In this document: positions 1 through 64,000 of the stretch, piece after piece | How the letters are laid out: every line of letters starts with the position of its first letter | Numbering within the stretch: the stretch's first letter is position 1 | Position numbers and translations under genes: made by a program | Notes under the pieces: generated by a model | Seen by the model: the letters and a program-made list of their open reading frames with translations, nothing else | Databases searched by the model: none | What the model was told of the DNA's origin: nothing | Source of the DNA: a virus | Length of the DNA: 64,000 bases | IMG/VR virus record: IMGVR_UViG_3300045988_145100 | Coordinates: 64,001-128,000 of that record | Reading direction: 5' to 3' (one strand)

Positions 1-480
1 ACTGTAGACCATTCAGAAAAACTATTTGAATTATCTACGAGCCATTGTGCTAGACCAATAGAAGAAGCTGTATAATTCTCCGTTCCGCATAATCGAATTT
101 GAATTTTATAAATCCATCCGGCTGTAAAACCTACACGACCAAGAGCTGTTATGCCTGAAGAAGAATCTTTATCATAATTATTATTTTTTAATTCATTTCC
201 AAATAACTCAACATAATATAAATCATTATCTGCGGCATGGACTTCCGCATTAACTATAATACCAGTATTTCTATATCTATTATTTATTCTCGCTCCAGAA
301 TTTGTTTCAACAACACTAAGTCCGCTCGGTTGTTTAACAACTGAAATATGAGCGGACTTAATATCTGCGGCGGTATTAAATTTAGATAGAGAAAAATATA
401 TTCTGCAAGAATTGCTACTTGCAAGAAAAGCTGGCATATAACTACTTAATGTTGGTGCATATAAAGTATTACTTGCCATC
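1..480 (-). CDS. Structural (tail/baseplate-region) protein, N-terminal part only; gene continues beyond the window start
   Basis: ATG at 478-480 on the minus strand preceded by SD aaaaggagg; open frame runs to the window edge (MASNTLYAPTLSSYMPAFLASS...). Lies downstream of the tail fibre in the late operon. Confidence 0.5.
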
Positions 481-495
481 GAAATATGCCTCCTT

Positions 496-948
496 TTATT
501 TCTCTTGTTCTTGACTATTATTCATTTTTCTAATCCCCTCTACAAGATTATGGATGTATGAATTGCCGCCTTCTTTATCATAACACGCATATCTTTTTTC
601 AATACAATCCATTTCAAACGAGTCTAAGCGTTTTCCTTGTTGACACGCATGATGTTGTTGCACAATCCAACTTCTTATATCTTGTACATCAGAATCAATT
701 AAGTTCTCGATTTTCTTATTTTGCTGTTCATTATTTTCTTGAAGTTGTTTAACCATTATTGTTAATTGGTTTATTTTCTCACTTAAACTATTAAGAGTTT
801 CCTGCTTTTTATACTTCTTATCAAAGTTATCAGAAATTCCTTTTGCAAAATATTGATATAATGAGATAGCTTCCTTTACCGCCAAAGCAAGCACAACTAT
901 GAAGATAAAAATTTCTCCAACAGAATAAGATTTCAATAAAGCTAACAT
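496..948 (-). CDS. Small membrane-anchored coiled-coil protein, one N-terminal TM helix; holin-like or tail accessory role is speculative
   Basis: 150-aa ORF; hydrophobic stretch VGEIFIFIVVLALAV followed by heptad-like, charged sequence; sits in the late operon after the fibre gene. Confidence 0.4.
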   Translation of the reverse strand: MLALLKSYSVGEIFIFIVVLALAVKEAISLYQYFAKGISDNFDKKYKKQETLNSLSEKINQLTIMVKQLQENNEQQNKKIENLIDSDVQDIRSWIVQQHHACQQGKRLDSFEMDCIEKRYACYDKEGGNSYIHNLVEGIRKMNNSQEQEK

Positions 949-1004
949 TTAGATAAGCTACCTCCTATCCTATATTACATTTAAAATCTAAAAAATATAA
1001 ATTA

Positions 1005-1045
1005 CATATTTTAGACCAAAAAAATAAGACCACCATTACTGGTGG
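1005..1045 (-). terminator. Rho-independent terminator for the minus strand
   Basis: Stem agaccacca/tggtggtct at about 1019-1043, followed in the minus direction by a T-run (plus-strand aaaaaaa at 1012-1018). Confidence 0.5.
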
Positions 1046-1214
1046 TCTATATCTTCTTTCTTTTCTTCTGTAGTTTGAGTTTGTTGTGCAAGTTGATATT
1101 TTTGATATGTTTCTTGAGCATCTCTATAAACATCTCTAACTACAAAAACAATTGCTTCAAGCGGAAGTCCGCTTGCATTAATATCTTCTATTAATTTTAA
1201 TCTTAATTTTTCCA
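1038..1214 (-). CDS. Small hypothetical protein, 58 aa
   Basis: ATG at 1212-1214 with SD ggagataaaagga; MEKLRLKLIEDINASGLPLEAIV...; its stop lies in the loop of a terminator hairpin. Below the ORF-track length cut-off. Confidence 0.3.
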
Positions 1215-1234
1215 TTATCCTTTTATCTCCTTTT

Positions 1235-4200
1235 TTAATTACCAGTATCAGGTACTGCTGCTAAGAAGTAATGTTGAGTATTACTTTGAATTACATCAAT
1301 TGTAACATCATGAAAAAGATATGTCCCATCAGCCTGTTTTTCATTAACCTGAATTGTTTTTTGCGTAAAACCAGGTATAAAATAGCTATACCATTCAATA
1401 GCCTTCGTATGCTTTGGACTACTTAATCTTTCTACAGAAAGAGTTCCTGTTGTGATATTGTCTGCATTAATAGTTCCAGCATCAATAACACCTTGACAAT
1501 CTATTTGATTTGCAGTAAGAGTTCCTTTAACATTCGCAGCATTACAATATAGTCTATCAGTATCTATTTCATCAGATGTAATAGTATGTGAAGCAATTTC
1601 ATTTGCAGTAATAGCTCCAGTTCTAATATTTATAGTGTCTACTTTTAAGACACCTTCTTCAATCGTACAACCACCAATAGTTCCACTTGAAGCAGTTATA
1701 TCACCAGATATTGTAGCATTAGTTGAATATAAATGACCATCATATGTAACTCTAAAAGGCGCAGTACTCGAATCTGGACTTCCACCATAAAATGCAGATG
1801 AATTAGTGCCTATACCACACTCATTATCTTCATTTACATTTAAAGCTAACCAACCCGAATCAGAAACATATAGATTACCAACTGTTCCTTCTCCATTTTC
1901 TTTAAATTTAAAATGTTTACCAAGACTAAATCCATCTGAACTTAAATAAAATCCGCCAGATGTTGAATCTAAAGTAGTATGACTACCACTATACATAGAA
2001 GCACTCCTACTATCACAAGATAAACTTTTATCTTCAATACTCCAGCCGCCTATGTGACCTAATGTTGCAGTTAGTTCACCTTCGTTATTAACACTGAATT
2101 TTCGACCTAAAGTGATTGCATCTGTTCCTACATAAACAGAACTACTACTTCCTTTTCTACCGTAACTTAAATAGCTATTATCTGCATCATACTTTAATTC
2201 CCAATGTCTACTACCGCTTCTTAAGCTTCCTAATAATAAAGTATCTTGATTTACTCTAAAACAAGAACCTATACTAATACCATCTGGACCTAAGTAGAAT
2301 CCATCAGTAGTATTGTCAAGAGTAGAGTGACCATGACCATAAATCTTAGTATTTTGAGAATCTAATGTAACATTCCCATCAGAACTTTTTAAAGTTGTAT
2401 TTCCAATTTGCCAACCCGCGATTGAGCCTCCACCTTTTGCAGTTACATGCCCCTCAGGAGTAACTATGAAATTACCAGAACCAAACTCAATTTTAGGTGT
2501 TGTTAAATCAATCTGCATACCTTGATTATTCCTATTTTGAGAAGAATAACCAGTTGGCTTTCCATCTTTACCGAATTCTTTATAAAAATTACCACTGTAT
2601 AACAAGGCTTGTGATGTTAATGGGTCAATAATAATTTGTCCTCTTTTATGAAGACCAAATATTGCAGAACCATCTTCCGCATTTAAGAAAAGTGATTGCG
2701 CGCCGCCACTATATCCAAAAAGACCTACTTGGGTATCTTCTGCGGCAGATGTCTTATTCAAATTTCTAAGTCCCATAACCATACCTGTGAATTTATTATT
2801 ACTATCTTTTTTACCTGCGCCTACTTGCGGAGCTAATAAGAAGCTATCTTCATCACCTGTATATATTTTATTACCATCCCAACCATTAATGTTAGACATA
2901 GCATATCTATTATACAACATAATAATTGGTTTAATATGAATAATTCTATTCATTTCAACACCAATTAATACATCATACGCATTAGCATGAGTTATAGCTG
3001 CCATTTTAGAACTATATAATGATTTTAATTGTTCATTATAATCATTTGTAAGATTTTCTTTAATTTCCATATTCTCTTCTGAATCTGATAATTTTCCATA
3101 ATCTAACAGTGTCTTTTTCATATTTTCAAAAATATCGCTGTATTCAGAATAAGAACTTATCTCTGTGAAATGATTTTGTAATGCGACCAAATTATCATAA
3201 GAATTTTTATATGTTGTTTTAATCTTATCAAAAGTAGAAATCATGCGGGAAACAGGATAGATTCCTCCTGTAATTGCACTAGTAGAATCTCCAGAGCAAA
3301 GATTATAGAGTTTTTCTCTTTTACTTTCATACTTTCTAGCACCGCCTTCTTCTGCGATTAATTGATTCTTATATTGAAGAACTACTTCTACTTTATCATT
3401 ATATATATTTACATAATTTATAAATACATTATAAACAGAAATATCAAGTTTTTCTTTTAACCTAGCAAGCTGTCTATCTGTTAAATCAATTTTTCTAGTT
3501 GAAAAAGAAACTGGCAAAGTTTTACCTAACAATGCATTTGTAACATCTCTATTGATATAGTTATTATAAGTAACAAAATCAATAGTTACAATTCCGCCAA
3601 TTTCAGTATGTTGTTGATAATATTTACTAACATCACTTAAAAGACTTTCACTTTCTCTTAAAGTTCTAATCATATCATTATTAAGAGAAATATAATCTTT
3701 TACTTCTGTTAAAACATTTAACCAAGGTTTATATTGGAAATAGCTTAAAACATTTTTTAAAGTTGAATAATTAGTTGTTAAAGTAGTAATTTGATTTTGA
3801 TAATCTTCTGCTTCTTTATCATATTCTGCTTTTGTTTTAGTTAATCCCTCTTTAGTTTTTGAATCAAGAGTAAGTGTTGTCTTTATATAGTTCTTACTAA
3901 TACCACTATCAAATTTTGAAGTAGGCTCAATTACTTTCTGATTTTCTGGTAAGTCTGCACTTCTATATTCTGAAATGTTTAAGTTTTCTGAAGCCTCCCA
4001 TTCATAATCATAAACATTTGAACTATCTATACTATATAGATTATCTACAACAGTAAAGTTAGAACTATTGTCCCACTTTGGATTTGTACCATCTGAAGCA
4101 AATAAGACTTCTGAATATCCGCCATTAAGCACTGGAACTGCGCATTTCTTATTGCCTTTTTCATCTGTATAAATAACATCTGACTCTTTTGCACAATAAG

Positions 4201-6673
4201 TAATTTCAATAGGATAGTAAGCATAAATTATCCAATTCTTATTAGCAACGCTTGTATCTGTAACAGTTACTTCTGCTTGCAAAATATTACAATATACTTC
4301 TGAAGGGTCAAATATCTTTGATGGAATTAACTGATTTTTTGTACTATCAAAAGTAAAGCAAGGATTAGTTGCTTTATTATCAAACATACTCCATGTTACT
4401 GTATATAAAGTATCATCAGTAATAACTTTACCTTGACTAAATACTCTTACATCAAGAGTCCTTAATGTTGTATCATCAATTAATTGATTATTTTGCATAT
4501 CATATAGCATCCATTTTGCACTATCTGCAAAATAAACATAACAAAGTTTATACACTCCGTTAGTAGTAGGATTCTTTTGTCCATATGCATATCCGTCAAT
4601 GATAATTTCTGCACTATAATTTGTACCATTAGTACCATTTCCGCCATCTTTAACAAAAGTAAATGATGTATTATTTAACATCTCAACTCCCGCAAAAGTG
4701 GTATATAAAGTAATCTCATTATTGCTTTTTGAAGGATTGTATGTAGCATCAATGGTATAAGGAAGATTTCTCTCGCCACGAACATAATAATAATTATCGT
4801 CTTCCTCACTAATTAAAACAGGATTAATATTAATCAAAGACTTCTTTGGTATTCTCCAAATAATATTAACAGCTAAATATTCTGTTTCTGTTAATTCATT
4901 TCCATTTGCTTTATATATCTTAAATGTAATTGGTTCAATTTCATTTAAGTTTACTGTATCTTTATCATAATATTCTGTAAAAGGAGAATCTCCATCTGAA
5001 TCATAATTATATAATCTAGTTGCATTATATAAATAAGTTACATATTCATAACTATCCGCTGCGGCGACAGCTAAATCTGCGCTACCAAGGTTAATGCTCT
5101 CTATACTACCATCCGCGCGTTGTTTTTCTTCAAATACTGTACAAGTAATTAAATTACTATCTTGCATTTTAGAAGTCGGATAAGTACCTTTAGTAATATA
5201 ATGTCCGTTCTCTTTAGCATTTATATCACTAAAAGTTAAGAAGTCACTATCTAAGTAAGTTCCATCTTTTGCGTATCTATCCCAGTAATATTTAAAATTA
5301 CTTGTTGAGTTTTCATTATCTGTAATTCCTGGATAATAAAGGTCTGCCGCAAGACTTACTTTACCTATATTTTTTACAAAATTATTACTTCCTGTTGTTG
5401 AATACAAACTAAACTTAATATCTGAATTAAGATTTACAATTTCTAATTCATCAGAAATTCTTTCTGTATCTTTTGTTAATACACATTTATAAATTAATGA
5501 TGTTTTAACATCTTCTATCTTTACTTGATAACTATATACATTTGTAACATATTGATAAGAAGTATCGCCATTGTCATTTGTATTAACTTTAGTTTTCTCA
5601 TTAAGACACTTCCAACCAAGTCCACCTTTTGTACAATAGTCAGGATTATTAGTTGCATTAACTGAAGCATCTTTTACAAACCAATAGCAATCATAACCAT
5701 TAATATTTTTTTCTTGTCCTTTTATCTTTAAAATTGGCTTTAAAGTTTTCGTTGTTTCAAAGTAGTTCTTTAAAAAGTATTCTCCAGTATCGGATTTTAT
5801 TTTTAAATAGTTACCTTGCATTTCTGTTTCTGTTAAAGCTTGAACAACTAAAAATTGAACATCTTTAATAAAAATATCATTTGTATCAATATTTTCATCT
5901 TGATTAAAGTCTCTCACAAAAGCAGAAATAATAGGGCTTCTGCGGCTATCATAAAATTCTTCATCATTTTCTTCTAATGTAAAGTAATAAGTCTGTTGTG
6001 TCCAAACTTGATAATTATATGGATTACCTAACATCTTATGAATATCAAATGTTAAAGTCTTATCATTAATCATCTTATCATTATCTTCACTATATCTAAA
6101 AAATGGAAGTTGTAATATAATACCATAATCTCCGCCAACTCTTTGACTATCTATTAATGCAGTTTTTACTTTCATAGATAAAGCATAAGTTTTATAATGT
6201 TTTAAGTATTTTGGCATTAAAACTTGGTCTGCGGAATCTACATTACTTGAAAAAACATCTTTCGTTTCTGTATGAAAAGAACAAAGGTTTATAACTTCTT
6301 TTGAGTTAATATCTAAAACATTGTCTGCAATTACAAGATATTGGCTAGCTGTAGAATCTTCCTCTGCAGAAGATGCTGATTCATTAGTATTATGCTTTAT
6401 TAATCCTACAATCATTTTCTTTTTTGAAAAATCATTTTCTGGAACTAAAACATAAACAATATCTTTAATAGAGTAGTCAGCGTTATTAGAGTATACATTA
6501 AATATATTGTTTTGATATTTAACTGTATAAATGCCTGCAGCTCTATCTACGATACCAGTAATTGTACATTCAATAGTAGCAGATGCTTTTACTGACGCGG
6601 CAGTACTTTTACTATAAGTTTCAAATGCCGCTAATAAAGCTGAAGAAATATCTTGACTATTCTTATTTGACAT
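1235..6673 (-). CDS. Large tail fibre / receptor-binding / distal tail protein, 1812 aa
   Basis: Directly downstream of the TMP gene. N-terminus resembles the siphophage distal-tail / minor structural protein N-terminal region. The C-terminal half has Gly/Ser/Thr-rich internal repeats (GSHTTLDSTSGGFYLSSDGFSLG..., GHGHSTLDNTTDGFYLGPDGISIG...) typical of fibre shafts. Confidence 0.6.
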   Translation of the reverse strand: MSNKNSQDISSALLAAFETYSKSTAASVKASATIECTITGIVDRAAGIYTVKYQNNIFNVYSNNADYSIKDIVYVLVPENDFSKKKMIVGLIKHNTNESASSAEEDSTASQYLVIADNVLDINSKEVINLCSFHTETKDVFSSNVDSADQVLMPKYLKHYKTYALSMKVKTALIDSQRVGGDYGIILQLPFFRYSEDNDKMINDKTLTFDIHKMLGNPYNYQVWTQQTYYFTLEENDEEFYDSRRSPIISAFVRDFNQDENIDTNDIFIKDVQFLVVQALTETEMQGNYLKIKSDTGEYFLKNYFETTKTLKPILKIKGQEKNINGYDCYWFVKDASVNATNNPDYCTKGGLGWKCLNEKTKVNTNDNGDTSYQYVTNVYSYQVKIEDVKTSLIYKCVLTKDTERISDELEIVNLNSDIKFSLYSTTGSNNFVKNIGKVSLAADLYYPGITDNENSTSNFKYYWDRYAKDGTYLDSDFLTFSDINAKENGHYITKGTYPTSKMQDSNLITCTVFEEKQRADGSIESINLGSADLAVAAADSYEYVTYLYNATRLYNYDSDGDSPFTEYYDKDTVNLNEIEPITFKIYKANGNELTETEYLAVNIIWRIPKKSLININPVLISEEDDNYYYVRGERNLPYTIDATYNPSKSNNEITLYTTFAGVEMLNNTSFTFVKDGGNGTNGTNYSAEIIIDGYAYGQKNPTTNGVYKLCYVYFADSAKWMLYDMQNNQLIDDTTLRTLDVRVFSQGKVITDDTLYTVTWSMFDNKATNPCFTFDSTKNQLIPSKIFDPSEVYCNILQAEVTVTDTSVANKNWIIYAYYPIEITYCAKESDVIYTDEKGNKKCAVPVLNGGYSEVLFASDGTNPKWDNSSNFTVVDNLYSIDSSNVYDYEWEASENLNISEYRSADLPENQKVIEPTSKFDSGISKNYIKTTLTLDSKTKEGLTKTKAEYDKEAEDYQNQITTLTTNYSTLKNVLSYFQYKPWLNVLTEVKDYISLNNDMIRTLRESESLLSDVSKYYQQHTEIGGIVTIDFVTYNNYINRDVTNALLGKTLPVSFSTRKIDLTDRQLARLKEKLDISVYNVFINYVNIYNDKVEVVLQYKNQLIAEEGGARKYESKREKLYNLCSGDSTSAITGGIYPVSRMISTFDKIKTTYKNSYDNLVALQNHFTEISSYSEYSDIFENMKKTLLDYGKLSDSEENMEIKENLTNDYNEQLKSLYSSKMAAITHANAYDVLIGVEMNRIIHIKPIIMLYNRYAMSNINGWDGNKIYTGDEDSFLLAPQVGAGKKDSNNKFTGMVMGLRNLNKTSAAEDTQVGLFGYSGGAQSLFLNAEDGSAIFGLHKRGQIIIDPLTSQALLYSGNFYKEFGKDGKPTGYSSQNRNNQGMQIDLTTPKIEFGSGNFIVTPEGHVTAKGGGSIAGWQIGNTTLKSSDGNVTLDSQNTKIYGHGHSTLDNTTDGFYLGPDGISIGSCFRVNQDTLLLGSLRSGSRHWELKYDADNSYLSYGRKGSSSSVYVGTDAITLGRKFSVNNEGELTATLGHIGGWSIEDKSLSCDSRSASMYSGSHTTLDSTSGGFYLSSDGFSLGKHFKFKENGEGTVGNLYVSDSGWLALNVNEDNECGIGTNSSAFYGGSPDSSTAPFRVTYDGHLYSTNATISGDITASSGTIGGCTIEEGVLKVDTINIRTGAITANEIASHTITSDEIDTDRLYCNAANVKGTLTANQIDCQGVIDAGTINADNITTGTLSVERLSSPKHTKAIEWYSYFIPGFTQKTIQVNEKQADGTYLFHDVTIDVIQSNTQHYFLAAVPDTGN

Positions 6674-6743
6674 TCTGTAAAACCTCCTTTTAATCTCTTA
6701 CAATAATTAATTTTTCTTTGGGCAAAATTATTTAAAACTGACC

Positions 6744-6775
6744 AAAAAAATATTGGGGCAGTTTCCTGCCCCATT
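6744..6775 (-). terminator. Bidirectional rho-independent terminator downstream of the TMP gene
   Basis: Hairpin ggggcag-tttc-ctgcccc at 6755-6772, with atttttt on the plus side and an A-run (T-run on minus) at 6744-6754. Confidence 0.55.
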
Positions 6776-6777
6776 TT

Positions 6778-9700
6778 TTAAATATTTTTTTCATTAACTT
6801 TTTGACTAACTAAATTAGGTAAACTTAATAAAGCTTCTCTAATATCTTGAACACTCTCTGCATTAGGGAACTCTGCAGTAACATTATAGACATTATTATT
6901 AGAAGCATTACTAACATTAGAAGATAAGTAATCTGCACTAACTGGATGAATACTAGAAGTAGCATTTGTCATTCCCGCAAGTTGAGATAATAATGAAGCT
7001 CCTATAGAGCTTGCAATTCCACGAACAAATTCAACTGCATTAAGAATGTTTTCTGTATCATCTTTATTTAAAACTAGCTCTTTTTGATGCAATACTGCAA
7101 GTCTTCCTGAATTATCCCATTCTCCAGTGTATCCGCCAGTATCGAAAGAATATGTATTTACTCTTGCATTATCTAAATAATATTTGTAACCGCTTGTTTG
7201 AACATTTACATTAGGGTCTAACTCTTCATCATATCCATTATCAGATAAAACTTGATTTATATAATCTCTAGCTTCCCAAACAGAACTAATTCTATGGTCT
7301 CTGTAATCTTTTGGCTCTTCTCCATCTCGTCCTATCGCTTTTTCACTATTTCCCGTTCTTTCATATACTGTTACTACTAAACCATCACCATCTGGTGCGC
7401 TATCTACTGAATAGTAATGAACTGTTTCTTCCGGAGGGTTATTATCTGCAATATCAGTAGAATTTCCACCTACACTACCTCCGCTTGATGGAGCTGCAGC
7501 AGCTGGAGTTTTGACAGTAGAAGCACTCTTTGCTGCTAACTCATATTTCTTCATAGTTTCAATATTTTGTTCAACAATAGCCTTAACTTCTTTCCATTGA
7601 GATTCTAATTCTTTTAAACTATTTATGTAATCATCAATTAATTTTTCTGCATTGTCAATATAATCTTCAGTTGTTCCATCTAAATCATCAATAGCACTAG
7701 ATACATCATCTATCGCACTACCCACATCTGTAAAATCTTCACCTGCGGCTGCGCATCCTGCATCAACATCTGCATTATAATCTCCTAATGCAGATGAGCA
7801 ATCCTTTAAAGCTTCATTAACCTGAGATTTAATACTCATTCCATCATCTGCATTCCATGCATCTGCCATTGCTTGTGCAGTTGTATTCCAATAGTCAAGA
7901 CTTTCATCATTAACTCTTTGACCAGCTTCTTGAATATCTTCATAAGATTTAATAGTTCCGTTCTTTAAACCATCTATTAACTCTTGTTCTGCAGCAGTCA
8001 TAGTAGCATACTTCTCTTGGTCTGATTCGTAAATAGCCCATAATTGTTCTGCTGTAACAAGGTTTAAATCTTGTTGTGTTTGTGCAGAGTCTTGATAAGC
8101 TTGAGTAAGAATACCTTCTTTTCCATAATACATATCATAAAGTTGAGCTATTCTACTTTGTCTTTCTTCATCAGATAAGGAAACATCTTTCATAATCTCC
8201 GCGTATTTATTCCAGAAATCTTCTTCATATTGAAGTAAATCATCTAAAGCTTGTTGATTTGCAGATTTTACATATTCATATTTATCATTAATAGCATCTA
8301 ATAAATCTTGTTGCTTTTCCGCAACATTATCTTCATCTGCTACATATTGATAAGACCAATTACCTTCTGCATTTCTAGTAAGCTTCATACTATCTTTTGA
8401 ATTCTGAGCTTGCTCAAGCGCTATTCTAGCTTGTTCTACCGCAAGTGCTTTTTCCGCGAGACCAATGTCATACTCTGTTAAAGTAGCTTTCTTTTCAAGA
8501 TTAGCTAATTGCTCATCCATAATCTTCTTTAACTTTTCTTGATTTTTAGTTCCTGTAGTATCTGCAATTAATTTATTCCATTTAGATTGTAATGAAGTTA
8601 ATTGATATACTCTTTCAACATCATCATAATTACCTTCTGATTTAGTCTTTGTTAAATCATACATGGTTCTAGCCCAATCAGTGTCAACTCCGCCATTAGT
8701 AGCCATTCTAGCTTTTTTAATGATACTATCAATAGTATTATTATATTTACTTTGAATAGTCTTAATGTAAGTCTCTTCTTCTGAACGAAGGTCTTGCATA
8801 GCTTGTTTTTTCTTTTCAAGCCATTTTTCTGCGGATTTACTATCTTCACCATCTAATTGAACAGCTTTCTCATATTGTGCCTGATAAAAATCTGTCTGTT
8901 GTCTTAAAGATTTTAATTGAGCTAAATTATTTTTCTGTTGAGTATCATATAACTTAGCAAGTTTATCATAAGCTGTATCTCCATATAAAAGACTAATTAA
9001 ATTAGCTTGATGTTCAAGCTCTTCATTTAATTCTTCATATTTCTTATTAATATTATCAAGATGCGTTCCTACATCATCAATATATTCTAAATAAGCGTTC
9101 CAACCTTCTTCATATGTTGAGAATAGCTCCTCAGCATCATCTTGAAGTGTCTTGTTAGCTTCTTTTAAAGCATTTTCTGCTTCTGATAAAGAACTAAATA
9201 AATCACTTGTTCCGCCATTCTTCAATTGGTCTATTTCATAGTTGATATTCTCAACTTTCTGAATATCACTTGCAAGAGTTCCATCATTTAAGTTAAATGT
9301 TTGAGCTTTCTTTAAAGCATATTCAATCTCTTGTCCTGCATCACTAAATGTTGATTTAAAGTTTCTGTTAATCTCTTTTAAGAAATCATTCCAGTCTCTT
9401 TCAGCTTGTTTTAAATCTAAGTTAATTTGGATATCTGTTTCCCAAATCTTAAGATTATTTTCAAGTATCTTCTTAGATTCTTCTACAATCTTATCTGTAG
9501 TATCGACCATTTCAGAATAATAAAGAGTATCATATCTTTCAAGATATTTCTTAAATTCTTCATATGTTTCTGAATCATCAACATTACCATACTGTGCAAA
9601 CATAGATGTCGTAATATCTGCATAGTTTGTAAGACGACCTTCCTCATCAAATAATGCACCATAAGCACTTAATGAGCTTCTTAATTCTTCTGCTTCAACC

Positions 9701-12700
9701 TTTTGTGCTTCATATAAAGCTTCATAATTAGCTTTTTGAGTTACTAATAAATCATTTACTTGATTAAGATTATCAATTAATTCTTGTCCGTACAGATTAT
9801 CTTGTTCATCTTCAAGGCGCTCCATTGCATGAGCAACTTCATCAATAGCCTTCTTAAATTCCCAATATCTATCGAACTCATCTTCAAAGTATTTCTTCTT
9901 TGAAGATGAAGCAGCAGAACTACTACCCATAATCTTATCAAAATGCGCATCAATATTATCATAAACATTGCCTATCGCGGCAATCGCATTTTCCTGCGCA
10001 TCAATATACATTGTAACTTGTTGCATTGCTGCAGCATTGTTCTGAAGCTCTGTGTTTGCAGCAGCTAAACCTCTAGCTTCTGCAATTAAAGTCTCTGCAT
10101 AACTCATTGTCGATGTAGTCAACTTTTGAGTCATCTCTAATTCCATAGCTGCATTAACTACATTATCGCTTGATAAAATAGATTCAACTTTAGCTACAGT
10201 AATTCTTGCTTGACTTACTGCCATATCCGCAAGTTTAGCCTTAGTCATCTCTTTTAAGTCAGCAGTATTTAACTTAAACTGACTTCCATCCCACTCTAAT
10301 GCTGAAAGATATTTAGGTTCAAGTTCAAGGATAGCTTGAAGATTATCCATAGTAAAGTAACCATTAGCATTATAATCCTTCATAGCAGATGTTAGAGTCT
10401 TATACCCAGTTTGAATTTCATCAATAACACTACTATTAGCTTCTTGCGCTTTTTCGCCAGCTTTAACAACCTTGTTCCAATCTTCTGAATCAACGGTAAG
10501 GTCTTTAACTAAATCATCAAGTTTCTCTAACTGGTCTGAATATTTTTTATTACTAAGCTTTTTAAAGAAATTTACAACATCACTATCATCACTGCCATAG
10601 CCTTGATTTTTCATAGCATCTTTTAAATCTCTAATAGTGTCACTATTAAGACCACTTAAATCATTGCCATTAAACTTATCAACTAATTTACCAATATCAT
10701 CTTGAGTGAAATTAGCATCTGAATCTTCTGATAATAATTCTAATTCTTTTTGAGCTTCTTTATAGTCATCTATTTGCTCTTTATATTTTTCTTTATATGT
10801 ATCAGCTTCTAATTGAGCTTCTTCTCTTGCCGCATCACCAGTCTCTTCAATTAACTTTAATTTCTCGCCATAGAAAGATGCCATAAGAGTAGCTTGAGAT
10901 GACCAATCCATATTATTTAAAGTTTTTTCATCAACTGATACACCTTCAGATGTAACACCGGAAAAATCAAGAGTATCAAGAATTTGTTTCTTTTGCTTAT
11001 CTGTTAGTTCTGTTTTATCAGTAATTAAACCATCAACTAAAGTTTGTGCATAATCAGCTTCGCCTTTTTCTGCACTTCCTTTAAATACATTAGGAAGCTT
11101 TTCTGCCAATGAAGATAAAGCTTTTTCTGTATTATTACTATTCTTCTCCATTGCTTCACTAAGCAACTGAGAAAAATTATCACTAAAGAAACTTTGTTCA
11201 TAAGTAGAATAGTTATCTAAAGCTTTCGTCATAGATTCATAATATTGTAAACTATTTAATTCAGAAGCTATTTTTTGACTATCTTTCCATTCTTGAACAG
11301 CATTTTGGTCAACTTCTTTAGTATATATATAATTACCGCCTGCGCCAACTTGATTATAAGACTTATTATGGCTATTGTATTCTTCTTCAGTTATTTCACC
11401 TTTTGCAAAAAGACCCGTACCAAATAAACCTTTATCTTGATAGATATATTTAGCATTATCCCCAACAGCATTAAGATAATCTTCAGTAGTCTTCTTATCA
11501 ATTTCATCTTTCTGTTTTTGAATATCTTTAAATACATCTGTAGAAGTATTAGACATAATAGTGTCAGCAACTGTTGCAGTTTGAGCATATTCTTTTATAC
11601 TATCAATAGCAGACATATACGAATTTGCCCATTTTGAAGCATCCTCAATAGAATCATAAACACCTTTACTTAACGCTTCATGGACCATATTTCTCCATGT
11701 TGTAGTATAGTCTTCAATAGAATTAATCGCATCAAAGTTTTGGGCATCTACAATCATAGTCTTTTGGGCTTCATGCGCAGTATCTATAGATTCTGTTAAA
11801 CCATCAATTTGGTCTTTTGCACTTGATAAATACTGTCTTAATTGTTTTGCTGCAGAAGTATCAGAATCATTTAATACAGATTGAACTGCATCCGCATCTG
11901 TCTTAATTGCAGTAGCTAAACTTTGGAGACTAATTTTATCATTTGTAAGGAATTGAACTCCTAATTCTTGAAGTTGACTAGCTAAATTCTTTTCTTTAGA
12001 ATTTCTTGCAACCATACCTTTTAAGTCAATAGTCTCAGTTCCATTAACAAAATCTCTTCTACCTGAATCTTCTTCTGCACTTGCACTTAATTGGTCTTTA
12101 AGAGCTATTTCATAGTTTTTCTGTTCTTGCTTTGCAGAATTAAGTGTTTTCTCTGTTTTTTTACTCTCAATAGACTTCATAGCTTCTTCGAGACTCTTAT
12201 ATTCTCCACTTAATGCTTTTACTGCAAGCTCTTCTTCACCATATTGCATACAAAGGTCATAGCTTTGTTTCTTTAATGCGGAAGCTGATAATTCTCCATC
12301 ATTATACTTATTATATAATTCATCATAAGCTTTCTTTAATTCACTAACTTTATCTGATTCTTCTTTATACTGCTTTGTTCTTTCTGTTGTATTTTGTGCT
12401 ACTCTAAGACTTTCTTCTGCCTCTTTTTGTAAATTAGCTACAACCGCTTTATGAATAAGGTTATACACGGCATACGCTGCTGTTGCAACCTGAACAGCAA
12501 TACCAATTGCGCCCATTGCCTTTGAAACTTTACTTGCGATTTGAATTCCACGACCTTCAACCGCTTGAGTTGTTGCTACAATATCTTGCTCTTCTTGTGC
12601 GGCAGCTTTTCTCTGCTTTAAACTTTCAGTAAAGTTTGCCCATTCATTATCATTTGTAATAAGACCCTTTGTAATTCCTGTAAGTCTAGAATCTCTAGTT

Positions 12701-15700
12701 CTATATTGCGAATCAATTTTTGCTCCACTTACTTTAGAAAGCCAATCTTTTCTTTCATCAGCACTCATTTTAGATAAATTATCTGGCAAGTCTATTGTTT
12801 GACTTTCACCTATCAAACTTGCAAAATCTGATAATTTCTTTTGTTTACCTTTATCTTTTCCAAATACACTTTTCTTTTCAAGATATTCTTTAAATGAAGC
12901 ATCAATACTATCTTTTGTTTCTGCTAAATTGTATTTTCTGTCTTCTAATGCTTTTTGGTCTTTTAAAGTAGCTCTATTACCAATAGTTCCCGAAAGCATG
13001 TTTGAAAATTGATTAAATGATTTCTTTGTTTGAAGAAAACCAGACACACTAAAGCCCAATTGAGTAAAAAGTCCAATTATAGAACCAATACTTAATTTTA
13101 AATCTCCAGAAAATAATTCTTCTATAGATTCAAAAACAGAATAAGCACTATTAGCAGTCATCGCAAAACTACTCATAGCACTCGCGCCATTAGCAAAATT
13201 CTCGCCAATACTACCTACAGAAAATCCCATCTCATTAATAGAATCAACTACTGATTTAGAATGATTTTGAACATCTAATAAAGATTTTACATAATCTGCT
13301 AAAGACTTATCTGAAGCCTTTATCGCTTTATGTTGTTCATCAAGTGCGTCAGATATCTTTGTAACATCTGTAGCTTCAAAACCGTAATTTTGTAAAACAC
13401 CTCTGAGATTGCCACTAAGAGTATCTCGATTTGTAAGATAACTCGTTCTATTGTTTTCAATCATCTGTAGCATATGAGCATAGTCTGTTTTATCTGCACC
13501 TGCTACATTCTGACCAGTAATAAGCTTTTTAATATTACCTTCTTTTTTATATTCATTTAATTTCATAAGGTCATCAATCATTCGCTTATTTTCATTTGAA
13601 GAATTATAAAGAGTAGATAATGTTTCTTGCATATCTTTTAAAGAAAATTTACCTGATTTAACTTTATTCATATCAAATAAATTTAAAACTTTATTACTAG
13701 TAGAAATATTAGTTTCATTTCCAGCATATGCTAATTCTGCAGCATTATAGTCTTCAAAAAATTGATTCTGAAGAGCTTCCTGTGCTTCTTCATCAAAATT
13801 AGGATTAACCATGCCTTCAGCTAACTTTTTAGTATCTCTATATTTTTCAAGGTATGATTTATATACTGTTTTATTAATATTCGCACTATTTGTTGGTCTT
13901 CGTTCTTTTTCTGAGAATCTATAATTACCATTCTCATCTGCAGGGTCAACTTGATGTATCATATCCCAATAGCGGCTATTTCTTGCTCTGGTTTTTTCTA
14001 TACCTTTATAGTTTTGACTAAGATAATATTCACTAGGTAATTCATCTGCTTCACCTAATAATACTTTCTTTGCATAAAGCTCTTGTAAAGTATTTTCAGG
14101 TAAATTTTTTGCATAATAAGCTTTGTTTACTTCTGAAGTAATTTTTTCACGAATTTTTTTACTGTCTACGTTGTCTAAAGATAAATTAGTGCTTTTAAAT
14201 CTCTGACCAATAGATGAAATATCGTCAGATGCAGCGTGTCTAGCTTTATTTTTAGTATCATAAATCTGAGCTGTAACTTCAGCTTCTTCTGTTAATTGTT
14301 TTAATTGAGCTTTTTCATTAGCTATTTGTTCTATTTGAGATTCAGTTAAATTTGCATTTATTTTAGCTAACTCTTTTTTCTTCTCAAAAATAGCATTTTC
14401 AATATCATAATTTGCTTTCATATTAGCTACTTGCGCACGGTCTTCTGGCGTTCTTATATCCATTCCCGCAATCATAGCTTTATATTCTTTTTGAGCCTTC
14501 TCTCGGGTTGCCTCAATTTCTTTGCCCATAATACCAAATTTAATTTTAAAGTTATCAACAACTTTATCAACATATTTGCTTATTTGAGGACCTTGATTAG
14601 AAATTATAGTATTTGCTAATAAAATAAAAGCAGTTCTAACTCCACCAACAGAATCAACAAAATGACCAAATCCTTCAATAGCTTTACTAAGGAATTTCAT
14701 TAAATCAACCATAGTTTTACTATCAATAAGATTTGAATAAATTTCTTCTAATGAAGTTTTTATTTTCTTAGATGCGGCATCCCATGATTCTGCATAAATA
14801 TCAGCTTGCTGTTGTAAAGAACCTTCTGCACCCTTAGCTATATTTAAGTTCTCTTGGAAGACATCCCATTTATCCATTAAGGCAATTAATTGGCTATACT
14901 GACGAGTACCTGCAACTGCTTGCGCAACTGCAATCTGTGTATCCTTAGAAATGGTTTTCCATTTAGAACCCATATCGTCTAAGATATCATCCATATCACG
15001 AACTTCGCCTTTTGAATCTTTAATATTAACACCAATAGATTCAAGAGCCTTAGAATACTGACCTAATGTTGTTCCATCATCTAAAGTATTACCTAACTCT
15101 AAGTCCTGGATACGTGCGAATAATGTCTTAAATGCAGTACCTACAGTATCTGCGGACTGACGAGTTTCTGCAACAACAGTTGCAAGAGCAGAAGTAGCAT
15201 ATTCGTATGATAAACCTACAGTATTACCAATAGAAGCAAACTTCTCAAGACCTGCTGCGATTTCATCTGTACTAGATGCAGTTGCCGCACCTAATGCAGT
15301 AAGAACATCTGCAAAGTATTCTACGCTTTTTGAACCATCATTAAAGTTATTCCAAATAGCTGTCATATAAGAAGAAACATCCGCCGCAGTCTCTCCTGTA
15401 ACACTTGCCATCTTTGTAACTGCATCAGTACGTTCCTTAACTGCGGCAGTATCCAGACCTTGCTGATAGAAGATTAATGCCGCATTTGTATATGCAGTTG
15501 TTGTTGTATTTAAAGCTTTGGCAGATTCATTTGCTTGTTTAGCAAATTTAGCCATATTATCTGAACTTTCTCCAGATACTATTCTAATTTCATTTAATGA
15601 TTTATCAAGCTTTCTACTATATTCAAAAGCTTTACTAAATTCTGTTTGTACTTGATGAACGGCACCTGAAGCTACAGTCCATTTCGCACTATTTGTAAGA

Positions 15701-16110
15701 GTAGTAGAAAAACTCTTTAAAAGTCCTTCAGACTGTCTTAAAGGAACTTCCGCAGACATAATAGATTGCGCTAAAGATGTAAATGCTTTTTGACCTTGAG
15801 GACCTAATGATTCTAAATTCTTACGAACTTGAGAAATAGTAGTACCAGACTTATTTAAGTTTGTAACAAATTTAGATAAATCAAGGTTATCTCCCTTAAA
15901 AGTCATTGATTGTGATAATATACCATTTAATTTACTAGCTTCTATTACAGCTTTGGAAATATCAGAAGATAAGGTATTAGTTGCTGTATTCTGCTTTGCG
16001 GCAACCGATAAATTAACTATCTGTTTTTGTAAATCTTGAATTTGAGCTTTTGCTCTTGAGGTATCGGTATTGAACCCTATATCAATATCAATTCTTTTTC
16101 TTCCTGCCAT
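6778..16110 (-). CDS. Tail tape measure protein, 3110 aa
   Basis: Giant ORF that is coiled-coil-rich throughout. The N-terminal region contains a TP901-family TMP core-like segment (...TAIWNNFNDGSKSVEYFADVLTALGAATASSTDEIAAGLEKFASIGNTVGLSYEYATSALATV...). Position between tail tube/chaperone genes and the fibre gene fits a TMP. Confidence 0.8.
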   Translation of the reverse strand: MAGRKRIDIDIGFNTDTSRAKAQIQDLQKQIVNLSVAAKQNTATNTLSSDISKAVIEASKLNGILSQSMTFKGDNLDLSKFVTNLNKSGTTISQVRKNLESLGPQGQKAFTSLAQSIMSAEVPLRQSEGLLKSFSTTLTNSAKWTVASGAVHQVQTEFSKAFEYSRKLDKSLNEIRIVSGESSDNMAKFAKQANESAKALNTTTTAYTNAALIFYQQGLDTAAVKERTDAVTKMASVTGETAADVSSYMTAIWNNFNDGSKSVEYFADVLTALGAATASSTDEIAAGLEKFASIGNTVGLSYEYATSALATVVAETRQSADTVGTAFKTLFARIQDLELGNTLDDGTTLGQYSKALESIGVNIKDSKGEVRDMDDILDDMGSKWKTISKDTQIAVAQAVAGTRQYSQLIALMDKWDVFQENLNIAKGAEGSLQQQADIYAESWDAASKKIKTSLEEIYSNLIDSKTMVDLMKFLSKAIEGFGHFVDSVGGVRTAFILLANTIISNQGPQISKYVDKVVDNFKIKFGIMGKEIEATREKAQKEYKAMIAGMDIRTPEDRAQVANMKANYDIENAIFEKKKELAKINANLTESQIEQIANEKAQLKQLTEEAEVTAQIYDTKNKARHAASDDISSIGQRFKSTNLSLDNVDSKKIREKITSEVNKAYYAKNLPENTLQELYAKKVLLGEADELPSEYYLSQNYKGIEKTRARNSRYWDMIHQVDPADENGNYRFSEKERRPTNSANINKTVYKSYLEKYRDTKKLAEGMVNPNFDEEAQEALQNQFFEDYNAAELAYAGNETNISTSNKVLNLFDMNKVKSGKFSLKDMQETLSTLYNSSNENKRMIDDLMKLNEYKKEGNIKKLITGQNVAGADKTDYAHMLQMIENNRTSYLTNRDTLSGNLRGVLQNYGFEATDVTKISDALDEQHKAIKASDKSLADYVKSLLDVQNHSKSVVDSINEMGFSVGSIGENFANGASAMSSFAMTANSAYSVFESIEELFSGDLKLSIGSIIGLFTQLGFSVSGFLQTKKSFNQFSNMLSGTIGNRATLKDQKALEDRKYNLAETKDSIDASFKEYLEKKSVFGKDKGKQKKLSDFASLIGESQTIDLPDNLSKMSADERKDWLSKVSGAKIDSQYRTRDSRLTGITKGLITNDNEWANFTESLKQRKAAAQEEQDIVATTQAVEGRGIQIASKVSKAMGAIGIAVQVATAAYAVYNLIHKAVVANLQKEAEESLRVAQNTTERTKQYKEESDKVSELKKAYDELYNKYNDGELSASALKKQSYDLCMQYGEEELAVKALSGEYKSLEEAMKSIESKKTEKTLNSAKQEQKNYEIALKDQLSASAEEDSGRRDFVNGTETIDLKGMVARNSKEKNLASQLQELGVQFLTNDKISLQSLATAIKTDADAVQSVLNDSDTSAAKQLRQYLSSAKDQIDGLTESIDTAHEAQKTMIVDAQNFDAINSIEDYTTTWRNMVHEALSKGVYDSIEDASKWANSYMSAIDSIKEYAQTATVADTIMSNTSTDVFKDIQKQKDEIDKKTTEDYLNAVGDNAKYIYQDKGLFGTGLFAKGEITEEEYNSHNKSYNQVGAGGNYIYTKEVDQNAVQEWKDSQKIASELNSLQYYESMTKALDNYSTYEQSFFSDNFSQLLSEAMEKNSNNTEKALSSLAEKLPNVFKGSAEKGEADYAQTLVDGLITDKTELTDKQKKQILDTLDFSGVTSEGVSVDEKTLNNMDWSSQATLMASFYGEKLKLIEETGDAAREEAQLEADTYKEKYKEQIDDYKEAQKELELLSEDSDANFTQDDIGKLVDKFNGNDLSGLNSDTIRDLKDAMKNQGYGSDDSDVVNFFKKLSNKKYSDQLEKLDDLVKDLTVDSEDWNKVVKAGEKAQEANSSVIDEIQTGYKTLTSAMKDYNANGYFTMDNLQAILELEPKYLSALEWDGSQFKLNTADLKEMTKAKLADMAVSQARITVAKVESILSSDNVVNAAMELEMTQKLTTSTMSYAETLIAEARGLAAANTELQNNAAAMQQVTMYIDAQENAIAAIGNVYDNIDAHFDKIMGSSSAASSSKKKYFEDEFDRYWEFKKAIDEVAHAMERLEDEQDNLYGQELIDNLNQVNDLLVTQKANYEALYEAQKVEAEELRSSLSAYGALFDEEGRLTNYADITTSMFAQYGNVDDSETYEEFKKYLERYDTLYYSEMVDTTDKIVEESKKILENNLKIWETDIQINLDLKQAERDWNDFLKEINRNFKSTFSDAGQEIEYALKKAQTFNLNDGTLASDIQKVENINYEIDQLKNGGTSDLFSSLSEAENALKEANKTLQDDAEELFSTYEEGWNAYLEYIDDVGTHLDNINKKYEELNEELEHQANLISLLYGDTAYDKLAKLYDTQQKNNLAQLKSLRQQTDFYQAQYEKAVQLDGEDSKSAEKWLEKKKQAMQDLRSEEETYIKTIQSKYNNTIDSIIKKARMATNGGVDTDWARTMYDLTKTKSEGNYDDVERVYQLTSLQSKWNKLIADTTGTKNQEKLKKIMDEQLANLEKKATLTEYDIGLAEKALAVEQARIALEQAQNSKDSMKLTRNAEGNWSYQYVADEDNVAEKQQDLLDAINDKYEYVKSANQQALDDLLQYEEDFWNKYAEIMKDVSLSDEERQSRIAQLYDMYYGKEGILTQAYQDSAQTQQDLNLVTAEQLWAIYESDQEKYATMTAAEQELIDGLKNGTIKSYEDIQEAGQRVNDESLDYWNTTAQAMADAWNADDGMSIKSQVNEALKDCSSALGDYNADVDAGCAAAGEDFTDVGSAIDDVSSAIDDLDGTTEDYIDNAEKLIDDYINSLKELESQWKEVKAIVEQNIETMKKYELAAKSASTVKTPAAAAPSSGGSVGGNSTDIADNNPPEETVHYYSVDSAPDGDGLVVTVYERTGNSEKAIGRDGEEPKDYRDHRISSVWEARDYINQVLSDNGYDEELDPNVNVQTSGYKYYLDNARVNTYSFDTGGYTGEWDNSGRLAVLHQKELVLNKDDTENILNAVEFVRGIASSIGASLLSQLAGMTNATSSIHPVSADYLSSNVSNASNNNVYNVTAEFPNAESVQDIREALLSLPNLVSQKVNEKNI

Positions 16111-16133
16111 TCATTTTTCTCCTTTTTCTCTAT

Positions 16134-16173
16134 ACTAAAAAATGGGAATGCGATATGAATATCACATTCCCAT
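16134..16173 (-). terminator. Rho-independent terminator/attenuator just upstream of the TMP gene
   Basis: Stem tgggaatg/cattccca at 16143-16172, with an A-run at 16136-16142 on plus (T-run in the minus-strand transcript). Confidence 0.45.
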
Positions 16174-16227
16174 TATAATTTTCTTTTTCTAAAATATTTC
16201 GAGAAACCTATGAACCGATAGAACATT

Positions 16228-16755
16228 TTAGCCCAATTTTGTCATAATTTCTTTTAATAATCCTAATGAATTAGGGTCTTCTACTTCCTTAATAATATTG
16301 TCTAAATCTGCCTGTGTAACAGCATAATCTTCATTAACAGCTTCTAAAATACCTAACACAGAATTACGATAAGCATAAAAATTCTTAATTAATTCATCTG
16401 TAGTTGATTTTAAATAATCATATTCATCTTTTGGTATTAATGAAATAACCGCACTTATAACATCATTACTTTCAAGAATGTTATATAAGTTAGTAGGGTC
16501 TTCTTTTTCTTCATCTGTAAAGAAAATATCTGTATAATGATATATAACCTCTAAAGCAAAATAAACAGATACTTTAAAAGGATTGGCAAAACTATTCTTT
16601 TCATCAAAAGAATTTTTTAATACATTTGTCGCAATCTCTATTTTTTCTTCAATAGGGATATATTGCTTTACTTTTATAGGGTGATTATTTATAGTTGCTC
16701 CCTCATAATATAAATCAGAATTTACTGATATATCTAACTCTTTAAAACTTGGCAT
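16228..16755 (-). CDS. Hypothetical protein in the tail-assembly-chaperone position
   Basis: 175-aa acidic ORF immediately upstream of the TMP gene; call is by position only. Confidence 0.35.
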   Translation of the reverse strand: MPSFKELDISVNSDLYYEGATINNHPIKVKQYIPIEEKIEIATNVLKNSFDEKNSFANPFKVSVYFALEVIYHYTDIFFTDEEKEDPTNLYNILESNDVISAVISLIPKDEYDYLKSTTDELIKNFYAYRNSVLGILEAVNEDYAVTQADLDNIIKEVEDPNSLGLLKEIMTKLG

Positions 16756-16816
16756 TATTAGCCCTCCTTTTATTTCTTAATTATAGTATATCATATTTTT
16801 TTTAAATTGTCAATTT

Positions 16817-17992
16817 CTAAGTCTTCTTATTAAAATCATTTAGAACGATATCTAAAGCTTTATCTATCTGAGAATTCATTAATTCTGCACCATTTTTTAA
16901 ATCTTCATATTTTTTTTCTTTAAAATACAACTCTTTTAGAACTTCTCTTTTCTTTAGTTCTTCAGTGTTTGTATTTAGTAATTTGATTAATCTATCTAAA
17001 TTTAACATTATAGTTGAAGTAAGCTGAAGAGAAGCTCCACTATCTTTCATATTCGCTTTAACAGAATAATGATGAAACATATATGTAGAATTATCTCCAC
17101 CTTGAGCTGCTTTAACATTATCTCGTTCAATTTTAATAGCAAAATCGTTTAATGTGAATAATTTTTCGTCTCTTTGTGCCTCACTAAAAGCTGTATCAAA
17201 ACCTTCCGCTACATGTCCAAAATTGAAACTTACTTCTTCCTTTTCTTTCCCTTTTCCTTTTTGGTACTTTGGAAATGGTAATTTTACATAATAAGTTGAA
17301 TTTCCTTCTTTTTTAAGATGCCCACTTTGTAATGCTAAATTGTAATATTTAGAAAGTTGTGCGCCTTGTGAATCTGAAATATTTTGACTATCTATTATTC
17401 TTTGCTTCTCTTCATTAGAAAGTATTCCTTCTTTTTGAACTAACTGTTTTCCTTCCAATCTTTCTTGTCTAATTTGTTCTAATAGCTTACTAGTCACTAT
17501 TTTAATTTCGTTTACTGAGCCAGTTAAAACTCTTAATAGCTCATAATCATTCAAATCTAATAATTTAATATTATTTGTATCATCACCAAAATATATATGA
17601 TAATCAATTATTTGGTCTGTTAAAAATTCTCTAGTTTTCATAATCCATAAATAAACTTCAGCATATAACTGTGTTAAATGATGGTTATATATTTTTATCA
17701 TTTGATTTTTCGTCTGTATATCTTTTGGTTTTAATTCAGTATATCTCTTTGTTATAAAATCTCGCATTTGTTTTACAGTATTTCTTTTATTAGATTCATT
17801 TATAAGGTCTTCTTTTAAGCTTTTTAATTTTGTTAAAATATTGAATAATTTTTCTCTAATATTATCTACTTCTGTAGAATTAAATATTCCTTCTACATTA
17901 GTAATTATCTCTTCAATTTCATTAGCAGTAAATAATGCTGTATCAGTATTTTTATTACTTTTTCTTGACACTGTCTCACCTCCTATAAACAA
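16817..17992 (-). CDS. Hypothetical tail-module protein, 391 aa
   Basis: ORF between the major tail protein terminator and the chaperone-position gene; no recognisable motif. Confidence 0.4.
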   Translation of the reverse strand: MFIGGETVSRKSNKNTDTALFTANEIEEIITNVEGIFNSTEVDNIREKLFNILTKLKSLKEDLINESNKRNTVKQMRDFITKRYTELKPKDIQTKNQMIKIYNHHLTQLYAEVYLWIMKTREFLTDQIIDYHIYFGDDTNNIKLLDLNDYELLRVLTGSVNEIKIVTSKLLEQIRQERLEGKQLVQKEGILSNEEKQRIIDSQNISDSQGAQLSKYYNLALQSGHLKKEGNSTYYVKLPFPKYQKGKGKEKEEVSFNFGHVAEGFDTAFSEAQRDEKLFTLNDFAIKIERDNVKAAQGGDNSTYMFHHYSVKANMKDSGASLQLTSTIMLNLDRLIKLLNTNTEELKKREVLKELYFKEKKYEDLKNGAELMNSQIDKALDIVLNDFNKKT

Positions 17993-18030
17993 AAAAAATG
18001 CGGGGTCGAGTATAATAACCCGACCCCGCT
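17990..18030 (-). terminator. Rho-independent terminator after the major tail protein gene and its extension ORF
   Basis: Stem gcggggtcg (18000-18008) / cgaccccgc (18021-18029); plus-strand A8 at 17991-17998 gives a U8 tract in the minus-strand transcript. Confidence 0.7.
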
Positions 18031-18057
18031 AAAGAAATCCTTGACCGGGATTCCCGC

Positions 18058-18361
18058 TTACGCGATTGTATAAGTTCCAGTAGCTGTCTTAGTATTGTCT
18101 TCTACACACTTAACGACAATCTTAACTTCTTCATCAGTAGTTCCTCCTGCTGCTGTATAGTCAACTGTTACTTTATTTCCTACTACTGTTGTGTTCTCTG
18201 TTGCATCAAGAGCGTTTACAGTAGAGCTTACTAATGCACAAGTTCCTTCTGTTTTTCCGTCTTTCTGAACTGTAACATCCCACGATACTTTTCCTACAAC
18301 ACTACTATCAGGCTCTCCTAATGAAATAGTGTATACCGGCTCTGCCGGCTCTTCTTTAGGG
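18058..18361 (-). other. C-terminal Ig-like (Big_2-type) extension ORF in the +1 frame, candidate product of +1 recoding at CCC_UAA
   Basis: The overlapping ORF (...VYTISLGEPDSSVVGKVSWDVTVQKDGKTEG...VTVDYTAAGGTTDEEVKIVVKCVEDNTKTATGTYTIA) lies in the +1 frame relative to the tail protein ORF. The overlap is GCT ACA CCC TAA A; Pro-tRNA re-pairing CCC to CCU at a stop codon is the classic +1 mechanism. Confidence 0.5.
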
Positions 18362-19321
18362 TGTAGCTTTGTGAGTATCTGCTGGAACATTTTTATGGTA
18401 TGTTTCATCCTCTGTTGTTCCATCTGTACCTACAACCTGGATAGTACACATAACTTTCTTTGTTCTATCAAAGTAAGTATATCCAGGGAATGCATCCATT
18501 GTGAATGTGAATGTACTTGGGTCTCCACTAGAAGCCATTGTAAATGTCATTGCTGACTGTACTTTAGCTTTAGGAATTGTAATTGTAGCTGCCATATCTT
18601 TACCAGTAGCTTCACTTCTGAATAAAGTATCAGCTTCAACATAGTAATATCCACCGAAATCTTCTGGAGCAATAGTAATTTCAGATACACCTTTCTTCAT
18701 TGCTACATAGAAGTCTAACTTAACAACAGTACCCTTAGTAACAGCTAAAGATGCATCATCCTTAATTGTAAATTCAGCATTATCGCTAACTTTTACAAGA
18801 TAATCATTTTCTGTTCCTGTTGCACCTGTAAGTGTAACATCTGAATAATAATCAATACCTGCACCTGAACCATCAAGCTTTGTAGCATATACTGGAATAT
18901 CTCCGCAGATAGTAAGCTCTTCTTCATTTGTACCTAATTCATCATTAAGTTCTGCTAAGCTTATTTCTACCTTACCTTCATCACCAACTGTTGCATCAAT
19001 AGTAACATGAACATGCTGAATTGCGTTTTCACCAGCTTCAAGTAATCCTGCACCTGAAAGTACAGCAAGACCCTGTGGAGAAATTAAAGCATCTTCAACT
19101 GTAAATGTCATAGTCTTTTCACCTTCCCAAGCAATAAGACGAGAGTTACCTTTACCACCTTGAGCATATACTGTTGTTGTAGCCTGCTCTAAAGTAGATG
19201 TTTTTGCACTATCAATGAAAAACGCTGGCTGTCCAGCTTTGAAAGTTTTCTTTCCGATTTTTTGGTTATTTGAAGTAGCTTTAAAAGTTACATCGCATAT
19301 TTCGCGGACACCAAACTTCAT
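18356..19321 (-). CDS. Putative major tail (tube) protein, short form, 321 aa
   Basis: Position between connector genes and the tail chaperone/TMP genes; beta-rich composition; ends CCC-TAA exactly where an overlapping +1-frame Ig-like ORF continues. Confidence 0.5.
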   Translation of the reverse strand: MKFGVREICDVTFKATSNNQKIGKKTFKAGQPAFFIDSAKTSTLEQATTTVYAQGGKGNSRLIAWEGEKTMTFTVEDALISPQGLAVLSGAGLLEAGENAIQHVHVTIDATVGDEGKVEISLAELNDELGTNEEELTICGDIPVYATKLDGSGAGIDYYSDVTLTGATGTENDYLVKVSDNAEFTIKDDASLAVTKGTVVKLDFYVAMKKGVSEITIAPEDFGGYYYVEADTLFRSEATGKDMAATITIPKAKVQSAMTFTMASSGDPSTFTFTMDAFPGYTYFDRTKKVMCTIQVVGTDGTTEDETYHKNVPADTHKATP

Positions 19322-19351
19322 TATATTTTTCCTCCTTAAATAAATAATTTG

Positions 19352-20140
19352 CTATGAATGGATGTCTCCCATCCAATTTTCAACTTCTTCTAAGTCTTTA
19401 GCCCCTGCAATTTTAGCTTGAACATAAGCATCAAAGCTTTGTTTCTTTTGAAAACGAGTAAACTCATCTAATAATTGATAAACTGTATAATTCATAAGCT
19501 CATTAATATCTTTATGATTACCAATAGAAAGAATAGAAATATATCGAACAAAAATTGAAACTTTTTGATTCTCATTTTCTTCCCCATTTTTCTTTTTATC
19601 AAGAGTCTCATGTCTCTTTTTCAATTTCTCAGCTATCTTGCGGGCTTGCTTATCTGCTGGGTCATAGACCGCCGCAGTAGTTGCAACTTTTTTAAGACAA
19701 AATAAATCACTTATTTTATCTCTAAAAGAAATAAAATTATCATTATTTATTTCCATAAAGATTTCTCCATTTTGGTCTTTTAAAATAAGTTTATCTTTAT
19801 CTATCTTTAATTGACAGTTTGGAAATAATAATGCTAATACTAGCATTGCATCAGTTCTATATTCATAGCGCTCATGACTATTCATTACTGACATAAATAT
19901 ATCAAAATCGCTTTTATCCTCTAAATCATTTTTGTCCTTAGAAGATAAAAGTTCTTTAGAAAAATTTAAAAATTGTGTGCCAATATTAAAAGCTCGCTCT
20001 CCTATAAGAGCAATCTCGTTCATTGTTGGATTATGAATAACTGCATGTCCTTCAATAAAAGGAATGTCATTTTTTGATAGTAATAATAACTCATTAATCA
20101 TTATCTTCATCTTCTTCAGGAATTGAATCATCACTTCCAT
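19352..20140 (-). CDS. Hypothetical head-tail joining / structural protein
   Basis: 262-aa ORF in the late operon between connectors and the tail tube gene; true start may be an internal Met near 20101. Confidence 0.35.
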   Translation of the reverse strand: MEVMIQFLKKMKIMINELLLLSKNDIPFIEGHAVIHNPTMNEIALIGERAFNIGTQFLNFSKELLSSKDKNDLEDKSDFDIFMSVMNSHERYEYRTDAMLVLALLFPNCQLKIDKDKLILKDQNGEIFMEINNDNFISFRDKISDLFCLKKVATTAAVYDPADKQARKIAEKLKKRHETLDKKKNGEENENQKVSIFVRYISILSIGNHKDINELMNYTVYQLLDEFTRFQKKQSFDAYVQAKIAGAKDLEEVENWMGDIHS

Positions 20141-20702
20141 GTGTTGCTTGATACATTAAACAATAACCTGATAAATCATTACTTAAAGTTACTTCAGTAC
20201 AACCAAAAAAGTTTAATGTTCCTATTCCCGAAAGTTTTGCTTTATTTAAAATGGCGTCTATATATCCAACAATTTTTATTGGTCTTAATTGATAGTTTTC
20301 CAATTCCCAGTAATCAGTATGACATAAAACATCTATTTCTACTATACAGTCTCTATATTCTGGATTACTAGATTCAGTAAAATTATCAAAATTAATTCTA
20401 ATATATGATTTTACTTCTTCATTTTCTTTTCTTTCAATCTTTGGACTTATTCTGATATATCCATCATCTAATAATTTCTTTATAGATAACTTATTTACTT
20501 TATCTGTGTAAGCAGGATTTGTTTTGTCAATTAAACAATCTGAAGTATTTACTGCAAGTAATCTTTTTAAATAATTACTTACAGTTTTATCTTCTATAAA
20601 AAGCTTACGAATAATTGATTCCAAATCTTTTTCACATGAAAGAAAAGAGGATTTTGGCTCTCCTTGAAGAGTTGAGTTCATTTTCTGACTTCTAACTCCC
20701 AT
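20094..20702 (-). CDS. Hypothetical structural protein (connector region)
   Basis: 202-aa ORF, tightly packed in the late operon. Confidence 0.35.
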   Translation of the reverse strand: MGVRSQKMNSTLQGEPKSSFLSCEKDLESIIRKLFIEDKTVSNYLKRLLAVNTSDCLIDKTNPAYTDKVNKLSIKKLLDDGYIRISPKIERKENEEVKSYIRINFDNFTESSNPEYRDCIVEIDVLCHTDYWELENYQLRPIKIVGYIDAILNKAKLSGIGTLNFFGCTEVTLSNDLSGYCLMYQATHGSDDSIPEEDEDND

Positions 20703-20720
20703 TCTATTCTCCTTTTATCT

Positions 20721-21671
20721 CTATAATGATTTAATTGTTACATTAAGAACAACATCATCTTCTTCTGGCTTCCGATATATAATATCAAATTTTGCAGATT
20801 TTCCTGTTAAAACATTTAATGTTAATGAATTGTCATTCGATTCAACAATTTTAACTTTATTAGAATTAACTATAAATCTTCCACAAACACTATTTTTAAT
20901 AGTATAGACAATATTTTCATCGTAAGGATTTATAAACTGCGGACCATCGATATAAGCTTCTTCAGGAGAGAATTTTTTCTCTTCTTGCTTGACTTTATCT
21001 TCTTCAATTGGGTTATCCGCATATTCATTCAAATACACTTCAATAATATTGTTATTAGAATATTTATCAGTTGCCGCGACTTGCCATCTATGCCATTCTT
21101 CTTGTTTTTCACCATTCTCATCTATATAAGAGAAACTTACCTTAACTACATTAAATCGTGAAAAATAATCTAAAGTCTTCTTATTTTTTGTTATATGCAT
21201 TAACATAGAGTAATTCAAATTATTAAAATATATTCCATGTTTTTGACTCCAAGATATATCTGTTTCTATTGGACCACGAAGATAAACCCAATAATGCTCT
21301 CCATCAATATCAACTTGATAATCACATCTTGTAATATCTCCTCTAAAATAAGCTTCTTCAGTATGTTGCTGTAAATTTACAATCCAATATTTCTCTGTTC
21401 TATCCCAATAGAACACAGTTCCTTCAGTTATACCTTTGTCAAAATCAACAGAAATAACCTTTTTATCAAACTCTTCTGTTAATCTACTAGGATTTATAAG
21501 GCAATGAACTTTTTGTTCATTTTCTTTTCCTTTATTTACTGTTATCCACTCTGACTGATAGGAGTTATTAAGTGCGGCATGAAAAGAATTCAATTTTCCT
21601 TTTACATTACGACCATTAAGAAAACCACCGCGACTATCAAGTCTTTGTTTCATATTGTCTAAGCCAGACAT
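20721..21671 (-). CDS. Hypothetical structural protein (connector region)
   Basis: 316-aa ORF. Confidence 0.35.
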   Translation of the reverse strand: MSGLDNMKQRLDSRGGFLNGRNVKGKLNSFHAALNNSYQSEWITVNKGKENEQKVHCLINPSRLTEEFDKKVISVDFDKGITEGTVFYWDRTEKYWIVNLQQHTEEAYFRGDITRCDYQVDIDGEHYWVYLRGPIETDISWSQKHGIYFNNLNYSMLMHITKNKKTLDYFSRFNVVKVSFSYIDENGEKQEEWHRWQVAATDKYSNNNIIEVYLNEYADNPIEEDKVKQEEKKFSPEEAYIDGPQFINPYDENIVYTIKNSVCGRFIVNSNKVKIVESNDNSLTLNVLTGKSAKFDIIYRKPEEDDVVLNVTIKSL

Positions 21672-21970
21672 TGTTTTATTTTATTTATTAGTCCTAAGCA
21701 TTCAAAAATAGTTGCTCTAAATACTAAAAAATCATTATCTTCAGTTAAGACTAATAATCCTTCTAACTTACATAATAAATGTAATAAATCTGTTTGGTCG
21801 TATAACAGACTTGACATTCCGCCAATTTCTACAATTAAATTTTTTAAAGGAGTTTTCCAATCATCTCCTTCTTCTCTTGAAGGAAGTAGCTTAAAAATAC
21901 GATTTGTAATTCTATCCAGATTCTTTTCAACTGCTTTAATACTAATATCAATGTCGTATTTCATAACCAT
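21659..21970 (-). CDS. Hypothetical small structural protein
   Basis: 103-aa ORF overlapping its neighbours by 13 and 23 nt, consistent with translational coupling. Confidence 0.35.
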   Translation of the reverse strand: MVMKYDIDISIKAVEKNLDRITNRIFKLLPSREEGDDWKTPLKNLIVEIGGMSSLLYDQTDLLHLLCKLEGLLVLTEDNDFLVFRATIFECLGLINKIKQCLA

Positions 21971-22550
21971 TAAAAAACACTCCTTTCATTCGTTCTTCTT
22001 CCGGAGAAGAGAAAGGCATCATTAATGTAGGAATAGTAGTTTTTATAGAACCATCTTTATCAACAATTCTTCTTTTATATAACTTTTGAAGATGATTAGA
22101 CTCCTGTTCATATTTTTCAAGTAAATTTTTAATTTTTGCCATATGATTTGCTTGTGATGTAAATTTAAAATCACTTCCGCTATATTTCATAACAGTATTA
22201 TCTGTTGTTGATAACTGCTGTCCTAACCATTCTATAACCATATCTAATGCAATAATATTAATCTCTTCAAGAGTTAAGTCATTATGAAAAGTGCCTCCGA
22301 CCCATCCAGCCGCAGGCACTTCAATATTATTACTTTCTACTCCTTTATATGTACCTAAACTATCATAATATCCTTCTTCATAATCAAAAATATTAAAGCG
22401 CGGAAACTCAAATCTTGGAATTGATACTGTCAATAAATCTTGTAAATGACTATAAGTATCTAATTCAGTCCATTCCATGTACATATCAGAAGTTACTCTT
22501 GTTAAAAAATTATCATATATGGTAGAGAATGAGGTGTATATTTTGCTCAT
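21948..22550 (-). CDS. Hypothetical structural protein (head completion/adaptor position)
   Basis: 200-aa ORF. Confidence 0.35.
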   Translation of the reverse strand: MSKIYTSFSTIYDNFLTRVTSDMYMEWTELDTYSHLQDLLTVSIPRFEFPRFNIFDYEEGYYDSLGTYKGVESNNIEVPAAGWVGGTFHNDLTLEEINIIALDMVIEWLGQQLSTTDNTVMKYSGSDFKFTSQANHMAKIKNLLEKYEQESNHLQKLYKRRIVDKDGSIKTTIPTLMMPFSSPEEERMKGVFFNGYEIRH

Positions 22551-22578
22551 TGTAAATAAAGCACCTCTCTTTCCTATA

Positions 22579-23172
22579 TTATTTTCCCATTGATGTTACA
22601 ACATACTTAGGTGTTGTTTTTCTCACTGGCGCAGCACTCTTCTTTTCCTCTCCTAATGGAGTTGTTTTTCTTTTTGGAGCTGCAGCTTTTTCTTCTTCAC
22701 TATCATCATCATTCATCATATGATTAATCATAATAGCGTTATCTATATTTAATCCTGTTTTTTCAGAAATCATCTTTCTCTTTCTTGTATCTGGAATTTC
22801 TAACTCAACTGCTAATTTTTGAGCTAAATCAATTCCGCCTGCAGGACTGAAGTTTAAGAAATCTTCAAGTCTATCTAGGCTATCATTATCTACAGATAAA
22901 AGAATATTCTTAATATCTTCTTCTGTATATTTATATTCTGGCTCAACATGCATATTTAATGCATTTAAAGCTTCATCATCTTCAACAATTAAAAGATTCT
23001 CAAGGATATATTCTCCGCCAGGAACATATTGTAAACTCTGTAATTCCGCAAAAGGAATATTTTTTGTTTCTCCTGGTACATTCCAAAGTCTAGTAATGTT
23101 TCTATCTGGAATAGAATATCCTGTAGAACCATTGTTTCTATTTCTAACTGAAATTAACTTATTTCCATCCAT
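22579..23172 (-). CDS. Hypothetical structural protein downstream of the capsid gene
   Basis: 197-aa ORF with a basic Lys/Pro-rich C-terminus (AAPKRKTTP...AAPVRKTTPKY). Confidence 0.35.
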   Translation of the reverse strand: MDGNKLISVRNRNNGSTGYSIPDRNITRLWNVPGETKNIPFAELQSLQYVPGGEYILENLLIVEDDEALNALNMHVEPEYKYTEEDIKNILLSVDNDSLDRLEDFLNFSPAGGIDLAQKLAVELEIPDTRKRKMISEKTGLNIDNAIMINHMMNDDDSEEEKAAAPKRKTTPLGEEKKSAAPVRKTTPKYVVTSMGK

Positions 23173-23244
23173 TATCTTTTTTCTCCTTTTATCTCTAAAA
23201 AAAATGGGGAGATAAAATTAATTATCTCCCCTATTAAATTTTAC

Positions 23245-24279
23245 TTAGGCTGCTGTTCTCTTAAGAGTTGTGTTCTGATATACACAAATTGCATTAGAGA
23301 ATATAGCTCTTACACCGACCTTCTTATAGATATGAATTTCTTCTGAGTTATCATATCCTGTGAAGCTCTTAGCAATTGTACCACCTTCAAATGCAATCTT
23401 AACTGGCTTTTCAGCACCAGTAGGAATAATGAATGCATATGATGGGTCAATAACCTTTGTTGTATTTGTTTCATCTTCAAAAGATTGTGGTAATACAATT
23501 ACTGTATGTCCTTTATAGTTACCAAGGTAACCATTATTCCACTTCTGATTTCTCATTTCATCTGAAATCCAACCTTCTGAAGGAATCATTGTTGCCGCAA
23601 ATTCAAAAGTACAATAAATTGTTGACTTTCCATAAGAATCAGCAATAGAAAGTAATCTATCCATCTGTGATTCATTGAATTTACTATCTGAATGCTTATT
23701 TGCTGCCTGAACATTCTTAGCAGCTCCAATTAACTGCTTCTCAATCTCAACATAGATGCACTCATCAAGACCTTCAAGAACGATATCAAGGACATCTGCC
23801 ATATTTACACGACCATCAAGGAATTCTTCAAAGCCGATTCTAGCAGCGCCACCAATAGCGTTAGTTGTTACTTCGTAAGCACGACCATCAAGTCTGAATG
23901 CCTCGTACATACCATTTAAGCCAACCTTACCAATGAACTGCTTTGCTCTTCTACGAGAAGCTGTTGTAATTCTCTGTAAGAAAATAGGCTTATCTCCTTG
24001 CGCGAATGTCTTAATTTCAGCAAACTGAGAATATTGCTGCATAACTCTCTCTGGTAAAACATCATCGAAAGTTTCTTCTAATAATCTGAATATTGTATTC
24101 TGATTTTCTATATAAGTTCTGTAATCTGGAGCTAAAGCCTGAAACTCTGAACGAAGTGTTTCATGCATATCTTCATAACCAAACTTTTTATCTCCGAAGC
24201 TATAAGCAACAGGAGAAGCTGGATTAGCTTTAGCAACTGTCTTACATAATGCTAACATATCACTATACTGTAATGCCAT
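23245..24279 (-). CDS. Putative major capsid protein
   Basis: 344-aa ORF following the portal and protease/scaffold genes, with a terminator-like hairpin after it. Size and position fit an HK97-fold capsid protein. Confidence 0.5.
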   Translation of the reverse strand: MALQYSDMLALCKTVAKANPASPVAYSFGDKKFGYEDMHETLRSEFQALAPDYRTYIENQNTIFRLLEETFDDVLPERVMQQYSQFAEIKTFAQGDKPIFLQRITTASRRRAKQFIGKVGLNGMYEAFRLDGRAYEVTTNAIGGAARIGFEEFLDGRVNMADVLDIVLEGLDECIYVEIEKQLIGAAKNVQAANKHSDSKFNESQMDRLLSIADSYGKSTIYCTFEFAATMIPSEGWISDEMRNQKWNNGYLGNYKGHTVIVLPQSFEDETNTTKVIDPSYAFIIPTGAEKPVKIAFEGGTIAKSFTGYDNSEEIHIYKKVGVRAIFSNAICVYQNTTLKRTAA

Positions 24280-24297
24280 TATTATCTTTTCCTCCTA

Positions 24298-25005
24298 TTA
24301 CTGTACTCTTTGTAACTTTAATCCAGGCTGTCCGTCTGGCATTGTGTAAACCTTAACAACTGCCCAAGCCATACCCTTAGTAGGTACTGCAGTCTCACCA
24401 TCAGCGTTCTTTGTAAGAACTAAAGTTTTCTGTGTTGTTGTTCCACCATTAGTTAAATCATTAACTGTTGTTTCTGTTACTGTTGGAACTAAAATATTAC
24501 CAACTGCATAATCTACACCTGTAGCTACCATGTTTGTTGTATAAATATCTCCAATATTAGTCTTTACAACTCTTGGAGCTATACCATTCATTCTATAACC
24601 ATACTCTGTATGAGCTGGGTCGATTGTTGCGCTTACAGTTTTTGAACCGCCACCATAAGGATTAGCTGCCCCACCTGTTGCTGGGTCAATAACTACAGAA
24701 GTAATTCTACCGATTGCCGCAGGATTAGTAACATAGTTCTCTCCTACTCTCATCATAGCAAAATCTTTATTTGCAAGGTAATCTTCATAAACCTTAATTT
24801 CATTTAATACTAACATAGGTTCTACGCCCTCAACTTTAGGCTCTGCTGTTACCTTTCCACTTGCGTAATCATAGTACATGAATTCACCATTCTGAAGTAA
24901 CTGTACCGATGTATCAAGAGGTAAACTAGCAAACATCTGACCTGTATGGTAGTAAGACATCTGGTTTTCTTCAACCTGACCAAAACCAATTCTAGTAAAT
25001 GCCAT
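24298..25005 (-). CDS. Putative head decoration / auxiliary capsid protein
   Basis: 235-aa Gly/Thr/Val-rich beta-type protein between the scaffold and capsid genes. Confidence 0.3.
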   Translation of the reverse strand: MAFTRIGFGQVEENQMSYYHTGQMFASLPLDTSVQLLQNGEFMYYDYASGKVTAEPKVEGVEPMLVLNEIKVYEDYLANKDFAMMRVGENYVTNPAAIGRITSVVIDPATGGAANPYGGGSKTVSATIDPAHTEYGYRMNGIAPRVVKTNIGDIYTTNMVATGVDYAVGNILVPTVTETTVNDLTNGGTTTQKTLVLTKNADGETAVPTKGMAWAVVKVYTMPDGQPGLKLQRVQ

Positions 25006-25027
25006 TTTTATGTTCCTCCTATTTTAA

Positions 25028-26377
25028 TTAATGCTTTTTAGCTGTAGACTCTACCGCTTTTAACCAAGCTGGTAAATCACTATCTGATTCTAAAGAATCT
25101 AAATTAAATGTTGTTGAAACATCTTTAGAATCTTCTTTGTCATCATCTAAATTGAAATTAACTTTCTTTCTTACACAGATAACTGAAAGTTCCTTTTCAA
25201 TATCATCTAAACTATAATTAGATTTGTTTTCAATGACATCTTTCTTATCTTCATCGCTAAGCATATAAAAAGACTGAATTAATTCATCTTTTTGCTTATC
25301 TTCGATGCTTTTCTTGAAAGCTACGAGTTCATTATAAGACTCTTCTAATGAAGTATATTTAGCCTGAAGGGCATCAAACTCTGACTGAAGTAATTCAAAA
25401 TTTTCATTTTTCTTTTTATCTTCATCTTCGTTCTTATCTTCACTGTCTTTTTCGTCTTTATTATCAGAAGATTTTTCTTCCTTATTGTCCTTAGATTCAT
25501 CTTCTTTATTGTCAGAAGGTTTCTCTTCTTCATCCTGTTTCTTGAACTCTTCTATTGTATTTTCATTTTTCTTTTGAACAGTTTCATCAGTTTTGTCCTG
25601 TTCTTTTGAAAAATTTTCAACAGAAGTTTCATCAAGCTTAGTCTCTTCGACCATACTCATTGAACTTTGTCCTCCTTCTTTTTGAGTAGTTAATAATTCT
25701 TTTAATTGCTCCATCATAGTAAATAAAGTAGTAACTTTATCTTCTTTACTAAAATTAGCACTTATGTCTGGTTCAGATATATCTGCGCCTTCAAAGCAAG
25801 GCTCAATATCATTTCCTAAAATACATAAGTTCTGAATTATTGCGTCATTTATTATGAAAAATTCAACATTAGAATTTTCCGTTTTTGCCCAATTTCCTTT
25901 TAAACTGTCTTTTTCTAATTTCATAGATTGCGGATTATTATTGTCTAAAGCTTGTTCACATTCTGGATAAGAGCCAGTCCATAAAAAAGCTGTAGTCATT
26001 AAGTATTCTCTTTCCGTTTCTACTCCATTTTCATCAGTATCAATAAATTTCTGAAACCAAATTTTTGCATTTGGAGCTACAAAACCATAAGGTCTTGTTG
26101 CATCACTAAATTTTATCCCATCTCCATCAATAGTAAGAATATCGCCATGGTCAAAAAAATCTTCTTTATCTGCTCTATAATATCCAACAATAGGACAGCC
26201 TGGAAGTGTTTCTGCCATATTTCTAGCAACTTCTTTTGTGATTAAAGATTTATTGCGGTTTTCACCTACATATAAAACCTTTACTTCACATTCGGAGATA
26301 AGAGGATTAATTGAAGTGACATTTATAAATTCTGGCTTATCAATAGTAGCAACACTACGATTAAAAGCTCTTTTCAT
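25028..26377 (-). CDS. Putative prohead protease and/or scaffolding protein
   Basis: 449 aa. Globular N-terminal half, then a very acidic Lys/Glu/Asp-rich low-complexity coiled-coil C-terminal half (...KDNKEDESKDNKEEKSSDNKDEKDSEDKNEDEDKKK...) typical of scaffolds; located right after the portal gene. Confidence 0.45.
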   Translation of the reverse strand: MKRAFNRSVATIDKPEFINVTSINPLISECEVKVLYVGENRNKSLITKEVARNMAETLPGCPIVGYYRADKEDFFDHGDILTIDGDGIKFSDATRPYGFVAPNAKIWFQKFIDTDENGVETEREYLMTTAFLWTGSYPECEQALDNNNPQSMKLEKDSLKGNWAKTENSNVEFFIINDAIIQNLCILGNDIEPCFEGADISEPDISANFSKEDKVTTLFTMMEQLKELLTTQKEGGQSSMSMVEETKLDETSVENFSKEQDKTDETVQKKNENTIEEFKKQDEEEKPSDNKEDESKDNKEEKSSDNKDEKDSEDKNEDEDKKKNENFELLQSEFDALQAKYTSLEESYNELVAFKKSIEDKQKDELIQSFYMLSDEDKKDVIENKSNYSLDDIEKELSVICVRKKVNFNLDDDKEDSKDVSTTFNLDSLESDSDLPAWLKAVESTAKKH

Positions 26378-26389
26378 TATTTAATCCTC

Positions 26390-27994
26390 CTAGCTCATAC
26401 TTTCTTTATTCTGTAAAGTTTTAGTTGATTTTTGGTCATCTTCTTTTTCAGGTCTTCCCGCTTCTTTTTCATCTCCATTTGCAATTTTCTTAGATGTTCT
26501 ATCTAACATATCTGCGTTCATTACGCTACTTTGCATAGGTGGGATGAATAAGCTAACTAAATCAAGAACTTCATTCTCAAAATAAGCAGTAGCTAAAATA
26601 CTACTTTGAGTTTGACCTAAAGCTATCTGCGGCAACATCTTAGAATAACCTAATTGAGTTTGCTCTTTATACGCTTTTGAAAGTTCTTTATAATTATAAA
26701 TAGTTGTAGTTAATAACTGTACTTTATACTGAACTTTCTTAGGGCTTTTATTATATGGCTCTAACAGCTCATTTAAAAAATCTTCAAATTGTAAAAGCAT
26801 ATTATACATTGTAGCTTCATCATTTAAAATAGATTTCTCTAATGCAATATTACCATCTGTATTAAACTGCATTTGAGACACACCTGCTTCATTATATAAT
26901 TGACGCTCAACTCTTTGTAAATCATCTGTTTGCGCAGAAGCATTACTATCAGTCATATCTTCTACACTAACATCCGCGAGTGTTGTTAAAACTTCTAATC
27001 CTAAAGCGTTCTTTAACATCGTAACCGCATTATTATGAAAGGCTCTCATTTCATCAATGTCAAAAATCATTTCCCCATTCTTATCTAAAGGCATTTTTTG
27101 AACAACAAGTTTTAATAATCTTTGTAAAGTTTTCTTTCTATCAAGACCTTGCGCTTCATCTAAGTCTAGTATTAGAGGAATTACAGAAATAAAAGCAGGA
27201 TATTCTTCTCCATTTGCAGTAAATCTAACTGTTTGCTTTGGGTCTAATAAATACCAACCATTTGTGTCACCCGAAAATTGAGGTGGCAGTAAACCTTTTT
27301 TATATTTTACATATCCTTTAGAAAACTCTTTAGGAAATATGTTTAATACCTGTAATCTTTGCTGGATATCTCTAAAATTATCATCAAAAAATTTCATATT
27401 AAATTCAACTGCGGGTTTGCCATTAGCTGAGAATCTACTTCTACAATAATTTGGCGGTAATTCTTGTAATACCGCTCCGCCGTTTTGTTCAACTTTATAT
27501 CCATAATAACATCCATGCCTTAATACTTTTAATGCTATTTCACCTAATGTTTTCTTAACTTTAAAATTATCTAAAGTTGACATTGAATTATAAAAACCTT
27601 TTAAAAGTTTCTCTTTATTCATATTTGAGTCATTAACATAAGGCGTGATAAAATAATCATATCTATACATAAATGCCATATATCGTAATATTCTGGAATA
27701 AATTCCGCTTGTCCGATAAAAGAAATCAGAAATTTCTCTCATTTGTTTTAAATCATATCTATCTATTGCTTGTAAAATAGTATTTTTATCAGCTAATCTT
27801 GGATTTGCTTTCTTTAAATCACTAAGCGTTAAAGTTGCATCATCCAGTTTCTTTTGACCTACTTTTACACTACTAAAATAGATATCTGATTTATCTTCAG
27901 AAAACATATCTTTGTAAAAGGTTGTTGGAGCTGAAGGTTCTTTATTAAACATATCGAAACCTTTTTCTTTAATCTCCTTGGTTTTTTCAGTCAC
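26390..27994 (-). CDS. Putative portal protein
   Basis: 534-aa ORF immediately downstream of the large terminase gene (separated by an inserted endonuclease gene); size and order fit a portal. Confidence 0.55.
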   Translation of the reverse strand: MTEKTKEIKEKGFDMFNKEPSAPTTFYKDMFSEDKSDIYFSSVKVGQKKLDDATLTLSDLKKANPRLADKNTILQAIDRYDLKQMREISDFFYRTSGIYSRILRYMAFMYRYDYFITPYVNDSNMNKEKLLKGFYNSMSTLDNFKVKKTLGEIALKVLRHGCYYGYKVEQNGGAVLQELPPNYCRSRFSANGKPAVEFNMKFFDDNFRDIQQRLQVLNIFPKEFSKGYVKYKKGLLPPQFSGDTNGWYLLDPKQTVRFTANGEEYPAFISVIPLILDLDEAQGLDRKKTLQRLLKLVVQKMPLDKNGEMIFDIDEMRAFHNNAVTMLKNALGLEVLTTLADVSVEDMTDSNASAQTDDLQRVERQLYNEAGVSQMQFNTDGNIALEKSILNDEATMYNMLLQFEDFLNELLEPYNKSPKKVQYKVQLLTTTIYNYKELSKAYKEQTQLGYSKMLPQIALGQTQSSILATAYFENEVLDLVSLFIPPMQSSVMNADMLDRTSKKIANGDEKEAGRPEKEDDQKSTKTLQNKESMS

Positions 27995-28045
27995 TAATCT
28001 TTCGCCCCCTTTACTTTCTTATTATATCAAATTTTTCGTTAAAAG

Positions 28046-28417
28046 TCAATAACCTGCGGCTTTTAATAAATAATCATAATCTACTAATCCCTCTTCCCAA
28101 TAAGGAATAATAACTAAAGTATAATTATGTTGCTGACAATAAATTCTTTTCATCTTATCATTATATTGCTGGCGATATAACCCTTTAGTACCTCCAAATT
28201 TCGACTTGGCCTCGTAGTGTTGAATACCTTGATACTCGATTAAGAAATCTATATCTCCATTGTCATCAAATACACAGAAGTCAAAACGTAATGGTCTTCC
28301 ACTTGAACTTACTAAATCTGGAAAGCTATATTCTTCCTGAAAAGGTAAATTTGCCATTGTTAAAATTTCTTCAATTTTTATTTCTCCGCGAGAACTTCTC
28401 AAATTACTCACCTCCAC
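28046..28417 (-). CDS. PD-(D/E)xK-type (DUF559/Vsr-like) endonuclease, free-standing insertion between terminase and portal genes
   Basis: 123 aa; motif ...PLRFDFCVFDDNGDIDFLIEYQGIQHY... matches the D...(D/E)xK / very-short-patch-repair-like fold. Placement between conserved packaging genes is typical of homing-type endonuclease morons. Confidence 0.5.
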   Translation of the reverse strand: MEVSNLRSSRGEIKIEEILTMANLPFQEEYSFPDLVSSSGRPLRFDFCVFDDNGDIDFLIEYQGIQHYEAKSKFGGTKGLYRQQYNDKMKRIYCQQHNYTLVIIPYWEEGLVDYDYLLKAAGY

Positions 28418-28495
28418 AATGTGTACAATGATGTAATCCTTACTATATTAATTAAAAATAAGTACGGGCAAATTATATAAATCTGCCCGCATTTT

Positions 28496-30238
28496 TTAAC
28501 TGAAAAACATCATTTTTGAAACATCTCTACTATGTCTATCTTTTTTCCTATCTTCTTGCTGCTTTATATAATATAATCCATACTCGAAAGCAGAAAACTT
28601 ATCTTTCTTAATTCCTCTATTAGCTTGCTTAAGAATAATATTTACGCCCTCATTCTCTTCCACTAGATTTAACATCTGTTCCTTCAATATCGTGGTTAAA
28701 GTGAATGGTATCAGCCTTTCCGCACGTTGTTCTGGAGTCATTTCTTGACCAACTTTTGTAGACATTAACTTTATTTTTGCATCTCTTTCATCAATTAAAA
28801 ATTTAATTTTCCCACTAGATATTTGAGTTTGACAATAGCTATGTGCTTCAGTATTAATTGGTGCATTCGCTTTAATTAAATACATTGCATCTCTAACCAT
28901 ATCATCAGTTTTAAATTTCTTATATTGGTCATACCAATCATCAAAAGTTCCGCCTTCAACTCCAAAAGGTGGATAATATTCTCCTGTTTTCGGGTCTTCT
29001 TGACCTATTATCATAAAATCCACAAGTCCAGCACCTAAACCATTAGCATCTATAACCACGGTTCTTGCACGATACTTGTAATAAAGTTTCTTTATATTTA
29101 TAGCTTGAACTCCGAAATGTTCTTCATCATAACTGTAAATATTAACAAGAGTCTTCAATGCTGTTCCTTGCACTTGCGGCGTTACCTTTATAACCATAAC
29201 CTCAGTTGTACAACCAAAACGACCTACATCGACTGATAGTATATAATATGCGTTTTTTGAACTTCTTGAACTAAATTCATATTCTGGCTGAAGTAACTGA
29301 CGATATTTATCAAATAATTCATTTGAGAAGAATGCATTTTCCGCGTCTCCTGACCAAATACTTCGATATTCTCTATCAAATGAAGCATCGTTGAATGTAC
29401 CTTGTAATTTTAACTGGTCTACAAAATCTTCACTCAACAGACCAGCTTCAACTGGAACTTCATATGTTCCACCTAATATCATTACTTCACCAGGGTCTAA
29501 AATTGAATCAATCAACATCTCAATAAGGTGTTCATATGCAAATGAATTCTTCCATCCTGCAGTTGTAATATATACTTGACTTTTATTTACTGTTTCTTTA
29601 GGGTCTCTACTACCATCCGCAAGTCGTCTATCGACATTTGTAGTTGGAATAATGATTTCATTTAAAGCAGTTCCGTCAATAAGTACACACTCTTCCATTG
29701 CTCCACCTGTACGACGCTGACCTCTGGATGATTCCCTTGCCGCAAGAATATCAATAGTAGAACCGTTTTTAAAGATATATTTTACATTATCTTTTGATTT
29801 TTTTGAGGCTCCTCTGTCCCAATTGATTTCTTTGTTTAATGCGGGAATAAGTCGACAAATTTCTTCAATCTTTGCGATTGTAATACTTGCAGCTTGCTCT
29901 TTTCCACCTGTAGTTACAAATAATGCTGCACCTGGATAAAGAATTGCACGCAACATTAAAGCCATCATAGTTAAAAATGATTTACTGTAAGCACGAGGAA
30001 ATACTGCATAGACTCGACGATGCCGCATAACTGACCTTAAAAAGACTCTCTGATAAAAATAAAATTGGAAATTACAATCTGGTCCTTTAATATCATCAAC
30101 AAAAATATCTGGATATTCACGATAAAAAGCAATAGCTTTTCTTAATTCAGGAAGACATTCTCTTAGTCTTTCTTCTGAACAGCCTACCTTTTTATTATCT
30201 CTTTCCGCGGAAAGGTCTAATATACTTTGTAAACTCAT
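28496..30238 (-). CDS. terL: Terminase large subunit
   Basis: 580 aa. N-terminal ATPase-like segment (FYFYQRVFLRS...VFPRAYSKSFLTMM, Walker-A-like), C-terminal acidic nuclease-like segment (VVIDANGLGAGLVDF); sits upstream of the portal gene. Confidence 0.65.
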   Translation of the reverse strand: MSLQSILDLSAERDNKKVGCSEERLRECLPELRKAIAFYREYPDIFVDDIKGPDCNFQFYFYQRVFLRSVMRHRRVYAVFPRAYSKSFLTMMALMLRAILYPGAALFVTTGGKEQAASITIAKIEEICRLIPALNKEINWDRGASKKSKDNVKYIFKNGSTIDILAARESSRGQRRTGGAMEECVLIDGTALNEIIIPTTNVDRRLADGSRDPKETVNKSQVYITTAGWKNSFAYEHLIEMLIDSILDPGEVMILGGTYEVPVEAGLLSEDFVDQLKLQGTFNDASFDREYRSIWSGDAENAFFSNELFDKYRQLLQPEYEFSSRSSKNAYYILSVDVGRFGCTTEVMVIKVTPQVQGTALKTLVNIYSYDEEHFGVQAINIKKLYYKYRARTVVIDANGLGAGLVDFMIIGQEDPKTGEYYPPFGVEGGTFDDWYDQYKKFKTDDMVRDAMYLIKANAPINTEAHSYCQTQISSGKIKFLIDERDAKIKLMSTKVGQEMTPEQRAERLIPFTLTTILKEQMLNLVEENEGVNIILKQANRGIKKDKFSAFEYGLYYIKQQEDRKKDRHSRDVSKMMFFS

Positions 30239-31530
30239 TACTCAACCTCCACACTAAAGAGGCTTCCAAAATTATCTTCATTATCATCTTCCGCAATAAT
30301 ATCTTTTTCTTTTTCTCTTTGTTGATGTTCCATATATTCTTGGATATCTTTATCTGTTAATTCAATTTGTTCTTTGCCTTCTAATTTTGCTTTTTCTTTA
30401 TTTCTCTTCTGTTCTTCAAGGATTTCACGCTTTTTAAGATACTGTTCTATCTGTTGTGCTAATCCAGAATCGCCATCAACAAGAGATTTAACATAAGATT
30501 TCTCATCCGCAATAACAACATCAACTTTATCTTGCGGAGTTTCTGTATAAAATCTTGGAATAAATCCTCCCTCTTTTTCACAGAATTCTACTATGCAACC
30601 AATAGCATCAAAATCATTACTTTTATCTTCTTTGTTCTGTGCTTCTGTAAACTTCGCAGCTTTCATCTGTGCATCATAAACTCTTGATAATTTTTGATAA
30701 GACTCAATATCTCCACTATCAAGAGCCTGATTCATTTTTAATGAAGTCTTACAGATAAAAATTAAAGTATCTATTGTCGCCGCAGAGTGTATATCAAAGG
30801 AATTTGTAAAATCATTATATTTCTTTTCCAAAGTTACCCATTCTTCTGCGGAATAAAATCTACCCCATTTTGTGGCTAAATAAATCTTATCTTCTTGTGT
30901 TAAATCATTTCCTACATCTGGTAAATCAATTTCTTCAAATGGATTATTATTTACAGGATAAACTGATGCTCGCGCAGCAGCTCGATATGCCGGATTAGCT
31001 TGTCCATTTTCATATGGGTTGGGTAAACTCTCTGACTTAGGTATAGGTTTCTCAATCTGCGTTTCCGCATAAGTTTGATATTGAGATTCACTAATTGCGC
31101 CCTCATCCGCGAGTTTCCGCATATTTTCAAGTTTCTCATCTTCTTCTTTTGCCGCTGCCGCTCTATTAGCAAGTTCATCTGCTTCCCGCACCAGCCGCTC
31201 AGTATCAGACCAATGATATTTATTCCATTGATTTAATTTCATTTTTGCGAGATAACGACCAAAAACACTATTTCCAGTCATTTTATAAGGGTCTTTCGCG
31301 TATTGTTTATCTCTAATTTTATCCCATTCCCAAGGAAGGTATGGAACATCAAATTTCTCCAATAGCCATTTGAATGTTTCTGGCTCCCAATTATTAATAT
31401 GCATAGTTAAGCATTGTTTGCATAATTCACTTTTACTACCATCTTTATAGGTAAAGAATTGTACTGCGCCCATTGTCTTACGACATTTCTCACAGTAATA
31501 CTTCCCTGGTTCTACTTCTTGTGCGCCCAT
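30238..31530 (-). CDS. Hypothetical protein with N-terminal zinc ribbon, upstream of terL
   Basis: 430 aa; CEKCRK...CKQC motif, then an acidic coiled-coil C-terminus; ATGA start/stop overlap with terL. Confidence 0.4.
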   Translation of the reverse strand: MGAQEVEPGKYYCEKCRKTMGAVQFFTYKDGSKSELCKQCLTMHINNWEPETFKWLLEKFDVPYLPWEWDKIRDKQYAKDPYKMTGNSVFGRYLAKMKLNQWNKYHWSDTERLVREADELANRAAAAKEEDEKLENMRKLADEGAISESQYQTYAETQIEKPIPKSESLPNPYENGQANPAYRAAARASVYPVNNNPFEEIDLPDVGNDLTQEDKIYLATKWGRFYSAEEWVTLEKKYNDFTNSFDIHSAATIDTLIFICKTSLKMNQALDSGDIESYQKLSRVYDAQMKAAKFTEAQNKEDKSNDFDAIGCIVEFCEKEGGFIPRFYTETPQDKVDVVIADEKSYVKSLVDGDSGLAQQIEQYLKKREILEEQKRNKEKAKLEGKEQIELTDKDIQEYMEHQQREKEKDIIAEDDNEDNFGSLFSVEVE

Positions 31531-31548
31531 TTTGTCAGCTCCTTTATA

Positions 31549-32697
31549 TTATTTTCTTTTATTTCTGCAACATTTACATATACTGTAAAAATGGTCTTTG
31601 CTTGTATTATTTTTTGAAAAGAATCTATTACTAGCTAACTTAATTTGCCCACATCTTGAACATTTTTTCCATTTTCCTTCTGCTTTGTTAGTATAATACC
31701 AAACTAACCATTTCTCTTGTGCCTTTTCCGCAAGTAATTTTGGTATTTTATTTCTCCAAAGAGAAGAAATATATTCAACAGAGTGATTTACATTATATTT
31801 TATTTCTAAATACTCTTGAATTTCTGTATTCTGGTAGCCGCGAATTTTCAAGAGAGTGATATCATAATATATTGGATAATCATATTTTAAAGTTTCATCT
31901 ATAAGATTATCTAAGTCTACAAGAAACCATTTAACATCACTATTTAACTTATCCCAAGTTTGAATTCTTAATTTTTCATAATTACATAATACCGCGCAAA
32001 TATGTCGCGGCACGAGTAAACTTAAAATACCATCAGTATGAATTTCATCATTTTCATCAACAGTTACATGTTCATCTAAATCTAATTTTGCTACACTTTT
32101 AAGGGGATTTATACAATAGATAGGTTTTTTATAAGAATTTTTTATTACATACTGGTCTTGACTTGCTTCTATGATATGTTTTTTTATTTGATATGCTTTT
32201 TTGCCTCTTGCTGTTTTTAACTGTTCTTTTAATTCTTCTATGCCCTTGCGGAGTTCTCTTAGCTCAGGCATTTCCGCGATATCCGCGTCTGTAATTTCAA
32301 ATTTTGGTTTAAATATAATATTTTTGTCATTCGCAATCATATTATATATACCATCTTCACCATTTTCTAATCTACCTACAAGTCCTTCAAAAGATGTCTC
32401 TCTTACATTTACTGTTTGCATATGGTTATCTGTTAAGATTTTGTTTTGTTTTCTTTCTTCTTTATCCATAGCAAAAATTATGTAATTACTTAATTTCTCT
32501 AAGTAAGAATGAGTTAATCTTTCAGGAGGAGTGTTGGCAATAATTTCTTTTACTTTCTCTACTCTTTCCGCAGGTGATTCAATATTAAAATCCATTTTAA
32601 TATAATCACTATTTTCTTTTTGTTGCTCCATTAGTCTTTCCTTATTTCTTATTCTTATAATAATTATACCAAAAAAATTTTCACAAGTCAAGGACAA
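31549..32697 (-). CDS. Hypothetical protein, possible small terminase / DNA-binding protein; true start likely near 32636
   Basis: First gene of the leftward module. Internal Met (MEQQKENSDY...) with a better SD; C-terminal Cys cluster CSRCGQ...CKCCRNKRK. Confidence 0.35.
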   Translation of the reverse strand: MSLTCENFFGIIIIRIRNKERLMEQQKENSDYIKMDFNIESPAERVEKVKEIIANTPPERLTHSYLEKLSNYIIFAMDKEERKQNKILTDNHMQTVNVRETSFEGLVGRLENGEDGIYNMIANDKNIIFKPKFEITDADIAEMPELRELRKGIEELKEQLKTARGKKAYQIKKHIIEASQDQYVIKNSYKKPIYCINPLKSVAKLDLDEHVTVDENDEIHTDGILSLLVPRHICAVLCNYEKLRIQTWDKLNSDVKWFLVDLDNLIDETLKYDYPIYYDITLLKIRGYQNTEIQEYLEIKYNVNHSVEYISSLWRNKIPKLLAEKAQEKWLVWYYTNKAEGKWKKCSRCGQIKLASNRFFSKNNTSKDHFYSICKCCRNKRK

Positions 32698-32714
32698 AAG
32701 TAGATAATTTGAAA

Positions 32715-32745
32715 AGAAAAAAAATTTTTGATATAATTATTATAA
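32715..32745 (+). promoter_or_regulatory. Promoter for the first rightward gene, in a divergent switch region
   Basis: ttgaaa ... tttttgatataat gives TGnTATAAT, with an SD and ATG at 32760 downstream. Confidence 0.45.
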
Positions 32746-32759
32746 AGGAGTGAATAAAA

Positions 32760-33065
32760 ATGATAGTCGCGGCGATTGGTTTTAATAAAATTGAAGATAT
32801 TGATGCGGAAATGCAGAAGTTAATTGCGGAAAGTCAATGCTATTTATTTTATATGCTAGTAACAAATAAAGATAGCATTGCCGCAAAATGGGCTGATTCG
32901 GTTGGCGCGCCGACCCGCTATATAAAAAATGCGGAAACTTCAGATATTATAAAAAATTGTGATTTCCTATTAATTAACTTAGGGGATGGAAATAATACTA
33001 AATTAAATAATCTGTTTATGGCATATAAGCAAACAGGGAAACATGGAAGAGTTGTTCGGAATTAA
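32760..33065 (+). CDS. Hypothetical protein, 101 aa
   Basis: First plus-strand ORF after the strand switch; good SD (aaaggagtgaataaaaATG). Confidence 0.45.
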   Translation: MIVAAIGFNKIEDIDAEMQKLIAESQCYLFYMLVTNKDSIAAKWADSVGAPTRYIKNAETSDIIKNCDFLLINLGDGNNTKLNNLFMAYKQTGKHGRVVRN

Positions 33066-33669
33066 TCTCGTATTTTAAAAAACGAAAAAATTTTTGGTGT
33101 GTGAATCGTTTTTTAAATTTCAAAAAATTTGGGGTGTGTGAATGTACCAGCTAAATATGATTTCATCGAATTAATTTTTCATTTTCCCATAATATATCCC
33201 CGGGTAAAAAGAGAAAATTTTTTTATTTTAAACTGATGACCACCTTTTATGTATGGTCTGTAGTTTTATCAAAAAATAATCAGCATACACTGAGACTGTA
33301 GTCCCGTACATTTTCAAATCATCGGCGCGCTTCCTCCCATAAAGCGCTCCGCATTTTACTATATTTCTAGTCATTTAAACATTTCAAATTCTAAAAGTCT
33401 AATCAAGTAGTCAAATAAAAATTCCCACAACTCATGCGTCTAAAAAACTAAACTATTCTCGGAGCTGACTAAAGCGGTGAACAAATGTTCGGTACTTCCA
33501 TCTTGGTGCATTCTCTTTTGTACAAATTGCACAAAAACATCTGTCAAACTTTGTGCATTTTGCATATTGCAATGAGTGCGCGGTGGGTGTACTATAATGG
33601 TGTCGCAAGGCAATGGCGGCAAAATAAATTAGATAGCCCTTGAGAAGCAAGGGCGGAAAGAGGTATATT

Positions 33670-34155
33670 ATGATAAAAGGAAACAAGCTGATTGCAACAA
33701 TGAGGTCAATAATAGGTAAAGAAGTTAAAGAGGGCAACTGGCTCTGTGTTGATACAGTAGCAGATAATGCTCTTATGATAATCAATACAATCCACAGTGT
33801 AGTTAATGCTGTAGATTGCAAGATAATCCTCAAGGGGTTTATTTATGAGGATTCAGCAGAGTGTTGGGCAAAGTTAGAGATGGAACTTGACTGTCTCACT
33901 CAAGGCAATCAGCTTCAGGAGCTTTTCGGTGGAGCATTACTTAAGGAAATGCAGAATCAAGTAAACTCCGCAATCGCGGAGTTTGAACTCCAGGAAGTAA
34001 CCTACGGAGTTTATAATGGCAACACTCCAATCTTTACAGGGATTGAAAGTTATGGCACAGCATTATCAGTATTCTATAATACAGCTAAAGCTTGCAAAAT
34101 ACTAGGTCTTAGATGTAGCTTAGTAAATGAAAAAACTGGGGAGGTGGTAGAATGA
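33670..34155 (+). CDS. Hypothetical protein
   Basis: ORF-track frame 33640-34155. Preferred start is ATG 33670, which has SD gaaagaggt. Confidence 0.45.
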   Translation: MIKGNKLIATMRSIIGKEVKEGNWLCVDTVADNALMIINTIHSVVNAVDCKIILKGFIYEDSAECWAKLEMELDCLTQGNQLQELFGGALLKEMQNQVNSAIAEFELQEVTYGVYNGNTPIFTGIESYGTALSVFYNTAKACKILGLRCSLVNEKTGEVVE

Positions 34156-34329
34156 GTTTTTTAGAAGCTATAGTGATGGTGGAGCAATGCTCCACTGTCA
34201 CAGAAGTCAATCAGAAAGTTGACTTTGTGCTTACGCACATAGTCATATCTGATGACGAACTTCTTAGTCTTATGGAGTTCATCATCGGCTTCATGTCTAG
34301 TCTATTAGATGAGTGCGGAAACCGCTAAT
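34153..34329 (+). CDS. Small hypothetical ORF, 58 aa
   Basis: ATGA overlap with the upstream gene; stop lies in the loop of a 13-bp hairpin at 34300-34334. Confidence 0.25.
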
Positions 34330-34480
34330 CCGCACTCATCTAGTTTAGGAAAGACTAACTTGAGTTAGTCAAGCTTAATGCTTGTTAATTCAAACTAACT
34401 CTAGTTAGTCTTCCCGAAATCTAATTAGTTTAGTCTAACTATTGTTAGGCTTGACTAACTTTGGTTAGTTATTTTGAACG
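34330..34480. repeat. Cluster of palindromic iterons (A)CTAACT-N2-3-AGTTAG(T), locus 1
   Basis: At least four copies, e.g. actaacttgagttagt, actaactctagttagt, ctaactattgttag, actaactttggttagt. Confidence 0.55.
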
Positions 34481-34837
34481 GCACGCTTCCTCCCATAAAG
34501 CGTGTCGCATTTTGCCTATTTGACTAGTTATTTAAACTTTTCAAATCGACATTGAGTGTGACTACAAGACTAATCATATCCCATAATTGATGACTATTTG
34601 ACTACAAAAGTAAACACATCGTCACTATTGCTGACTAAAAAAGTAGTCACATCATCGTCTGGTGCATGTGTTTGGGTGCGTGAAAAGCCTTGAAAATAGG
34701 GCATAAAAAAATTTTTAAAAATTTTTGAAAAAAGTGTTGACATTGAAAACGGGGTATGATATTATAATGGTGCGGTGAACGAAAACCGTAAAATAAAATT
34801 GATAGTCTTTCAAGAGAGAGACAGAAAAGAGGTTACT

Positions 34838-35104
34838 ATGAAGAAATTAAATATGTATACAAAAGAGAAGTTCTCAATGAGATTTGCAAACTATGAGGAC
34901 ACAACTTATATATACGAAGATGTGAACATCTTCCATGCAGTCAATGCAATTAAAGCGTGTCCGCAGGTGTACATCATAAAGGTTGAGGGTGTAGAACTTC
35001 CGCCTATCGACTTTACACTTGAGAGGTTTAGAAAGATGACAAACAAGCAGTTTGTAGCAGTTCTGAACTCTTACATAGACAAGTTAATAAGTCTCGGCTA
35101 CTAA
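34838..35104 (+). CDS. Hypothetical protein
   Basis: Start ATG 34838 with SD aaaagaggt (the track ORF begins at 34775). Confidence 0.45.
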   Translation: MKKLNMYTKEKFSMRFANYEDTTYIYEDVNIFHAVNAIKACPQVYIIKVEGVELPPIDFTLERFRKMTNKQFVAVLNSYIDKLISLGY

Positions 35105-35146
35105 GCCGGGACTATCCAAGAGAAAAGAAAGTGAGGTATTATAAGT

Positions 35147-35455
35147 ATGATAAACATTAGGACAATAAGAAAGATTGAGGAGTGTGGCGGTTTAACACTC
35201 AAGAATGGTAAGATAATCACATACAAGAGTGGTTATCAAGTAGCCACCGAGGGAGTAATGGTTACAACTCCCGAGGAAGCAATTAAAGCCGTTAGAGCAT
35301 ACGGTGGTAATTGCGGACTTTGGCTTGAGAATGGCGTTTATTTTGTAGACAAGAGCCACAGAGTGTCTACAAAAAGAGACGCTTTGGCACTTGGTAGACA
35401 ATGCGCACAGATATCTATTCTCAAGTGGGCAGACATGAGTTTGATATATTGTTAA
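35147..35455 (+). CDS. Hypothetical protein
   Basis: 102-aa ORF. Confidence 0.4.
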   Translation: MINIRTIRKIEECGGLTLKNGKIITYKSGYQVATEGVMVTTPEEAIKAVRAYGGNCGLWLENGVYFVDKSHRVSTKRDALALGRQCAQISILKWADMSLIYC

Positions 35456-35516
35456 TGATTAGGGCTTGGGAAGCCAAGCCCACATATAAAAATAAAAATG
35501 AAATGAGGTATTTAAA

Positions 35517-35801
35517 ATGAGAAAAAACAATAGTAAAGCAATAGTTAAAAGAATAGCCCTGGGTTTAGTTTTAGGAATATTATTCTTAGGCGCGATATAC
35601 CTTGAGGGTCACTGTACAAGAGAGGGTAAGGTAATCAGCAATGATAATGGATTTGTGCGGATTGCTGATAGGGCAGGCGATATCTGGGAATATGATGGCT
35701 GTGATATCGCGGAGGGTCAAAATGTCAAGATGTTATTTGACATTAATGACCAGTCGTCTAAATATGACGACATAATATTAAAGGTTTGGGTTGCCAAGTA
35801 G
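35517..35801 (+). CDS. Small membrane-anchored or secreted protein
   Basis: N-terminal hydrophobic segment IALGLVLGILFLGAIYL; SD aaatgaggt. Confidence 0.45.
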   Translation: MRKNNSKAIVKRIALGLVLGILFLGAIYLEGHCTREGKVISNDNGFVRIADRAGDIWEYDGCDIAEGQNVKMLFDINDQSSKYDDIILKVWVAK

Positions 35802-35889
35802 CGGCAACCCTCCAAAATTCGATTTGCGTTCTCTAATTTTAATTAGCTACAAATATCTGTAATTAGCTGTATAAAATTAAAGTTAGAGA

Positions 35890-36062
35890 AGACGAATTGA
35901 AGTTCGTTTTATAAAAGTAAAGTTAGCAATTTTTAACAGTTGTTAATTCAAACTAACTCTAGTTAGATTAAGCTAATCCTTGTTAATTCAAACTAACTGT
36001 AGTTAGATTAAGCTAACTTAAGTTAGACTTATAAAACACTTGTTAGTTCAAACTAATTTAAG
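35890..36062. repeat. Cluster of palindromic iterons plus 35-bp direct repeats ttgttaattcaaactaactNtagttagattaagctaa, locus 2
   Basis: Two near-perfect 40-bp tandem copies and a third degenerate copy; the agttag/ctaact half-sites recur throughout. Confidence 0.55.
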
Positions 36063-36113
36063 TTAGAATAATCGCACCGGGCGGAGCACGTCCGGCCCCG
36101 CCGGAATTTGCCT

Positions 36114-36142
36114 ATTATACCACCTTTTAGGATTTTTGTCAA
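36114..36142 (-). promoter_or_regulatory. Leftward sigma70 consensus promoter (TTGACA-N17-TATAAT on the minus strand) abutting a GC hairpin terminator, module A
   Basis: Plus strand: attata at 36114-36119 and tgtcaa at 36137-36142, 17-nt spacer. Confidence 0.5.
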
Positions 36143-36347
36143 GGGAAAAAAGTTGACATATTGCACAAACATTATCCCAAAATCTTGTGCAGTTTTGACT
36201 ATTGCAATTTTGGGGCAATCTGCTATAATGATACTTGTAAGGGAGATAACAAATGAGATTGCTAAACAACCCGAACAAAAAAAAAGAAGTGCTTGACAAA
36301 TAGATACCTAAGTGATATAATAAGGGTATAGAAAGGAAGTAATGGTT

Positions 36348-36632
36348 ATGGGAACAGAGACTAAGCATGTACCAAGAAAAACAGAGACTAAGTATGTCTT
36401 AAAAGTAATGAGATACTTAGATTGCATGGGAACGCAAGTTGCTTATGTTATAGATGGTGTATTTGAAGATTGTCAGAGTGCAGTCCATGCCGCAGAGAGA
36501 CTACCACGCCGCCATGAACACAACAAGTTTGAAACTGGCTGTTGGAAGATAGTCAGAGCCACTATTCATTTAGATACTTTAGAAGTGGTAGAAAAGGAAA
36601 TAGCCGGAATGACATTATTTATGCTTGACTAG
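36348..36632 (+). CDS. Hypothetical protein
   Basis: Start ATG 36348, spaced 8 nt from SD gaaaggaag. Confidence 0.45.
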   Translation: MGTETKHVPRKTETKYVLKVMRYLDCMGTQVAYVIDGVFEDCQSAVHAAERLPRRHEHNKFETGCWKIVRATIHLDTLEVVEKEIAGMTLFMLD

Positions 36633-36744
36633 CGCAATAAAATGTGCTATCATATATATGTGGAAAGGAAAGGGAGCCATCAATCGACCACATTAAAAAA
36701 TAAAAATCAGCTTCAAATATTATATAAAAGCGAGGTATTGCATT

Positions 36745-37122
36745 ATGGAAAAGAAGATTACAAAGTTACAGGTTATCGAGGCTATGCTTGGAGAAGAGTT
36801 CGTACAGGACAATGAGATGTATAAGACTTATCTTATGCACGAAAAGGAACTCCTTGAGAAGAAGAAAGCTAAGGCTAAGGCTGGTTCTGATAAGAAAGCT
36901 AAGGCTAATGAAGCACTGGTTGAGAAGCTCAAGGTTGTCCTTGACGGTTTCAAGGGTACTTCTACTCAGATTATGCTCAAGGCTATGAAAGACTTCCCTG
37001 CTGATGAAGCGGTTCAGGCGCTTTCTAATCAGAAAGTAGTTGCACTTCTCAAGATTATGGTTGCCAATGGCACAGCAAAGAGAGAAGAGGAAAAGGACAA
37101 GGCAATCTTCTCACTTGTCTAA
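36745..37122 (+). CDS. Putative winged-helix DNA-binding protein, paralog A1
   Basis: 125 aa; N-terminus MEKKITKLQVIEAML is identical to the paralog at 41656. C-terminus ...QKVVALLKIMVANGTAKREEEKDKAIFSL has a wing-like pattern. Confidence 0.45.
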   Translation: MEKKITKLQVIEAMLGEEFVQDNEMYKTYLMHEKELLEKKKAKAKAGSDKKAKANEALVEKLKVVLDGFKGTSTQIMLKAMKDFPADEAVQALSNQKVVALLKIMVANGTAKREEEKDKAIFSLV

Positions 37123-37178
37123 TCTGCGGACGGGCGGTTGAAATACACCGCCCAATTTAAAAGAAAGAGGTATAGGGC

Positions 37179-37544
37179 ATGGATAGTAAAAAAGAAGCCT
37201 TAGAGAAGTTAGCTTTAAAGATTTTCAAGGAATGTGAAGCAGACGGAGAACCAGTCACAAAAGAAGAAGCTATGGAAATGGCGGAAATGGAAATCAAAGC
37301 TAAGGGAATAAAAAACTATGTTAAGGGTGCGGAAGCTGAAAAGAAACCGCGGAAGCCACGAGAAGTAAAACTCGATGATGAAAAGGTTGATTTTATCGGG
37401 TGTTTAAAAACTCTACTTGGAGGAATGGTACTTAATGGCAAGATTAGTAATGTTCAGATAGCCAATCCGCAGAAAGAGTTGACCTTTAACATCGGCGAGA
37501 ATGAATACTCACTGTCGCTGATAAAGCATAGAAAGAAAAAGTAG
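37179..37544 (+). CDS. Hypothetical Lys/Glu-rich protein, paralog B1
   Basis: 121 aa; C-terminal segment resembles the gene at 42081. Confidence 0.4.
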   Translation: MDSKKEALEKLALKIFKECEADGEPVTKEEAMEMAEMEIKAKGIKNYVKGAEAEKKPRKPREVKLDDEKVDFIGCLKTLLGGMVLNGKISNVQIANPQKELTFNIGENEYSLSLIKHRKKK

Positions 37545-37550
37545 CTGTAA

Positions 37551-37584
37551 GCTGATGACTAAACTAATAGTCATCAGCTTTTTA
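37551..37584 (+). terminator. Rho-independent terminator
   Basis: 11-bp stem gctgatgacta/tagtcatcagc followed by ttttt. Confidence 0.65.
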
Positions 37585-37588
37585 TGCT

Positions 37589-37632
37589 CAAAAAAGACCG
37601 CCCTGTGGGCGTCCGGCTTCGCCGGTATTTTG
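37589..37632. terminator. Bidirectional double-hairpin terminator, module B
   Basis: cgccc-tgt-gggcg and ccggc-ttc-gccgg, flanked by aaaaaag on the left and tatttt on the right. Confidence 0.6.
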
Positions 37633-37634
37633 AT

Positions 37635-37663
37635 ATTATATCACATTTTGGCATTTTTGTCAA
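37635..37663 (-). promoter_or_regulatory. Leftward sigma70 consensus promoter, module B
   Basis: Minus strand reads TTGACA-N17-TGa-TATAAT (plus strand attata 37635-37640, tgtcaa 37658-37663). Confidence 0.5.
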
Positions 37664-37742
37664 GAGAAAAATCAAAATAAAAAATTTTTTTATTTTCCCA
37701 AAACTGCTTGACATTTGCTTATAATCTGTTATAATTATAATT

Positions 37743-37780
37743 GTTCAAGGGAACAGATAACAAATAAGATTGAAAACAAG
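37743..37780 (+). promoter_or_regulatory. Conserved roughly 40-nt leader element GTTCAAGGGAACAGATAACAAATAAGATTGAAAACAAG, one of four copies
   Basis: Near-identical copies at about 36233-36270, 37743-37780, 39080-39128 and 40921-40966, each between an upstream TTGACA..TATAAT promoter and a downstream cTTGACAaa promoter. Confidence 0.4.
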
Positions 37781-37822
37781 TATCCTTGACAAAAACATAG
37801 AATAGAAATGAGGTATTCAATT

Positions 37823-38029
37823 ATGAAAGATGAATATGATGTAAGTATTAAGAAATTAGACCTTGAGGGCAATTATGATGATGAAGATAATCTGCCAACA
37901 TATTTACACATAACAGGAGAACAGTTAGTTCTTTTGAGATGGCTTGAGCGACATTGTTGGTTAGACCTTACAGAAGCAGATGTACCACCTGAACCAGTTG
38001 ATTTAGTAAGAGAAGTAAAAGAATATTAA
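37823..38029 (+). CDS. Small hypothetical protein
   Basis: Start ATG 37823 after SD tgaggt. Confidence 0.4.
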   Translation: MKDEYDVSIKKLDLEGNYDDEDNLPTYLHITGEQLVLLRWLERHCWLDLTEADVPPEPVDLVREVKEY

Positions 38030-38046
38030 GAAAAGAGGTATTAATT

Positions 38047-38517
38047 ATGAATTTATTAGTTTTATTTATTATTCTTAACATTGTAAATGTTATTATTCAG
38101 ACAGCAAAATCTTTAGTAACTGTCAAGTGTGGAAAAGGAGCTGCCGCCGCAATCAACGCATTAGCCTATGGTTTGTATACTATTGTAGTAATATACATGA
38201 TGTGCGACCTTCCGCTTCTCTTAAAGGCTTTCATAATAGCTATGTGTAATCTTATCGGAGTTTACATTGTAAAGCTGATTGAAGAAAAGAGTACAAGAGA
38301 TAAACTATGGAAAGTGGAAATGACAGTGAAGCCACATTATGCTAAAGAGTTAATGGAAACTTTAGACACTTTAAGGATTCCATATAGCTACATAGATATT
38401 GAGAAGTATATGTTATTCAATGTCTATTGTGAGACACAAAAGCAAAGCACTGTTGTAAAGGCTATTGTAGAAAAATATCATGCGAAGTATTTCGTCGCAG
38501 AGTGTAAAACATTATAA
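38047..38517 (+). CDS. Membrane protein with a soluble C-terminal domain
   Basis: Two or three predicted TM helices at the N-terminus, then a soluble C-terminal domain. Confidence 0.4.
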   Translation: MNLLVLFIILNIVNVIIQTAKSLVTVKCGKGAAAAINALAYGLYTIVVIYMMCDLPLLLKAFIIAMCNLIGVYIVKLIEEKSTRDKLWKVEMTVKPHYAKELMETLDTLRIPYSYIDIEKYMLFNVYCETQKQSTVVKAIVEKYHAKYFVAECKTL

Positions 38518-38555
38518 AGGATTGGGGCTATACAGCCCCAAGAAAGGGGTAAAAT

Positions 38556-38900
38556 ATGTTTAGAAATATCGTTATGTTTTGTTTAATGTTTCTTATTTGT
38601 TCATTCTTCGGTATAATAATAATTAGTAATATGAATACTAAAAAGAAATGGTTAAAAATATTAGTATTTATTATAACTACAAGTATAATTGCGGGTTTAT
38701 TCTCTTTTGGTCTTATACAAGAGGCAGATAGCGATATAAAAACATGGAATAATGGAATTTGTACAGAATGCGAAAATGGACATTATGAATTTGTTAGTGC
38801 TTCCAGTCGCGGAAGAGGTGTAGGAGGTACTAACTATTATTATTATAAATGTGATAGTTGCGGAAATGTAATAGAAGTAAAAAATTTGTATCAGAATTAG
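38556..38900 (+). CDS. Membrane protein with a C-terminal zinc ribbon
   Basis: Two TM segments; CTEC...(20)...CDSC. Confidence 0.4.
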   Translation: MFRNIVMFCLMFLICSFFGIIIISNMNTKKKWLKILVFIITTSIIAGLFSFGLIQEADSDIKTWNNGICTECENGHYEFVSASSRGRGVGGTNYYYYKCDSCGNVIEVKNLYQN

Positions 38901-38922
38901 TGCGGAAATCCGCACTTTTTCT
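38900..38922 (+). terminator. Rho-independent terminator
   Basis: gtgcgga-aa-tccgcac followed by ttttt. Confidence 0.6.
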
Positions 38923-38969
38923 TTACATTTTCACCGCGCTCTGCGCGACCGGCTTTGCCGGAATTTTGC

Positions 38970-38998
38970 ATTGTAGCATACTTTCGGTAATTTGTCAA
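38970..38998 (-). promoter_or_regulatory. Leftward sigma70 promoter, module C
   Basis: Minus strand TTGACA-N17-TACAAT. Confidence 0.45.
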
Positions 38999-39214
38999 GC
39001 GATTTTATGTACTAAAATAAAAACAATTTTTTCCTAAAAAATGCTTGACATTCTCTTGTAGTAGGTCTATAATTATAATTGTTCAAGGGGAACAGAGAAA
39101 AACAGATAACAACCGAGATTGAAAACAAGTTTTTTAAAAAACCACTTGACAAAATAATAAAAAGGGTGTTATAATAAACACATAGAAATCAAAGAAAAGA
39201 GGTATCATTTAGAA

Positions 39215-40186
39215 ATGAAAAAGAAGTATTATTTAACATTGGACACGGAGACTGCTACACTACCTTTTGCAAATGAGATTGCAAAGAATCCGAAACAGAA
39301 ACAGAAGATTGCTATTGCCAAGCCACTTGTTTATGATATAGGCTGGGTAATAACAGACAGATTGGGCAATAGAGTAAAGAGAGTTAATTATCTTATTCAG
39401 GAAACTTTCTTTGTACCGGCTATCTTTAATACAGCCTATTACCGCAATAAGCGCCCTATTTATGAACAGCTTCTCGCAGAGGGTAAGATAGGTGTTCGCA
39501 ACTGGAATGATATGGTTGCAGAATTGCTTGAAGATTTGGAAATGTGTACTTGCACATGTGCATACAATGCCGCATTTGATTACAAGAAAGCAATTCCTTT
39601 TACAGAACAGTACATCGCACACCTTTACGCACCAGGCTATCAGTACTGGGAAGATAAGCAGAGAATGAGTTGTGAGAAGATTGTTAGGGGATATAAAGAT
39701 GATAGAGAGAGTAATCCAGAGTATCTTAAACCAGTATTTAAGTTAAGAGATTTTGAGTTTCCTATCGTGGACTTATGGGCAGTAGCTTGTGAGAGATTAA
39801 TAAATATTGATAAGTACAGAAACTTCTGTCTTGACAATAGCTTAATCACTAACAGCGGAGAGTTCTTTAAATCTTCAGCAGAAACTAGCTTCCAGTATCT
39901 TAATAAGAGATACGATTTTACTGAGGACCATACCGCATTAAGTGATAGTGAGATAGAAGCTGATATTCTCACAAAGGCATTAAAGAAAGGCAAGATTGAA
40001 CCAATACTCAAGGCTTTTCCTTTCAGAGAACTGGGTACAACTTACGATTATGCTATTAACAAGAGACCGAAAGCCATTCCAGTAGTTATTGAAGCATTTA
40101 ACAACTATCTTAGCCAGCAGACAACGCATAATTCTTATGTAAGTAAGATTGAGGGCTTAATGTTAATGCTTGAGGGATATTGCTAA
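39215..40186 (+). CDS. DEDDh-family (DnaQ/RNase T-like) 3'-5' exonuclease
   Basis: Motif I TLDTETAT, motif II AYNAAFDY, motif III HTALSDSEIEADIL; 323 aa. Confidence 0.6.
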   Translation: MKKKYYLTLDTETATLPFANEIAKNPKQKQKIAIAKPLVYDIGWVITDRLGNRVKRVNYLIQETFFVPAIFNTAYYRNKRPIYEQLLAEGKIGVRNWNDMVAELLEDLEMCTCTCAYNAAFDYKKAIPFTEQYIAHLYAPGYQYWEDKQRMSCEKIVRGYKDDRESNPEYLKPVFKLRDFEFPIVDLWAVACERLINIDKYRNFCLDNSLITNSGEFFKSSAETSFQYLNKRYDFTEDHTALSDSEIEADILTKALKKGKIEPILKAFPFRELGTTYDYAINKRPKAIPVVIEAFNNYLSQQTTHNSYVSKIEGLMLMLEGYC

Positions 40187-40242
40187 TAATAAGTTGGGGC
40201 TGAAAAGCCCCGACAATCTAAAAAAGAAAAGAGGTATATAAT

Positions 40243-40692
40243 ATGAATAAAATTTTAGTTTTTGATATGGACGGAACAATAGCAGATTTCTATGGAGTTG
40301 AGGGTTGGCTTGAAGATTTAAAGAATTGTAGCACTCGCCCTTATGAGATAGCACAGCCAGTTTATGAGCCTACAATGTTAAACGATTTGATTAATACACT
40401 CAAGATTAATGGTTGGAAGATTGTTATTGTAAGTTGGTTAAGCAAGGAAAGCAATAAAAAATATGACGCGGCTGTTCGCAGTGCTAAGAGAGCATGGCTT
40501 GAGCAGATAGGTTTCCCTTATGATGAAGTACATCTTGTCAAGTATGGCACAACGAAAGCCAATTGTACTAGACATTTAGGCGGATTTCAGATATTAGTTG
40601 ATGATAATGAAAAGGTAAGACGCGGTTGGTCGCAGGGTTGCACGATAGACGCGAGACAGGACATTATTGAAAGACTTAAAGATTTAATATAA
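40243..40692 (+). CDS. HAD-superfamily 5'(3')-deoxyribonucleotidase-like phosphatase
   Basis: N-terminal motif VFDMDGTIADF (DxDGT), with a later K and DD motifs; 149 aa. Resembles the NT5C/YjjG class and T5 dmp-type dNMPases. Confidence 0.55.
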   Translation: MNKILVFDMDGTIADFYGVEGWLEDLKNCSTRPYEIAQPVYEPTMLNDLINTLKINGWKIVIVSWLSKESNKKYDAAVRSAKRAWLEQIGFPYDEVHLVKYGTTKANCTRHLGGFQILVDDNEKVRRGWSQGCTIDARQDIIERLKDLI

Positions 40693-40796
40693 TAGTCAGT
40701 TGCGGGTAGGCAGAAATGCCTACCTTTTTAGTTATGACTAAAATTTTCGTCAGAAAATCATCGCCTGGAAGGCGTCCGGCTTCGCCGGTATTTACC

Positions 40797-40825
40797 ATTA
40801 TACCATACTTTTGATATTTTGTCAA
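40797..40825 (-). promoter_or_regulatory. Leftward sigma70 consensus promoter, module D
   Basis: Minus strand TTGACA-N17-TATAAT, 10 bp from the ccggc-ttc-gccgg hairpin. Confidence 0.5.
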
Positions 40826-41158
40826 GCGAAATCCGCACATAAAACTGCACAAATATTTTCCCATAACTTTGTGCATATTGTCTATTGCAATATCTGCCTC
40901 AAAGTATTATACTATTCAATGTAAGGAACAGAGAAAAGCAGATAACAAATGAGATTGAAAACAAAGTTTTTCAGAAAGTTCTTGACAAATAAGTTACAAA
41001 ATGTTATAATAACAATGTAGAAAGGAGTTGACAATTATAAAAAAATATGTTATCATATAAATATAGAAAGGGGTTGAGTTTTATGATTGTTACAATTGTT
41101 TTGGTAATTATTTGTTTCGGCGCATGTTCGCCAAGAGTTTAGAAAGTGAGGTAGCTGT

Positions 41159-41299
41159 ATGATTAAAGTTTATACAAGAGTAAAAGGATTAATGTATGCG
41201 GAAACGCTTGAAGAAGCAAATAAGTTGATTGTAAAGTATGGCGGATTTAAGGTTCTTCCTAGCTTGGTACAGACAGTTTGGGGAAAGAAAGTGAGGTAA
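41159..41299 (+). CDS. Small ORF, 46 aa
   Basis: SD aaagtgaggt; MIKVYTRVKGLMYAETLEEANKLIVKYGGFKVL... Confidence 0.25.
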   Translation: MIKVYTRVKGLMYAETLEEANKLIVKYGGFKVLPSLVQTVWGKKVR

Positions 41300-41350
41300 T
41301 AATATGATAGTAGATGTAAATACAACAATTGCCGCAAGAGGTATGATAAT

Positions 41351-41512
41351 ATGAAAGTAAATAAATCAAAAGAACATGCAACAGTAAGTATTAGAAATCT
41401 TTTTGTAGGACAGACTTTTACTGCTCCAAGAAAAGAATATGGATATCTAAAAACTGGTGGTGAGATTGGATACTATATGAAAGTAGACCAGTCAAGCGGA
41501 TGGATTAACTAA
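41351..41512 (+). CDS. Small ORF, 53 aa
   Basis: SD gcaagaggt; MKVNKSKEHATVSIRNLFVGQTF... Confidence 0.25.
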   Translation: MKVNKSKEHATVSIRNLFVGQTFTAPRKEYGYLKTGGEIGYYMKVDQSSGWIN

Positions 41513-41655
41513 TAGCTTAAAACAGAGTGAAGATTTAGCTGTTAATCTTGAGACCGGACAGCTCCGCAAGTTTGATAAGGATTATCGAGTTACAGAAGTA
41601 TCAACAGAGTGCAATGTTGTAGATGATTAATTAAGAAAGAAAGAGGTAAAAAATT

Positions 41656-42036
41656 ATGGAAAAGAAGATTACTAAATTACAGGTTATTGAAGCAATGTTA
41701 AATGAGGAATTTATTCAGGATAATGAGATGTATAAGACATATCTCACACATGAGAAAGAGTTGCTCCTTAACAAGAGGAATAAGAACAGCAAGGATAATG
41801 AGAAGAAGTCTGCTGCGAATAAGGCTCTGACAGAGAAGCTGTTGGAAGTAATGAAAGATGTAAGCGGAACTGCTACCCAGTTGACTTTCACACTGATGAA
41901 AGTTTACCCAGATGACGCAGATGTTATGGCATTAACTAATCAGAAAGTTACTTATCTCTTAAAGGAACTCGCGCAGGCTGGTACTATCAAGAGAGAAGAA
42001 ATTAAGGGTAAGCCTATCTACTCTTTAATTGAATAA
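41656..42036 (+). CDS. Putative winged-helix DNA-binding protein, paralog A2
   Basis: Shares its N-terminus and overall architecture with the gene at 36745. Confidence 0.45.
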   Translation: MEKKITKLQVIEAMLNEEFIQDNEMYKTYLTHEKELLLNKRNKNSKDNEKKSAANKALTEKLLEVMKDVSGTATQLTFTLMKVYPDDADVMALTNQKVTYLLKELAQAGTIKREEIKGKPIYSLIE

Positions 42037-42080
42037 TTGCGGGCGGGGTAATGCTCCGCTCCCTTAAAAGGGGTGTTTAA

Positions 42081-42419
42081 ATGAAAAATGAATTTTGCGA
42101 GGATTGCGCAGATAAAAATATTTGTAATGGAGATTGTCCATATTTTGAAGAAGAACAGAAAGAACTTGAGGAAAAAGCTAAGAAAATTAAGATAGACCAC
42201 GGCGCAAAGGCAGAAAAGTCTGAGAAAAAAGAGAAAAAACCTAAAACTGTTAAGGTTTCTGATGAAAAAAAGGAACTTTTTGATATGATTTATGGCGGTT
42301 TGATTGATAATTATGGCGAAAATGTGGAAATTCTAAAAGAAAATAAGCTAATCCAGGTTAAAATTAATGAAAAAATCTTCAAAGTGGATTTAATTGAACA
42401 GAGAATGAAGAAGTCCTAG
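42081..42419 (+). CDS. Hypothetical Lys/Glu-rich protein with an N-terminal Cys cluster, paralog B2
   Basis: CEDCADKNICNGDCPYF; C-terminus similar to the gene at 37179. Confidence 0.4.
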   Translation: MKNEFCEDCADKNICNGDCPYFEEEQKELEEKAKKIKIDHGAKAEKSEKKEKKPKTVKVSDEKKELFDMIYGGLIDNYGENVEILKENKLIQVKINEKIFKVDLIEQRMKKS

Positions 42420-42464
42420 TGGCTTCTTCTTTTGTGATGTCATGTGACTATTAAATTAGATATG

Positions 42465-42525
42465 TAAAAGAACGGGCTGTGCCCGACCGACAAAGTCGGA
42501 ATTTTACCACCTTCTACCCTTAGGG
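42465..42525. terminator. Bidirectional terminator between convergent genes
   Basis: Hairpins cgggctgtgcccg and ccgac-aaa-gtcgg, with T-runs on both sides. Confidence 0.5.
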
Positions 42526-42629
42526 CAATTTTCCGAGGGAAAAAGTCATTATCTCACTTTTTCCCATGTTCCCGAAACCCGCATATACTCTTTAGGGCTT
42601 GATTGTGAAGGAAAAAGCGACCTTGCCGC

Positions 42630-43283
42630 TTAATCCTTGTTAGCTCTCCACTCTTTTACTAATATAGGCATTGTATTATATTTCGCTTTAAATCTCTCAA
42701 GTGCGCACTTATAGAAGCTTTTTTCTTGAGAAATATCTTCTCCCTGTTGTTCACGATAGAATGCTTTGGCAGCAGCCGCTTCATCTATTCTTTCTTCTTT
42801 CAGTATATTGCGCCAATCAGTGAGGACTTCCGCAGATAATGGTTTATATGTTTTATAATCTACCCATACCTGGTGATTATTAGTTACGCCATATTTATCA
42901 AACGGTTCCTTTACATATCTCTCTGTTACAGAGCGCTGAGAATAATGACCATATCTCTCTCTACCGAAAGAAGAAATAGCTTCGCGCGCAATTTTAGATT
43001 TACTATTAGGTTTAAATTCTGTACCTAAAGCTTTAATAGTAAAATCTTCATAATCTTTCTTCTTTTGTTCTAAGTTACACTTGCGAGGTAATTTTGGAAT
43101 AGATTCGGGCATCTCTCCTTTTATCTCATAAGTGTAACGACCTCTTTCAGATTTTATTTCTTTAATATCCATAAAATCTTGGAGATGATTTAATAAATCA
43201 TCATGTCTTCTTTTCCAAAGCTCTAAGGTTATAGAAGGATATTTTTCTTCTAATTCCCTTCTTGTAAAATAACGAATTTCCAT
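42630..43283 (-). CDS. Hypothetical regulator-like protein on the opposite strand to its neighbours
   Basis: Start ATG 43281-43283 with SD aaggag (the track ORF extends to 43397). Its upstream region carries large inverted and direct repeats. Confidence 0.45.
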   Translation of the reverse strand: MEIRYFTRRELEEKYPSITLELWKRRHDDLLNHLQDFMDIKEIKSERGRYTYEIKGEMPESIPKLPRKCNLEQKKKDYEDFTIKALGTEFKPNSKSKIAREAISSFGRERYGHYSQRSVTERYVKEPFDKYGVTNNHQVWVDYKTYKPLSAEVLTDWRNILKEERIDEAAAAKAFYREQQGEDISQEKSFYKCALERFKAKYNTMPILVKEWRANKD

Positions 43284-43379
43284 TTTTATTTTCTCCTTTC
43301 TTTTATATCCGTCAATATTATTCCTTTTTTGTAAAAGAGACCTTATCTTCTTTTGCCCAAAAAATTTTGTTTTTAGGTA

Positions 43380-43560
43380 AAAGTGGTTTTGGGGCAATTT
43401 TTGTGTATATCTATATAATTAACCACCTACACAAAAATTGCCCCAAAAATGCGAGTGAGAGAACTACAAGATACCTGTATTTTCCCGAATTTTTGTCCTA
43501 GTCCTTAATTAACCACCTACACAGAAATCAGGGAAAATACAGGCCTCCCAAGAGAGAAAA
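43380..43560. repeat. Two large inverted repeats (17-bp and 13-bp perfect arms), each enclosing the direct repeat TTAATTAACCACCTACACA
   Basis: ggggcaatttttgtgta/tacacaaaaattgcccc and cctgtattttccc/gggaaaatacagg; the direct repeat sits at 43418-43436 and 43503-43521. Confidence 0.55.
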
Positions 43561-43693
43561 ACAAGTATATAACTTTTTAAACATAGCTTGACAAAAATAA
43601 CATAACTTTTTATATCTCACAAAAGCAATCGTATTGCGGGGATATGAAGGACCCTCCGCATCTATTAAATTTTATATCGCGCGATTGCCGCGT

Positions 43694-43722
43694 TTGATAT
43701 TTATAAAAATTTATGTTATAAT
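43694..43722 (+). promoter_or_regulatory. Consensus sigma70 extended -10 promoter
   Basis: ttgata-N17-TGt-tataat. Confidence 0.6.
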
Positions 43723-43752
43723 ATATATATAAAAGAAAAGGAGATAAAAAGT

Positions 43753-44082
43753 ATGAGTAGTAAAACTATTGAAGAGATGTTAGATGCAGGTATGAGTATT
43801 TCAGACATTATGAGAAAGGCTACAGAGATTAAGAAGAAGAAGGATGCGGAGATTGACAGGTTTAAGACAGAAAGAGATAATCTTATCAATTCTATCGTTG
43901 CATACTTTGAGGTTGTTACAGGTAAGAAGGATATGGTTAGTTCTGCTAATATCGTTGAGTTAAGAAATACATTAATTGAAGGTGAGAAGCTTCTTGCTTC
44001 ATTAGACAGCGTTAAGGCAGTAAAGAAATCTTCAGATTTAGATGATGATGCAATTAGAAATTTTCTTAGGGGAGTTATGTAA
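43753..44082 (+). CDS. Hypothetical protein, 109 aa
   Basis: SD aaaggagat. Confidence 0.45.
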   Translation: MSSKTIEEMLDAGMSISDIMRKATEIKKKKDAEIDRFKTERDNLINSIVAYFEVVTGKKDMVSSANIVELRNTLIEGEKLLASLDSVKAVKKSSDLDDDAIRNFLRGVM

Positions 44083-44159
44083 TATACCCTCCCCGGGATA
44101 GACGATATTCGTCTTCTTAGAATTTCAATCGAATAATAAAAAGTTATATGGGAGATAGG

Positions 44160-44335
44160 GGTTGCACACTACACAACCTCTATTTTTATTGTATTTTAAT
44201 ATATTTTTATTATTACACAACCTCTATTTTTGTTATTTTTATTGTATTTTAATATATTTTTATTATTGCACAACCCCTATTTTATTACATTTTAATTAAA
44301 AAAATATAAACAAATACAATCCCTATTTTTTTAAA
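44160..44335. repeat. Three tandem copies of an AT-rich repeat of about 53 bp
   Basis: (t)tgcacaacctctatttttattgtattttaatatatttttattat repeated with minor variation. Confidence 0.6.
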
Positions 44336-44384
44336 ATGTGTAACACTTTAAAAATATCACATTTATCTAAAATCCCAACAGATT

Positions 44385-44478
44385 CATTCATTTTTTATAT
44401 TTTAACTTACCAATATATATATACTTATATATAGGTAAGTTAAAATTCATTTTCTAGGTAAATCTGTTGGGATTTCAT
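44385..44478. repeat. Imperfect palindrome of about 95 bp centred on (AT)n
   Basis: cccaacagatt...ttttaacttacc-aatatatatatacttatatata-ggtaagttaaaa...aatctgttggg, with outer 11-bp and inner 12-bp perfect arms. Confidence 0.55.
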
Positions 44479-45198
44479 TCAAATAACCGTTAGGTTATTT
44501 GATACTAACTTAAATTCATTTCTTGTAACAAGAGTTCCCTTAACAATTTGACAACCTAATTTCTCTTGTAGCTCTCCTAAAAATAACATAAAATTATTAC
44601 CTTTCATATTAGTTAATTCACTTAATACTTCCCATGCATCTTCTTTTCTAATCTCTCCAGATTCAACCATTCCCGCAACTAAAATCTGTTTTTCATCAGC
44701 ATTTCCAAAATATTTCTTAATCAAATTCTTTTTAATATTCTCTTCTTCTTCTGACAATAGCTCATACTTTCCATCATCTCTTTTTTTACACCAAACATAA
44801 ACGCAACTGCCGATTTCCCCTTCTCCACAGAAAGGTCTTCCATATAATTCATTTCTTCCTTTAGTTGTATAAACATATGCGGTTGATGGTTTTACTGGAA
44901 GTTCTTCTCCATAAAAACTAACTATTTGATTACTAACATTCTTACAAGAGTCCAATCCATTTTTACTCCAAAAGTCATTAATCTTTTCTTTAATCATATC
45001 GTAAGGTCTAACTCCTTTCTTATATATAGGATTAATTATTTCATCTATAAAAACTCTTTTTCCTTCTAAATGATATTTAAAATAATTATTATCTAATTCT
45101 TTTAAATATTCTTTCTTTCTAGTATTAAAACCTCTTTCAGACATTCCCATCCATGCGGCAATCTCTTTATTTGTCATTTTACCTAATTTTAATTCCAT
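44479..45198 (-). CDS. HTH-containing protein, candidate regulator or iteron-binding protein
   Basis: N-terminus MTNKEIAAWMGMSERGF is HTH-like; 239 aa; adjacent to AT-rich tandem repeats and a palindrome. Confidence 0.4.
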   Translation of the reverse strand: MELKLGKMTNKEIAAWMGMSERGFNTRKKEYLKELDNNYFKYHLEGKRVFIDEIINPIYKKGVRPYDMIKEKINDFWSKNGLDSCKNVSNQIVSFYGEELPVKPSTAYVYTTKGRNELYGRPFCGEGEIGSCVYVWCKKRDDGKYELLSEEEENIKKNLIKKYFGNADEKQILVAGMVESGEIRKEDAWEVLSELTNMKGNNFMLFLGELQEKLGCQIVKGTLVTRNEFKLVSNNLTVI

Positions 45199-45545
45199 TT
45201 TACAAGAACCTCCGTATTCTAATATAAATTTTTATAAAAAGAGTCACAAACTTTTAAACTATTATATATCTAGAAAGTTAAAAATTTGTGACTCTTTTTA
45301 TACTTTTCTACTTTTACATTTATATTAGAATATTCTTATATATAAATATGACACTTTTGCCCAAATTTATAAAAAGAGTCACAATTTTATTTTAATAAAG
45401 TCTTATTTTAATAAAGTCGATGCGAACAAGTTCGCATCTCTAAGTTTTGAATTTTAAAATGAGAATTCGGGATTAAAAGATTTCCGCTTCGCTCCAATCT
45501 TATTAATCCTCTCATTCTCTTTAAAAATTCAAAGTAATATCTTCT

Positions 45546-45788
45546 TTAATTAGGTAAAAACTTAATATAAGTTCCTCTCATTCCCGCGCTTTTAACTTCA
45601 AAAACTCCAATCAAATCTAATTTTTTTAACATACTACTAATACTTGTGCGGGAAAGGTGTATTTCATCTGCAAAATGTGAAACATTTACACAAGTTTGTT
45701 CTCCTTGAACAAGTTTCTTTAAAATTGCTTCATATGCCATATATTCATTAGGAGTTAATATCTCCTTTACTGTTCTTTTGTTACTCAT
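45546..45788 (-). CDS. Winged-helix transcriptional regulator
   Basis: 80 aa; ...IHLSRTSISSMLKKLDLIGVFEVKSAGMRGTYIKF, a MarR/Crp-like recognition helix and wing. Confidence 0.5.
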   Translation of the reverse strand: MSNKRTVKEILTPNEYMAYEAILKKLVQGEQTCVNVSHFADEIHLSRTSISSMLKKLDLIGVFEVKSAGMRGTYIKFLPN

Positions 45789-45802
45789 TTATTTTTCTCC
45801 TT

Positions 45803-46006
45803 TTATTCAAAATCATCTGGGTCAAGATGTTCATATCTAATTTCACTATCATACCATGTTTTTATACCATATTCCGCGGAAGCTGCTCTTCCTACTTTTT
45901 CAATAATTATACCTATCTTTTCTCTATTCTTTTTAACATCTTGAAATCTTTTTTTTAAATAATTAGGTTTCACACCTAATTCTTCTGCTAATTCTTCTAA
46001 TGTCAC
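45803..46006 (-). CDS. Small HTH DNA-binding protein
   Basis: 67 aa; MTLEELAEELGVKPNYLKKR. Confidence 0.45.
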   Translation of the reverse strand: MTLEELAEELGVKPNYLKKRFQDVKKNREKIGIIIEKVGRAASAEYGIKTWYDSEIRYEHLDPDDFE

Positions 46007-46405
46007 GCGGAAACCCTCCTTTAAGTTTCTTCAGTCAAGATTAAAGTTTCGCCAATCTGCGGTTTCCGCTCAATCTTCTCTGTTGGTTTATACATTTCAT
46101 TACAAATGCATCTATTATCTATATGAACAATGTCTTTTGTACAAAAGCCATTGGAACTTCTATATTTACAATTTATATCACAAGCAATTATCATTCTTTA
46201 TTTCCTCCTTATAATAATATTATATCAAATTTTTTCTTTTTTTTCAAGTGGATTTCTACATTTTCACTTGCAGATAATCGTCTTTGTCCGAAATTAAAAA
46301 ATCCTTCGTTTTCCCTAATTAACCTTTATTTTTCTTGCTGCGGCTGTTGGGTCTATAAAATTCATGATAGACCCCTATAAGTTTCTTTAAAGAGCGCTTC
46401 TCCGC

Positions 46406-46434
46406 TTGATTTTTATAAAAAAATATGATATAAT
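46406..46434 (+). promoter_or_regulatory. Consensus sigma70 extended -10 promoter
   Basis: ttgatt-N17-TGa-tataat. Confidence 0.6.
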
Positions 46435-46465
46435 TTATGTAGAAAAGTAAAAGGAGGACATATTT

Positions 46466-47011
46466 ATGCAGGCAAATGAAAAAGAAATGTGTAAAAAGGC
46501 TAAAGAATTATTCACAAAGAAACATAAGCCAACTATTGATGAAGCATTTAACAATGCCGCAGAAAGTTTTGATGTACTCAAAGATAAAATCACAGAAATG
46601 CGCGATTCTTTGAAAAATTTAGATGAAGAACTTTATAAAAATAAAGAAGTAAAAAAGTTAAAAGAAGACCTCCTTCAGACACAGGCGGAATTAGCAGAGT
46701 ATAAAGAGCGTTATTACAATAGCTTCTCCATTACAACATATGAAAATTATGGTTTAGAAGAATGGTGGCAGCATCATAGAGCGGAAGCACATATACAGGA
46801 ACGTGGAGAATCAACTTTAAAACCAAAAGATAGATTCTTTGTATTTAAACCAGGTATTAATGGAACCGTAGCTACTTGCTATTGTGCTAAATGCGCAAAG
46901 ATATTATATTATAACCATAGAGATTTAAACTATGATGAACTTTTAGAATTAATGCGACAAAAGGGTGTTTCATACAGAATAACTAAATATCCTTGGGAAG
47001 GAGAAAATTAA
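46466..47011 (+). CDS. Coiled-coil / zinc-binding protein, tandem paralog 1
   Basis: 181 aa; C-terminal CYCAKCAK cluster. Confidence 0.45.
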   Translation: MQANEKEMCKKAKELFTKKHKPTIDEAFNNAAESFDVLKDKITEMRDSLKNLDEELYKNKEVKKLKEDLLQTQAELAEYKERYYNSFSITTYENYGLEEWWQHHRAEAHIQERGESTLKPKDRFFVFKPGINGTVATCYCAKCAKILYYNHRDLNYDELLELMRQKGVSYRITKYPWEGEN

Positions 47012-47508
47012 TGTCAGGAACCTGTTTTATTAATAATAACCCCACTAAAGTTATATATACAGAAAAAGAAGTAGATGAATCTCTTTTTCAGCTTGAGTGG
47101 AATATGAAGAGACTTTTAAAAGAAAATAATGAACTAAATGCAGAAAATGAGTCTCTTAAAAGTGAGCAATATAAAGACGCGGAACTCTCTAAATTGAAAA
47201 GTGAAATAGATAGATTGAGAAGAATCTTAAATCAGTCTTTTCCAGTAAATGAAAGAGAAAAAGAATCAATAAAAGAATGGTATAAGGAACATAGCGATAA
47301 GATGCATAATGGAAGAGATTTTAATTATGTATATGAATTTACTCCAACAGCAATAGCTACTTTTGGAGATTGTATTTGTACCACTTGCCGCGGAAAAGCT
47401 AGACAGAAAGCTATTATAAACGATAAAAATGGTTTAAGGATAGAACCAAATATAATAAAAGATTATCTTGATAGAAGTGGCGGAGACTTTCAATTTAAGA
47501 TAGAATAA
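46993..47508 (+). CDS. Coiled-coil / zinc-binding protein, tandem paralog 2
   Basis: 171 aa; C-terminal CICTTCRGK cluster; overlaps paralog 1 by 19 nt. Confidence 0.45.
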   Translation: MGRRKLMSGTCFINNNPTKVIYTEKEVDESLFQLEWNMKRLLKENNELNAENESLKSEQYKDAELSKLKSEIDRLRRILNQSFPVNEREKESIKEWYKEHSDKMHNGRDFNYVYEFTPTAIATFGDCICTTCRGKARQKAIINDKNGLRIEPNIIKDYLDRSGGDFQFKIE

Positions 47509-47536
47509 GCGGGGTCTTATACTCCGCTTTATTTTT
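47509..47536 (+). terminator. Rho-independent terminator
   Basis: gcgggg-tcttata-ctccgc followed by tttattttt. Confidence 0.55.
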
Positions 47537-47590
47537 GTAAAAATTTATGTTATAATATTTATATAAGAAAAGGAAAAGAGGTATATAAAT

Positions 47591-48294
47591 ATGACAACAT
47601 TATTAGTAGAGGATAAATTAACAAAAGTATTTAATGAAATTGTAAAAAAGTTCCTGAGAAATTTGGTTGGGATGAGTATAACACAGAAGAAGAGAATACA
47701 GCAGTAATTTCAGAAGCTTTAAGAGATGCTAAAGTTGCGGGAGGCGCATATCGTGGTGCAACTAAAGCTGTTGCTGTTGTTTCAGGTTGTAGTTCTGTTC
47801 TTAAAGTTCCTTATTCTGGTAAATGGGACTATGATGAATCAGTAGACTGTGATTATTTTACAAGATTTGAAGGTGCAGATAATTCTGAAGACCATAACTG
47901 GGACTATTGTTTAACAGAATATGAAGTTTATGAAGCTGCAAAGGAAAATGGATTAGATATATTTTTCCCAAAGACAGAAATCATGGGAGAATGTGAATCT
48001 GGCACGATTATTAAGCAGGAAAGGGTATTAGACTTTTATGAATACTGCCCTATTTCAGAAGATGAAACAATAGAATTTGTTAATTCAGATATAAAATATT
48101 ATGGTTTTGCAGATTCTCAGTGGGTTGCCGTAGCTATTGAAAGATATGGAAAAGCTATGGTTGATAAACTCATTGACTTTTTAGAAAATAATTTTCCTAT
48201 TGTAGTTAAAGATTTACATAATGGAAATATTGGTTTTAGAAAGAATGGTGAGCCAATTATCCTTGATTTTTCGGGCTGGAATGAAGACTGTTAA
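47591..48294 (+). CDS. Hypothetical protein that needs a -1 frameshift at A_AAA_AAG (47644-47650) to be made full length; the zero-frame product ends at 47707
   Basis: ATG 47591 has a good SD. The zero frame stops after 38 codons. The -1 frame is open and coding-like from 47649 to 48294, and has no start with an SD of its own before ATG 47983. Confidence 0.45.
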
Positions 48295-48333
48295 TTTTAA
48301 AAATTATGATATAGGAGGCTATAAAGATATATA

Positions 48334-48507
48334 TGGTCAATACAGTATTAGGTATAGGTATAATAGTTAGTGCTATTATGTTATTAATCTGTTATATTAT
48401 AAGCTGTATAACAACAAATGAAATTATATATAAAGTTTCAACTGGTTTAGCTGTAGCTTCATTAATGTTTATAATGGGCTTTAGTTTAAGTTACGCTGGA
48501 AATTAAA
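48334..48507 (+). CDS. Small membrane protein, 57 aa
   Basis: SD ataggaggc; two hydrophobic helices. Confidence 0.35.
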
Positions 48508-48535
48508 ATTAAAAAGGAGTAGTGTATAAAAATAT

Positions 48536-48910
48536 ATGAATGATAGTACTTTATTAGCGATAATAATTTTGATTACTATGATTATAATAGTAACAATTTT
48601 AAAGTCTGAAGGAAGAAGAATATTTGATTTCTTATGGGCTGTTTGGATTATTTTTGTAGGATTCTTAATTTCATTGGACTTTGTAAAAGGAGAATATTCA
48701 TTAATATTAGAAGTTATTTTCTGGATTGCTGCAATCTTAATCTTATGTTTTGTATTAGCGGCTATTATTTTTTTAATATTATCTTTTATTTATGGTAAAA
48801 AGAAAGATGAGAAAAAGGAACATAAAAGCATAAAGATATTTTATCTATCTTTAATTATTGCTGTTTTATTAAATATCATACTACAGATATTAGGAATATT
48901 TATTAAATAA
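48536..48910 (+). CDS. Multi-pass small membrane protein
   Basis: 124 aa with four hydrophobic segments. Confidence 0.45.
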   Translation: MNDSTLLAIIILITMIIIVTILKSEGRRIFDFLWAVWIIFVGFLISLDFVKGEYSLILEVIFWIAAILILCFVLAAIIFLILSFIYGKKKDEKKEHKSIKIFYLSLIIAVLLNIILQILGIFIK

Positions 48911-48922
48911 AGTGTGCGGAAA

Positions 48923-48950
48923 GGAGGCTCTTATGCCTCCTTTATTTTTA
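48923..48950 (+). terminator. Rho-independent terminator
   Basis: ggaggc-tcttat-gcctcc followed by tttattttta. Confidence 0.6.
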
Positions 48951-48996
48951 TAAAAAAATATGATATAATATTTATATAGAAAAGAGAAAGAGGTGA

Positions 48997-49446
48997 ATGA
49001 ATATGATATCATTACATACTGCACAAAGATTATCTCGAGAGAGTAGTGAGATAACTCTTACAAGAGCAGATAAGCATTTCTTAAAGAAATGTGAAAAAGA
49101 AATAGATAGTGAAATTCTTGCAGCTTGTGATATCAATGAACAAAGATTGTTTATTAAAAGTCTTCTGGTAATTGATAAAGGCTGCTCAGATAGTACAACT
49201 ACAAGTTCTAAAAAGTATTTAAAATACAAAAAACGATTTGAATTATTTCTAACTTTATTAGATAAATATAAAATACAAGGATATAAGATATCTTATACAG
49301 GAGCAACTTATGAGAAATATTATGATTATGATTTTCTATGGGATTCATATCGTTTAAAAGGAATAATTACTAATTTTGAGATTAAATGGGATAAAGACTA
49401 TAATCCTATATTATCTGATAATTTGATAGAAAAATATGAAAAGTGA
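48997..49446 (+). CDS. Hypothetical protein
   Basis: 149-aa ORF downstream of a consensus promoter. Confidence 0.45.
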   Translation: MNMISLHTAQRLSRESSEITLTRADKHFLKKCEKEIDSEILAACDINEQRLFIKSLLVIDKGCSDSTTTSSKKYLKYKKRFELFLTLLDKYKIQGYKISYTGATYEKYYDYDFLWDSYRLKGIITNFEIKWDKDYNPILSDNLIEKYEK

Positions 49447-49456
49447 GGTAGTTAAA

Positions 49457-49654
49457 ATGGCAAGAGATAGAGAGATAGTATGTCAGTATTATATCTGTGA
49501 AGGTCAATGCTCAAAAGGTAGAGAAGGAACATTTAGAAAAGCTTGTCAACATTGCGGCAAGTATTTACCTAAGCGTGGAACTGCACCTGCAAGGGTAGAC
49601 AATCGCCGCAGAAAACTTGAAAAATATTCTAAACACGAAAGGAATGATTATTAA
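49457..49654 (+). CDS. Small Cys-rich protein
   Basis: Start ATG 49457 with SD gtgaggt; CQYYICEGQC...CQHCGK. Confidence 0.4.
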   Translation: MARDREIVCQYYICEGQCSKGREGTFRKACQHCGKYLPKRGTAPARVDNRRRKLEKYSKHERNDY

Positions 49655-49902
49655 TGGAAGAAAATAAAGTAATTACATTATCTTCTCTTGTGGAGTATAT
49701 TATGTCCACAGTACAAGTTTCAGATATGCACATTTGTTTTGTATCAATTAAAACAGATAGAATGTGTAGTCTTGGTTCAGTTAAGAAAGAAGGGTCCAAG
49801 ATTAAATATACATTGCCGCAGTATATAGAAAATGAAAATGCATTTTTGGTTGCTGCATGGTCGTATAATGCATCAACTAACATTCTTACTGTGCGCTATT
49901 GA
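49654..49902 (+). CDS. Hypothetical protein
   Basis: 82-aa ORF with an ATGA overlap. Confidence 0.4.
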   Translation: MEENKVITLSSLVEYIMSTVQVSDMHICFVSIKTDRMCSLGSVKKEGSKIKYTLPQYIENENAFLVAAWSYNASTNILTVRY

Positions 49903-49961
49903 TATTTTTTAAATTTTTTGATATAATATATATAGAAAATAAGAAAAGAGAGGTAACGCAT

Positions 49962-50159
49962 ATGGTATTTGAATACACTTTAGTAAATGGTAATGGAGCA
50001 AGACATACTTTAATTACAGATAAGTTTTTTGAACCAGGTCAGTATGTAAGTCATTTGGGCGAAGTTTGCTATGTTGAAGACTTAGCTGTTGGAACTTCTG
50101 TATCATGTGCAGAAATTCATGAGCAGTCAGCTCTTGATTCAATGATGATTATGTGTTAG
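49962..50159 (+). CDS. Small hypothetical protein
   Basis: Start ATG 49962 after SD aagagaggt. Confidence 0.4.
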   Translation: MVFEYTLVNGNGARHTLITDKFFEPGQYVSHLGEVCYVEDLAVGTSVSCAEIHEQSALDSMMIMC

Positions 50160-50170
50160 GAGGTATAACT

Positions 50171-50392
50171 ATGGAAGACATAGAAGCAAAAAGAATTAGT
50201 GAATATCCTAAGAGACCACCTGAAGATATAGAACAAGGTAAAACTTGTGCAGAACAGACTAACTGTTTAAATTGTCCATGGATATCTGAATGCTATTATG
50301 AAGATTATGATGATGAGGATTATATGGTTTATGGATATTATGATGAAGATGGATTCTATGATGAGGATTATTATGATGGATTTGATGATTAA
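50171..50392 (+). CDS. Small protein with a CxxC pair and an extremely acidic Asp/Glu/Tyr-rich tail; possible DNA mimic
   Basis: SD ttaggaggt; ...CLNCPWISECYYEDYDDEDYMVYGYYDEDGFYDEDYYDGFDD. Confidence 0.4.
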   Translation: MEDIEAKRISEYPKRPPEDIEQGKTCAEQTNCLNCPWISECYYEDYDDEDYMVYGYYDEDGFYDEDYYDGFDD

Positions 50393-50477
50393 AGCTGGGT
50401 AATTTAGCTCAGCTTTATTTCTTTTAAAAAATTTGATATAATATATATATAGAAAATAAGAAAAGAGGTATAGTTTT

Positions 50478-50837
50478 ATGAAAGTATTTATTTATGCAAC
50501 TGAAGGAATGTATCAGGGCTTACATGGCATTGAGGACATGTGCGTAACTGAAATCAATTCTATTGATGAAGGTAATGCTATGGGTAAAGAAATGGCATAT
50601 GACCTTATTACTAATTACGGTCTCGAAGATGAATATGCAATGTCTCAGTCAGATTATGATGAAGAGTCAGGAGAATTTCCAGAGTGGAATGGAGAAGCTG
50701 AAGAGCTATATTGGAATATCTATGAAATTAAAGATGAGTATAAGGATATGGAAACTCGTGAATTAGACAGTATTGTTTGCAATCTTGGACATGAGAGCTT
50801 CATTAAAGAGTATTGCGGAAAGGAGCTTGGTGTATGA
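50478..50837 (+). CDS. Acidic hypothetical protein
   Basis: 119 aa with a high Asp/Glu content. Confidence 0.4.
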   Translation: MKVFIYATEGMYQGLHGIEDMCVTEINSIDEGNAMGKEMAYDLITNYGLEDEYAMSQSDYDEESGEFPEWNGEAEELYWNIYEIKDEYKDMETRELDSIVCNLGHESFIKEYCGKELGV

Positions 50838-51046
50838 GTATGTTCGGAATGGGAGATGCCTTTGATTATATGATTATGCAGAGTGATGATGATGCAAATG
50901 AAATAATGCGTCAATGTAAGCAAGCACTGGAAGCAGGACGAGACCCGCAGCTTTTAATTGAAGAAATAGTAGATAATCAGGCTTATATTAATTTAATGGA
51001 AAATGATAAGGTTAGAATTGTTAATTTGATAAGGAGCTATATGTAG
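50834..51046 (+). CDS. Small hypothetical protein
   Basis: Start ATG 50834 (ATGA overlap) with SD ggaaaggag. Confidence 0.4.
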   Translation: MSMFGMGDAFDYMIMQSDDDANEIMRQCKQALEAGRDPQLLIEEIVDNQAYINLMENDKVRIVNLIRSYM

Positions 51047-51047
51047 T

Positions 51048-53018
51048 ATGGAAAGAATAGATTTATATGAAAAATTAGGTGAGGAAGATATTAAGAAGAT
51101 TTCGGATTATTACCATAGATGGGGTATTCTTGGCATTAATCAGTGGTCAGATGAAATAAATGACTACATTGCCGCGCCAGTAAAAGAAGATATGTATATA
51201 CCTGTAAAAGATTTTCTTGAGAAATGGAGTATTTGTAAAAATACTTTATATAAGTTACTTGGAAATCAGATGATTTATAAAGCTCCATTTACTTATGAAA
51301 AGCCAGAGGATAATGTCTGGAATGAATGTAAAGATTATTTAAGCTCAGTAGATGCTTTACAAATTTTAAAAGGGTGTATCATGGATGGAGGATATTATAT
51401 TCCATCATTTCTTAATTACATCTTTTCAAGAGACGCAATAATTAATAATTTAACTTCATATACTATACTTTTAAGTCCACACCCTGGTAATGTTGATACC
51501 TTAAAGGAAAGAAAGATACCTTCAGGAACGAAAGTGTTCAGAGCTATTGGTAAAATATTAAAATATTGTAATGCGGATAAGTCAACAATTGATTTTTTTG
51601 AGAAGGTCCGTATTAAGATTTCTCTTATCTTAAATGATAAGAATATTACAGGCAATCTTTGTTTCTCAATTCACCCATTAGATTTCATGACTATGAGTGA
51701 TAATAATAGTGATTGGTCCTCTTGTATGTCATGGAAGCGTAGTGGCTGTTATAGAGTAGGTTCATATGAAATGATGAACTCTAATAATGTAATTTGTTGC
51801 TATATTGAAAGTAGCAATAGAATGATGGGATTAAGCTATAATAATGTAGATGCTAAAGAGCATCCATTTTGGAATGATAAAAAATGGAGAAGTTTACTTT
51901 TTGTTAATAAAGATATCATTGTATCAGGTAAATCTTATCCTTATAAGAATGATGATTTTAGTAAAAAGTTACTTGAAGTTGTTCGTGAACTAGCAGAAAA
52001 GAATCTCGGCTGGACTTATAAATTTGGTATTGAACCATATAAAGATATGCTTAATATTAATTCTCTTGATGATTATGCAATTGATAGAGATTTGGAAAAT
52101 AGCAAGGATAGGGATAACTTTATCCCAAAAAAGATTTATTTTACCAATAATGCCATGTATAATGATATGTGTAATGACAATTATTATGGATATTGGTGTC
52201 TCCGTAATCCAATTCATCACACTAGAAAGATTAATATATCTGGACCTGTTGTTTGTATTAGTTGCGGCAAGCCTTTACTTCAGCCTAATGATGATTGTAG
52301 TTATGATGAACCAGAGTGGAATGATAGGTATGAAGATACAGAGAATTTAATCTGTAAAGAATGTGCCAGCACTAAGAAATGTGAACAATGTGGTGATTTT
52401 GTAGGTTCTAAGAATTTATTCACTTTTGATATATCTACCTATGATTCTTGGAATGAAGATTATGACAACGATATGACTATTACTAGATGTAAGAATTGTA
52501 TTAAAGGATACTATATTTGTCCTTGTTGCGGAAAACCTTTTGTTTTAGGTGAGAAGCCTTTTGATATAGAATCAAATATTCTTGCCTTTTATTTAAAAGA
52601 TGATGATGCTAAGAAGTATAAACTTACACAGGAAGAAGCTGAACAGCGAGCATATAATACTAGTTTTTGGAGAGATGAAAAAAAAGTTTCTTATGAATAT
52701 GAAAATCGTTTTAAAGATTTAAAGTATTGTTATGAGAACTTAAAGCCAGAGCATATTAAGGATAATCCAAGAGCTTATGATGTTACAATACCAAAAGGTG
52801 GCAATGCAGAACCTTTATTTATGTGTTCTGCATGTTATCGCTATCTTAAAGCTCATGAGGAAAGAATGTTTATCAAAGGTTATGTATATAGCTATGTTTA
52901 CATGAGCGATATGTTCAATAGTTCTAGAATTACACAGCTTACTTTTGTTAATGATGAGGTAAATGAAAAAGAAGTTGAAAAATATTTCTTTAAGAACTTA
53001 AAAAAATTTGAAGTTTAA
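51048..53018 (+). CDS. Large protein with multiple zinc ribbons, 656 aa, function unknown
   Basis: At least five CxxC pairs (CISCGK...CKECAS...CEQCGD...CKNCIK...CPCCGK...CSACYR). Confidence 0.45.
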   Translation: MERIDLYEKLGEEDIKKISDYYHRWGILGINQWSDEINDYIAAPVKEDMYIPVKDFLEKWSICKNTLYKLLGNQMIYKAPFTYEKPEDNVWNECKDYLSSVDALQILKGCIMDGGYYIPSFLNYIFSRDAIINNLTSYTILLSPHPGNVDTLKERKIPSGTKVFRAIGKILKYCNADKSTIDFFEKVRIKISLILNDKNITGNLCFSIHPLDFMTMSDNNSDWSSCMSWKRSGCYRVGSYEMMNSNNVICCYIESSNRMMGLSYNNVDAKEHPFWNDKKWRSLLFVNKDIIVSGKSYPYKNDDFSKKLLEVVRELAEKNLGWTYKFGIEPYKDMLNINSLDDYAIDRDLENSKDRDNFIPKKIYFTNNAMYNDMCNDNYYGYWCLRNPIHHTRKINISGPVVCISCGKPLLQPNDDCSYDEPEWNDRYEDTENLICKECASTKKCEQCGDFVGSKNLFTFDISTYDSWNEDYDNDMTITRCKNCIKGYYICPCCGKPFVLGEKPFDIESNILAFYLKDDDAKKYKLTQEEAEQRAYNTSFWRDEKKVSYEYENRFKDLKYCYENLKPEHIKDNPRAYDVTIPKGGNAEPLFMCSACYRYLKAHEERMFIKGYVYSYVYMSDMFNSSRITQLTFVNDEVNEKEVEKYFFKNLKKFEV

Positions 53019-53163
53019 AAAAATTTATGGTATAATATATATGTAAGAAAGATAGAAAGCTTCTTTCTTACATATATAGAACTTTTAAGAATAATTGATT
53101 TCTTAAAAATTTTATGATATAATATATATGTAATAAAGATAAAGATAAGAAAAAAAGGAGATA

Positions 53164-53595
53164 ATGATTATGGCAGAGACAGTTAAGATTACAAAGACAA
53201 TGGTTCTTGAGACAATTAAGGCTAATATTGGAAATATGATTTTTGATGGTGATGTTCAGGATTCTGATGTGATTGGATATGTTGACAGCGCAATTGCTCA
53301 GCTTGAAGCTAAGAAGGAAAGAGCTAGAGAGAAGGCAGCAGAAAAGGCGGCTGAGGGAGATGCCCTTAGAGAAGTTGTAAAGAATATTTTAACAGAGAAG
53401 CTTCAGACAAGAGATGAAATTTTTGAACAGATTCCAGATTCAACAGGTGAACTTACAGTAGCTAAGGTTGGTGCTAGACTTTCACAGCTTGTTCAGATAG
53501 GTGAAGCTCGTAAAGAGCAGGTAAAGCGTGATACTCGTAGAGTTATGGGATATGCACTTGCAGCTGAAGCGTCTGAAGAGACTGACGCAGAGTAA
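53164..53595 (+). CDS. Hypothetical acidic coiled-coil protein
   Basis: 143-aa ORF downstream of two tandem consensus promoters. Confidence 0.4.
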   Translation: MIMAETVKITKTMVLETIKANIGNMIFDGDVQDSDVIGYVDSAIAQLEAKKERAREKAAEKAAEGDALREVVKNILTEKLQTRDEIFEQIPDSTGELTVAKVGARLSQLVQIGEARKEQVKRDTRRVMGYALAAEASEETDAE

Positions 53596-53669
53596 TATAA
53601 TATTTTAGTTCTGAGGGAAGGAAGCAGAAATGTTTTCTTCCCTATTTTAGCTTAAAGGAGATGTAATAG

Positions 53670-54545
53670 ATGAATTATGCTATAAATTGGTTTAAAGGTT
53701 TTGCATATGAAGATGAAGTGCAAGAAGTTATTATTAGATATGACCCTTATGAATATGACGCCCTTGTAAGTTCTCCTTCTATACTTATAGATTTTGTAAA
53801 AAGTAAAAGAGAGGATTTAAGAATTGTTGTAGATATAGCGAATATAAGTATTTCAAGTTTTAATACAACAGTGGATATCTTTAAAACATGCTATAAGATA
53901 CACTCTAATATAGCTTTTATGATATCAAGAATAACTAATGGTATTCATCCGGATATGAGAATAATGAAGAAAAATAAACTTCCTTTCTTTTATCACGAAA
54001 AAGTAAATACAATAGATACACTAAATCAGTACATATCTGAAGGCGTTACAGATGTATATATAACTGATGAACTTGCTTTTTCTCTATCTGATATTAGATA
54101 TAATATATGCAAGAATAAAGTTAAAATTAGAGTATTCCCTAATGTTGCACAGAGTAGTGTTAACCGCGCGGATAGTATTAAATCAATTACTAAATTTTTC
54201 ATTAGACCAGAGGATGTTAAGTATTATGAAGATTGTGTTGATGTTATGGAGTTTTTTGGTCCCGTGGATAAACAGAATACTTTATATAAGATATATAAAG
54301 AACAGAAATGGAAAGGTCCTCTAAATTTAATTATCAGTGGCTACAATCCTGAGGACAATATAGAAATAAACTCTTCAATCATACCTACTTTTGGACAGGT
54401 TAGAAAAAATTGCCATAAAAAATGTGGATATACTTCTTCAGGATGTCAGATATGCATTGCCGCAGAACATGTTGCAAGGTCACTTGCGGAAAAGGGATTA
54501 GAATATAAAGAAAAAAGAAAAGAGGATATAGATGACAAAAAATAG
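53670..54545 (+). CDS. Hypothetical protein
   Basis: 291-aa ORF with SD aaaggagat. Confidence 0.45.
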   Translation: MNYAINWFKGFAYEDEVQEVIIRYDPYEYDALVSSPSILIDFVKSKREDLRIVVDIANISISSFNTTVDIFKTCYKIHSNIAFMISRITNGIHPDMRIMKKNKLPFFYHEKVNTIDTLNQYISEGVTDVYITDELAFSLSDIRYNICKNKVKIRVFPNVAQSSVNRADSIKSITKFFIRPEDVKYYEDCVDVMEFFGPVDKQNTLYKIYKEQKWKGPLNLIISGYNPEDNIEINSSIIPTFGQVRKNCHKKCGYTSSGCQICIAAEHVARSLAEKGLEYKEKRKEDIDDKK

Positions 54546-55530
54546 GCTAGAATGGGCATATAACAAATATATAGAAATAGAAAAGAATAAAGATGATTTT
54601 AAAATTAAGACTTTTGTAGACTTACTCTGCTTAAAAGAATATGAATTGCATGATTTACTTGTTGTTTTTTTAAAAGGGTATAAATATAAGGTGGTAGAAA
54701 CAGAGAATTATATATATGCTAAAACTAATAATCCTAAGAGAAGTCATATTGGATTATTAGCACATTTAGATACTGTTTTTGAATTGCCGCCAACAAGAGA
54801 AAGTATGTTTTATGATAGAAGTAAGTCAACAATTATAGGAACTTGCGGTTTAGGTGCAGATGATAGAGCAGGTGTTTATAGTATCATCAGTATCTTGCAG
54901 GCAGGTCTTTTACCTGCAGTTATTATCTTTACACATGATGAAGAGTATGGCGGAAGTGGGGCATCTGCATTTATAGAAGATTATCCAAAAGCAGATAAAG
55001 ATTGTGATTATCTTATTCAATTAGATAGAAGAGGAGAAAAAGATTCCGTCTTTTACAGCTGTGATAATAAATTATTTGAAGAGTATGTTAATTCATTTGG
55101 TTGGGAGACTGATACAGGAACCTTTTCAGATATAAGTACAATAGCTCCAGTATGGGGCATTGCCGCAGTTAATCTTTCTGTTGGGTATTTTGATGAACAT
55201 ATGGACATGGAAAGAATTAATCTAAATTTTTTATCGGACTCTATTGAAAGAGTTAAGACTATGCTGGAAGATAATCAGAGGCTTCGCAGACATGAAGCTT
55301 ATGAATATATTCCAAAGGAATATGAAAAGTTTAATCCAAACAATTATAAAAGTAATTCATATGTTCCAAAACCATTAAAAATGGAAGATGTAACAGAATG
55401 TTACTATTGTGGTCGTATCTTTAAAGCGGGTGATAATAGATATTGGATTGAAGGAATGAATCATGTCTATATGCTTTGCGGAAATTGTAAAATCAAACAT
55501 CATCCGAAATCAACACGCTCATATTTGTAA
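54532..55530 (+). CDS. M20/M42-family metallopeptidase-like protein with a C-terminal zinc ribbon
   Basis: Metal-ligand motifs LLAHLDTV and GLGADDRAGV are characteristic of the M20/M28/M42 clan; C-terminus CYYCGR...CGNCK. Confidence 0.45.
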   Translation: MTKNRLEWAYNKYIEIEKNKDDFKIKTFVDLLCLKEYELHDLLVVFLKGYKYKVVETENYIYAKTNNPKRSHIGLLAHLDTVFELPPTRESMFYDRSKSTIIGTCGLGADDRAGVYSIISILQAGLLPAVIIFTHDEEYGGSGASAFIEDYPKADKDCDYLIQLDRRGEKDSVFYSCDNKLFEEYVNSFGWETDTGTFSDISTIAPVWGIAAVNLSVGYFDEHMDMERINLNFLSDSIERVKTMLEDNQRLRRHEAYEYIPKEYEKFNPNNYKSNSYVPKPLKMEDVTECYYCGRIFKAGDNRYWIEGMNHVYMLCGNCKIKHHPKSTRSYL

Positions 55531-55593
55531 TTGATTTTTATAAAATTTTATGATATAATATATATGTAATAAAGATAAGGAGATAAAAAAGAT

Positions 55594-55911
55594 ATGGCTA
55601 AAGGTGCAAGTAGCAAGGCATATATTGAAGAGAAGTTGTTATCAACTTTCGATAATTCTTTTAGATATGGCAAGGAGATAAGAATTCCTTTAATTGAAGA
55701 TGGTTCTGAAGTACAGATTAAAGTAACTTTAACTTGTGCAAAGACTAATGTTGAGCCAGGAGAAGATACTGCTATTCCAGGCGCAGCAGTTAATATCTCA
55801 GGAGTTCAGACTTCAGCTTTTCCAACAGTAGGAGAACAGAAAATTGAAGCAACAGAAGCGGAAAAAGAAGCAGTTAAAAAGCTCGCTGCAGAGTTACATT
55901 TAGATTTTTAA
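55594..55911 (+). CDS. Hypothetical protein
   Basis: 105-aa ORF with SD aaggagat and its own promoter copy. Confidence 0.45.
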   Translation: MAKGASSKAYIEEKLLSTFDNSFRYGKEIRIPLIEDGSEVQIKVTLTCAKTNVEPGEDTAIPGAAVNISGVQTSAFPTVGEQKIEATEAEKEAVKKLAAELHLDF

Positions 55912-55928
55912 TTTAAGGAGGTGCGGGA

Positions 55929-56213
55929 ATGTTATATCGTTTAGAAGAATGGCAAGGTGCGAGTGGTGTTTGGTACTGTGAGCATACTAGTAGTTTCCCT
56001 GCTAATGTAGAAAAATGGGTGATTCCCGCACGAGTACTTAATATGTCAGTAGATGATTTTCTAAGAATGTTAATAAAAGATTTTAAACCAGATATTGTAA
56101 CTATTAAGAATGATGGTTCTTTTGTTTCATGGGGTTGGAAATCTTTAACCGCAATGAGAAAATATAAGAACTGGATGAATGCGAAATCAAGAGCAGTAAA
56201 TTTTCAGATATGA
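55929..56213 (+). CDS. Hypothetical protein
   Basis: 94-aa ORF with SD aaggaggtg. Confidence 0.4.
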   Translation: MLYRLEEWQGASGVWYCEHTSSFPANVEKWVIPARVLNMSVDDFLRMLIKDFKPDIVTIKNDGSFVSWGWKSLTAMRKYKNWMNAKSRAVNFQI

Positions 56214-56881
56214 AGAGGTGTTACTTAATGTATAGTGGTATGCGTTTGCATGAATATAATATAATGAGATATATAACAAGTCTTGGTTATACTGTTATAT
56301 CTCGAGAGAAAGTAGATTTAGACAGAAGGAAAGTAATTCTTGCATTAGACCAGAATGATTTTGGTCAAAAGAATGATTGTACTCTTGTTAGTGCAACAGC
56401 TTTAATTAAAGAGGTTGCGCAAATAAGGCATCTTTCTACAGAAGGACTTTACTCAATAATCGAGGAAATTGCGGAAAAGTACTATAATTATGATGGAAAG
56501 TTAAAAGGTACTAATCCTCTTGTGATATCTGCATTATTACAGAGGTCTTTAGAAAAGTTTACGCCAAATACGCAGTATAAAGCTAAAAGTAAATTTTTAA
56601 AAAGTGTTCCAATTATAGGTTTTAATTTTGAAAAGATTAAAAGTTATATCAAGAATATGCAGTATCCAATGATTTTAAATCTTCTTACAGATGGTCGAAA
56701 TTATTATAAAGACCATTCTGTTTTAATAGTAGGCGTAGAGACTTTTAAAGTTAAGAATAATAAAACTGGGAAGAAGAAAGATTTAAAATTTTTAAGAGTT
56801 TATGATAATTGGAATACTTCTGTTTCATATATTAATTATGAACTTTTGGGTGTTTCATCAATTAACTATTTTGATATTTAA
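56210..56881 (+). CDS. Hypothetical protein
   Basis: 223-aa ORF with an ATGA overlap. Confidence 0.45.
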   Translation: MKRCYLMYSGMRLHEYNIMRYITSLGYTVISREKVDLDRRKVILALDQNDFGQKNDCTLVSATALIKEVAQIRHLSTEGLYSIIEEIAEKYYNYDGKLKGTNPLVISALLQRSLEKFTPNTQYKAKSKFLKSVPIIGFNFEKIKSYIKNMQYPMILNLLTDGRNYYKDHSVLIVGVETFKVKNNKTGKKKDLKFLRVYDNWNTSVSYINYELLGVSSINYFDI

Positions 56882-56999
56882 TTGATATTTATAAAAATTT
56901 ATGTTATAATATTTATATAATAAATAAGACACAAACAGCAATTTTTTAGCTTATAAGAAAGCACTACTCTGTTAAAGTAGATAACTGTGTCTTGTGTTT

Positions 57000-57073
57000 G
57001 GTCCTTTAGCTCAGCTGGTTAGAGCGCTCGTCTCATAAGCGAATGGTCCTGGGTTCGAGTCCCAGAAGGTCCA
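57000..57073 (+). tRNA. tRNA with anticodon CAT (Met / fMet / Ile-lysidine class)
   Basis: Hand-folded cloverleaf: acceptor ggtcctt/aaggtcc (one T-T mismatch), D-arm gctc-agctggtta-gagc, anticodon loop ctCATaa, T-arm ctggg-ttcgagt-cccag. Confidence 0.6.
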
Positions 57074-57582
57074 TTTAAGAATTTATCAGTTCTTAATGCG
57101 TGCATACAGTATTAGATATGTTGACTTGCTTATCAAATAGTTATAAGTCGTGAGTTACTGCGTTAAAGATGACAAGTTGTATGATAATAGTTTTCTTAAA
57201 GCTTTTATTAGGGCGGCAACCTGCCGATAACAAATAGCCATTTTTTAAAAATTTTTGGACAAAGTAATTTAAGTATTATAAAATATTTTTTATATAAAAT
57301 ACAAACTTGAAAAATATAAAAAAATATGATATAATATTTATATAAAGAAAAGAGGTAAGTTACTACCCATGCTTCTCCTCTATAAAAAAGAAGGTATGCA
57401 GGGTGAGGTTGACGGAGAGCGACTAAGGCTGCGGTTTACCCAAGAGAATAAAATCTCCTACTAGCGAAATCTAGTTAAAACTACCAAATTACTCATAGTC
57501 GTATAACAGTAATTTGATTTTTATAAAAATTTATGTTATAATATTTATATAAGATAAAGAAAAAAATATTTTTCCTCTCTCA

Positions 57583-57653
57583 TTCAAAGGTAGGATGCAC
57601 GCCTGTTAAGCGTAGAATCTGGGTTCGAATCCCAGGGGAGGAGCTTCCAGTTG
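57583..57653 (+). tRNA. tRNA-Asn (GTT)
   Basis: Acceptor tcctctc/gggagga, anticodon stem (c)acgc/gcgt(a) with loop ctGTTaa, T-arm ctggg-ttcgaat-cccag. Confidence 0.55.
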
Positions 57654-57915
57654 CGGAACTGGTTAAATAAAACCGAGTAGTCAGTTGTCAGTAACCTTGT
57701 TAAAACTGTCAATGTTCATATCCGAAGAGATTTCAGTGTTCGGTAGAGGTTATGAATGAAGAATGTAGTGAGTTCGATTCTTGCTTGTCCGCCGTAGTTG
57801 GACACATGGTGGCATTTGAAGTATTCCTTGTTGGTTGATTAAATGAAACATGTTGCCGCATGTGGATTAAAATACCAAAATACCTTGACTATAATGACGG
57901 CAATCATTATAGAAA

Positions 57916-57989
57916 TGCTTGTTAGTTTAAATTAATTGGAAAAACACTCCGGGAAGGGGAGATGTTGGGTTCGAATCCCACACAAGTGA
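57916..57989 (+). pseudogene. Degenerate tRNA-like element: canonical T-arm but aberrant D and anticodon arms
   Basis: ttggg-ttcgaat-cccac T-arm and a pairable acceptor, but a 13-nt D-loop, a 4-bp anticodon stem and loop gggaagg with purines at positions 32/33. Confidence 0.25.
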
Positions 57990-58264
57990 TTTTGTCAAAG
58001 CAAAGACATTAAAACTCGCTGATTATTAGGTGTGAATAATAGTCGTTGGCTACATGCGTAAGAAAAATAGTTCGAGAGAGCTATCGGAGCCGTAGAGGAG
58101 AAAGATATCGGCATATGGATAACACACTCCTAGATGCGAGAAATCAAATTAAAGGAAGATGGTATATGCAGCTAATAGAGAGAGTAAAGAGCGCTAGCTT
58201 GTAGCGAAACAACCTGCCAAAAGTAAGTTTATTGGTTTATCTTACATTGGTGAAAAACCTTTTA

Positions 58265-58335
58265 ATTTTATAATCTGGTTTAGTTTAATGGTAGAACCCT
58301 GGCTTTGTAACCCAGTAACGAGAGTTCGACTCTCT
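58265..58335 (+). tRNA. tRNA-Thr (TGT)
   Basis: Acceptor tctggtt/aaccaga, D-arm gttt-aatggta-gaac, anticodon stem ctggc/cccag (C31-C39 mismatch) with loop ttTGTaa, T-arm gagag-ttcgact-ctctc. Confidence 0.55.
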
Positions 58336-58373
58336 CAACCAGAATTAGTACTTTAGTACTAGAAAGGAATGTT

Positions 58374-58652
58374 ATGAAAATATGGCTTGATGATTTAAGA
58401 AAAGCACCTTGCGGATATGTGTGGTGTCATTCAGTTAATGAGACTATATTATTTATTGAGAAGAATAAAAGTGATATAGAATTAATTGATTTAGACCATG
58501 ATTTAGGTGATTTCGCTAAAGATGGCGGCGATGCTATTTATTTAATGGATTATTTAATAGAAAAGAAGTTATTCTATAAGCTAAATTTTCATACTGCAAA
58601 TCCAGTAGGCTTAGCAAATATGTTAAGATTGTATGATAGATACTGGGTATAA
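58374..58652 (+). CDS. Small hypothetical protein embedded in the tRNA array
   Basis: 92-aa ORF (MKIWLDDLRKAPCGYVWCH...) with SD aaaggaatgtt, lying between tRNA-Thr and tRNA-Ala. Confidence 0.4.
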   Translation: MKIWLDDLRKAPCGYVWCHSVNETILFIEKNKSDIELIDLDHDLGDFAKDGGDAIYLMDYLIEKKLFYKLNFHTANPVGLANMLRLYDRYWV

Positions 58653-58725
58653 GGGGCTGTAGCTCAGTTGGGAGAGCATTCGTTTTGCAAGCGAAAGGTC
58701 GTGGGTTCGAACCCCACTAGCTCCA
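58653..58725 (+). tRNA. tRNA-Ala (TGC)
   Basis: Acceptor ggggctg/tagctcc (two G-U pairs), D-arm gctc-agttggga-gagc, anticodon stem ttcgt/gcgaa with loop ttTGCaa, T-arm gtggg-ttcgaac-cccac. Confidence 0.6.
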
Positions 58726-58735
58726 TTAATCATAT

Positions 58736-58764
58736 TTGATTTTTATAAAAAAATATGATATAAT
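58736..58764 (+). promoter_or_regulatory. Consensus promoter copy inside the tRNA array
   Basis: ttgatt-N17-TGa-tataat. Confidence 0.6.
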
Positions 58765-58929
58765 ATTTATATAAGATATGAAAAAAGAAAAAATGTGAAA
58801 AAGATTTTGTAGTAGCATTAAAAATGACAATATACTAATCAGAAAATCTTTATGCGGAAACGCTCTGTAATTAGTATTTCAAGTTTAAATTAGATTGTTT
58901 GGCGTTAACAATAAAATAAAACGCCACTT

Positions 58930-59010
58930 GCGGGATTGGTGAAATTGGCAAACACATACGATTTAAGCTCGTACGCTTTAAGCTTGTGAGTTCGAGTCTC
59001 ACATCCCGCA
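58930..59010 (+). tRNA. tRNA-Leu (TAA), type II
   Basis: Acceptor gcgggat/atcccgc, TG-gtg-aaattggcaaa-cac D-arm as in bacterial tRNA-Leu, anticodon stem tacga/tcgta with loop ttTAAgc, 12-nt variable arm, T-arm gtgag-ttcgagt-ctcac. Confidence 0.65.
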
Positions 59011-59135
59011 CTAACCTAAGAAATTAAATTGTGGTATAAAGACATGATAACTAAGTCTTGTAAGAGATTATTTTATCTTTTATAAAAGTTTTCTTCTCTA
59101 CTAGTGAGTAACAAGCTTTTGAAGTTATCTTATAT

Positions 59136-59205
59136 GTATCATTCGTATAATGGTTTGTACGCTGGGTATTCCCTAGAAGAGTGAGTTCGAATCTTACATG
59201 ATACT
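59136..59205 (+). pseudogene. tRNA-like pseudogene with a 5-nt anticodon loop
   Basis: Perfect acceptor gtatcat/atgatac, normal D-arm and T-arm (gtgag-ttcgaat-cttac), but an anticodon arm ctggg-tattc-cctag. Total length 70 nt. Confidence 0.35.
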
Positions 59206-59313
59206 TTTTAGGCACTAACAGCGAATTTGATGATTCTAACAAACAAAAATATTTGTATGTAAAATGCTAAAGGCTTTATATCCTTTAATTAATCAATAGT
59301 GTCTAGTTTTTCT

Positions 59314-59385
59314 TGAGAGATAATATAATGGTTAGTATGCCTCTCTGATACGGAGGTCATCCGAGTTCAACTCTCGGTCTCTCAA
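59314..59385 (+). tRNA. tRNA-Ile (GAT)
   Basis: Acceptor tgagaga/tctctca, anticodon stem cctct/ggagg with loop ctGATac, T-arm ccgag-ttcaact-ctcgg. Confidence 0.6.
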
Positions 59386-59586
59386 TTTAACACTAGTCTG
59401 AATGGCGTGTCGCGGCGATAGGTCAGACGAAGATTATAGGAAAGTCTCCTGGCACATAATGAGATACTGCCTATATCAGACAGAAGCGAACTGTCTTTAA
59501 ATCAAATGATTAACTCTTACAGCAAAATATGTAGACAACACTATTTTTAAATAGTTTTCATAATACATACCCGAGTTTAGAAATAT

Positions 59587-59615
59587 TTGATTTTTATAAA
59601 AAAATATGTTATAAT
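59587..59615 (+). promoter_or_regulatory. Consensus promoter copy inside the tRNA array
   Basis: ttgatt-N17-TGt-tataat. Confidence 0.6.
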
Positions 59616-59765
59616 ATTTATATAAGATATGGGTTTATAAGTGGCTAGTAACTTCCGTCTAACTTACCCAGACATAGAGTTACCTTTTATCAAGAAAGTA
59701 AATCTTGGTCGTGCGACTACGAGAAGTTACTCTTTGCCAACTAGAGTATAATATAAGTTGGATTT

Positions 59766-59839
59766 GGCTTCTTCTTCTAATCGGTTTAGGAATCTAGGTT
59801 CTCATCCTAGGAATGTCAGTTCGAATCTGGCAGAAGTCA
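59766..59839 (+). tRNA. tRNA with anticodon CTC (Glu by the genetic code); identity is tentative
   Basis: Acceptor ggcttct/agaagtc, anticodon stem ctagg/cctag (perfect) with loop ttCTCat, T-arm gtcag-ttcgaat-ctggc. Confidence 0.45.
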
Positions 59840-59903
59840 TTCAGATGCGAAGTTTTGATAAGTTACCTCTTTTCTATATGCTAGGATTTTCTCCTAGCAG
59901 CTT

Positions 59904-59975
59904 GGCTCTTTCGTCTAGCGGTTAGGACAGCGCCCTTTCACGGCGCAGACCCGAGTTCGAATCTCGGAAGAGTCA
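59904..59975 (+). tRNA. tRNA-Glu (TTC)
   Basis: Acceptor ggctctt/aagagtc, D-arm gtct-agcggtta-ggac, anticodon stem gcgcc/ggcgc with loop ctTTCac, T-arm ccgag-ttcgaat-ctcgg. Matches the classic bacterial tRNA-Glu pattern. Confidence 0.65.
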
Positions 59976-60031
59976 TTTAATCAAAAATTTTTAAATTTTT
60001 GATATAAAGGTTTTGGTGGATAATTACCACC

Positions 60032-60066
60032 CTCCTTTACTTAAAGATATACTATAAAGTAAGGAG
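60032..60066 (+). promoter_or_regulatory. RNA hairpin that sequesters the ribosome-binding site of the GIY-YIG endonuclease gene
   Basis: 5' arm c032-t042 (ctcctttactt) pairs with 3' arm a057-g066 (aagtaaggag). The SD aaggag at 60061-60066 lies entirely inside the 3' arm, 6 nt before ATG 60073. Confidence 0.5.
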
Positions 60067-60072
60067 TATTTA

Positions 60073-60699
60073 ATGAGTTATATTTATAAAATTGTTAATT
60101 CTATTAACAATAAAATGTATATTGGTAAAACATCATTTCCAATAGAAAAAAGATTTCAAGAACATATTTCAGCTAGTAAAAAAGAAAGATGTGAAAAGCG
60201 TCCTTTATATGATGCAATGAATAAATATGGAATAGAAAATTTTTTCATAGAACAAATTGAAGAAGTTGAAAATGATGATATTGCTTGTCAAAGAGAACAA
60301 TACTGGATAAAGAAATTAAGAACATATGTAGGCTATGAAGATTGCGTAGGTTATAATGCTACTTTAGGTGGTGACTCAAGAAGATTATATGATTATGAAG
60401 AAATTTCTAAAAAGTATATTGAGTTACAATCAGTTAAAGAAACTTGTAAATTCTTCAATTGCGATAAGTTAGTTGTTAATTTAGCTTGTAAAGAAAATAA
60501 TGTAACAATTCTTGATGGTAGGCAAAGAAAACAAGTTAGGAGATACAATATAGATAAGACTGAATATAAAGATTATCCTTCAATAACAGAAGCTGCTAAA
60601 GATATCCCTAATAAACCAATAGAAACAGCAAGAAAAAATATCTCAAGAGCAATAAATAAAGGTTTAGTTGCTTATGGATATTATTGGAAAAGAATTTAG
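60073..60699 (+). CDS. GIY-YIG homing endonuclease (SegB-like, free-standing, inside the tRNA array)
   Basis: N-terminal YIYKIVNSINNKMYIGKT...R...EH...N GIY-YIG catalytic motifs; C-terminal basic DNA-binding region (AYGYYWKRI, NUMOD-like); 208 aa. Confidence 0.75.
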   Translation: MSYIYKIVNSINNKMYIGKTSFPIEKRFQEHISASKKERCEKRPLYDAMNKYGIENFFIEQIEEVENDDIACQREQYWIKKLRTYVGYEDCVGYNATLGGDSRRLYDYEEISKKYIELQSVKETCKFFNCDKLVVNLACKENNVTILDGRQRKQVRRYNIDKTEYKDYPSITEAAKDIPNKPIETARKNISRAINKGLVAYGYYWKRI

Positions 60700-60702
60700 T
60701 GC

Positions 60703-60776
60703 CGCGGGTTGGAGAAGTCAGAATCTCGTCGGACTCATTATCCGAAGAACGCTGGGGCAGAGCCAGCACCCGCTAC
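60703..60776 (+). pseudogene. Possible degenerate tRNA-like remnant (CAT-type anticodon loop) immediately after the endonuclease gene
   Basis: gcgggt...acccgc acceptor-like helix, anticodon-like arm tcgga-ctCATta-tccga, atypical T-loop ggcagag. Confidence 0.2.
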
Positions 60777-60901
60777 TTGGTTTTTCTGAATTTCTTCCTT
60801 TAAAAATTCAGTTCATATAAATTTCCTTTCTGTTAGCGGATTGGTTGACAATAATGTCAACCTTACCCGCTTGATATAAACAAAAGGAAATAAAAATCTA
60901 T

Positions 60902-60930
60902 TTGATATTATATAAAATTTATGATATAAT
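60902..60930 (+). promoter_or_regulatory. Consensus promoter copy
   Basis: ttgata-N17-TGa-tataat. Confidence 0.6.
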
Positions 60931-60973
60931 ATATATGTAACAAAGAAAAGGAAAAGAAAAGGAGATTTATATT

Positions 60974-61294
60974 ATGGCAGGACAGAATAAGAGAGTATCA
61001 AGAGTATCAAATGGTGGTAGAACAAAGGCTCATAAAGCTCAGGAAGCTAAGCGTCAGGCAAAGTTTGCTGCAAAGCGTGAAGCTGGAAAAGCTTATGTAT
61101 ATAAGGCAAATCCTTACAAGCCTTACACAAAGAAGTGGTGGATTGAAAAGGACAAGAGGGCGGAGAAAGCTAAGTCATCAAGAGTTCCTTATGCAATCGT
61201 AACATCAATCTTTGCTAAGCTTGATAATAAGATTGCTAAAGAGAAAGAAGCTGCAGCTAAGGCAAAAGCTAAGAAGGCTGCGGCAACCGCTTAA
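60974..61294 (+). CDS. Highly basic Lys/Ala-rich protein (histone H1-like / nucleic-acid-binding) inside the tRNA array
   Basis: 106 aa: ...AKRQAKFAAKREAGKAYVYKANPYKPYTKKWW...AKEKEAAAKAKAKKAAATA; SD aaaaggagat. Confidence 0.45.
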   Translation: MAGQNKRVSRVSNGGRTKAHKAQEAKRQAKFAAKREAGKAYVYKANPYKPYTKKWWIEKDKRAEKAKSSRVPYAIVTSIFAKLDNKIAKEKEAAAKAKAKKAAATA

Positions 61295-61306
61295 TAAAAT
61301 AAGCGT

Positions 61307-61380
61307 GCTAGAATAGCTCAAATGGTTAGAGCAGGCGTTTCATAAGCGTCAGGTTGCTAGTTCGATTCTAGCTTCTAGTA
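61307..61380 (+). tRNA. tRNA with anticodon CAT, second copy (Met / fMet / Ile-lysidine class)
   Basis: Acceptor gctagaa/ttctagt (G1-U72), D-arm gctc-aaatggtta-gagc, anticodon stem ggcgt/gcgtc with loop ttCATaa, T-arm gctag-ttcgatt-ctagc. Confidence 0.55.
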
Positions 61381-61385
61381 TTTAT

Positions 61386-61469
61386 AGGGGAGCGCCGAAG
61401 TTGGAGAGTCGGGGCGGTCTGTAAAACCGTTGCCTTCGGGCTGAGTGAGTTCGAATCTCACCTCCCCTA
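61386..61469 (+). tRNA. tRNA-Tyr (GTA), type II
   Basis: Acceptor aggggag/ctcccct, anticodon stem gcggt/accgt with loop ctGTAaa, long variable arm tgccttcgggc, T-arm gtgag-ttcgaat-ctcac. Confidence 0.6.
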
Positions 61470-61908
61470 CTAGGTTGGAGATTACCTAAAAATCTTCTGT
61501 TAAGCTTTTCTTAATTTTTTATATAAGGATTTTATAATACCTAATATAAAAGATTATTGTTTTCCATAAAAGTTAATACTGAAAACAAAGATGTTTTGTA
61601 CAAACACCATATGTAAGTAGAGCTTCCGAGCTGCGATACTTCATTAAAGCCCATACCGCAATATTACTTTTAATAGATAGAAAATAATGCTCAAATGTAT
61701 TTTTTTGGTTTTAAAAGAGTTTATTAATGCGGGCTTTGTAATTAAACATTAGTAAACAAAATATAGTCCATACAGCAAATGTTCAAGAATATCAGATGAT
61801 TTTATTACTTATTAATTCTTACAGCTGTAAATTACACTGATGACTTATTAAATACTAAAACTTAGGACTTAGAAAATAATAGTTTTAATATAATGATAAG
61901 TCATTTTT

Positions 61909-61980
61909 GCTTCTATCGTTCATCGGTTAGGACAATGTCCTGTCACGGCATAGAGGTGGGTCCGACTCCCACTAGAAGCG
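61909..61980 (+). tRNA. tRNA-Asp (GTC)
   Basis: Acceptor gcttcta/tagaagc, D-arm gttc-atcggtta-ggac, anticodon stem atgtc/ggcat with loop ctGTCac, T-arm gtggg-tccgact-cccac (atypical C55). Confidence 0.55.
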
Positions 61981-62435
61981 TTCACCATAGTTTAAGTATA
62001 ATGAGTTTTAATTAGTAAGTACATGACGATGTTACTGAAGATTAATACATAGTTATACATCAAATTAATTCTTGACTATAGCAGGGGTGATTTGTAGAAC
62101 AGTCTGCCAGTAGCAGAAAGATTCAGTAGAAGTCTGAGGGTGACTTTAATGTTTTTGTGCTAAGCACAGTATTCTAATTTTACTAAACAAAATTTTAAGT
62201 ACAAGAATTGGTTTAGTGCTGCAGTATTTATCAGTATTGTAGCTATGCTGTTGATGATACAGCCGAGGTTAAAGAGCGTTAGTGACCAGTGGTGGTGTTA
62301 TGCTTTGTAATGAAGCATGTTAAGCTAATGACACACGGTTAGGTTTGAGATGTAGAGAGCAAGTCTCAGAAGGCAAGACCTATCAGAATAACAAGCATCT
62401 TAGGGTTGCAACCTCATGATAGGAAATAGCTAAAT

Positions 62436-62507
62436 GCAGGTGTAGTACATCGGCTAGTGCGCCAGACTTCCAATCTGGATAGACGGGTTCGATTCCCGTT
62501 ACCTGCT
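62436..62507 (+). tRNA. tRNA-Gly (TCC)
   Basis: Acceptor gcaggtg/tacctgc, anticodon stem ccaga/tctgg with loop ctTCCaa, T-arm acggg-ttcgatt-cccgt. Confidence 0.6.
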
Positions 62508-62622
62508 TTATCGTAGGGGTTTGGAATCCCCTAAATGAGGCAACCGCCGCGATAATACAAAATTCTTGCAAGAAACAAAATATTATACAATAGAATTCTT
62601 ATTGGTTGTAGGTTCTATTGTT

Positions 62623-62696
62623 TGTGGTGTAGCTCAATCAGGTAGAGCGTTAGCGGCTGGAGCTAAAGGTTAGAGGTTCAAATCCTTTCACCACAA
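62623..62696 (+). tRNA. tRNA-like gene with a non-canonical anticodon loop ggCTGga (G at position 33); possibly Gln-CTG, or a pseudo-tRNA
   Basis: Perfect acceptor tgtggtg/caccaca, D-arm gctc-aatcaggta-gagc, perfect 5-bp anticodon stem ttagc/gctaa, T-arm agagg-ttcaaat-ccttt. Confidence 0.35.
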
Positions 62697-62809
62697 TTCT
62701 GTAGTCGGCATTGGTAAACATAGGAAACTAGATGTCGATGGTTATGAATAAGGATAAAAGTTGCAACAAAACTTGTTCAGATTATGCGGAATTGCAACAC
62801 CGCATTTTC

Positions 62810-62883
62810 GGGGAATTAGCTCATATGTGGCAGAGCACTCGGTTGAAGCCCGAGGCGGAGAGGCTCGATACCTCTACTCCCCA
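62810..62883 (+). tRNA. tRNA-Phe (GAA)
   Basis: Acceptor ggggaat/actcccc (one A-C mismatch), D-arm gctc-atatgtggca-gagc, perfect anticodon stem ctcgg/ccgag with loop ttGAAgc, T-arm agagg-ctcgata-cctct (atypical T-loop). Confidence 0.5.
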
Positions 62884-63029
62884 TTTTATTAAAGGCTTAA
62901 ACAGCAATTCAGTGTAAGTACTGGTTGAGAAAAACAAATATTAAAATATTAAAGTTATTAAATAACGAGCCTAGCATAATAGATTATTTCTTAATTTTAA
63001 TATAAAGTAGCTTTATAGTTACTCTTATT

Positions 63030-63103
63030 GCGCCTATAGCTCAGTTGGCTAGAGCATCAAACTTTTAATTTGAGGGTCCCGAGTTCGAGTCTCGGTGGGC
63101 GTA
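63030..63103 (+). tRNA. tRNA-Lys (TTT)
   Basis: Acceptor gcgccta/tgggcgt, D-arm gctc-agttggcta-gagc, anticodon stem tcaaa/tttga with loop ctTTTaa, T-arm ccgag-ttcgagt-ctcgg. Confidence 0.6.
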
Positions 63104-63408
63104 TTAAAATATTAGTGCCTTAACTGAGAGTCAGGATTCAAAGGTTAAATGAGGTAATCAGTCCATAAATCAGCTAATACTTTTAATGTAAGATAAAAGA
63201 AGAAAAAGGGTTTAGGACTTCTTTTGTAACGATACACAAACCAGCAACCCTGAGCTTTATATTAGCAACAGTCCACGAAGTAATTTTCTAGGAGTGCTGT
63301 TTAGGTGGTTATCTCTTACAAAAATAAACAGTAGAAAGGAGATAAATATGAGAAAGGATATTCATACAGCTTTTCACCTATAAGTTCTTTTTAAAGGAGG
63401 AATTATAA

Positions 63409-63684
63409 GTGAGTAGAAGTTATAAAAAACATAATTGGTATTGTGACCACAAAGGAAAAGAGAAAAAAAGAACTGCTAATTCAGTAGTCCGTATGTGGTT
63501 AAAAGACCATCCAGATGAAGTTATCAAAAGGAGTAGTTATAAAAAAATTTATGAAAAGTATGATATTTGTGACTGCAAAATTTTTGCTTCTTGGGAAGCT
63601 TATTATTTAAGCTGTTTAAGATGGGGCGATACTGATTATAAGAGAATTTATCGAACATGGCTTCAGGTTTATAGAAATAAATAA
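63409..63684 (+). CDS. Small basic hypothetical protein (GTG start) inside the tRNA array
   Basis: SD aaaggagg 8 nt upstream of GTG 63409; 91 aa rich in Lys, Arg, Tyr and Cys. Confidence 0.4.
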   Translation: MSRSYKKHNWYCDHKGKEKKRTANSVVRMWLKDHPDEVIKRSSYKKIYEKYDICDCKIFASWEAYYLSCLRWGDTDYKRIYRTWLQVYRNK

Positions 63685-63686
63685 TT

Positions 63687-63771
63687 GCGGGTATGGCGTA
63701 AAGGTATCGCAGAGCATTGCTAATGCTTCCACCTCATGCGGGGTGTCTAAGTTCGAATCTTAGTGCCCGCG
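63687..63771 (+). tRNA. tRNA-Ser (GCT), type II
   Basis: Acceptor gcgggta/tgcccgc, TG-gcg...cgc D-arm, anticodon stem gagca/tgctt with loop ttGCTaa, long variable arm, T-arm ctaag-ttcgaat-cttag. Confidence 0.6.
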
Positions 63772-63774
63772 TTT

Positions 63775-63846
63775 GCGGGAATACGCTAATGGATAGACGA
63801 AGTGGCTACGAACCACTCAGTTGGAGTTCGAGTCTCCATTTCCGCA
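63775..63846 (+). tRNA. tRNA-Arg (ACG)
   Basis: Acceptor gcgggaa/tttccgc (one G-U), perfect anticodon stem agtgg/ccact with loop ctACGaa, T-arm tggag-ttcgagt-ctcca. Confidence 0.6.
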
Positions 63847-63852
63847 CTTATT

Positions 63853-63938
63853 GCCGCGTTGGCTCAACTGGTACAGCACGGGTCTTGAAAACCCGCATCT
63901 TCGTAAGGGGTATCTGAGTTCGAATCTCAGGCGCGGCG
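63853..63938 (+). tRNA. tRNA-Ser (TGA), type II
   Basis: Acceptor gccgcgt/gcgcggc, anticodon stem cgggt/acccg with loop ctTGAaa, long variable arm, T-arm ctgag-ttcgaat-ctcag. Confidence 0.6.
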
Positions 63939-64000
63939 CTGTAGATGATGACGACATCTACACGGCAGGATTCGTCACCTGCCGTGGATACACGCCTGTC

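Follow-up and report, generated by a model that had tools for sequence, protein, structure and literature searches.

A probable programmed +1 frameshift at CCC_TAA would add a predicted Ig-like domain to the tail tube of a large human-gut siphophage

Introduction

In Bacillus phage SPP1, an experimentally proven frameshift yields two isoforms of the tail tube protein, gp17.1 and gp17.1*, in a 3:1 ratio (Auzat et al. 2008, summarised in PMC6316719 and PMC8718954). The extension domain is described there as non-essential and as thought to aid adhesion. The site used in the tsh genes of the Listeria phages PSA, A118 and A500 is reported to be CCC_UGA (Zimmer 2003, Dorscht 2009, via PMC5009743 and PMC3082878) and that of phage Q54 CCC_UAA (PMC5009743; PMC3082878). 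C-terminal Ig-like domains are also carried in frame by the tube proteins of lambda (gpV, Big_2), T5 (pb6, Big_2) and YSD1 (Big_1) (PMC8718954, PMC5009743). In the model of Fraser et al., promiscuous Ig-like domains are added either in frame or by -1 or +1 shifts (PMC8718954, PMC5009743).

We analysed a 64,000-nucleotide stretch of viral DNA (IMG/VR record IMGVR_UViG_3300045988_145100, positions 64,001 to 128,000), called the window below. An earlier note made from the letters of this stretch had proposed that ribosomes slip by +1 on CCC while a stop codon occupies the A site, and that the major tail protein gains an Ig-like domain in this way. All the comparative tests that were run supported this core reading, and on the sequence comparisons given below a programmed +1 ribosomal frameshift at CCC_TAA very probably appends an Ig-like domain to the tail tube.

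SPP1 is the closest described system. Read from the SPP1 sequence, gene 17.1 ends in GCT CCC TAA with a +1 ORF directly after it, which is the same CCC_UAA signal as in the window. In both phages a rare CCC overlaps a frequent CCU, and downstream of the extension ORF come a T-rich stretch and then the chaperone genes and the tape measure. The SPP1 extension is an FN3 domain of 87 aa whereas that of the window has 99 aa, a predicted Ig-like fold and no Pfam family, both being of the Ig-superfold; the tubes themselves, 177 aa in SPP1 and a 321-aa member of the YomU_Tube family here, are unrelated in sequence. Folding downstream of the SPP1 site is ordinary (z -0.3), whereas a conserved GC hairpin is found here (z -4.4). 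The SPP1 isoforms were shown experimentally; those of the present locus, in a genome of ~147 kb, are predicted from sequence.

Tsh and Tsh-L of the Listeria phages resemble the present case in a +1 shift on a rare CCC beside a stop codon, at the end of the major tail gene and in a low-GC host background. The tsh site is AAA CCC_UGA, as against UAA here (UAG in the relative L012), and the proteins are unrelated in sequence. The cps site of PSA, ACA_CCC, consists of the same two codons as here but works with a sense codon and a pseudoknot. Like the domain predicted here, those of gpV, pb6 and YSD1 are small Ig-folds, attached by a flexible linker to the C-terminal end of a siphophage tube subunit and expected to project outward; every subunit carries them with no recoding involved, and they fall into recognised Pfam families, whereas the domain described here matches none. 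In prfB, which encodes RF2, a +1 shift at CUU_UGA with an upstream Shine-Dalgarno (SD)-like stimulator senses RF2 levels. Slippage in the P site with a stop codon in the A site is common to prfB and the present site; prfB is autoregulatory and has its SD-like stimulator upstream, whereas there is none upstream here and the purpose would be the production of two structural isoforms. The earlier note had cited the Listeria phages and prfB and missed the closest precedent, SPP1 gp17.1*.

Results

The tail tube gene and its +1-frame extension

The tube gene, the extension and the elements around them are arranged as follows.

18356..19321, minus strand: tail tube (major tail protein) gene, a frame-0 ORF of 321 aa, 34.4 kDa, YomU_Tube family
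19331..19337, minus strand: Shine-Dalgarno sequence AAGGAGG of the tube gene, read from the sequence, anti-SD duplex -11.1 kcal/mol
18362..18429, minus strand: overlap zone in which the +1 frame is open and the DNA evolves as frame 0, with ATGs at 18423, 18408 and 18390
18356..18361, minus strand: candidate shift site CCC_TAA ('shifty stop'), CCC at 18361-18359 and TAA at 18358-18356
18058..18357, minus strand: +1-frame extension, 99 codons and TAA, 10.3 kDa
17990..18029, minus strand: intrinsic terminator at the end of the transcription unit that comprises tube and extension, a 12-bp stem with 9 GC pairs, then ATTTTTTTTG

The 321-aa tube candidate noticed at first reading was borne out as this minus-strand ORF. 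Its 3' end reads ...AAA GCT ACA CCC TAA, with ACA CCC TAA at 18364-18356, and the energy of its SD duplex is among the strongest in the window. The protein matched PHROG 2729 'virion structural protein' (E 7e-52), precomputed matches to PF27173 (YomU_Tube) exist for the 93-94% identical tube proteins of the relatives L004, L006, L008 and L012, and distant homologues in Bacillus phages carry the annotation major tail protein or tail tube protein. The gene order in relatives is YomW, YomV_2nd, YomU_Tube, extension, an ORF of 384-517 aa, YomO and PhageMin_Tail (tape-measure module); the tape measure of this ~147-kb genome has 3110 aa. By profile and gene position, the assignment as the YomU_Tube (PF27173) tail tube of SPbeta-like and large siphophages holds. 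A search of PDB sequences with the tube-family profile gave no match, so that sequence does not directly connect the family with the solved SPR/SPbeta tube.

Read as C_CCT_AAA onward, the sense codons of the extension span 18357..18061 and its stop TAA lies at 18060-18058. The +1 translation gives 99 residues, KEEPAEPVYTISLGE...TGTYTIA, with a Pro/Glu-rich linker (KEEPAEP) followed by a predicted 7-strand Ig-like beta-sandwich. The ORF does run into a strong terminator, as had been remarked, the hairpin and T-run at 18029-17990; it lies downstream of the extension, none being placed at the tube stop, and its position is kept in those relatives whose sequence reaches so far. The predicted slip product has 420 aa and 44.7 kDa, beside the 34.4-kDa short form. 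Its junction would read ...THKATPKEEPAEP, and EEPAEPVYTISLGEPDSSVVGK is an example of a peptide from the extension.

Selection on the extension

In the +1 frame the extension had a dN/dS of 0.16-0.47, and the values for the other frames exceeded 1.2; for divergent pairs the +1-frame value was 0.19-0.23 at a dS of about 0.8-0.9. Differences piled up at the third codon positions of the +1 frame (e.g. 17/15/41 for the three positions), and across lineages we found no stops, no frame-disrupting indels and one in-frame codon indel. These patterns point to purifying selection on the extension in the +1 frame only, with a dN/dS of about 0.2. Long +1 runs as such are not unusual in this compact genome, in which runs of at least 50 codons after the stop occur in 8 of 50 ORFs and resemble neighbouring genes.

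The same data bear on whether slippage at CCC_TAA might be incidental or negligible, like that in E. coli pheL, and the extension a decaying, unexpressed remnant of an in-frame domain. Gurvich et al. caution that frameshifting at CCC_UGA may occur incidentally (PMC3082878). The Ig-like extension is lacking in the closest GenBank relative, L001, and in most members of the tube family, and another relative, L107, ends in CCC TAA with no extension, so that a CCC-stop can arise without cargo. We nevertheless regard such a remnant as very unlikely, given a dN/dS of about 0.2 at dS up to 0.9, a reading frame intact in every lineage and a terminator that sits after the extension in the relatives examined; a relic would not survive intact down to 42% identity.

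The +1 frame is not first readable exactly at the junction, as the earlier note had it: no stop interrupts it over the 24 codons before the junction, from ~18429 on, and three ATGs fall within this part, for which reason ORF finders report a separate ORF of 116-121 aa. This ORF (18058-18423) could be a small gene in its own right whose product, started at an ATG in the overlap, would be an Ig-like protein separate from the tube, such as a decoration protein. In every assembly retrieved it is annotated in this way by ORF and gene callers, overlapping genes are common in the genome, and in most relatives the ATG at 18423 is preceded by an AGG-type SD that is weak (-5.2 kcal/mol) and suitably spaced. 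However, that ATG is ACG in L006 and L007, which come from two independent samples, and the second and third ATGs are missing in L012, so that no start codon is common to all lineages; within the first ~25 codons of the extension there is no ATG, GTG or TTG. The three ATGs have SD energies of -5.2, -3.3 and -3.1 kcal/mol, the median over genes being -8.9, and the SD pairing is weaker than in 78% of genes here. Substitutions in the overlap (18362..18429) are biased to frame-0 third positions and its +1 peptide, the 17-22 residues that a separate gene would add, is poorly conserved. A separate gene also leaves unexplained why the rarest Pro codon and a stop are invariant exactly where conservation of the +1 peptide starts, and we judge it unlikely.

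The shift site

CCC is the rarest Pro codon in the window (11 of 346 Pro codons, 3%, or 0.72 per 1000 codons; CCT accounts for 43%), and the tube gene alone among the 49 ORFs of the window ends in CCC-stop. The sequence ACA CCC TAA was invariant in L004-L011, L014-L017 and L097, taken from Hadza, ENA, Logan and IMG/VR data. In L012 and L013, whose extension identity is 42%, it reads ACA CCC TAG with the extension still in the +1 frame; the stop codon has thus changed and the CCC-stop arrangement has not. All the assemblies found with the Ig-like extension, including those among the best 80 of 388 relatives in IMG/VR, kept ACA CCC plus a stop and had the extension in the +1 frame. For additional carriers of the extension, a metagenome scan gave one 99%-identical copy only and a genome scan none, so that covariation evidence is thin. 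Two features of the site count against a slip here: an SD-like stimulator is absent upstream of the shift codon, GATACTCACAAAGCTACA containing no GGAGG-like element, and a UAA with A or G after it is not an obviously poor terminator.

As 24 codons ahead of the stop can already be read in the +1 frame, sequence by itself does not fix the position of the slip. The frame might be changed in another way, by a sequencing or assembly indel, by transcriptional slippage, by a -2 shift or by a +1 shift elsewhere in the 24-codon overlap, and an A5 run is present at 18391-18395. The same frame arrangement was however found in more than 10 independent assemblies from differing samples and assemblers. The exact tube protein is present on 24 contigs and its cluster has 92 members, the full-length ones among those listed having 321-322 aa; the single-nucleotide sequencing error that the earlier note had allowed for does not account for this. 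No in-frame fused 420-aa form was found among the proteins and assemblies retrieved, with billions of proteins searched. For RNA polymerase slippage a homopolymer of at least 8 nt is lacking, and the A-run is interrupted in relatives (AAGAAT, AAGGAT). The +1 peptide of the overlap is unconserved, the sole invariant shift-prone motif is ACA CCC plus stop, and in a sister clade (L086, L091 and L094) the +1 frame opens just 2 codons before CCC TAG. A change of frame by any of these other routes is very unlikely.

Reassignment of the stop codon was considered, as the relative Phass-1 is placed in a 'code 15 clade', and was rejected for the window since the stop is TAA, a change of frame is needed and the 3110-aa tape-measure and other long ORFs are intact under code 11.

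For a programmed +1 frameshift at CCC_TAA, what goes beyond chance is a combination: the sole CCC-stop end in the window, the lack of a strong SD or conserved start, the invariant ACA CCC plus stop and the +1-specific selection.

RNA structure downstream of the stop

Two hairpins are predicted at the start of the extension.

18335..18349, minus strand: GC-rich hairpin 1, GCCGGC-AGA-GCCGGU, candidate frameshift stimulator
18299..18332, minus strand: hairpin 2, from MFE folds, with weaker support

A downstream structure had been proposed as a check, and the conserved GC hairpin 1 begins 6 nt past the stop, at nt +13 from the first P-site base. It is part of a fold of the downstream region with a z of -4.4 against shuffles, and it is built from two rare CCG Pro codons. 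Its 6 pairs are all preserved across 6 relatives, L012 showing two compensatory double changes; the covariation essentially rests on this one divergent sequence, in a region that is also protein-coding. Hairpin 2 occurs in the MFE structures of the window (z -4.4) and L006 (z -4.0) and is missing from that of L012 (z -1.2); 89.7% of cells were paired. Synonymous change was seen at 3/18 in the first 22 codons of the extension against 26/56 in the rest (Fisher p 0.029), a suppression over the hairpins that is not decisive because it goes no lower than the tube-gene average. On this evidence the GC hairpin may act as a 3' stimulator of the slip.

Predicted fold of the extension

The extension is predicted to form a two-sheet Ig-like beta-sandwich of ~7 strands and ~90 residues, which agrees with the Ig-superfold decoration domains of phage structural proteins; in the first AF2 run, 1 of 5 models was confident. 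A Foldseek search of the extension against PDB and BFVD gave nothing at E<=0.001. It matched no Pfam family even at E<=1, nor did the L012 version, and we found no match in PHROGs or, by tblastn, in GenBank phages; a profile search of PDB sequences returned a chance match only (E 0.73). Kinship with Big_1 was rejected: an exhaustive HMMER search matched a Big_1-repeat protein (E 4.6e-6 summed over 12 repeats), and hhalign gave 11% probability. Of the ~100-residue Big_2-type Ig-like domain first proposed, the length (99 codons) and the Ig-like character of the predicted fold stand, while the assignment to Big_2 (PF02368) falls with the lack of a Pfam match. The extension is thus best described as a predicted orphan Ig-like fold.

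Other C-terminal extensions in the tube family

ACA-CCC-stop was found in two clades, between which the tubes share only about 52% identity. In the first it precedes the Ig-like domain, of 94-99 aa, and in the second (L086, L091 and L094, with a degraded copy in MT835936) an acidic tail of 38 aa, which is reachable only via CCC_TAG since the +1 frame is open for no more than the 2 codons before it. In other branches of the tube family, different domains are reached by apparent -1 slips at T_TTT_N (including T_TTT_TAA) or by in-frame fusion. Such in-frame and apparent -1 extensions within the YomU tube family are what the model of Fraser et al. predicts. The Ig-like extension showed no sequence similarity to the other C-terminal extensions of the family. 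A 101-codon +1 ORF in L075 was rejected as a case of recoding, as it has its own SD and ATG.

It is conceivable, although we put it forward as a doubtful proposition, that ACA-CCC-stop is an old, conserved recoding 'socket' whose cargoes have been exchanged, and that the GC hairpin truly stimulates a bacterial shifty-stop +1 event from its 3' side, a feature without counterpart in SPP1.

Discussion

The following course of events is our inference, and so are the occurrence and efficiency of slippage, what the hairpin does and what the domain is for. Ribosomes on the abundant tube mRNA would arrive at the rare CCC, the last sense codon, with UAA in the A site. For the majority, translation would end there with release of the 321-aa tube subunit. 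In the remaining ribosomes, a minority, the peptidyl-tRNA-Pro would leave CCC and re-pair on the overlapping CCU in the +1 frame; AAA would become the next A-site codon and translation would run 99 codons further. The long product of 420 aa would consist of the tube domain, the Pro/Glu-rich linker and the Ig-like beta-sandwich of ~90 residues. Short and long forms would co-assemble in the tube, the Ig-like domains being displayed outside on some of the subunits, where they would probably make weak contacts with cell-surface or mucosal glycans. In E. coli, CCC_UGA alone generally gives at most about 2% frameshifting (PMC3082878), and the efficiency could therefore be low without stimulators. 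Lying 6 nt past the stop, the conserved GC hairpin may be positioned at the mRNA entry channel and make slipping more frequent.

The CCC-stop tube extension is a well-supported instance of an already known mechanism and leaves current concepts unchanged. Gene callers split the locus into a tube gene and an orphan 116-aa 'hypothetical protein'; recoding at CCC-stop would merge the two and explain the orphan. Tube decoration of the SPP1 and Listeria type would be extended to large (~147 kb) uncultured siphophages of the human gut, with tubes of the SPbeta-like YomU family. On phages of this kind, Ig-like domains exposed at the surface may serve in adhesion to cell-wall glycans or mucus. The tube family presents natural variants side by side (+1 at CCC_UAA or CCC_UAG, apparent -1 at T_TTT_N, in-frame fusions), and these variants, together with the candidate 3' hairpin, could help to ask what sets the ratio of the isoforms.

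Identity of the tube gene

The genes of the region are all on the minus strand. A strong AAGGAGG Shine-Dalgarno (SD) sequence is present upstream of the tube ORF, whose 3' end reads AAA GCT ACA CCC TAA.

Features of the tube locus and of the rest of the window
18356-19321, minus strand: tube ORF, 321 aa
18357-18061, minus strand: +1-frame extension, 99 sense codons read from C_CCT_AAA, with TAA at 18060-18058
Starting 6 nt past the tube stop, minus strand: hairpin 1, GCCGGC-AGA-GCCGGU
About 28 nt beyond the extension stop, minus strand: intrinsic terminator, 12-bp hairpin with 9 GC, then a T-run
16817-17992, minus strand: ORF without recognised family, between the tube terminator and a YomO-like chaperone gene (conserved, 384-517 aa in relatives)
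6778-16110, minus strand: tape-measure ORF, 3110 aa (3067 aa in relatives)
56999-63939, plus strand: array of 19 tRNAs extending to the window edge

Homology indicates that ORF 18356-19321 encodes the tail tube protein. The protein matched PHROG 2729 'virion structural protein' (E 7e-52), remote homologues from Bacillus phages (Thrax, Nate, PJN02, Kirov, Izhevsk) bear the annotation major tail or tail tube protein, and metagenomic-contig proteins 93-94% identical to it have precomputed matches to PF27173 (YomU_Tube). The gene order in metagenomic relatives is YomW, YomV, YomU_Tube, the extension, a 384-517-aa ORF, YomO and the tape measure (PhageMin_Tail). GenBank relatives were found in large siphophages of Enterococcus, Lactococcus (949 group), Bacillus (Tsamsa-like) and Brevibacillus and in the gut phage Phass-1, the latter being classified in the 'code 15 clade'.

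Other features of the window and of the relatives were recorded. At ~1.5 Å per residue, the 3110-aa tape measure would give a tail of ~0.45 µm. The listed TTG start (17992) of the ORF without recognised family falls within the terminator T-run, and the real start is probably the GTG at 17971, after a GGAGGTG SD; 16228-17992 showed no sign of a G/GT-type -1 chaperone frameshift. Two IMG/VR relatives (L056 and L066) carry a single in-frame TAG at tube codon 7 (~2019-2021; MKFGVR-TAG-I), a position that is an invariant Glu in 42 other aligned homologues, which suggests that the tube family includes TAG-recoded members. No sign of stop-codon recoding was seen in the window, and its tRNA array (Met x2, Asn x2, Thr, Ala, Leu, Ile, Glu x2, Tyr, Asp, Gly, Gln, Phe, Lys, Ser x2, Arg) contains neither a tRNA-Pro nor a suppressor tRNA.

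Conservation of the two-frame layout

The earlier note had described a +1 ORF becoming readable exactly at CCC_UAA. The CCC TAA end, the +1 ORF and the terminator were all confirmed, but the +1 frame is open from 24 codons upstream of the tube stop and contains three ATGs, so that ORF finders call a separate 121-aa ORF. One +1 slip at CCC would yield a protein of 420 aa and 44.7 kDa, normal termination one of 34.4 kDa (computed masses). CCC is the rarest proline codon of the window (11 of 346 Pro codons, 0.72 per 1000 codons), and the tube gene is the only one of its 49 ORFs to end in CCC-stop. Long alternative-frame ORFs past stops are in themselves nothing unusual in the window, because adjacent genes often overlap.

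ACA CCC TAA and the extension in the +1 frame were kept in all assemblies found with the extension (Hadza, ENA, Logan and IMG/VR; separate samples and assemblers), apart from the divergent lineage L012/L013, in which the extension is 42% identical and the junction reads ACA CCC TAG; the stop codon differs and the CCC-stop layout is kept. A 147-kb IMG/VR contig is 100% identical to the window across the locus. The tube protein belongs to a 90%-identity cluster of 92 members, the full-length ones among those listed being 321-322 aa, the exact protein is present on 24 contigs, and two large protein searches found no 420-aa in-frame fused form; a sequencing error at the junction is therefore excluded. 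In one relative (L009 2088-3053, assembly ERZ28563739), an in-frame stop breaks the tube gene into ORFs of 139 and 114 aa, with both the CCC TAA junction and the extension left intact; this reflects either a defective variant or faulty assembly.

Probable route of translation of the extension

In pairwise comparisons, the dN/dS of the extension was 0.19-0.23 in the +1 frame (dS ~0.8-0.9), reading these bases in either other frame gave values above 1.2, and differences clustered at +1-frame third positions (e.g. 17/15/41). That the shift at CCC_UAA is incidental or unused, a reading with this coding signal against it, is very improbable. The extension might instead be translated through independent initiation, for which the 121-aa ORF offers three ATGs. 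However, in the overlap upstream of the junction substitutions track frame 0, and conservation of the hypothetical +1 peptide is poor. The first ATG is ACG in two relatives (L006/L007), the second and third are missing from L012, and the +1-frame overlap holds no initiation codon common to all lineages. The three ATGs have SD pairing energies of -5.2, -3.3 and -3.1 kcal/mol, compared to a median of -8.9 for genes of the window. The first ~25 extension codons, a stretch conserved as protein, contain no ATG, GTG or TTG. Independent initiation is thus considered unlikely. Transcriptional slippage is disfavoured, as the site has no homopolymer of sufficient length and the upstream A5 run is interrupted in relatives; an artefact or any other mechanism behind the frame change is the least probable reading. 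ACA CCC followed by a stop is the sole invariant shift-prone motif, and a ribosomal +1 slip at this motif would fit the coding, start-codon, SD and homopolymer observations together. It is very likely that programmed +1 frameshifting takes place at CCC_UAA, the predicted product being a minor tube isoform of 420 aa that bears an Ig-like domain.

Candidate stimulators and the extension domain

Unlike prfB-type signals, the site has no SD-like element upstream. The 72 nt from CCC onward fold at -24.5 kcal/mol (z -4.4 relative to dinucleotide shuffles). Hairpin 1, made up of two rare CCG proline codons, starts at nucleotide +13 counting from the first P-site base, which by analogy with known -1 frameshift geometry would place it roughly at the mRNA entry of the ribosome. 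Its pairing is kept in 6/6 aligned relatives, L012 showing two double changes. Synonymous change was 3/18 in extension codons 1-22 versus 26/56 in the remainder (p 0.029), the former value not being below the tube-gene average. The search for a downstream structure suggested by the earlier note thus yielded hairpin 1 as a reasonable candidate stimulator, whereas the weaker hairpin 2 is lost in L012.

The extension had been described as a Big_2-type Ig-like domain. A Pfam search gave no match at E<=1, Big_2 included, and no match was found in PHROGs, a PDB profile search or GenBank phages. Exhaustive HMMER against 1.8 billion representative proteins returned only four matches: two close relatives, one L012-type version and one Big_1-repeat protein. 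Kinship with Big_1 was not confirmed (hhalign, 11% probability). The best model of an initial AlphaFold2 run reached pLDDT 93, the remaining four being near 50, and a rerun on a somewhat wider alignment scored pLDDT 76; in both runs, seven strands lay at identical positions following an unstructured KEEPAEP linker. No Foldseek E-value reached significance, and the top matches were Ig-type domains. Structure prediction supports an orphan Ig-like beta-sandwich, so that the Ig-like part of the description stands but a recognisable Big_2 domain does not.

Comparison with known recoding systems

The closest precedent is Bacillus phage SPP1, in which gene 17.1 ends in GCT CCC TAA followed by an 87-codon +1 ORF (read directly), a T-rich stretch, chaperone genes 17.5/17.5* and the tape measure. 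PMC6316719 and PMC8718954 describe a ribosome pause on the rare CCC and a slip onto the CCU that overlaps it within CCCUAA, tails with gp17.1 and gp17.1* (short and long forms) at ~3:1, and an FN3 (Ig-fold) extension that is non-essential, with a suggested role in adhesion. In contrast to the window locus, downstream folding in SPP1 gave z -0.3. Tube and extension of the window share no sequence relationship with those of SPP1, and the window locus is therefore a separate case in another tube family. PMC5009743 and PMC3082878 report CCC_UGA in the tail gene of Listeria phages PSA, A118 and A500, and ACA_CCC with a pseudoknot in the PSA capsid gene; Lactococcus phage Q54 uses CCC_UAA (PMC5009743; PMC3082878). 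It is established that phage structural proteins can carry attached Ig-like domains, either in frame or via -1/+1 shifts (PMC5009743). All defining sequence features of the CCC-stop +1 tail-gene class are present at the window locus. It would be a fresh instance of a known recoding type, valuable chiefly for annotation and for comparisons in work on recoding.

Other ends of the tube family

The survey of relatives of the tube gene covered the best 80 of 388 from IMG/VR and 22 from MAGs; none of the extensions found (+1 tail, -1 domain, in-frame domains) resembles that of the window. In a sister clade (L086/L091/L094, tubes ~52% identical), the gene ends in ACA CCC TAG (~2930-3060 of each locus), followed by a 38-codon +1 ORF encoding an acidic tail, STDSTDTKNEVKTDSLKSDTVNDGLDDINIDEKSILIK, that runs into a terminator. 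As the +1 frame opens just 2 codons ahead of the stop, only a CCC slip reaches this tail. In the GenBank relative MT835936 (L001 3060-3190) the end is GTA CCC TAG, and the same tail is moved to another frame by an A-run difference. The same CCC-stop shift site may thus carry a different, non-Ig cargo in the sister clade. One relative (L107, Lachnospiraceae-binned, ~2392-2400) ends in AAT CCC TAA with a single +1 codon past the stop, so that CCC-stop can occur in the family without an extension.

Other relatives (L023-L027, L030-L034, L038; from ~2900 of each locus) have 135-159-codon -1-frame extensions followed by a terminator. These start at T_TTT_N motifs (GTT TTT CCG TAG; TCT TTT TAA) and encode a conserved domain (ANQGKL...WI.LDI.TG..DIT...GHF.LWLKA), without a Pfam match, that is fused in frame in L026 and L029; they resemble tube decoration reached by -1 frameshifting. 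Five MAG-binned relatives (L098, L102, L103, L106, L108; tube ends ~2440-2630) have either GGA AAA AAA TAA with an 89-codon -1 ORF or TCG GGG GAA plus stop with -1 ORFs of 76-482 codons, opening just 4-10 codons ahead of the stop; these could be more recoding sites or simply adjacent genes. Further branches carry unrelated in-frame C-terminal domains. Combined, the sequences suggest that the 3' end of the tube gene may be a recurrent attachment site for decoration modules, via any available recoding route.

Follow-up and report, generated by a model that had tools for sequence, protein, structure and literature searches.

The window analyzed here is a stretch of 64,000 nucleotides (positions 64,001 to 128,000 of the IMG/VR virus record IMGVR_UViG_3300045988_145100). 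It is part of the genome of a siphophage of about 150 kb with a low GC content (approximately 30-37%). The minus-strand block from 496 to 32697 was found to be the siphovirus structural and packaging module, hereafter called the late block. It encodes a portal protein, a large terminase, a protein of a PHROG family annotated 'sigma factor', and a protein of 3110 aa that is a tape measure protein according to PF10145 and the tape-measure PHROGs. From 32760 rightwards, many small orphan genes with sigma-A-type promoters are followed by 19 tRNA genes. By the large terminase, the named phages closest to it, at about 45% identity, are the Enterococcus phages H1, VRE9_4, and EF1, Geobacillus virus E3, and the gut phage phAss-1. 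The phAss-1 group consists of siphoviruses of 133-136 kb whose tape measure proteins have about 3150 aa and whose hosts are presumed to be Clostridia (PMC10607447).

An element of about 70 bp is present in two copies, one in each of the two non-coding leaders with which the rightward early region opens; their distances from the start of the late block are 0.6 and 1.8 kb. Copy 1 (33323-33391) follows a rightward ORF of 101 aa (32760-33065), which has its own promoter at 32709-32737, and is the first terminator-like hairpin 3′ of this ORF. Between the copies, the ORF list and the promoter and terminator scan revealed a rightward operon of two genes (161 aa and 58 aa; 33670-34328). This operon ends with a 14-bp hairpin that lacks a U run (34306-34342), and the next hairpin with a U-rich tail is copy 2 (34479-34548). 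Rightward promoters were found 3′ of both copies: a weak TTGCAA-17-TACTAT near 33567-33595 and another at 34737-34765. A previous reading of the sequence without database searches (the sequence-only reading) likewise placed both copies upstream of promoters. The region around the copies is also crowded with palindromic iterons of the form GACTAAC-N4-GTTAGTC and with GACTA boxes, and there are 16 GACTA boxes in one kilobase as compared with 1.5 on average.

The two copies lie in register and in direct orientation, and they are identical at 57 of 69 positions (83%), with 25 of 29 in the hairpin and 32 of 40 in the AT-rich half that follows it. The rest of the two leaders (about 300 nt) is 49% identical. 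A local alignment of leader against leader scored 70, while shuffled sequences scored 15.9 ± 2.3 with a maximum of 28. A 17-mer core occurs twice in the window, where 0.12 occurrences are expected, and a 23-nt block, CTAGTYATTTAAACWTTTCAAAT, is present within the window only at the two copies (0.01 expected). The duplicated element described in the sequence-only reading is real, while its coordinates for the second copy were about 4 nt out of register. Since the genes behind copy 1 and copy 2 are unrelated, it was a regulatory leader and not a gene unit that was duplicated, and a tandem duplication of whole gene units is ruled out.

The hairpin of copy 1 (33323-33351, plus strand) consists of the 5′ arm CGGCGCGCTT (33323-33332), the loop CCTCCCATA (33333-33341), and the 3′ arm AAGCGCTCCG (33342-33351). 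The hairpin of copy 2 (34479-34507, plus strand) has the 5′ arm CGGCACGCTT (34479-34488), the same loop CCTCCCATA (34489-34497), and the 3′ arm AAGCGTGTCG (34498-34507). The stem is longer than was noticed before and spans 10 positions (CGG-N-GCGCTT / AAGCGC-N-CCG). In copy 1, the fourth position is a C.T mismatch (1x1), which leaves 6+3 pairs, while in copy 2 all 10 positions are paired, one of them as G.U. The stem substitutions had been read as compensatory changes in general. One of them is a true compensatory change (G-C to A-T); the others are the repair of the mismatch to C-G and a change of G-C to G.T. On the plus strand, the predicted folding energies are -12.2 kcal/mol for copy 1 and -14.4 kcal/mol for copy 2 (z -2.9 and -4.8). 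On the minus strand, they are -15.2 and -13.4 kcal/mol, and the z-scores of the hairpins over both strands range from -2.9 to -4.8. The hairpin persisted when longer contexts were folded, and that of copy 2 was kept in a context of 227 nt.

The AT-rich half of copy 1 (33352-33391) carries a U-rich tail, CATTTTACTATATTT, when read on the plus strand, and promoter-like hexamers when read on the minus strand. The latter are a -35 hexamer TTGAAA (33387-33382) and a -10 hexamer TATAGT (33363-33358) separated by an 18-nt spacer, with a match of 10/12. The -10 hexamer ends 6 nt from the hairpin. A GACTAG box (CTAGTC on the plus strand) lies in the spacer at 33367-33372. The AT-rich half of copy 2, as defined by alignments (34508-34548, tail CATTTTGCCTATTTG), keeps the -35-like TTGAAA of the minus strand and the spacer block with its GACTAG box (34522-34527). 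An acceptable -10 hexamer was not found in it (AATAGG or CAAATA is present). No promoter was found on the plus strand within the element. The conserved spacer with its GACTAG box suggests the binding of a phage DNA-binding protein. A promoter for a phage sigma factor was also considered for the element and rejected, since the late operons have ordinary sigma-A-type hexamers and the 23-nt block is found nowhere else in the window.

The AT-rich half of copy 2 has relatives further downstream. Its ATTT(T)GCCTATT sequence is shared with a consensus leftward promoter unit (36105-36116), and its tail ATTTTGCCTATT is the tail of a 12/12 leftward unit at 36142. This unit sits behind the next operon, in a place equivalent to that of copy 2. 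At both places, the order is a hairpin without a U run, palindromic iterons, and a GC hairpin. I read the AT-rich half as a leftward promoter of this kind that has decayed or is regulated.

Is the element conserved in other phages? A protein-anchored search with the adjacent late gene yielded 22 viral and 39 metagenomic loci. Only two close relatives, L001 and L002 (147- and 150-kb contigs), were found among them, with 96% protein identity and 84-91% DNA identity to the window. Both have exactly two copies of the element, and a pattern scan found none elsewhere in IMG/VR. In these two relatives, the copy 1 promoter has the same geometry (10/12 at 6 nt), and no promoter was scored for copy 2 in any of the three genomes. 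A metagenome search for intermediate relatives found none above 63% protein identity. A search of the phage collection for distant DNA similarity gave no match. In 596 Gb of prokaryotic genomes, a 19-mer core had five scattered matches, which is about the number expected by chance, and none of them is in a repeat or phage context. The idea of a solitary CRISPR-repeat mimic (RNA anti-CRISPR) or of a host mimic was dropped, since the matches are at chance level only.

The comparison of the three genomes also confirmed that the copies lie in non-coding leaders, as the sequence-only reading had it. The sole ORF overlapping either copy is a minus-strand ORF of 48 aa (33374-33228), and it has no start codon in L002, so that a hidden small protein was rejected. 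Mini-ORFs starting from the AUG in the loop or from the AUG after the stem are not conserved either. In L001, there are an extra ORF of 87 aa and a different N-terminus between the copies, and the breakpoints (about 33673 and 34003) are located away from the elements.

The restriction of the exact element to three genomes raises the possibility that it has no present function and is a recent duplication or a gene-conversion tract between paralogous leaders, inherited by three close genomes. Consistent with this, the conservation between orthologous versions of copy 2 (87-91%) does not exceed that of the flanks (78-94%). On the other hand, the two paralogous copies are far more similar to each other than the remaining leaders are (83% as compared with 49%). 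Moreover, the stem changes keep the pairing, and the element is a full member of a hairpin family under clear structural selection, as described below. A functionless duplication is thus quite improbable.

Weak profile matches in distant relatives led to a general hairpin scan and then to a covariance model, R1, built from 19 members. The lead hairpins in the relatives have a common 5′ arm, CGGCGCGC(TT), and a 3′ flank of (A/C)ATTT(T)GCC, with differing loops. The R1 model consists of an 8-bp stem (CGGNNNGC/GCNNNCCG) with a T/G-rich 5′ flank and an (A/C)ATTT 3′ flank. Copy 1 scored 37.2 bits (E 5e-9) and copy 2 scored 37.4 bits (E 4e-9), both being among the 19 seed sequences of the model. A search with R1 gave 66 matches, 60 of them distinct, in 55 sources (575 kb). 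Of these matches, 63 are in the early-gene orientation (the plus strand of the window) and lie within early regions. The exceptions are two weak opposite-strand re-matches of the same palindromes and a weak minus-strand match in the late block of the window (17993-18034), which is the only match in the window other than the two copies. In distant relatives, the hairpins can be dense, with up to eight in an early region of 8.5 kb (L007). They lie between the end of a gene or the T-run of a terminator and the next rightward promoter or control region. The family was not found in the cultured relative Enterococcus phage VRE9_4. In a search of Rfam, the gathering score was reached by tRNAs only, and no credible match was found over either copy at E values up to 10.

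The stem of the 60-member family is 94% paired, and seven of the eight pairs have changed on both sides; there are 56 double-change cells as compared with 14 in shuffles, none of 500 shuffles reached the observed values, and no slid register came close, although these figures lean towards structure because the model guided the alignment and many of the seeds had been picked up as perfect hairpins. More directly, the arms vary within identical genomic contexts (CGGCGCGC, CGCCGCGC, GGCCGCGC, CGGCGTGC, CGTGCCGC, CGGCTCGC, and CGGCCCGC), and this variety is direct evidence for selection on pairing. Thus, since seven of eight stem pairs covary, the selection on the hairpin structure is real, and the family supports it more strongly than the two copies alone could have done. 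The sequence-only reading had named as its own refutation the case that only two copies exist and that related genomes do not conserve the stem. There are indeed only two copies of the exact element per genome, but the stem is conserved in related genomes. The wobble pairs of the family are eight G.U and two A.C, and four of the G.U pairs come from one lineage.

In contrast to the stem, the loop is not conserved. The sequence-only reading proposed that the CCUCC loop could pair with Shine-Dalgarno sequences. In such a mechanism, the plus-strand hairpin would expose CCUCC and titrate or mask Shine-Dalgarno sequences in cis or in trans; in the mirror image, a leftward RNA would present GGGAGG as a mimic to ribosomes or to a CsrA-like protein. 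It is true that the 9-nt loop is identical in five of the six copies of the three genomes and that several family loops are pyrimidine-rich, with TCCT on the plus strand (AGGA on the minus strand). However, the loop is conserved only within these three closely related genomes, where, with the copies 83% identical, an unbroken match of 19-21 nt is nothing unusual. The loop of copy 1 in L002 is ACTCCCATA, in which CCTCC is broken (ACTCCC). In all other family members (54 or more), both the sequence and the length are unrelated, and the loops of the family range from 7 to 15 nt without a common sequence motif. Since the elements lie upstream of the rightward promoters, they would not be on the same RNA as the downstream ribosome-binding sites. 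These sites are AGAGGT, not GGGAGG, and no GGGAGG was found at the plus-strand gene starts in the window. The family promoters that read into the hairpin are on the opposite strand, where the loop of the two copies reads GGGAGG and not CCUCC. The proposal did not survive this comparison, and pairing of the loop with Shine-Dalgarno sequences, like its mirror image, is highly improbable.

The leftward promoters are a recurrent trait of the family. A leftward sigma-A promoter matching at least 11/12 was found in 22 of the 60 members, and its -10 hexamer ends 5-17 nt, mostly 7-8 nt, from the stem. With this spacing, a leftward RNA would begin at the hairpin. A GC hairpin stands within 12 nt after a near-consensus promoter in 33 of 126 leftward cases as compared with 3 of 259 rightward cases. 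By inspection, most of the leftward promoters without a hairpin either lie within a coding sequence or stand ahead of a start codon with its ribosome-binding site. Leftward sister units are present in the window at 36142, 37663, 40825, and 42528, and they look like self-contained units for leftward RNAs of about 40 nt. The promoters of the sister units in the window and in the relatives match at 11-12/12.

A reading of the element as nothing but a leftward unit, either a small-RNA gene or a promoter, was considered. In that case, the hairpin would be a 5′-terminal stem-loop that serves as an exonuclease stabilizer, as an insulator, or as an antisense to the 3′ end of the upstream operon, and rightward termination would be incidental. 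The tightly fixed spacing in the 22 consensus units, the bias of the hairpins towards leftward promoters, the sister units, and the TTGAAA-18-TATAGT of copy 1 at 6 nt from the stem in three genomes all speak for it. Nevertheless, copy 2 has no usable -10 hexamer in any of the genomes and is conserved as well as copy 1, and the leftward promoter is missing in 35 of the 60 family members, including all versions of copy 2. Since these 35 lack the promoter, capping the 5′ end of a leftward RNA cannot be the universal role of the family. In addition, no terminator was found on the minus strand after the hairpin at either copy. A promoter alone gives no explanation for the sequence conservation of the 40-nt AT-rich half including the spacer. 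I regard a purely leftward unit as fairly unlikely.

The rightward transcript offers another role for the hairpin. The scan reported no plus-strand terminator between 33065 and 33322, and for neither copy did it report another one in the stretch that separates the copy from the operon before it. The tails of the copies (CAUUUUAC and CAUUUUGC) each have five U in 8 nt from offset 2. At least five U in 8 nt is found in 46% of the family tails as compared with 16% of background positions. The scan did not call the copies as terminators; their tails are rich enough in U for it, and the 9-nt loop alone excludes them. Like an intrinsic (Rho-independent) terminator, the element has a stable GC-rich stem (-12.2 and -14.4 kcal/mol), a U-rich stretch, and an operon upstream on the same strand. 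The G.U pair of copy 2 also fits an RNA of the plus strand. Unlike a textbook terminator, which has a loop of 3-8 nt and a U tract that follows the stem directly, it has a loop of 9 nt, two non-U bases before the U tract, and only four contiguous U. A further 40 nt is conserved downstream, which a terminator does not need. About half of the family hairpins stand just 3′ of the T-run of a canonical terminator, and many of the tails are U-poor (AAUUUG or GAAAUU) directly behind such a terminator. Thus, termination cannot be the universal role of the family.

It was also considered whether the element acts at the DNA level. The GC palindrome, the AT-rich block, and the GACTA boxes might assemble into a nucleoprotein complex as an origin, as a packaging or terminal-repeat boundary near the terminase block, or as an operator array, possibly with a cruciform or a single-stranded DNA hairpin. 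The number of copies (exactly two per genome), their closeness to the start of the packaging and late block (0.6 and 1.8 kb), the dense GACTA boxes and palindromic iterons around them, and the sequence conservation of the AT-rich half including the GACTAG box would fit such a site. However, the arms covary without a fixed sequence, which favors a folded single strand over a duplex recognized by a dimer. The occurrence of up to eight hairpins over 8.5 kb in distant relatives is a misfit to a unique origin or packaging site, and the direct, not inverted, orientation of the copies offers no simple route to terminal repeats. A DNA-level site is therefore unlikely.

A hairpin promoter of an N4-type virion RNA polymerase was rejected as well. 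This kind of promoter goes with a giant virion RNA polymerase gene and has a stem of 5-7 bp and a loop of 3 nt. In this phage, the ORF of 3110 aa encodes the tape measure protein, and the loop is 9 nt.

Taken together, I estimate a roughly even chance that the element is a unit of a modular boundary cassette, by which the short early operons that run rightward in this phage clade are kept apart. The first half of the cassette would be a GC-rich RNA hairpin followed by a U-rich tail on the rightward transcript. The hairpins of the two copies are probably intrinsic terminators of the preceding operons, or attenuators that also cap the 3′ ends of the transcripts. The second half would be AT-rich and derived from a leftward sigma-A promoter that starts right at the hairpin, so that the same stem-loop would form the 5′ terminus of a short leftward non-coding RNA. 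Copy 1 has kept a weak leftward promoter (10/12), and its hairpin may stand at the 5′ end of a leftward RNA expressed at a low level, while copy 2 seems to have lost the -10 hexamer. The conserved GACTAG spacer may be a site for a phage DNA-binding protein. What the sequences show is the duplication, the covariation of the stem, the constant orientation and location between genes, the geometry of the promoters, and the absence of a conserved loop; the transcribed strand, termination, leftward initiation, and protein binding are inferred. By position and structure, the pair in the window is an unremarkable member of the family. The family itself occurs in large phages from gut and rumen. As a class of intergenic phage cassettes it has, as far as I know, not been described before, although the concept is a familiar one.

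Among described systems, the PeSL (promoter-early stem-loop) cassette of T4-type phages comes closest. PeSLs are conserved composites of a promoter and a stem-loop between orphan early genes (Arbiol et al. 2010, PMC2839356; Comeau et al. 2014, PMC4122927). Termination of upstream transcription by the stem-loop has been proposed and shown, recombination between PeSLs shuffles genes, and in one PeSL subclass the stem-loop lies just 3′ of the -10 hexamer (PMC2839356, PMC4122927). The element resembles a PeSL as a short conserved intergenic composite of a stem-loop and, in part of the family, a sigma-70-type promoter. Such composites recur in large lytic phages between early genes that are small orphans, and the flanked genes differ between close relatives. 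In contrast, the promoter-like hexamers here are on the strand opposite to the flanking genes. They face away from the downstream genes and converge with the upstream operon, while the promoter of a PeSL drives a downstream ORFan. Of the two copies in the window, one has a weak promoter and the other has none, and over half of the family lacks it. The stems here are GC-rich, covarying helices of 8-10 bp with loops of 7-15 nt, and the host is a Firmicute and not a proteobacterium. No sign of recombination at the elements or of mini-circles was found, and the L001 breakpoints lie elsewhere.

Two other kinds of stem-loop are worth comparing. The ermC and aprE leaders and the SP82 early RNA are examples of Gram-positive mRNAs with 5′-terminal stabilizing stem-loops. 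The promoter-bearing family members resemble them in that the hairpin begins within 0-3 nt of where the leftward RNA is predicted to start, while no coding sequence follows, and the RNAs here would be short non-coding or antisense ones. The REP/BIME sequences are bacterial extragenic GC-rich palindromes which are thought to cap the 3′ ends of mRNAs and to attenuate read-through. Like them, the hairpins are GC-rich, 3′ extragenic, and fixed in orientation. Unlike them, the hairpins form a family of phages and not of hosts, and they show compensatory differences instead of being near-identical mobile copies. No transposase associated with the hairpin family was seen.

The pair in the window adds little beyond the cassette reading, and it does not point to a new kind of translational regulator. 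Of more interest is that, across the clade, convergent promoters of consensus type are coupled to 5′ hairpins. It is conceivable, if a long shot, that the leftward consensus promoters firing into GC hairpins behind many early operons constitute a dedicated system, in which convergent tiny RNAs with a 5′ hairpin insulate the operons or shut off the early transcripts. The two copies would then be specialized members whose leftward RNA has a GGGAGG loop, a decoy that might draw off ribosomes or a CsrA-type protein. If the boundary-cassette reading is true, the early regions of large uncultured siphophages of the Clostridia type would be assemblies of standard boundary cassettes, in each of which a structured stop signal is combined with a convergent promoter, unlike in the co-directional PeSL cassettes of T4-type phages. 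To my knowledge, such a convergent-promoter architecture of boundary cassettes has not been described. The cassettes would help to delimit transcription units when phages of this group, of which only metagenomic sequences are known, are annotated, and they may provide compact terminator or insulator parts for low-GC hosts.

Five units consisting of a leftward sigma-A promoter and GC-rich hairpins were found on the minus strand of the window, at 36142-36073, 37663-37590, 38998-38925, 40825-40755, and 42528-42465. Four of the five promoters score 11-12 out of 12 and have an extended -10 element. Each promoter is followed, after 8-9 nucleotides, by two 5-bp GC hairpins, CCGGC-NNN-GCCGG and then CGNNC-NNN-GNNCG. 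In three units a U run lies behind the hairpins, which predicts leftward transcripts, about 40 nt long, that contain no ORF. On the plus strand, these same hairpins have the form of terminators for the operons upstream.

Is this dense boundary-cassette architecture, a GC hairpin combined with a leftward sigma-A promoter between early operons, present in a cultured relative? It was not found in Enterococcus phage VRE9_4, since only one promoter there, with the hairpin CGCTCGC-CA-GCGAGCG, is directly followed by a GC hairpin. About 1.2 kb of non-coding DNA separates the late block of that phage from the early one, and a promoter-like unit (TTCACA-16-TATAAT with a palindrome) occurs there in duplicate; the sites concerned are at 23273-23440 and 14811-14870 of its sequence.

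In the window, I found two arrays of the palindromic site GACTAAC-N4-GTTAGTC (34353-34470 and 35921-36066), the former containing four sites at spacings of 40, 40, and 20 bp. Both arrays are flanked by an operon-end hairpin lacking a U run on one side and by a GC hairpin on the other, which is copy 2 of the duplicated boundary element in one case and the unit at 36092-36104 in the other. The RNA fold of 34296-34522 has a z-score of -10.7. The arrays are kept in the two close relatives, and they resemble operators or iterons that a dimeric DNA-binding protein would occupy. Immediately to the right of copy 2 lies a cluster of GACTA/TAGTC boxes (34522-34648); kilobase 34-35 has 16 such boxes, compared with a mean of 1.5 per kb, and a weaker cluster surrounds copy 1 (33293-33473). 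In distant relatives the corresponding position is occupied by different short repeats; examples are TTTACAC in L018 and, in L015 (1-100), GTAACCA, which occurs five times there.

Several other repeats were found. Downstream of the 101-aa ORF there is a direct repeat, AAAAATTT(T)GGKGTGTGTGAAT, at 33083-33106 and 33122-33146, and the first copy of this repeat is partly or wholly absent from the two close relatives. A 147-nt repeat with 72% identity is at 36719-36865 and 41630-41776; the two small genes that contain it, 36745-37122 and 41656-42036, are paralogues. A tandem 53-nt AT-rich repeat with 92% identity occupies a non-coding stretch (44181-44286).

The first late-block gene (31549-32697, minus strand) matches a PHROG family annotated as 'sigma factor' (E 1e-49). 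Its product has no Pfam hit, and its C-terminal part weakly matches endonuclease VII. Since the late operons of the window have ordinary sigma-A-type promoters, a sigma-factor role is doubtful. At the far end, 19 tRNA genes are predicted in an array (56999-63939). The ARAGORN predictions for tRNA-Asn (anticodon ATT, 59136-59205) and tRNA-Tyr (61386-61470) were not matched by the Rfam tRNA model at the gathering score.

The stretch that leads from the boundary hairpin to the rightward promoter after it contains an inverted repeat, TTGCACAAA...TTTGTGCAA, and a short conserved motif, TCCC(A/G)NAA. Both recur in leaders of the window (about 33528-33556 and 36161-36192) and in distant relatives (L007, L013, and L017). 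They probably mark an operator or a control region common to the clade.

Follow-up and report, generated by a model that had tools for sequence, protein, structure and literature searches.

Phased 20-bp arrays of palindromic sites in the early region of a gut Clostridia phage lineage: candidate operators for a cooperative DNA-binding protein

The omega protein of pSM19035 is a small dimeric global regulator that coats the parS1-3 sites cooperatively as a helical filament; these sites are arrays of 7-10 short repeats, direct or inverted, located at several promoters (PMC5016525). The phage early region described here similarly carries short-repeat arrays at several promoters. The omega system differs in three respects: its repeats are contiguous 7-bp heptads, its binder is a ribbon-helix-helix protein, and its sites are also centromeres with a ParA partner. 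The phage unit, in contrast, spans 20 bp and contains two inverted 5-bp half-sites, and no ParA was found in the ORFs tested. Tandem phased repeats also characterize TubR-tubC, ParR-parC and SopB-sopC, where one to three blocks lie by the operon of a small DNA-binding protein, which in the case of TubR is a winged-helix protein (PMC5016525). The phage arrays differ from these in lacking a neighbouring gene for an NTPase of the tubulin, actin or ParA type, and in that relatives spread the sites across most early intergenic regions.

Two further systems bear on the motif itself. In SPbeta, a large siphophage of Bacillus, the repeated cis-element SPBRE is found in about ten promoter regions and is bound by the MrpR master repressor (PMC10516654). 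SPbeta and the lineage studied here have YonF- and YonG-like genes in common; SPBRE differs, however, in consisting of single sites rather than phased arrays. Homology with SPBRE was rejected: the SPBRE-like motif from seven SPbeta promoter regions (ACAAATACAAAAAATATGTATATAA-like) is unrelated. The first 100 kb of SPbeta contain no GTTAG-N6-CTAAC or CTAAC-N4-GTTAG sites, and scanned ORFs of the phage contain no MrpR-like/tyrosine-recombinase-fold or integrase-like domain. The second system is MepR, a MarR-family protein of S. aureus whose winged-helix dimer reads inverted GTTAG, with two abutting sites at mepA (PMC3936728). The phage arrays have the same GTTAG half-site signature, making MepR a precedent for a winged-helix protein that reads GTTAG half-sites. 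The spacing differs, being 4 bp for MepR (GTTAG-N4-CTAAC) and 6 bp in the phage, or 4 bp in the opposite orientation. In addition, MepR has one or two sites that overlap the promoter core, whereas the phage sites are clear of the -35 and -10 elements. No MarR domain was found above threshold in the phage ORFs scanned.

At the lambda origin, four palindromic iterons lie about two helical turns apart and the bound dimers form a wrapped O-some. These iterons occupy a single locus inside the initiator gene, beside an AT-rich unwinding region; the number and location of the phage arrays, by comparison, vary, and no initiator lies next to them. The stoperators of cluster A mycobacteriophages are repressor sites present in many intergenic copies downstream of promoters, where they block transcription. 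Stoperators are asymmetric and oriented with transcription. They resemble the distribution of sites in one group of relatives (L016-type, below) and the promoter that fires into array 2. The phage sites differ in being palindromic and, in the genome analysed here, in being packed into phased arrays.

The stretch of DNA analysed (the window) comprises 64 kb of a genome of about 150 kb, which is that of a siphophage of gut Clostridia in the phAss-1/SPbeta-distant lineage. It contains two arrays separated by 1.5 kb:

34335-34468, no strand assigned: array 1, 7 slots in a 20-bp register
34355, 34395, 34435 and 34455 (starts): strong CTAAC-N4-GTTAG sites of array 1
34335, 34375 and 34415 (starts): weaker in-register slots of array 1
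35833-36066, no strand assigned: array 2, 12 slots in a 20-bp register
35953, 35993, 36013 and 36053 (starts): strong sites of array 2

A first-pass annotation had claimed two clusters of CTAACT-N2/3-AGTTAG palindromes with at least eight copies in total, and a near-perfect tandem repeat in the second. These claims hold. Scanning the window with an N2/3 spacer returned five exact copies, all CTAACT-N2-AGTTAG, where shuffles predict 0.04, and the five are confined to 34355-34468 and 35953-36066. When up to two mismatches are allowed, nine of the ten matches fall inside the two clusters, and the tandem repeat, with a 40-bp unit, spans 35934-36017 (2.1 copies, 88% matches). The second cluster had been placed from 35890 onward; the locus is correct, but the 20-bp register begins ~60 bp further left. 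The motif might also have been spread genome-wide at the frequency expected of AT-rich DNA, which is not what the window shows. Outside the arrays, matches with up to two mismatches occur in the window at chance level, both in the N6 reading (40 versus 30 expected) and in the N4 reading (29 versus 29.8 expected). The sole match with zero or one mismatch that a search for further copies found outside the arrays is an isolated 1-mismatch N6 match at 44494.

Within the arrays, the half-sites CTAAC and GTTAG alternate at centre-to-centre distances of 9 bp and 11 bp. This alternation places both dyads, CTAAC-N4-GTTAG and GTTAG-N6-CTAAC, on the same helix face in each 20-bp unit, and the period leaves just 6 non-motif bases per unit. 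The register is maintained where the sites are weak: all 12 slots of array 2 have [AG]TT[AC][AG] as the right half-site.

Taken in aggregate, the frequency of the motif far above chance, its restriction to two loci and its strict 20-bp register favour reading the clusters as phased arrays of operators on which a cooperative filament nucleates to control or insulate early transcription. We give this reading an even chance of being correct. It was one of three functions proposed in the first-pass annotation, of which the other two, replication origin and partition centromere, fare poorly (below). If the arrays are operators, they would be bound by a sequence-specific DNA-binding protein with two-fold symmetry, possibly an accessory protein of the phage, possibly one of the host. 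Dimers on adjacent units could touch, forming cooperative filaments of 7 and 12 units. The sequence shows the arrays, their register, their conservation and their placement relative to promoters and hairpins; protein binding, the filament and its regulatory effect are inferred. A point against this proposal is that none of the phage gene families seen shows clean co-occurrence with the motif.

The surroundings of the arrays suggest what such a filament could do. The arrays occupy intergenic spacers of the early region, where they are set between terminator-like hairpins and consensus sigma-70 promoters:

34304-34344, plus strand: terminator-like hairpin (16-bp stem) that covers the stop codon of gene 34152-34328 and borders array 1 on the left
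34479-34507, plus strand: GC-rich hairpin with ATTTTGCC after it; borders array 1 on the right
34559-34653, plus strand: second repeat family TGACTACAAnAnTAAnCACATC (3 copies), in the interval from array 1 to promoter 34737
34737-34765, plus strand: strong promoter (11/12), 269 bp downstream of array 1, serving the three-gene unit
34838-35104, plus strand: gene, 88 aa
35147-35455, plus strand: gene, 102 aa
35517-35801, plus strand: gene, 94 aa
36073-36104, minus strand: GC-rich hairpin between array 2 and the leftward promoter
36114-36142, minus strand: promoter, perfect consensus TTGACA-17-TATAAT with TG
36293-36321, plus strand: perfect promoter, 227 bp downstream of array 2, serving the unit 36342, 36745, 37179
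36745-37122, plus strand: winged-helix protein, 125 aa, in the operon directly downstream of array 2

Of the hairpins bordering array 1, the left one is predicted to be stable (-26.8 kcal/mol, z = -7.4), and the right one has a predicted energy of -14.4 kcal/mol (z = -3.6); the stem of the latter has one partly compensatory change among relatives. The minus-strand promoter (36142 to 36114) points into the hairpin at 36073-36104 and then into array 2, and the same leftward promoter-into-array arrangement is found in relatives L002, L003, L021, L032, L001 and L045. A filament on array 2 could block this leftward promoter. It could also insulate neighbouring transcription units from one another, or silence the rightward promoters next to the arrays, perhaps through a loop joining array 1 and array 2; one or more of these effects could operate together. 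A bolder and rather unlikely version is a phage 'chromatin' element, in which tracks of 7-31 phased dyads would be the sites where a winged-helix or LexA-like protein, from host or phage, assembles as a filament. The consensus promoter firing in would then constitute a promoter-plus-roadblock insulator, or the array would be a decoy titrating a host regulator, in either case timing early expression. If true, this element would set early-gene timing in a lineage of gut Clostridia phages that is widespread and has genomes of ~150 kb.

The distribution of the motif among relatives is consistent with regulatory sites. The same motif in the same 20-bp register occurs in 29 IMG/VR stretches and in several contigs of gut or rumen MAGs (Oscillospiraceae, Lachnospiraceae, Eubacterium), and most motif-bearing contigs have early and core genes in common with the window. 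Arrays comprise 4-31 slots, with up to 6 arrays per 14 kb; their number per relative ranges from none to at least 6, at differing intergenic positions and between differing flanking genes. In L016, L014, L007 and L087, the layout is different: single or paired GTTAG-N6-CTAAC sites follow most early-gene terminators and precede the next promoter by 50-130 bp; in many cases a leftward promoter ~22 nt away reads into the sites. Scattered sites of relatives can number 27 in 12 kb. In L029, 5 of the 6 listed arrays lie 33-78 bp from a consensus or near-consensus promoter whose -35 end faces the array. Site-to-promoter placement varies from 33-300 bp upstream to within the leader, so no single simple repression geometry fits all cases, which is a further point against the operator proposal.

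Searches outside this set returned little. The first 50 kb of phAss-1 (OQ749652) contain no sites, the phAss-1 paper makes no mention of repeats or promoters, and the sole relative returned by a nucleotide search of the phage collection is MT835855, which is unannotated. Phages of the phAss-1-like lineage are common in the gut metagenomes of humans and ruminants, and orphan genes make up almost the whole of their early regions. A recognisable conserved cis-element gives a first point of access to the organisation of early transcription in these phages. It is also a marker that splits the lineage into motif-positive and motif-negative groups, a division that may correspond to host range or lifestyle.

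The pattern of conservation indicates what kind of molecule the arrays are. Array 1 is more conserved than its flanking genes: its columns are 97% identical with L002/L003, whereas the flanking DNA of these relatives is 86-88% identical. The sole internal indel in array 2 among relatives is exactly 20 bp, or one slot; a short length difference is also present at its right edge. A frequency matrix built from 300 non-redundant slots gives aCTAACtnnaGTTAGt. In these slots the half-site sequence is conserved without compensatory covariation: Watson-Crick pairing between mirrored positions is not in excess, and positions 1 and 14 have 42 and 37 one-sided changes, respectively, versus 3 two-sided changes. 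The constraint is thus at the level of sequence and not of pairing. Together with the conservation of array 1 and the exact 20-bp indel, this points to protein-binding DNA rather than RNA, as judged from sequence comparison.

The alternative is that the arrays act as RNA, with the leftward promoter producing a repeated-hairpin non-coding RNA that would serve as a sponge or be processed into an array of small RNAs. A perfect promoter is placed to transcribe array 2 and the equivalent arrays of several relatives, and in L016-type genomes 6 of the 14 listed intergenic units run from a leftward promoter through a site pair to a bidirectional terminator. However, in addition to the missing covariation, the array folded as RNA has an unpaired centroid and no defined structure, and Rfam returned nothing above threshold, only sub-threshold microRNA-like hairpin noise. 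Similarly, no 12/12 consensus promoter was found on the array-facing strand of L029 and L054. The strict 20-bp register, with weak slots kept in phase, is a property of double-stranded DNA, and neither it nor the unstructured ensemble matches a structured RNA with covarying stems or a CRISPR-like array, whose repeats are separated by unique spacers. We consider the RNA reading highly improbable.

If the arrays are operators, one requirement is a binder. The first-pass annotation had suggested that the clusters bracket a cassette, 34838-35801, one of whose genes may encode the binding protein. The cassette is not borne out: the three genes do not travel together among relatives, where the arrays flank other genes. 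Nor is any of the three supported as the binder. Gene 34838 is restricted to near-identical relatives, and gene 35517 has an apparent hydrophobic N-terminal segment, judged from its sequence alone. Gene 35147, which belongs to a huge, conserved family, was rejected: homologs of ~70% identity occur in 20-kb loci without GTTAG sites, and no DNA-binding fold was matched by its confident AF2 model. For one gene of the locus, the protein database contains 3735 homologs. Comparison of the neighbouring ORFs with Pfam, PHROGs, NCBIfam and PDB returned almost nothing.

The gene at 36745, 679 bp downstream of array 2, has a paralog at 41656-42036, and its winged-helix fold was confirmed. The 36745/41656 pair is only a weak candidate binder, as motif-free loci also contain distant homologs whose recognition helix starts with the same SNQK. 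An 80-aa protein with a CodY-type HTH (45546-45788) was rejected; CodY boxes are not enriched in the window and are unrelated to GTTAG.

A second possibility is that the binder is a host protein, for instance a winged-helix or LexA-like regulator of Clostridia, which the arrays would recruit or titrate as a landing pad or decoy. Consistent with this, the motif does not differ between phages that share just 56-70% protein identity, it is patchy within the lineage, and presence/absence profiling of motif-positive against motif-negative loci identified no family that tracks the motif and occurs in the window. CTAAC-N4-GTTAG is also laid out like the Gram-positive LexA box CGAAC-N4-GTTCG, and exact LexA-box-like palindromes are enriched near the arrays of relatives (31 in 944 kb). 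The array sites themselves are not LexA boxes, however: of the 300 slots, 90% have T and 2% have G at the second position of the half-site. The LexA-like palindromes of relatives lie ~90-100 bp away and out of register, mostly as the stems of small T-tailed hairpins resembling terminators, and the window has just two 1-mismatch matches to the LexA (Cheo) box. We know of no host protein with this specificity, and this reading is unlikely. If correct, it would provide an example of a phage-borne decoy array; if the arrays are not host-bound, they represent a distinct arrayed-operator architecture, with a 20-bp unit, two alternating dyads and up to 31 units. The arrays are suitable bait for regulator discovery by DNA pull-down, and the probe sequences named beside the full arrays are GTTAGTCATGACTAAC and CTAACTCTAGTTAG.

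The winged-helix gene also bears on the proposal that the arrays are centromere-like partition sites, comparable to parC, tubC, sopC or the omega sites of pSM19035, which would be coated to segregate a plasmid-like prophage, with regulation being secondary. Phased repeat blocks upstream of an operon for a small winged-helix protein resemble tubC/TubR and parC/ParR (PMC5016525), array 2 lies upstream of the operon with the winged-helix gene 36745, and AspA, the centromere-binding protein of pNOB8, is among the fold matches of 36745. Against this, no ParA-, ParM- or TubZ-like NTPase is present among the window ORFs tested (30-64 kb), and the gene following the winged-helix gene encodes just 121 aa. 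No integrase or plasmid replication genes were seen in the visible 64 kb, and the site pairs in most early intergenic regions of relatives better suit a regulator. This makes a partition role quite doubtful.

The remaining possibility is that the sites are origin iterons to which an initiator would bind, as in the lambda O-some. The palindromic sites are phased about two helical turns apart, the arrays are near a strand switch and the cumulative GC-skew minimum at ~32 kb, and the strong promoter into array 2 could provide transcriptional activation. The skew is confounded, however, since its switch coincides with the change in transcription direction. The reading is further weakened among relatives, where the sites occupy no fixed locus: from none to at least six arrays are present, or most intergenic spacers of the early region contain a pair of sites. 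Comparison of the neighbouring ORFs with Pfam, PHROG, NCBIfam and PDB returned nothing initiator-like, and the window has a more classical candidate at 44100-44470. An origin at the arrays is accordingly very unlikely.

Besides being extremely AT-rich, the 44100-44470 stretch has three iterons of 53 bp and a palindrome of ~100 bp, and an HTH-like gene lies next to these features. It is also where near-identical genomes have their contig ends.

The two palindrome clusters reported in the first-pass annotation are present, at 34330-34480 and 35830-36070, the second reaching about 60 bp further left than had been described. The motif CTAACT-N2/3-AGTTAG has five exact matches in 64 kb, as compared to 0.04 expected from dinucleotide shuffles, and all five fall inside the two array stretches; when up to two mismatches are allowed, nine of ten matches do. 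Printed in 20-bp steps, both arrays keep strict register, with strong slots (20-bp units) interleaved with weaker in-register ones such as TTAAT-N4-GTTAA. The near-perfect tandem repeat described for the second cluster is upheld as a 40-bp repeat at 35934-36017 (2.1 copies, 88% matches; Tandem Repeats Finder). A scan of the window for further copies found none above chance beyond the arrays, confirming the array observation: elsewhere, matches allowing two mismatches or fewer are about as frequent as chance predicts, and those with zero or one mismatch all lie within the arrays, the single exception being an isolated one-mismatch match to the N6 reading (GTTAG-N6-CTAAC) at 44494. The arrays and their surroundings are as follows.

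Features in and around the two arrays
Over the stop codon of gene 34152-34328: very stable hairpin (-26.8 kcal/mol, z = -7.4), left border of array 1
34335-34468: array 1, 7 slots
34479-34507: GC hairpin, right border of array 1
34559-34653: second repeat family (TGACTAC...), between array 1 and the promoter at 34737
35833-36066: array 2, 12 slots
36073-36104: GC hairpin just after array 2
36142->36114, minus strand: perfect promoter, pointing into the GC hairpin and array 2
36202 and 36293: rightward promoters beyond the minus-strand promoter 36142
36070-36340, 37545-37740, 38900-39180 and 40700-41020 (~36.1, 37.6, 39.0 and 40.8 kb): four copies of a ~250-bp intergenic module

Among relatives, the stem of the hairpin at 34479-34507 has one compensatory change; a G-U pair has also become G-C, and one mismatch is new. 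The repeats at 34559-34653 are three direct copies of TGACTACAAnAnTAAnCACATC, spaced 40 and 33 bp; the equivalent place in the related locus L001 carries a different repeat, ACATCAAG...CTTGATGT, in four copies.

To characterize the constraint on the motif, 300 in-register 20-bp slots were gathered from non-redundant loci. Their consensus is aCTAACtnnaGTTAGt, which 91% of slots match with at most two mismatches in ten positions. Across these slots, mirrored positions show Watson-Crick pairing no higher than under independence, and most changes affect one side only: at positions 1 and 14, 42 fall on the left alone, 37 on the right alone and three on both sides. As RNA, array 2 is predicted to adopt no defined fold, with an unpaired centroid, and a search of Rfam gave no match above threshold. 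Together, this places selection on the half-site sequence and not on a hairpin, as would be expected for a protein-binding site. In the near-identical genomes L002 and L003, the flanking genes have 86-88% identity to the window, and array 1 has 97% column identity. Within array 2, the genomes differ in length by exactly one 20-bp unit, the only other length difference being a short one at the right edge; half-site changes are mostly among variants that the matrix tolerates (C/T at position 5, A/G at position 10).

Successive half-sites point in opposite directions, their centres 9 and 11 bp apart in turn, and each 20-bp unit holds two overlapping dyads on the same DNA face. Because isolated sites in relatives have the form GTTAG-N6-CTAAC, this 16-bp dyad is the likely dimer site. 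Judging from the sequence, neighbouring dimers would touch across the 9-bp junction.

The window is part of a large phage (19 tRNA genes, a 3110-aa ORF, about 32% GC). The large terminase shares 45% identity with the terminases of Enterococcus phage H1, Geobacillus virus E3 and phage phAss-1, and about 35% with SPbeta-like YonF. Members of the phAss-1 group have been described as siphoviruses infecting gut Eubacteriales, with genomes of ~136 kb and tape-measure proteins of ~3150 aa (PMC10607447). The genes left of ~32.7 kb are transcribed leftward; among them are those for the terminase, a YonG-like protein and the sigma-like protein phrog_5767. At 32.7 kb a rightward early region starts, with many small orphan genes that each have a near-perfect sigma-70 promoter and a hairpin terminator; both arrays lie in its intergenic spacers. 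Farther right, the block of 19 tRNA genes (56999-63939) is split by a GIY-YIG homing-endonuclease-like gene at 60073-60699 (Pfam GIY-YIG, E = 3e-10).

Related arrays are found well beyond this genome. In MT835855, the nearest database phage, the homolog of gene 35147 directly precedes the same kind of array, and a second array lies upstream of another gene at a distance of 4.5 kb. Scanning IMG/VR for two neighbouring sites (CTAAC-N4-GTTAG-N6-CTAAC-N4-GTTAG) gave 29 stretches, with arrays of 4-31 slots, spacings mostly in multiples of 20 and, at one locus, six arrays within 14 kb. Run on one genome per species, the two-site scan located arrays on gut and rumen MAG contigs assigned to Oscillospiraceae, Lachnospiraceae, Eubacterium and Erysipelotrichaceae, one of which has eight perfect 20-bp tandem units. 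As most array-bearing contigs share early or core genes with the window, they represent one phage lineage. More distant relatives, retrieved via the 35147 protein, are without arrays; many carry the 16-bp palindrome GTTAG-N6-CTAAC singly or paired, with 27 sites in 12 kb in L016. Pairs have the layout site-N6-GCCGGC-N6-site, and most small early genes have one directly past their terminator, 50-130 bp ahead of the following promoter; in six of the 14 units printed, a leftward consensus promoter ~22 nt off reads into the pair. In still other relatives, with 35147 homologs at comparable identity, sites are absent from 20 kb, as they are from the first 50 kb of phAss-1, making the motif patchy within the lineage.

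Of the functions first proposed for the arrays (replication origin, partition centromere, operators), the operator array is favoured. The sites are always intergenic in the early region and adjoin consensus promoters. In the window and in L002, L003, L021, L032, L001 and L045, a perfect promoter 45-80 bp off reads into the array, and of the six L029 arrays listed, five have a promoter of consensus or near-consensus sequence at 33-78 bp, its -35 end turned towards the array. In L016-type genomes, a site pair is found at most early transcription units. This placement argues for transcription control and against an origin or centromere role. An origin is also unlikely because the arrays vary in number and position and no initiator-like gene adjoins them; the lack of a partition NTPase among the ORFs scanned between 30 and 64 kb counts against a centromere.

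A more classical origin candidate is the extremely AT-rich non-coding stretch at 44100-44470, which holds three 53-bp iterons (ACACAACCYCTATTTTT...) and a ~100-bp palindrome (about 44365-44470). It adjoins a 239-aa minus-strand gene (44479-45198) with an HTH-like N-terminus, and contig ends of two near-identical IMG/VR genomes map to it. This stretch may be an origin or a genome terminus. Nearby, the stretch 43380-43560, upstream of the leftward gene 42630-43397, contains a 60-bp inverted repeat, ttttggggcaatttttgtg...cacaaaaattgccccaaaa, and TTAATTAACCACCTACACA in two copies.

For the operator arrays, we infer that promoters of perfect consensus need repression and not activation, which favours a repressive or insulating filament. 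Such a filament could block the leftward promoter as a roadblock, form a barrier between transcription units, or silence adjacent promoters, possibly via a loop joining the two arrays.

The arrays had also been read as the borders of a three-gene cassette. Early transcription units do behave as exchangeable cassettes, since early genes are gained, lost or replaced between the window and L002 and L003, but the borders at which this happens are the ~250-bp modules and not the palindrome arrays. Each module consists of a terminator, a small hairpin (CCGGC-N3-GCCGG), a leftward promoter and rightward promoters; only the first of the four copies has an array. The leftward promoters (36142, 37663, 38998 and 40825) are perfect, and a terminator-like hairpin (37611-37599) lies close downstream of 37663. 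Transcripts from these promoters would be very short. In L003, an extra 1.26-kb unit lies immediately right of array 2.

The suggestion that one of the three genes between the arrays encodes the binding protein does not hold. Gene 34838 is present in near-identical genomes only, and the 35517 product, judging by sequence alone, has an apparent hydrophobic N-terminal segment. The family of 35147 (35147-35455, plus strand, 102 aa) occurs without the motif, and its confident AF2 model (pLDDT 92) has no significant match in the PDB. This family is very large, with 3735 proteins at roughly at least 65% identity (66-97% for the best 120 of 3735), a conservation unusually high for an early phage gene.

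Downstream of array 2, an operon carries the gene for a 125-aa protein (36745-37122; paralog 41656-42036) whose model (pLDDT 91) has a long helix and a winged helix, resembling YodB, the pNOB8 centromere-binding protein AspA, viral F-93 proteins and PadR/LmrR. This family has members no more than 700 bp from an array in the window, L032 and L054, and is also found in L014, L007 and L037; relatives encode two to three paralogs each, whose recognition helices vary. The same SNQK helix start is also encoded at loci lacking any GTTAG site within 4 kb. The family is only a weak candidate for the binder. Each window copy begins a duplicated two-gene module (36745-37544 and 41656-42419, plus strand), completed by a lysine-rich partner of ~115 aa whose C-terminal half is conserved.

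A further HTH protein (45546-45788, minus strand, 80 aa), encoded in a cluster of small HTH genes (42.6-46.2 kb) that is transcribed leftward, is a stand-alone homolog of the CodY C-terminal winged-helix DNA-binding domain, without the sensor domain (Pfam HTH_CodY 37.1 bits, cut-off 27; PDB CodY E = 2e-8). It is unrelated to the array motif, and the window shows no enrichment of CodY boxes (27 versus 21 expected). Among gene families profiled against motif presence, none both tracks the motif and occurs in the window. The binder may therefore be host-encoded.

Two other families recur in relatives. A ~150-aa family (motifs NKGENFE and GD...Q.K; for example L016 7775-8248), with two copies per locus in the GTTAG-rich L016, L014, L007 and L008, matches no Pfam family and is without a homolog in the window; its motifs suggest a PD-(D/E)xK nuclease. 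Small AbrB/MazE-type (PF04014) proteins recur in early regions of L081-L091 (for example L082 5066-5323 and L084 11639-12082), with none detected in the window.

The arrays are a real, conserved cis-element family of a known general kind, with a presumed regulatory role, and no description of them was found in the literature searched. Lambda origin iterons and mycobacteriophage stoperators are among their analogues. Functionally, the arrays come nearest to the omega heptad arrays of pSM19035 and the parC/tubC/sopC centromeres (PMC5016525). Another close system is SPBRE/MrpR of SPbeta (PMC10516654), although the SPBRE motif, as derived here from SPbeta, is unrelated to the array motif. MepR operators have the same GTTAG half-site signature but differ in spacing and context (PMC3936728). 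As the arrays show the defining features of none of these systems, they are best filed as a variant of arrayed operators.

A separate palindrome, CGAAC-N4-GTTCG, resembles LexA/Cheo boxes and has 31 exact copies in 944 kb of related loci (for example L001 3347, 4177 and 8453; L028 192-248; L053 3362; L087 8848); the window has only two one-mismatch copies, at 33478 and 35893. Most of the exact copies are CCGAACnnnnGTTCGG followed by a T-run, resembling small terminators, about 90-100 bp from arrays.
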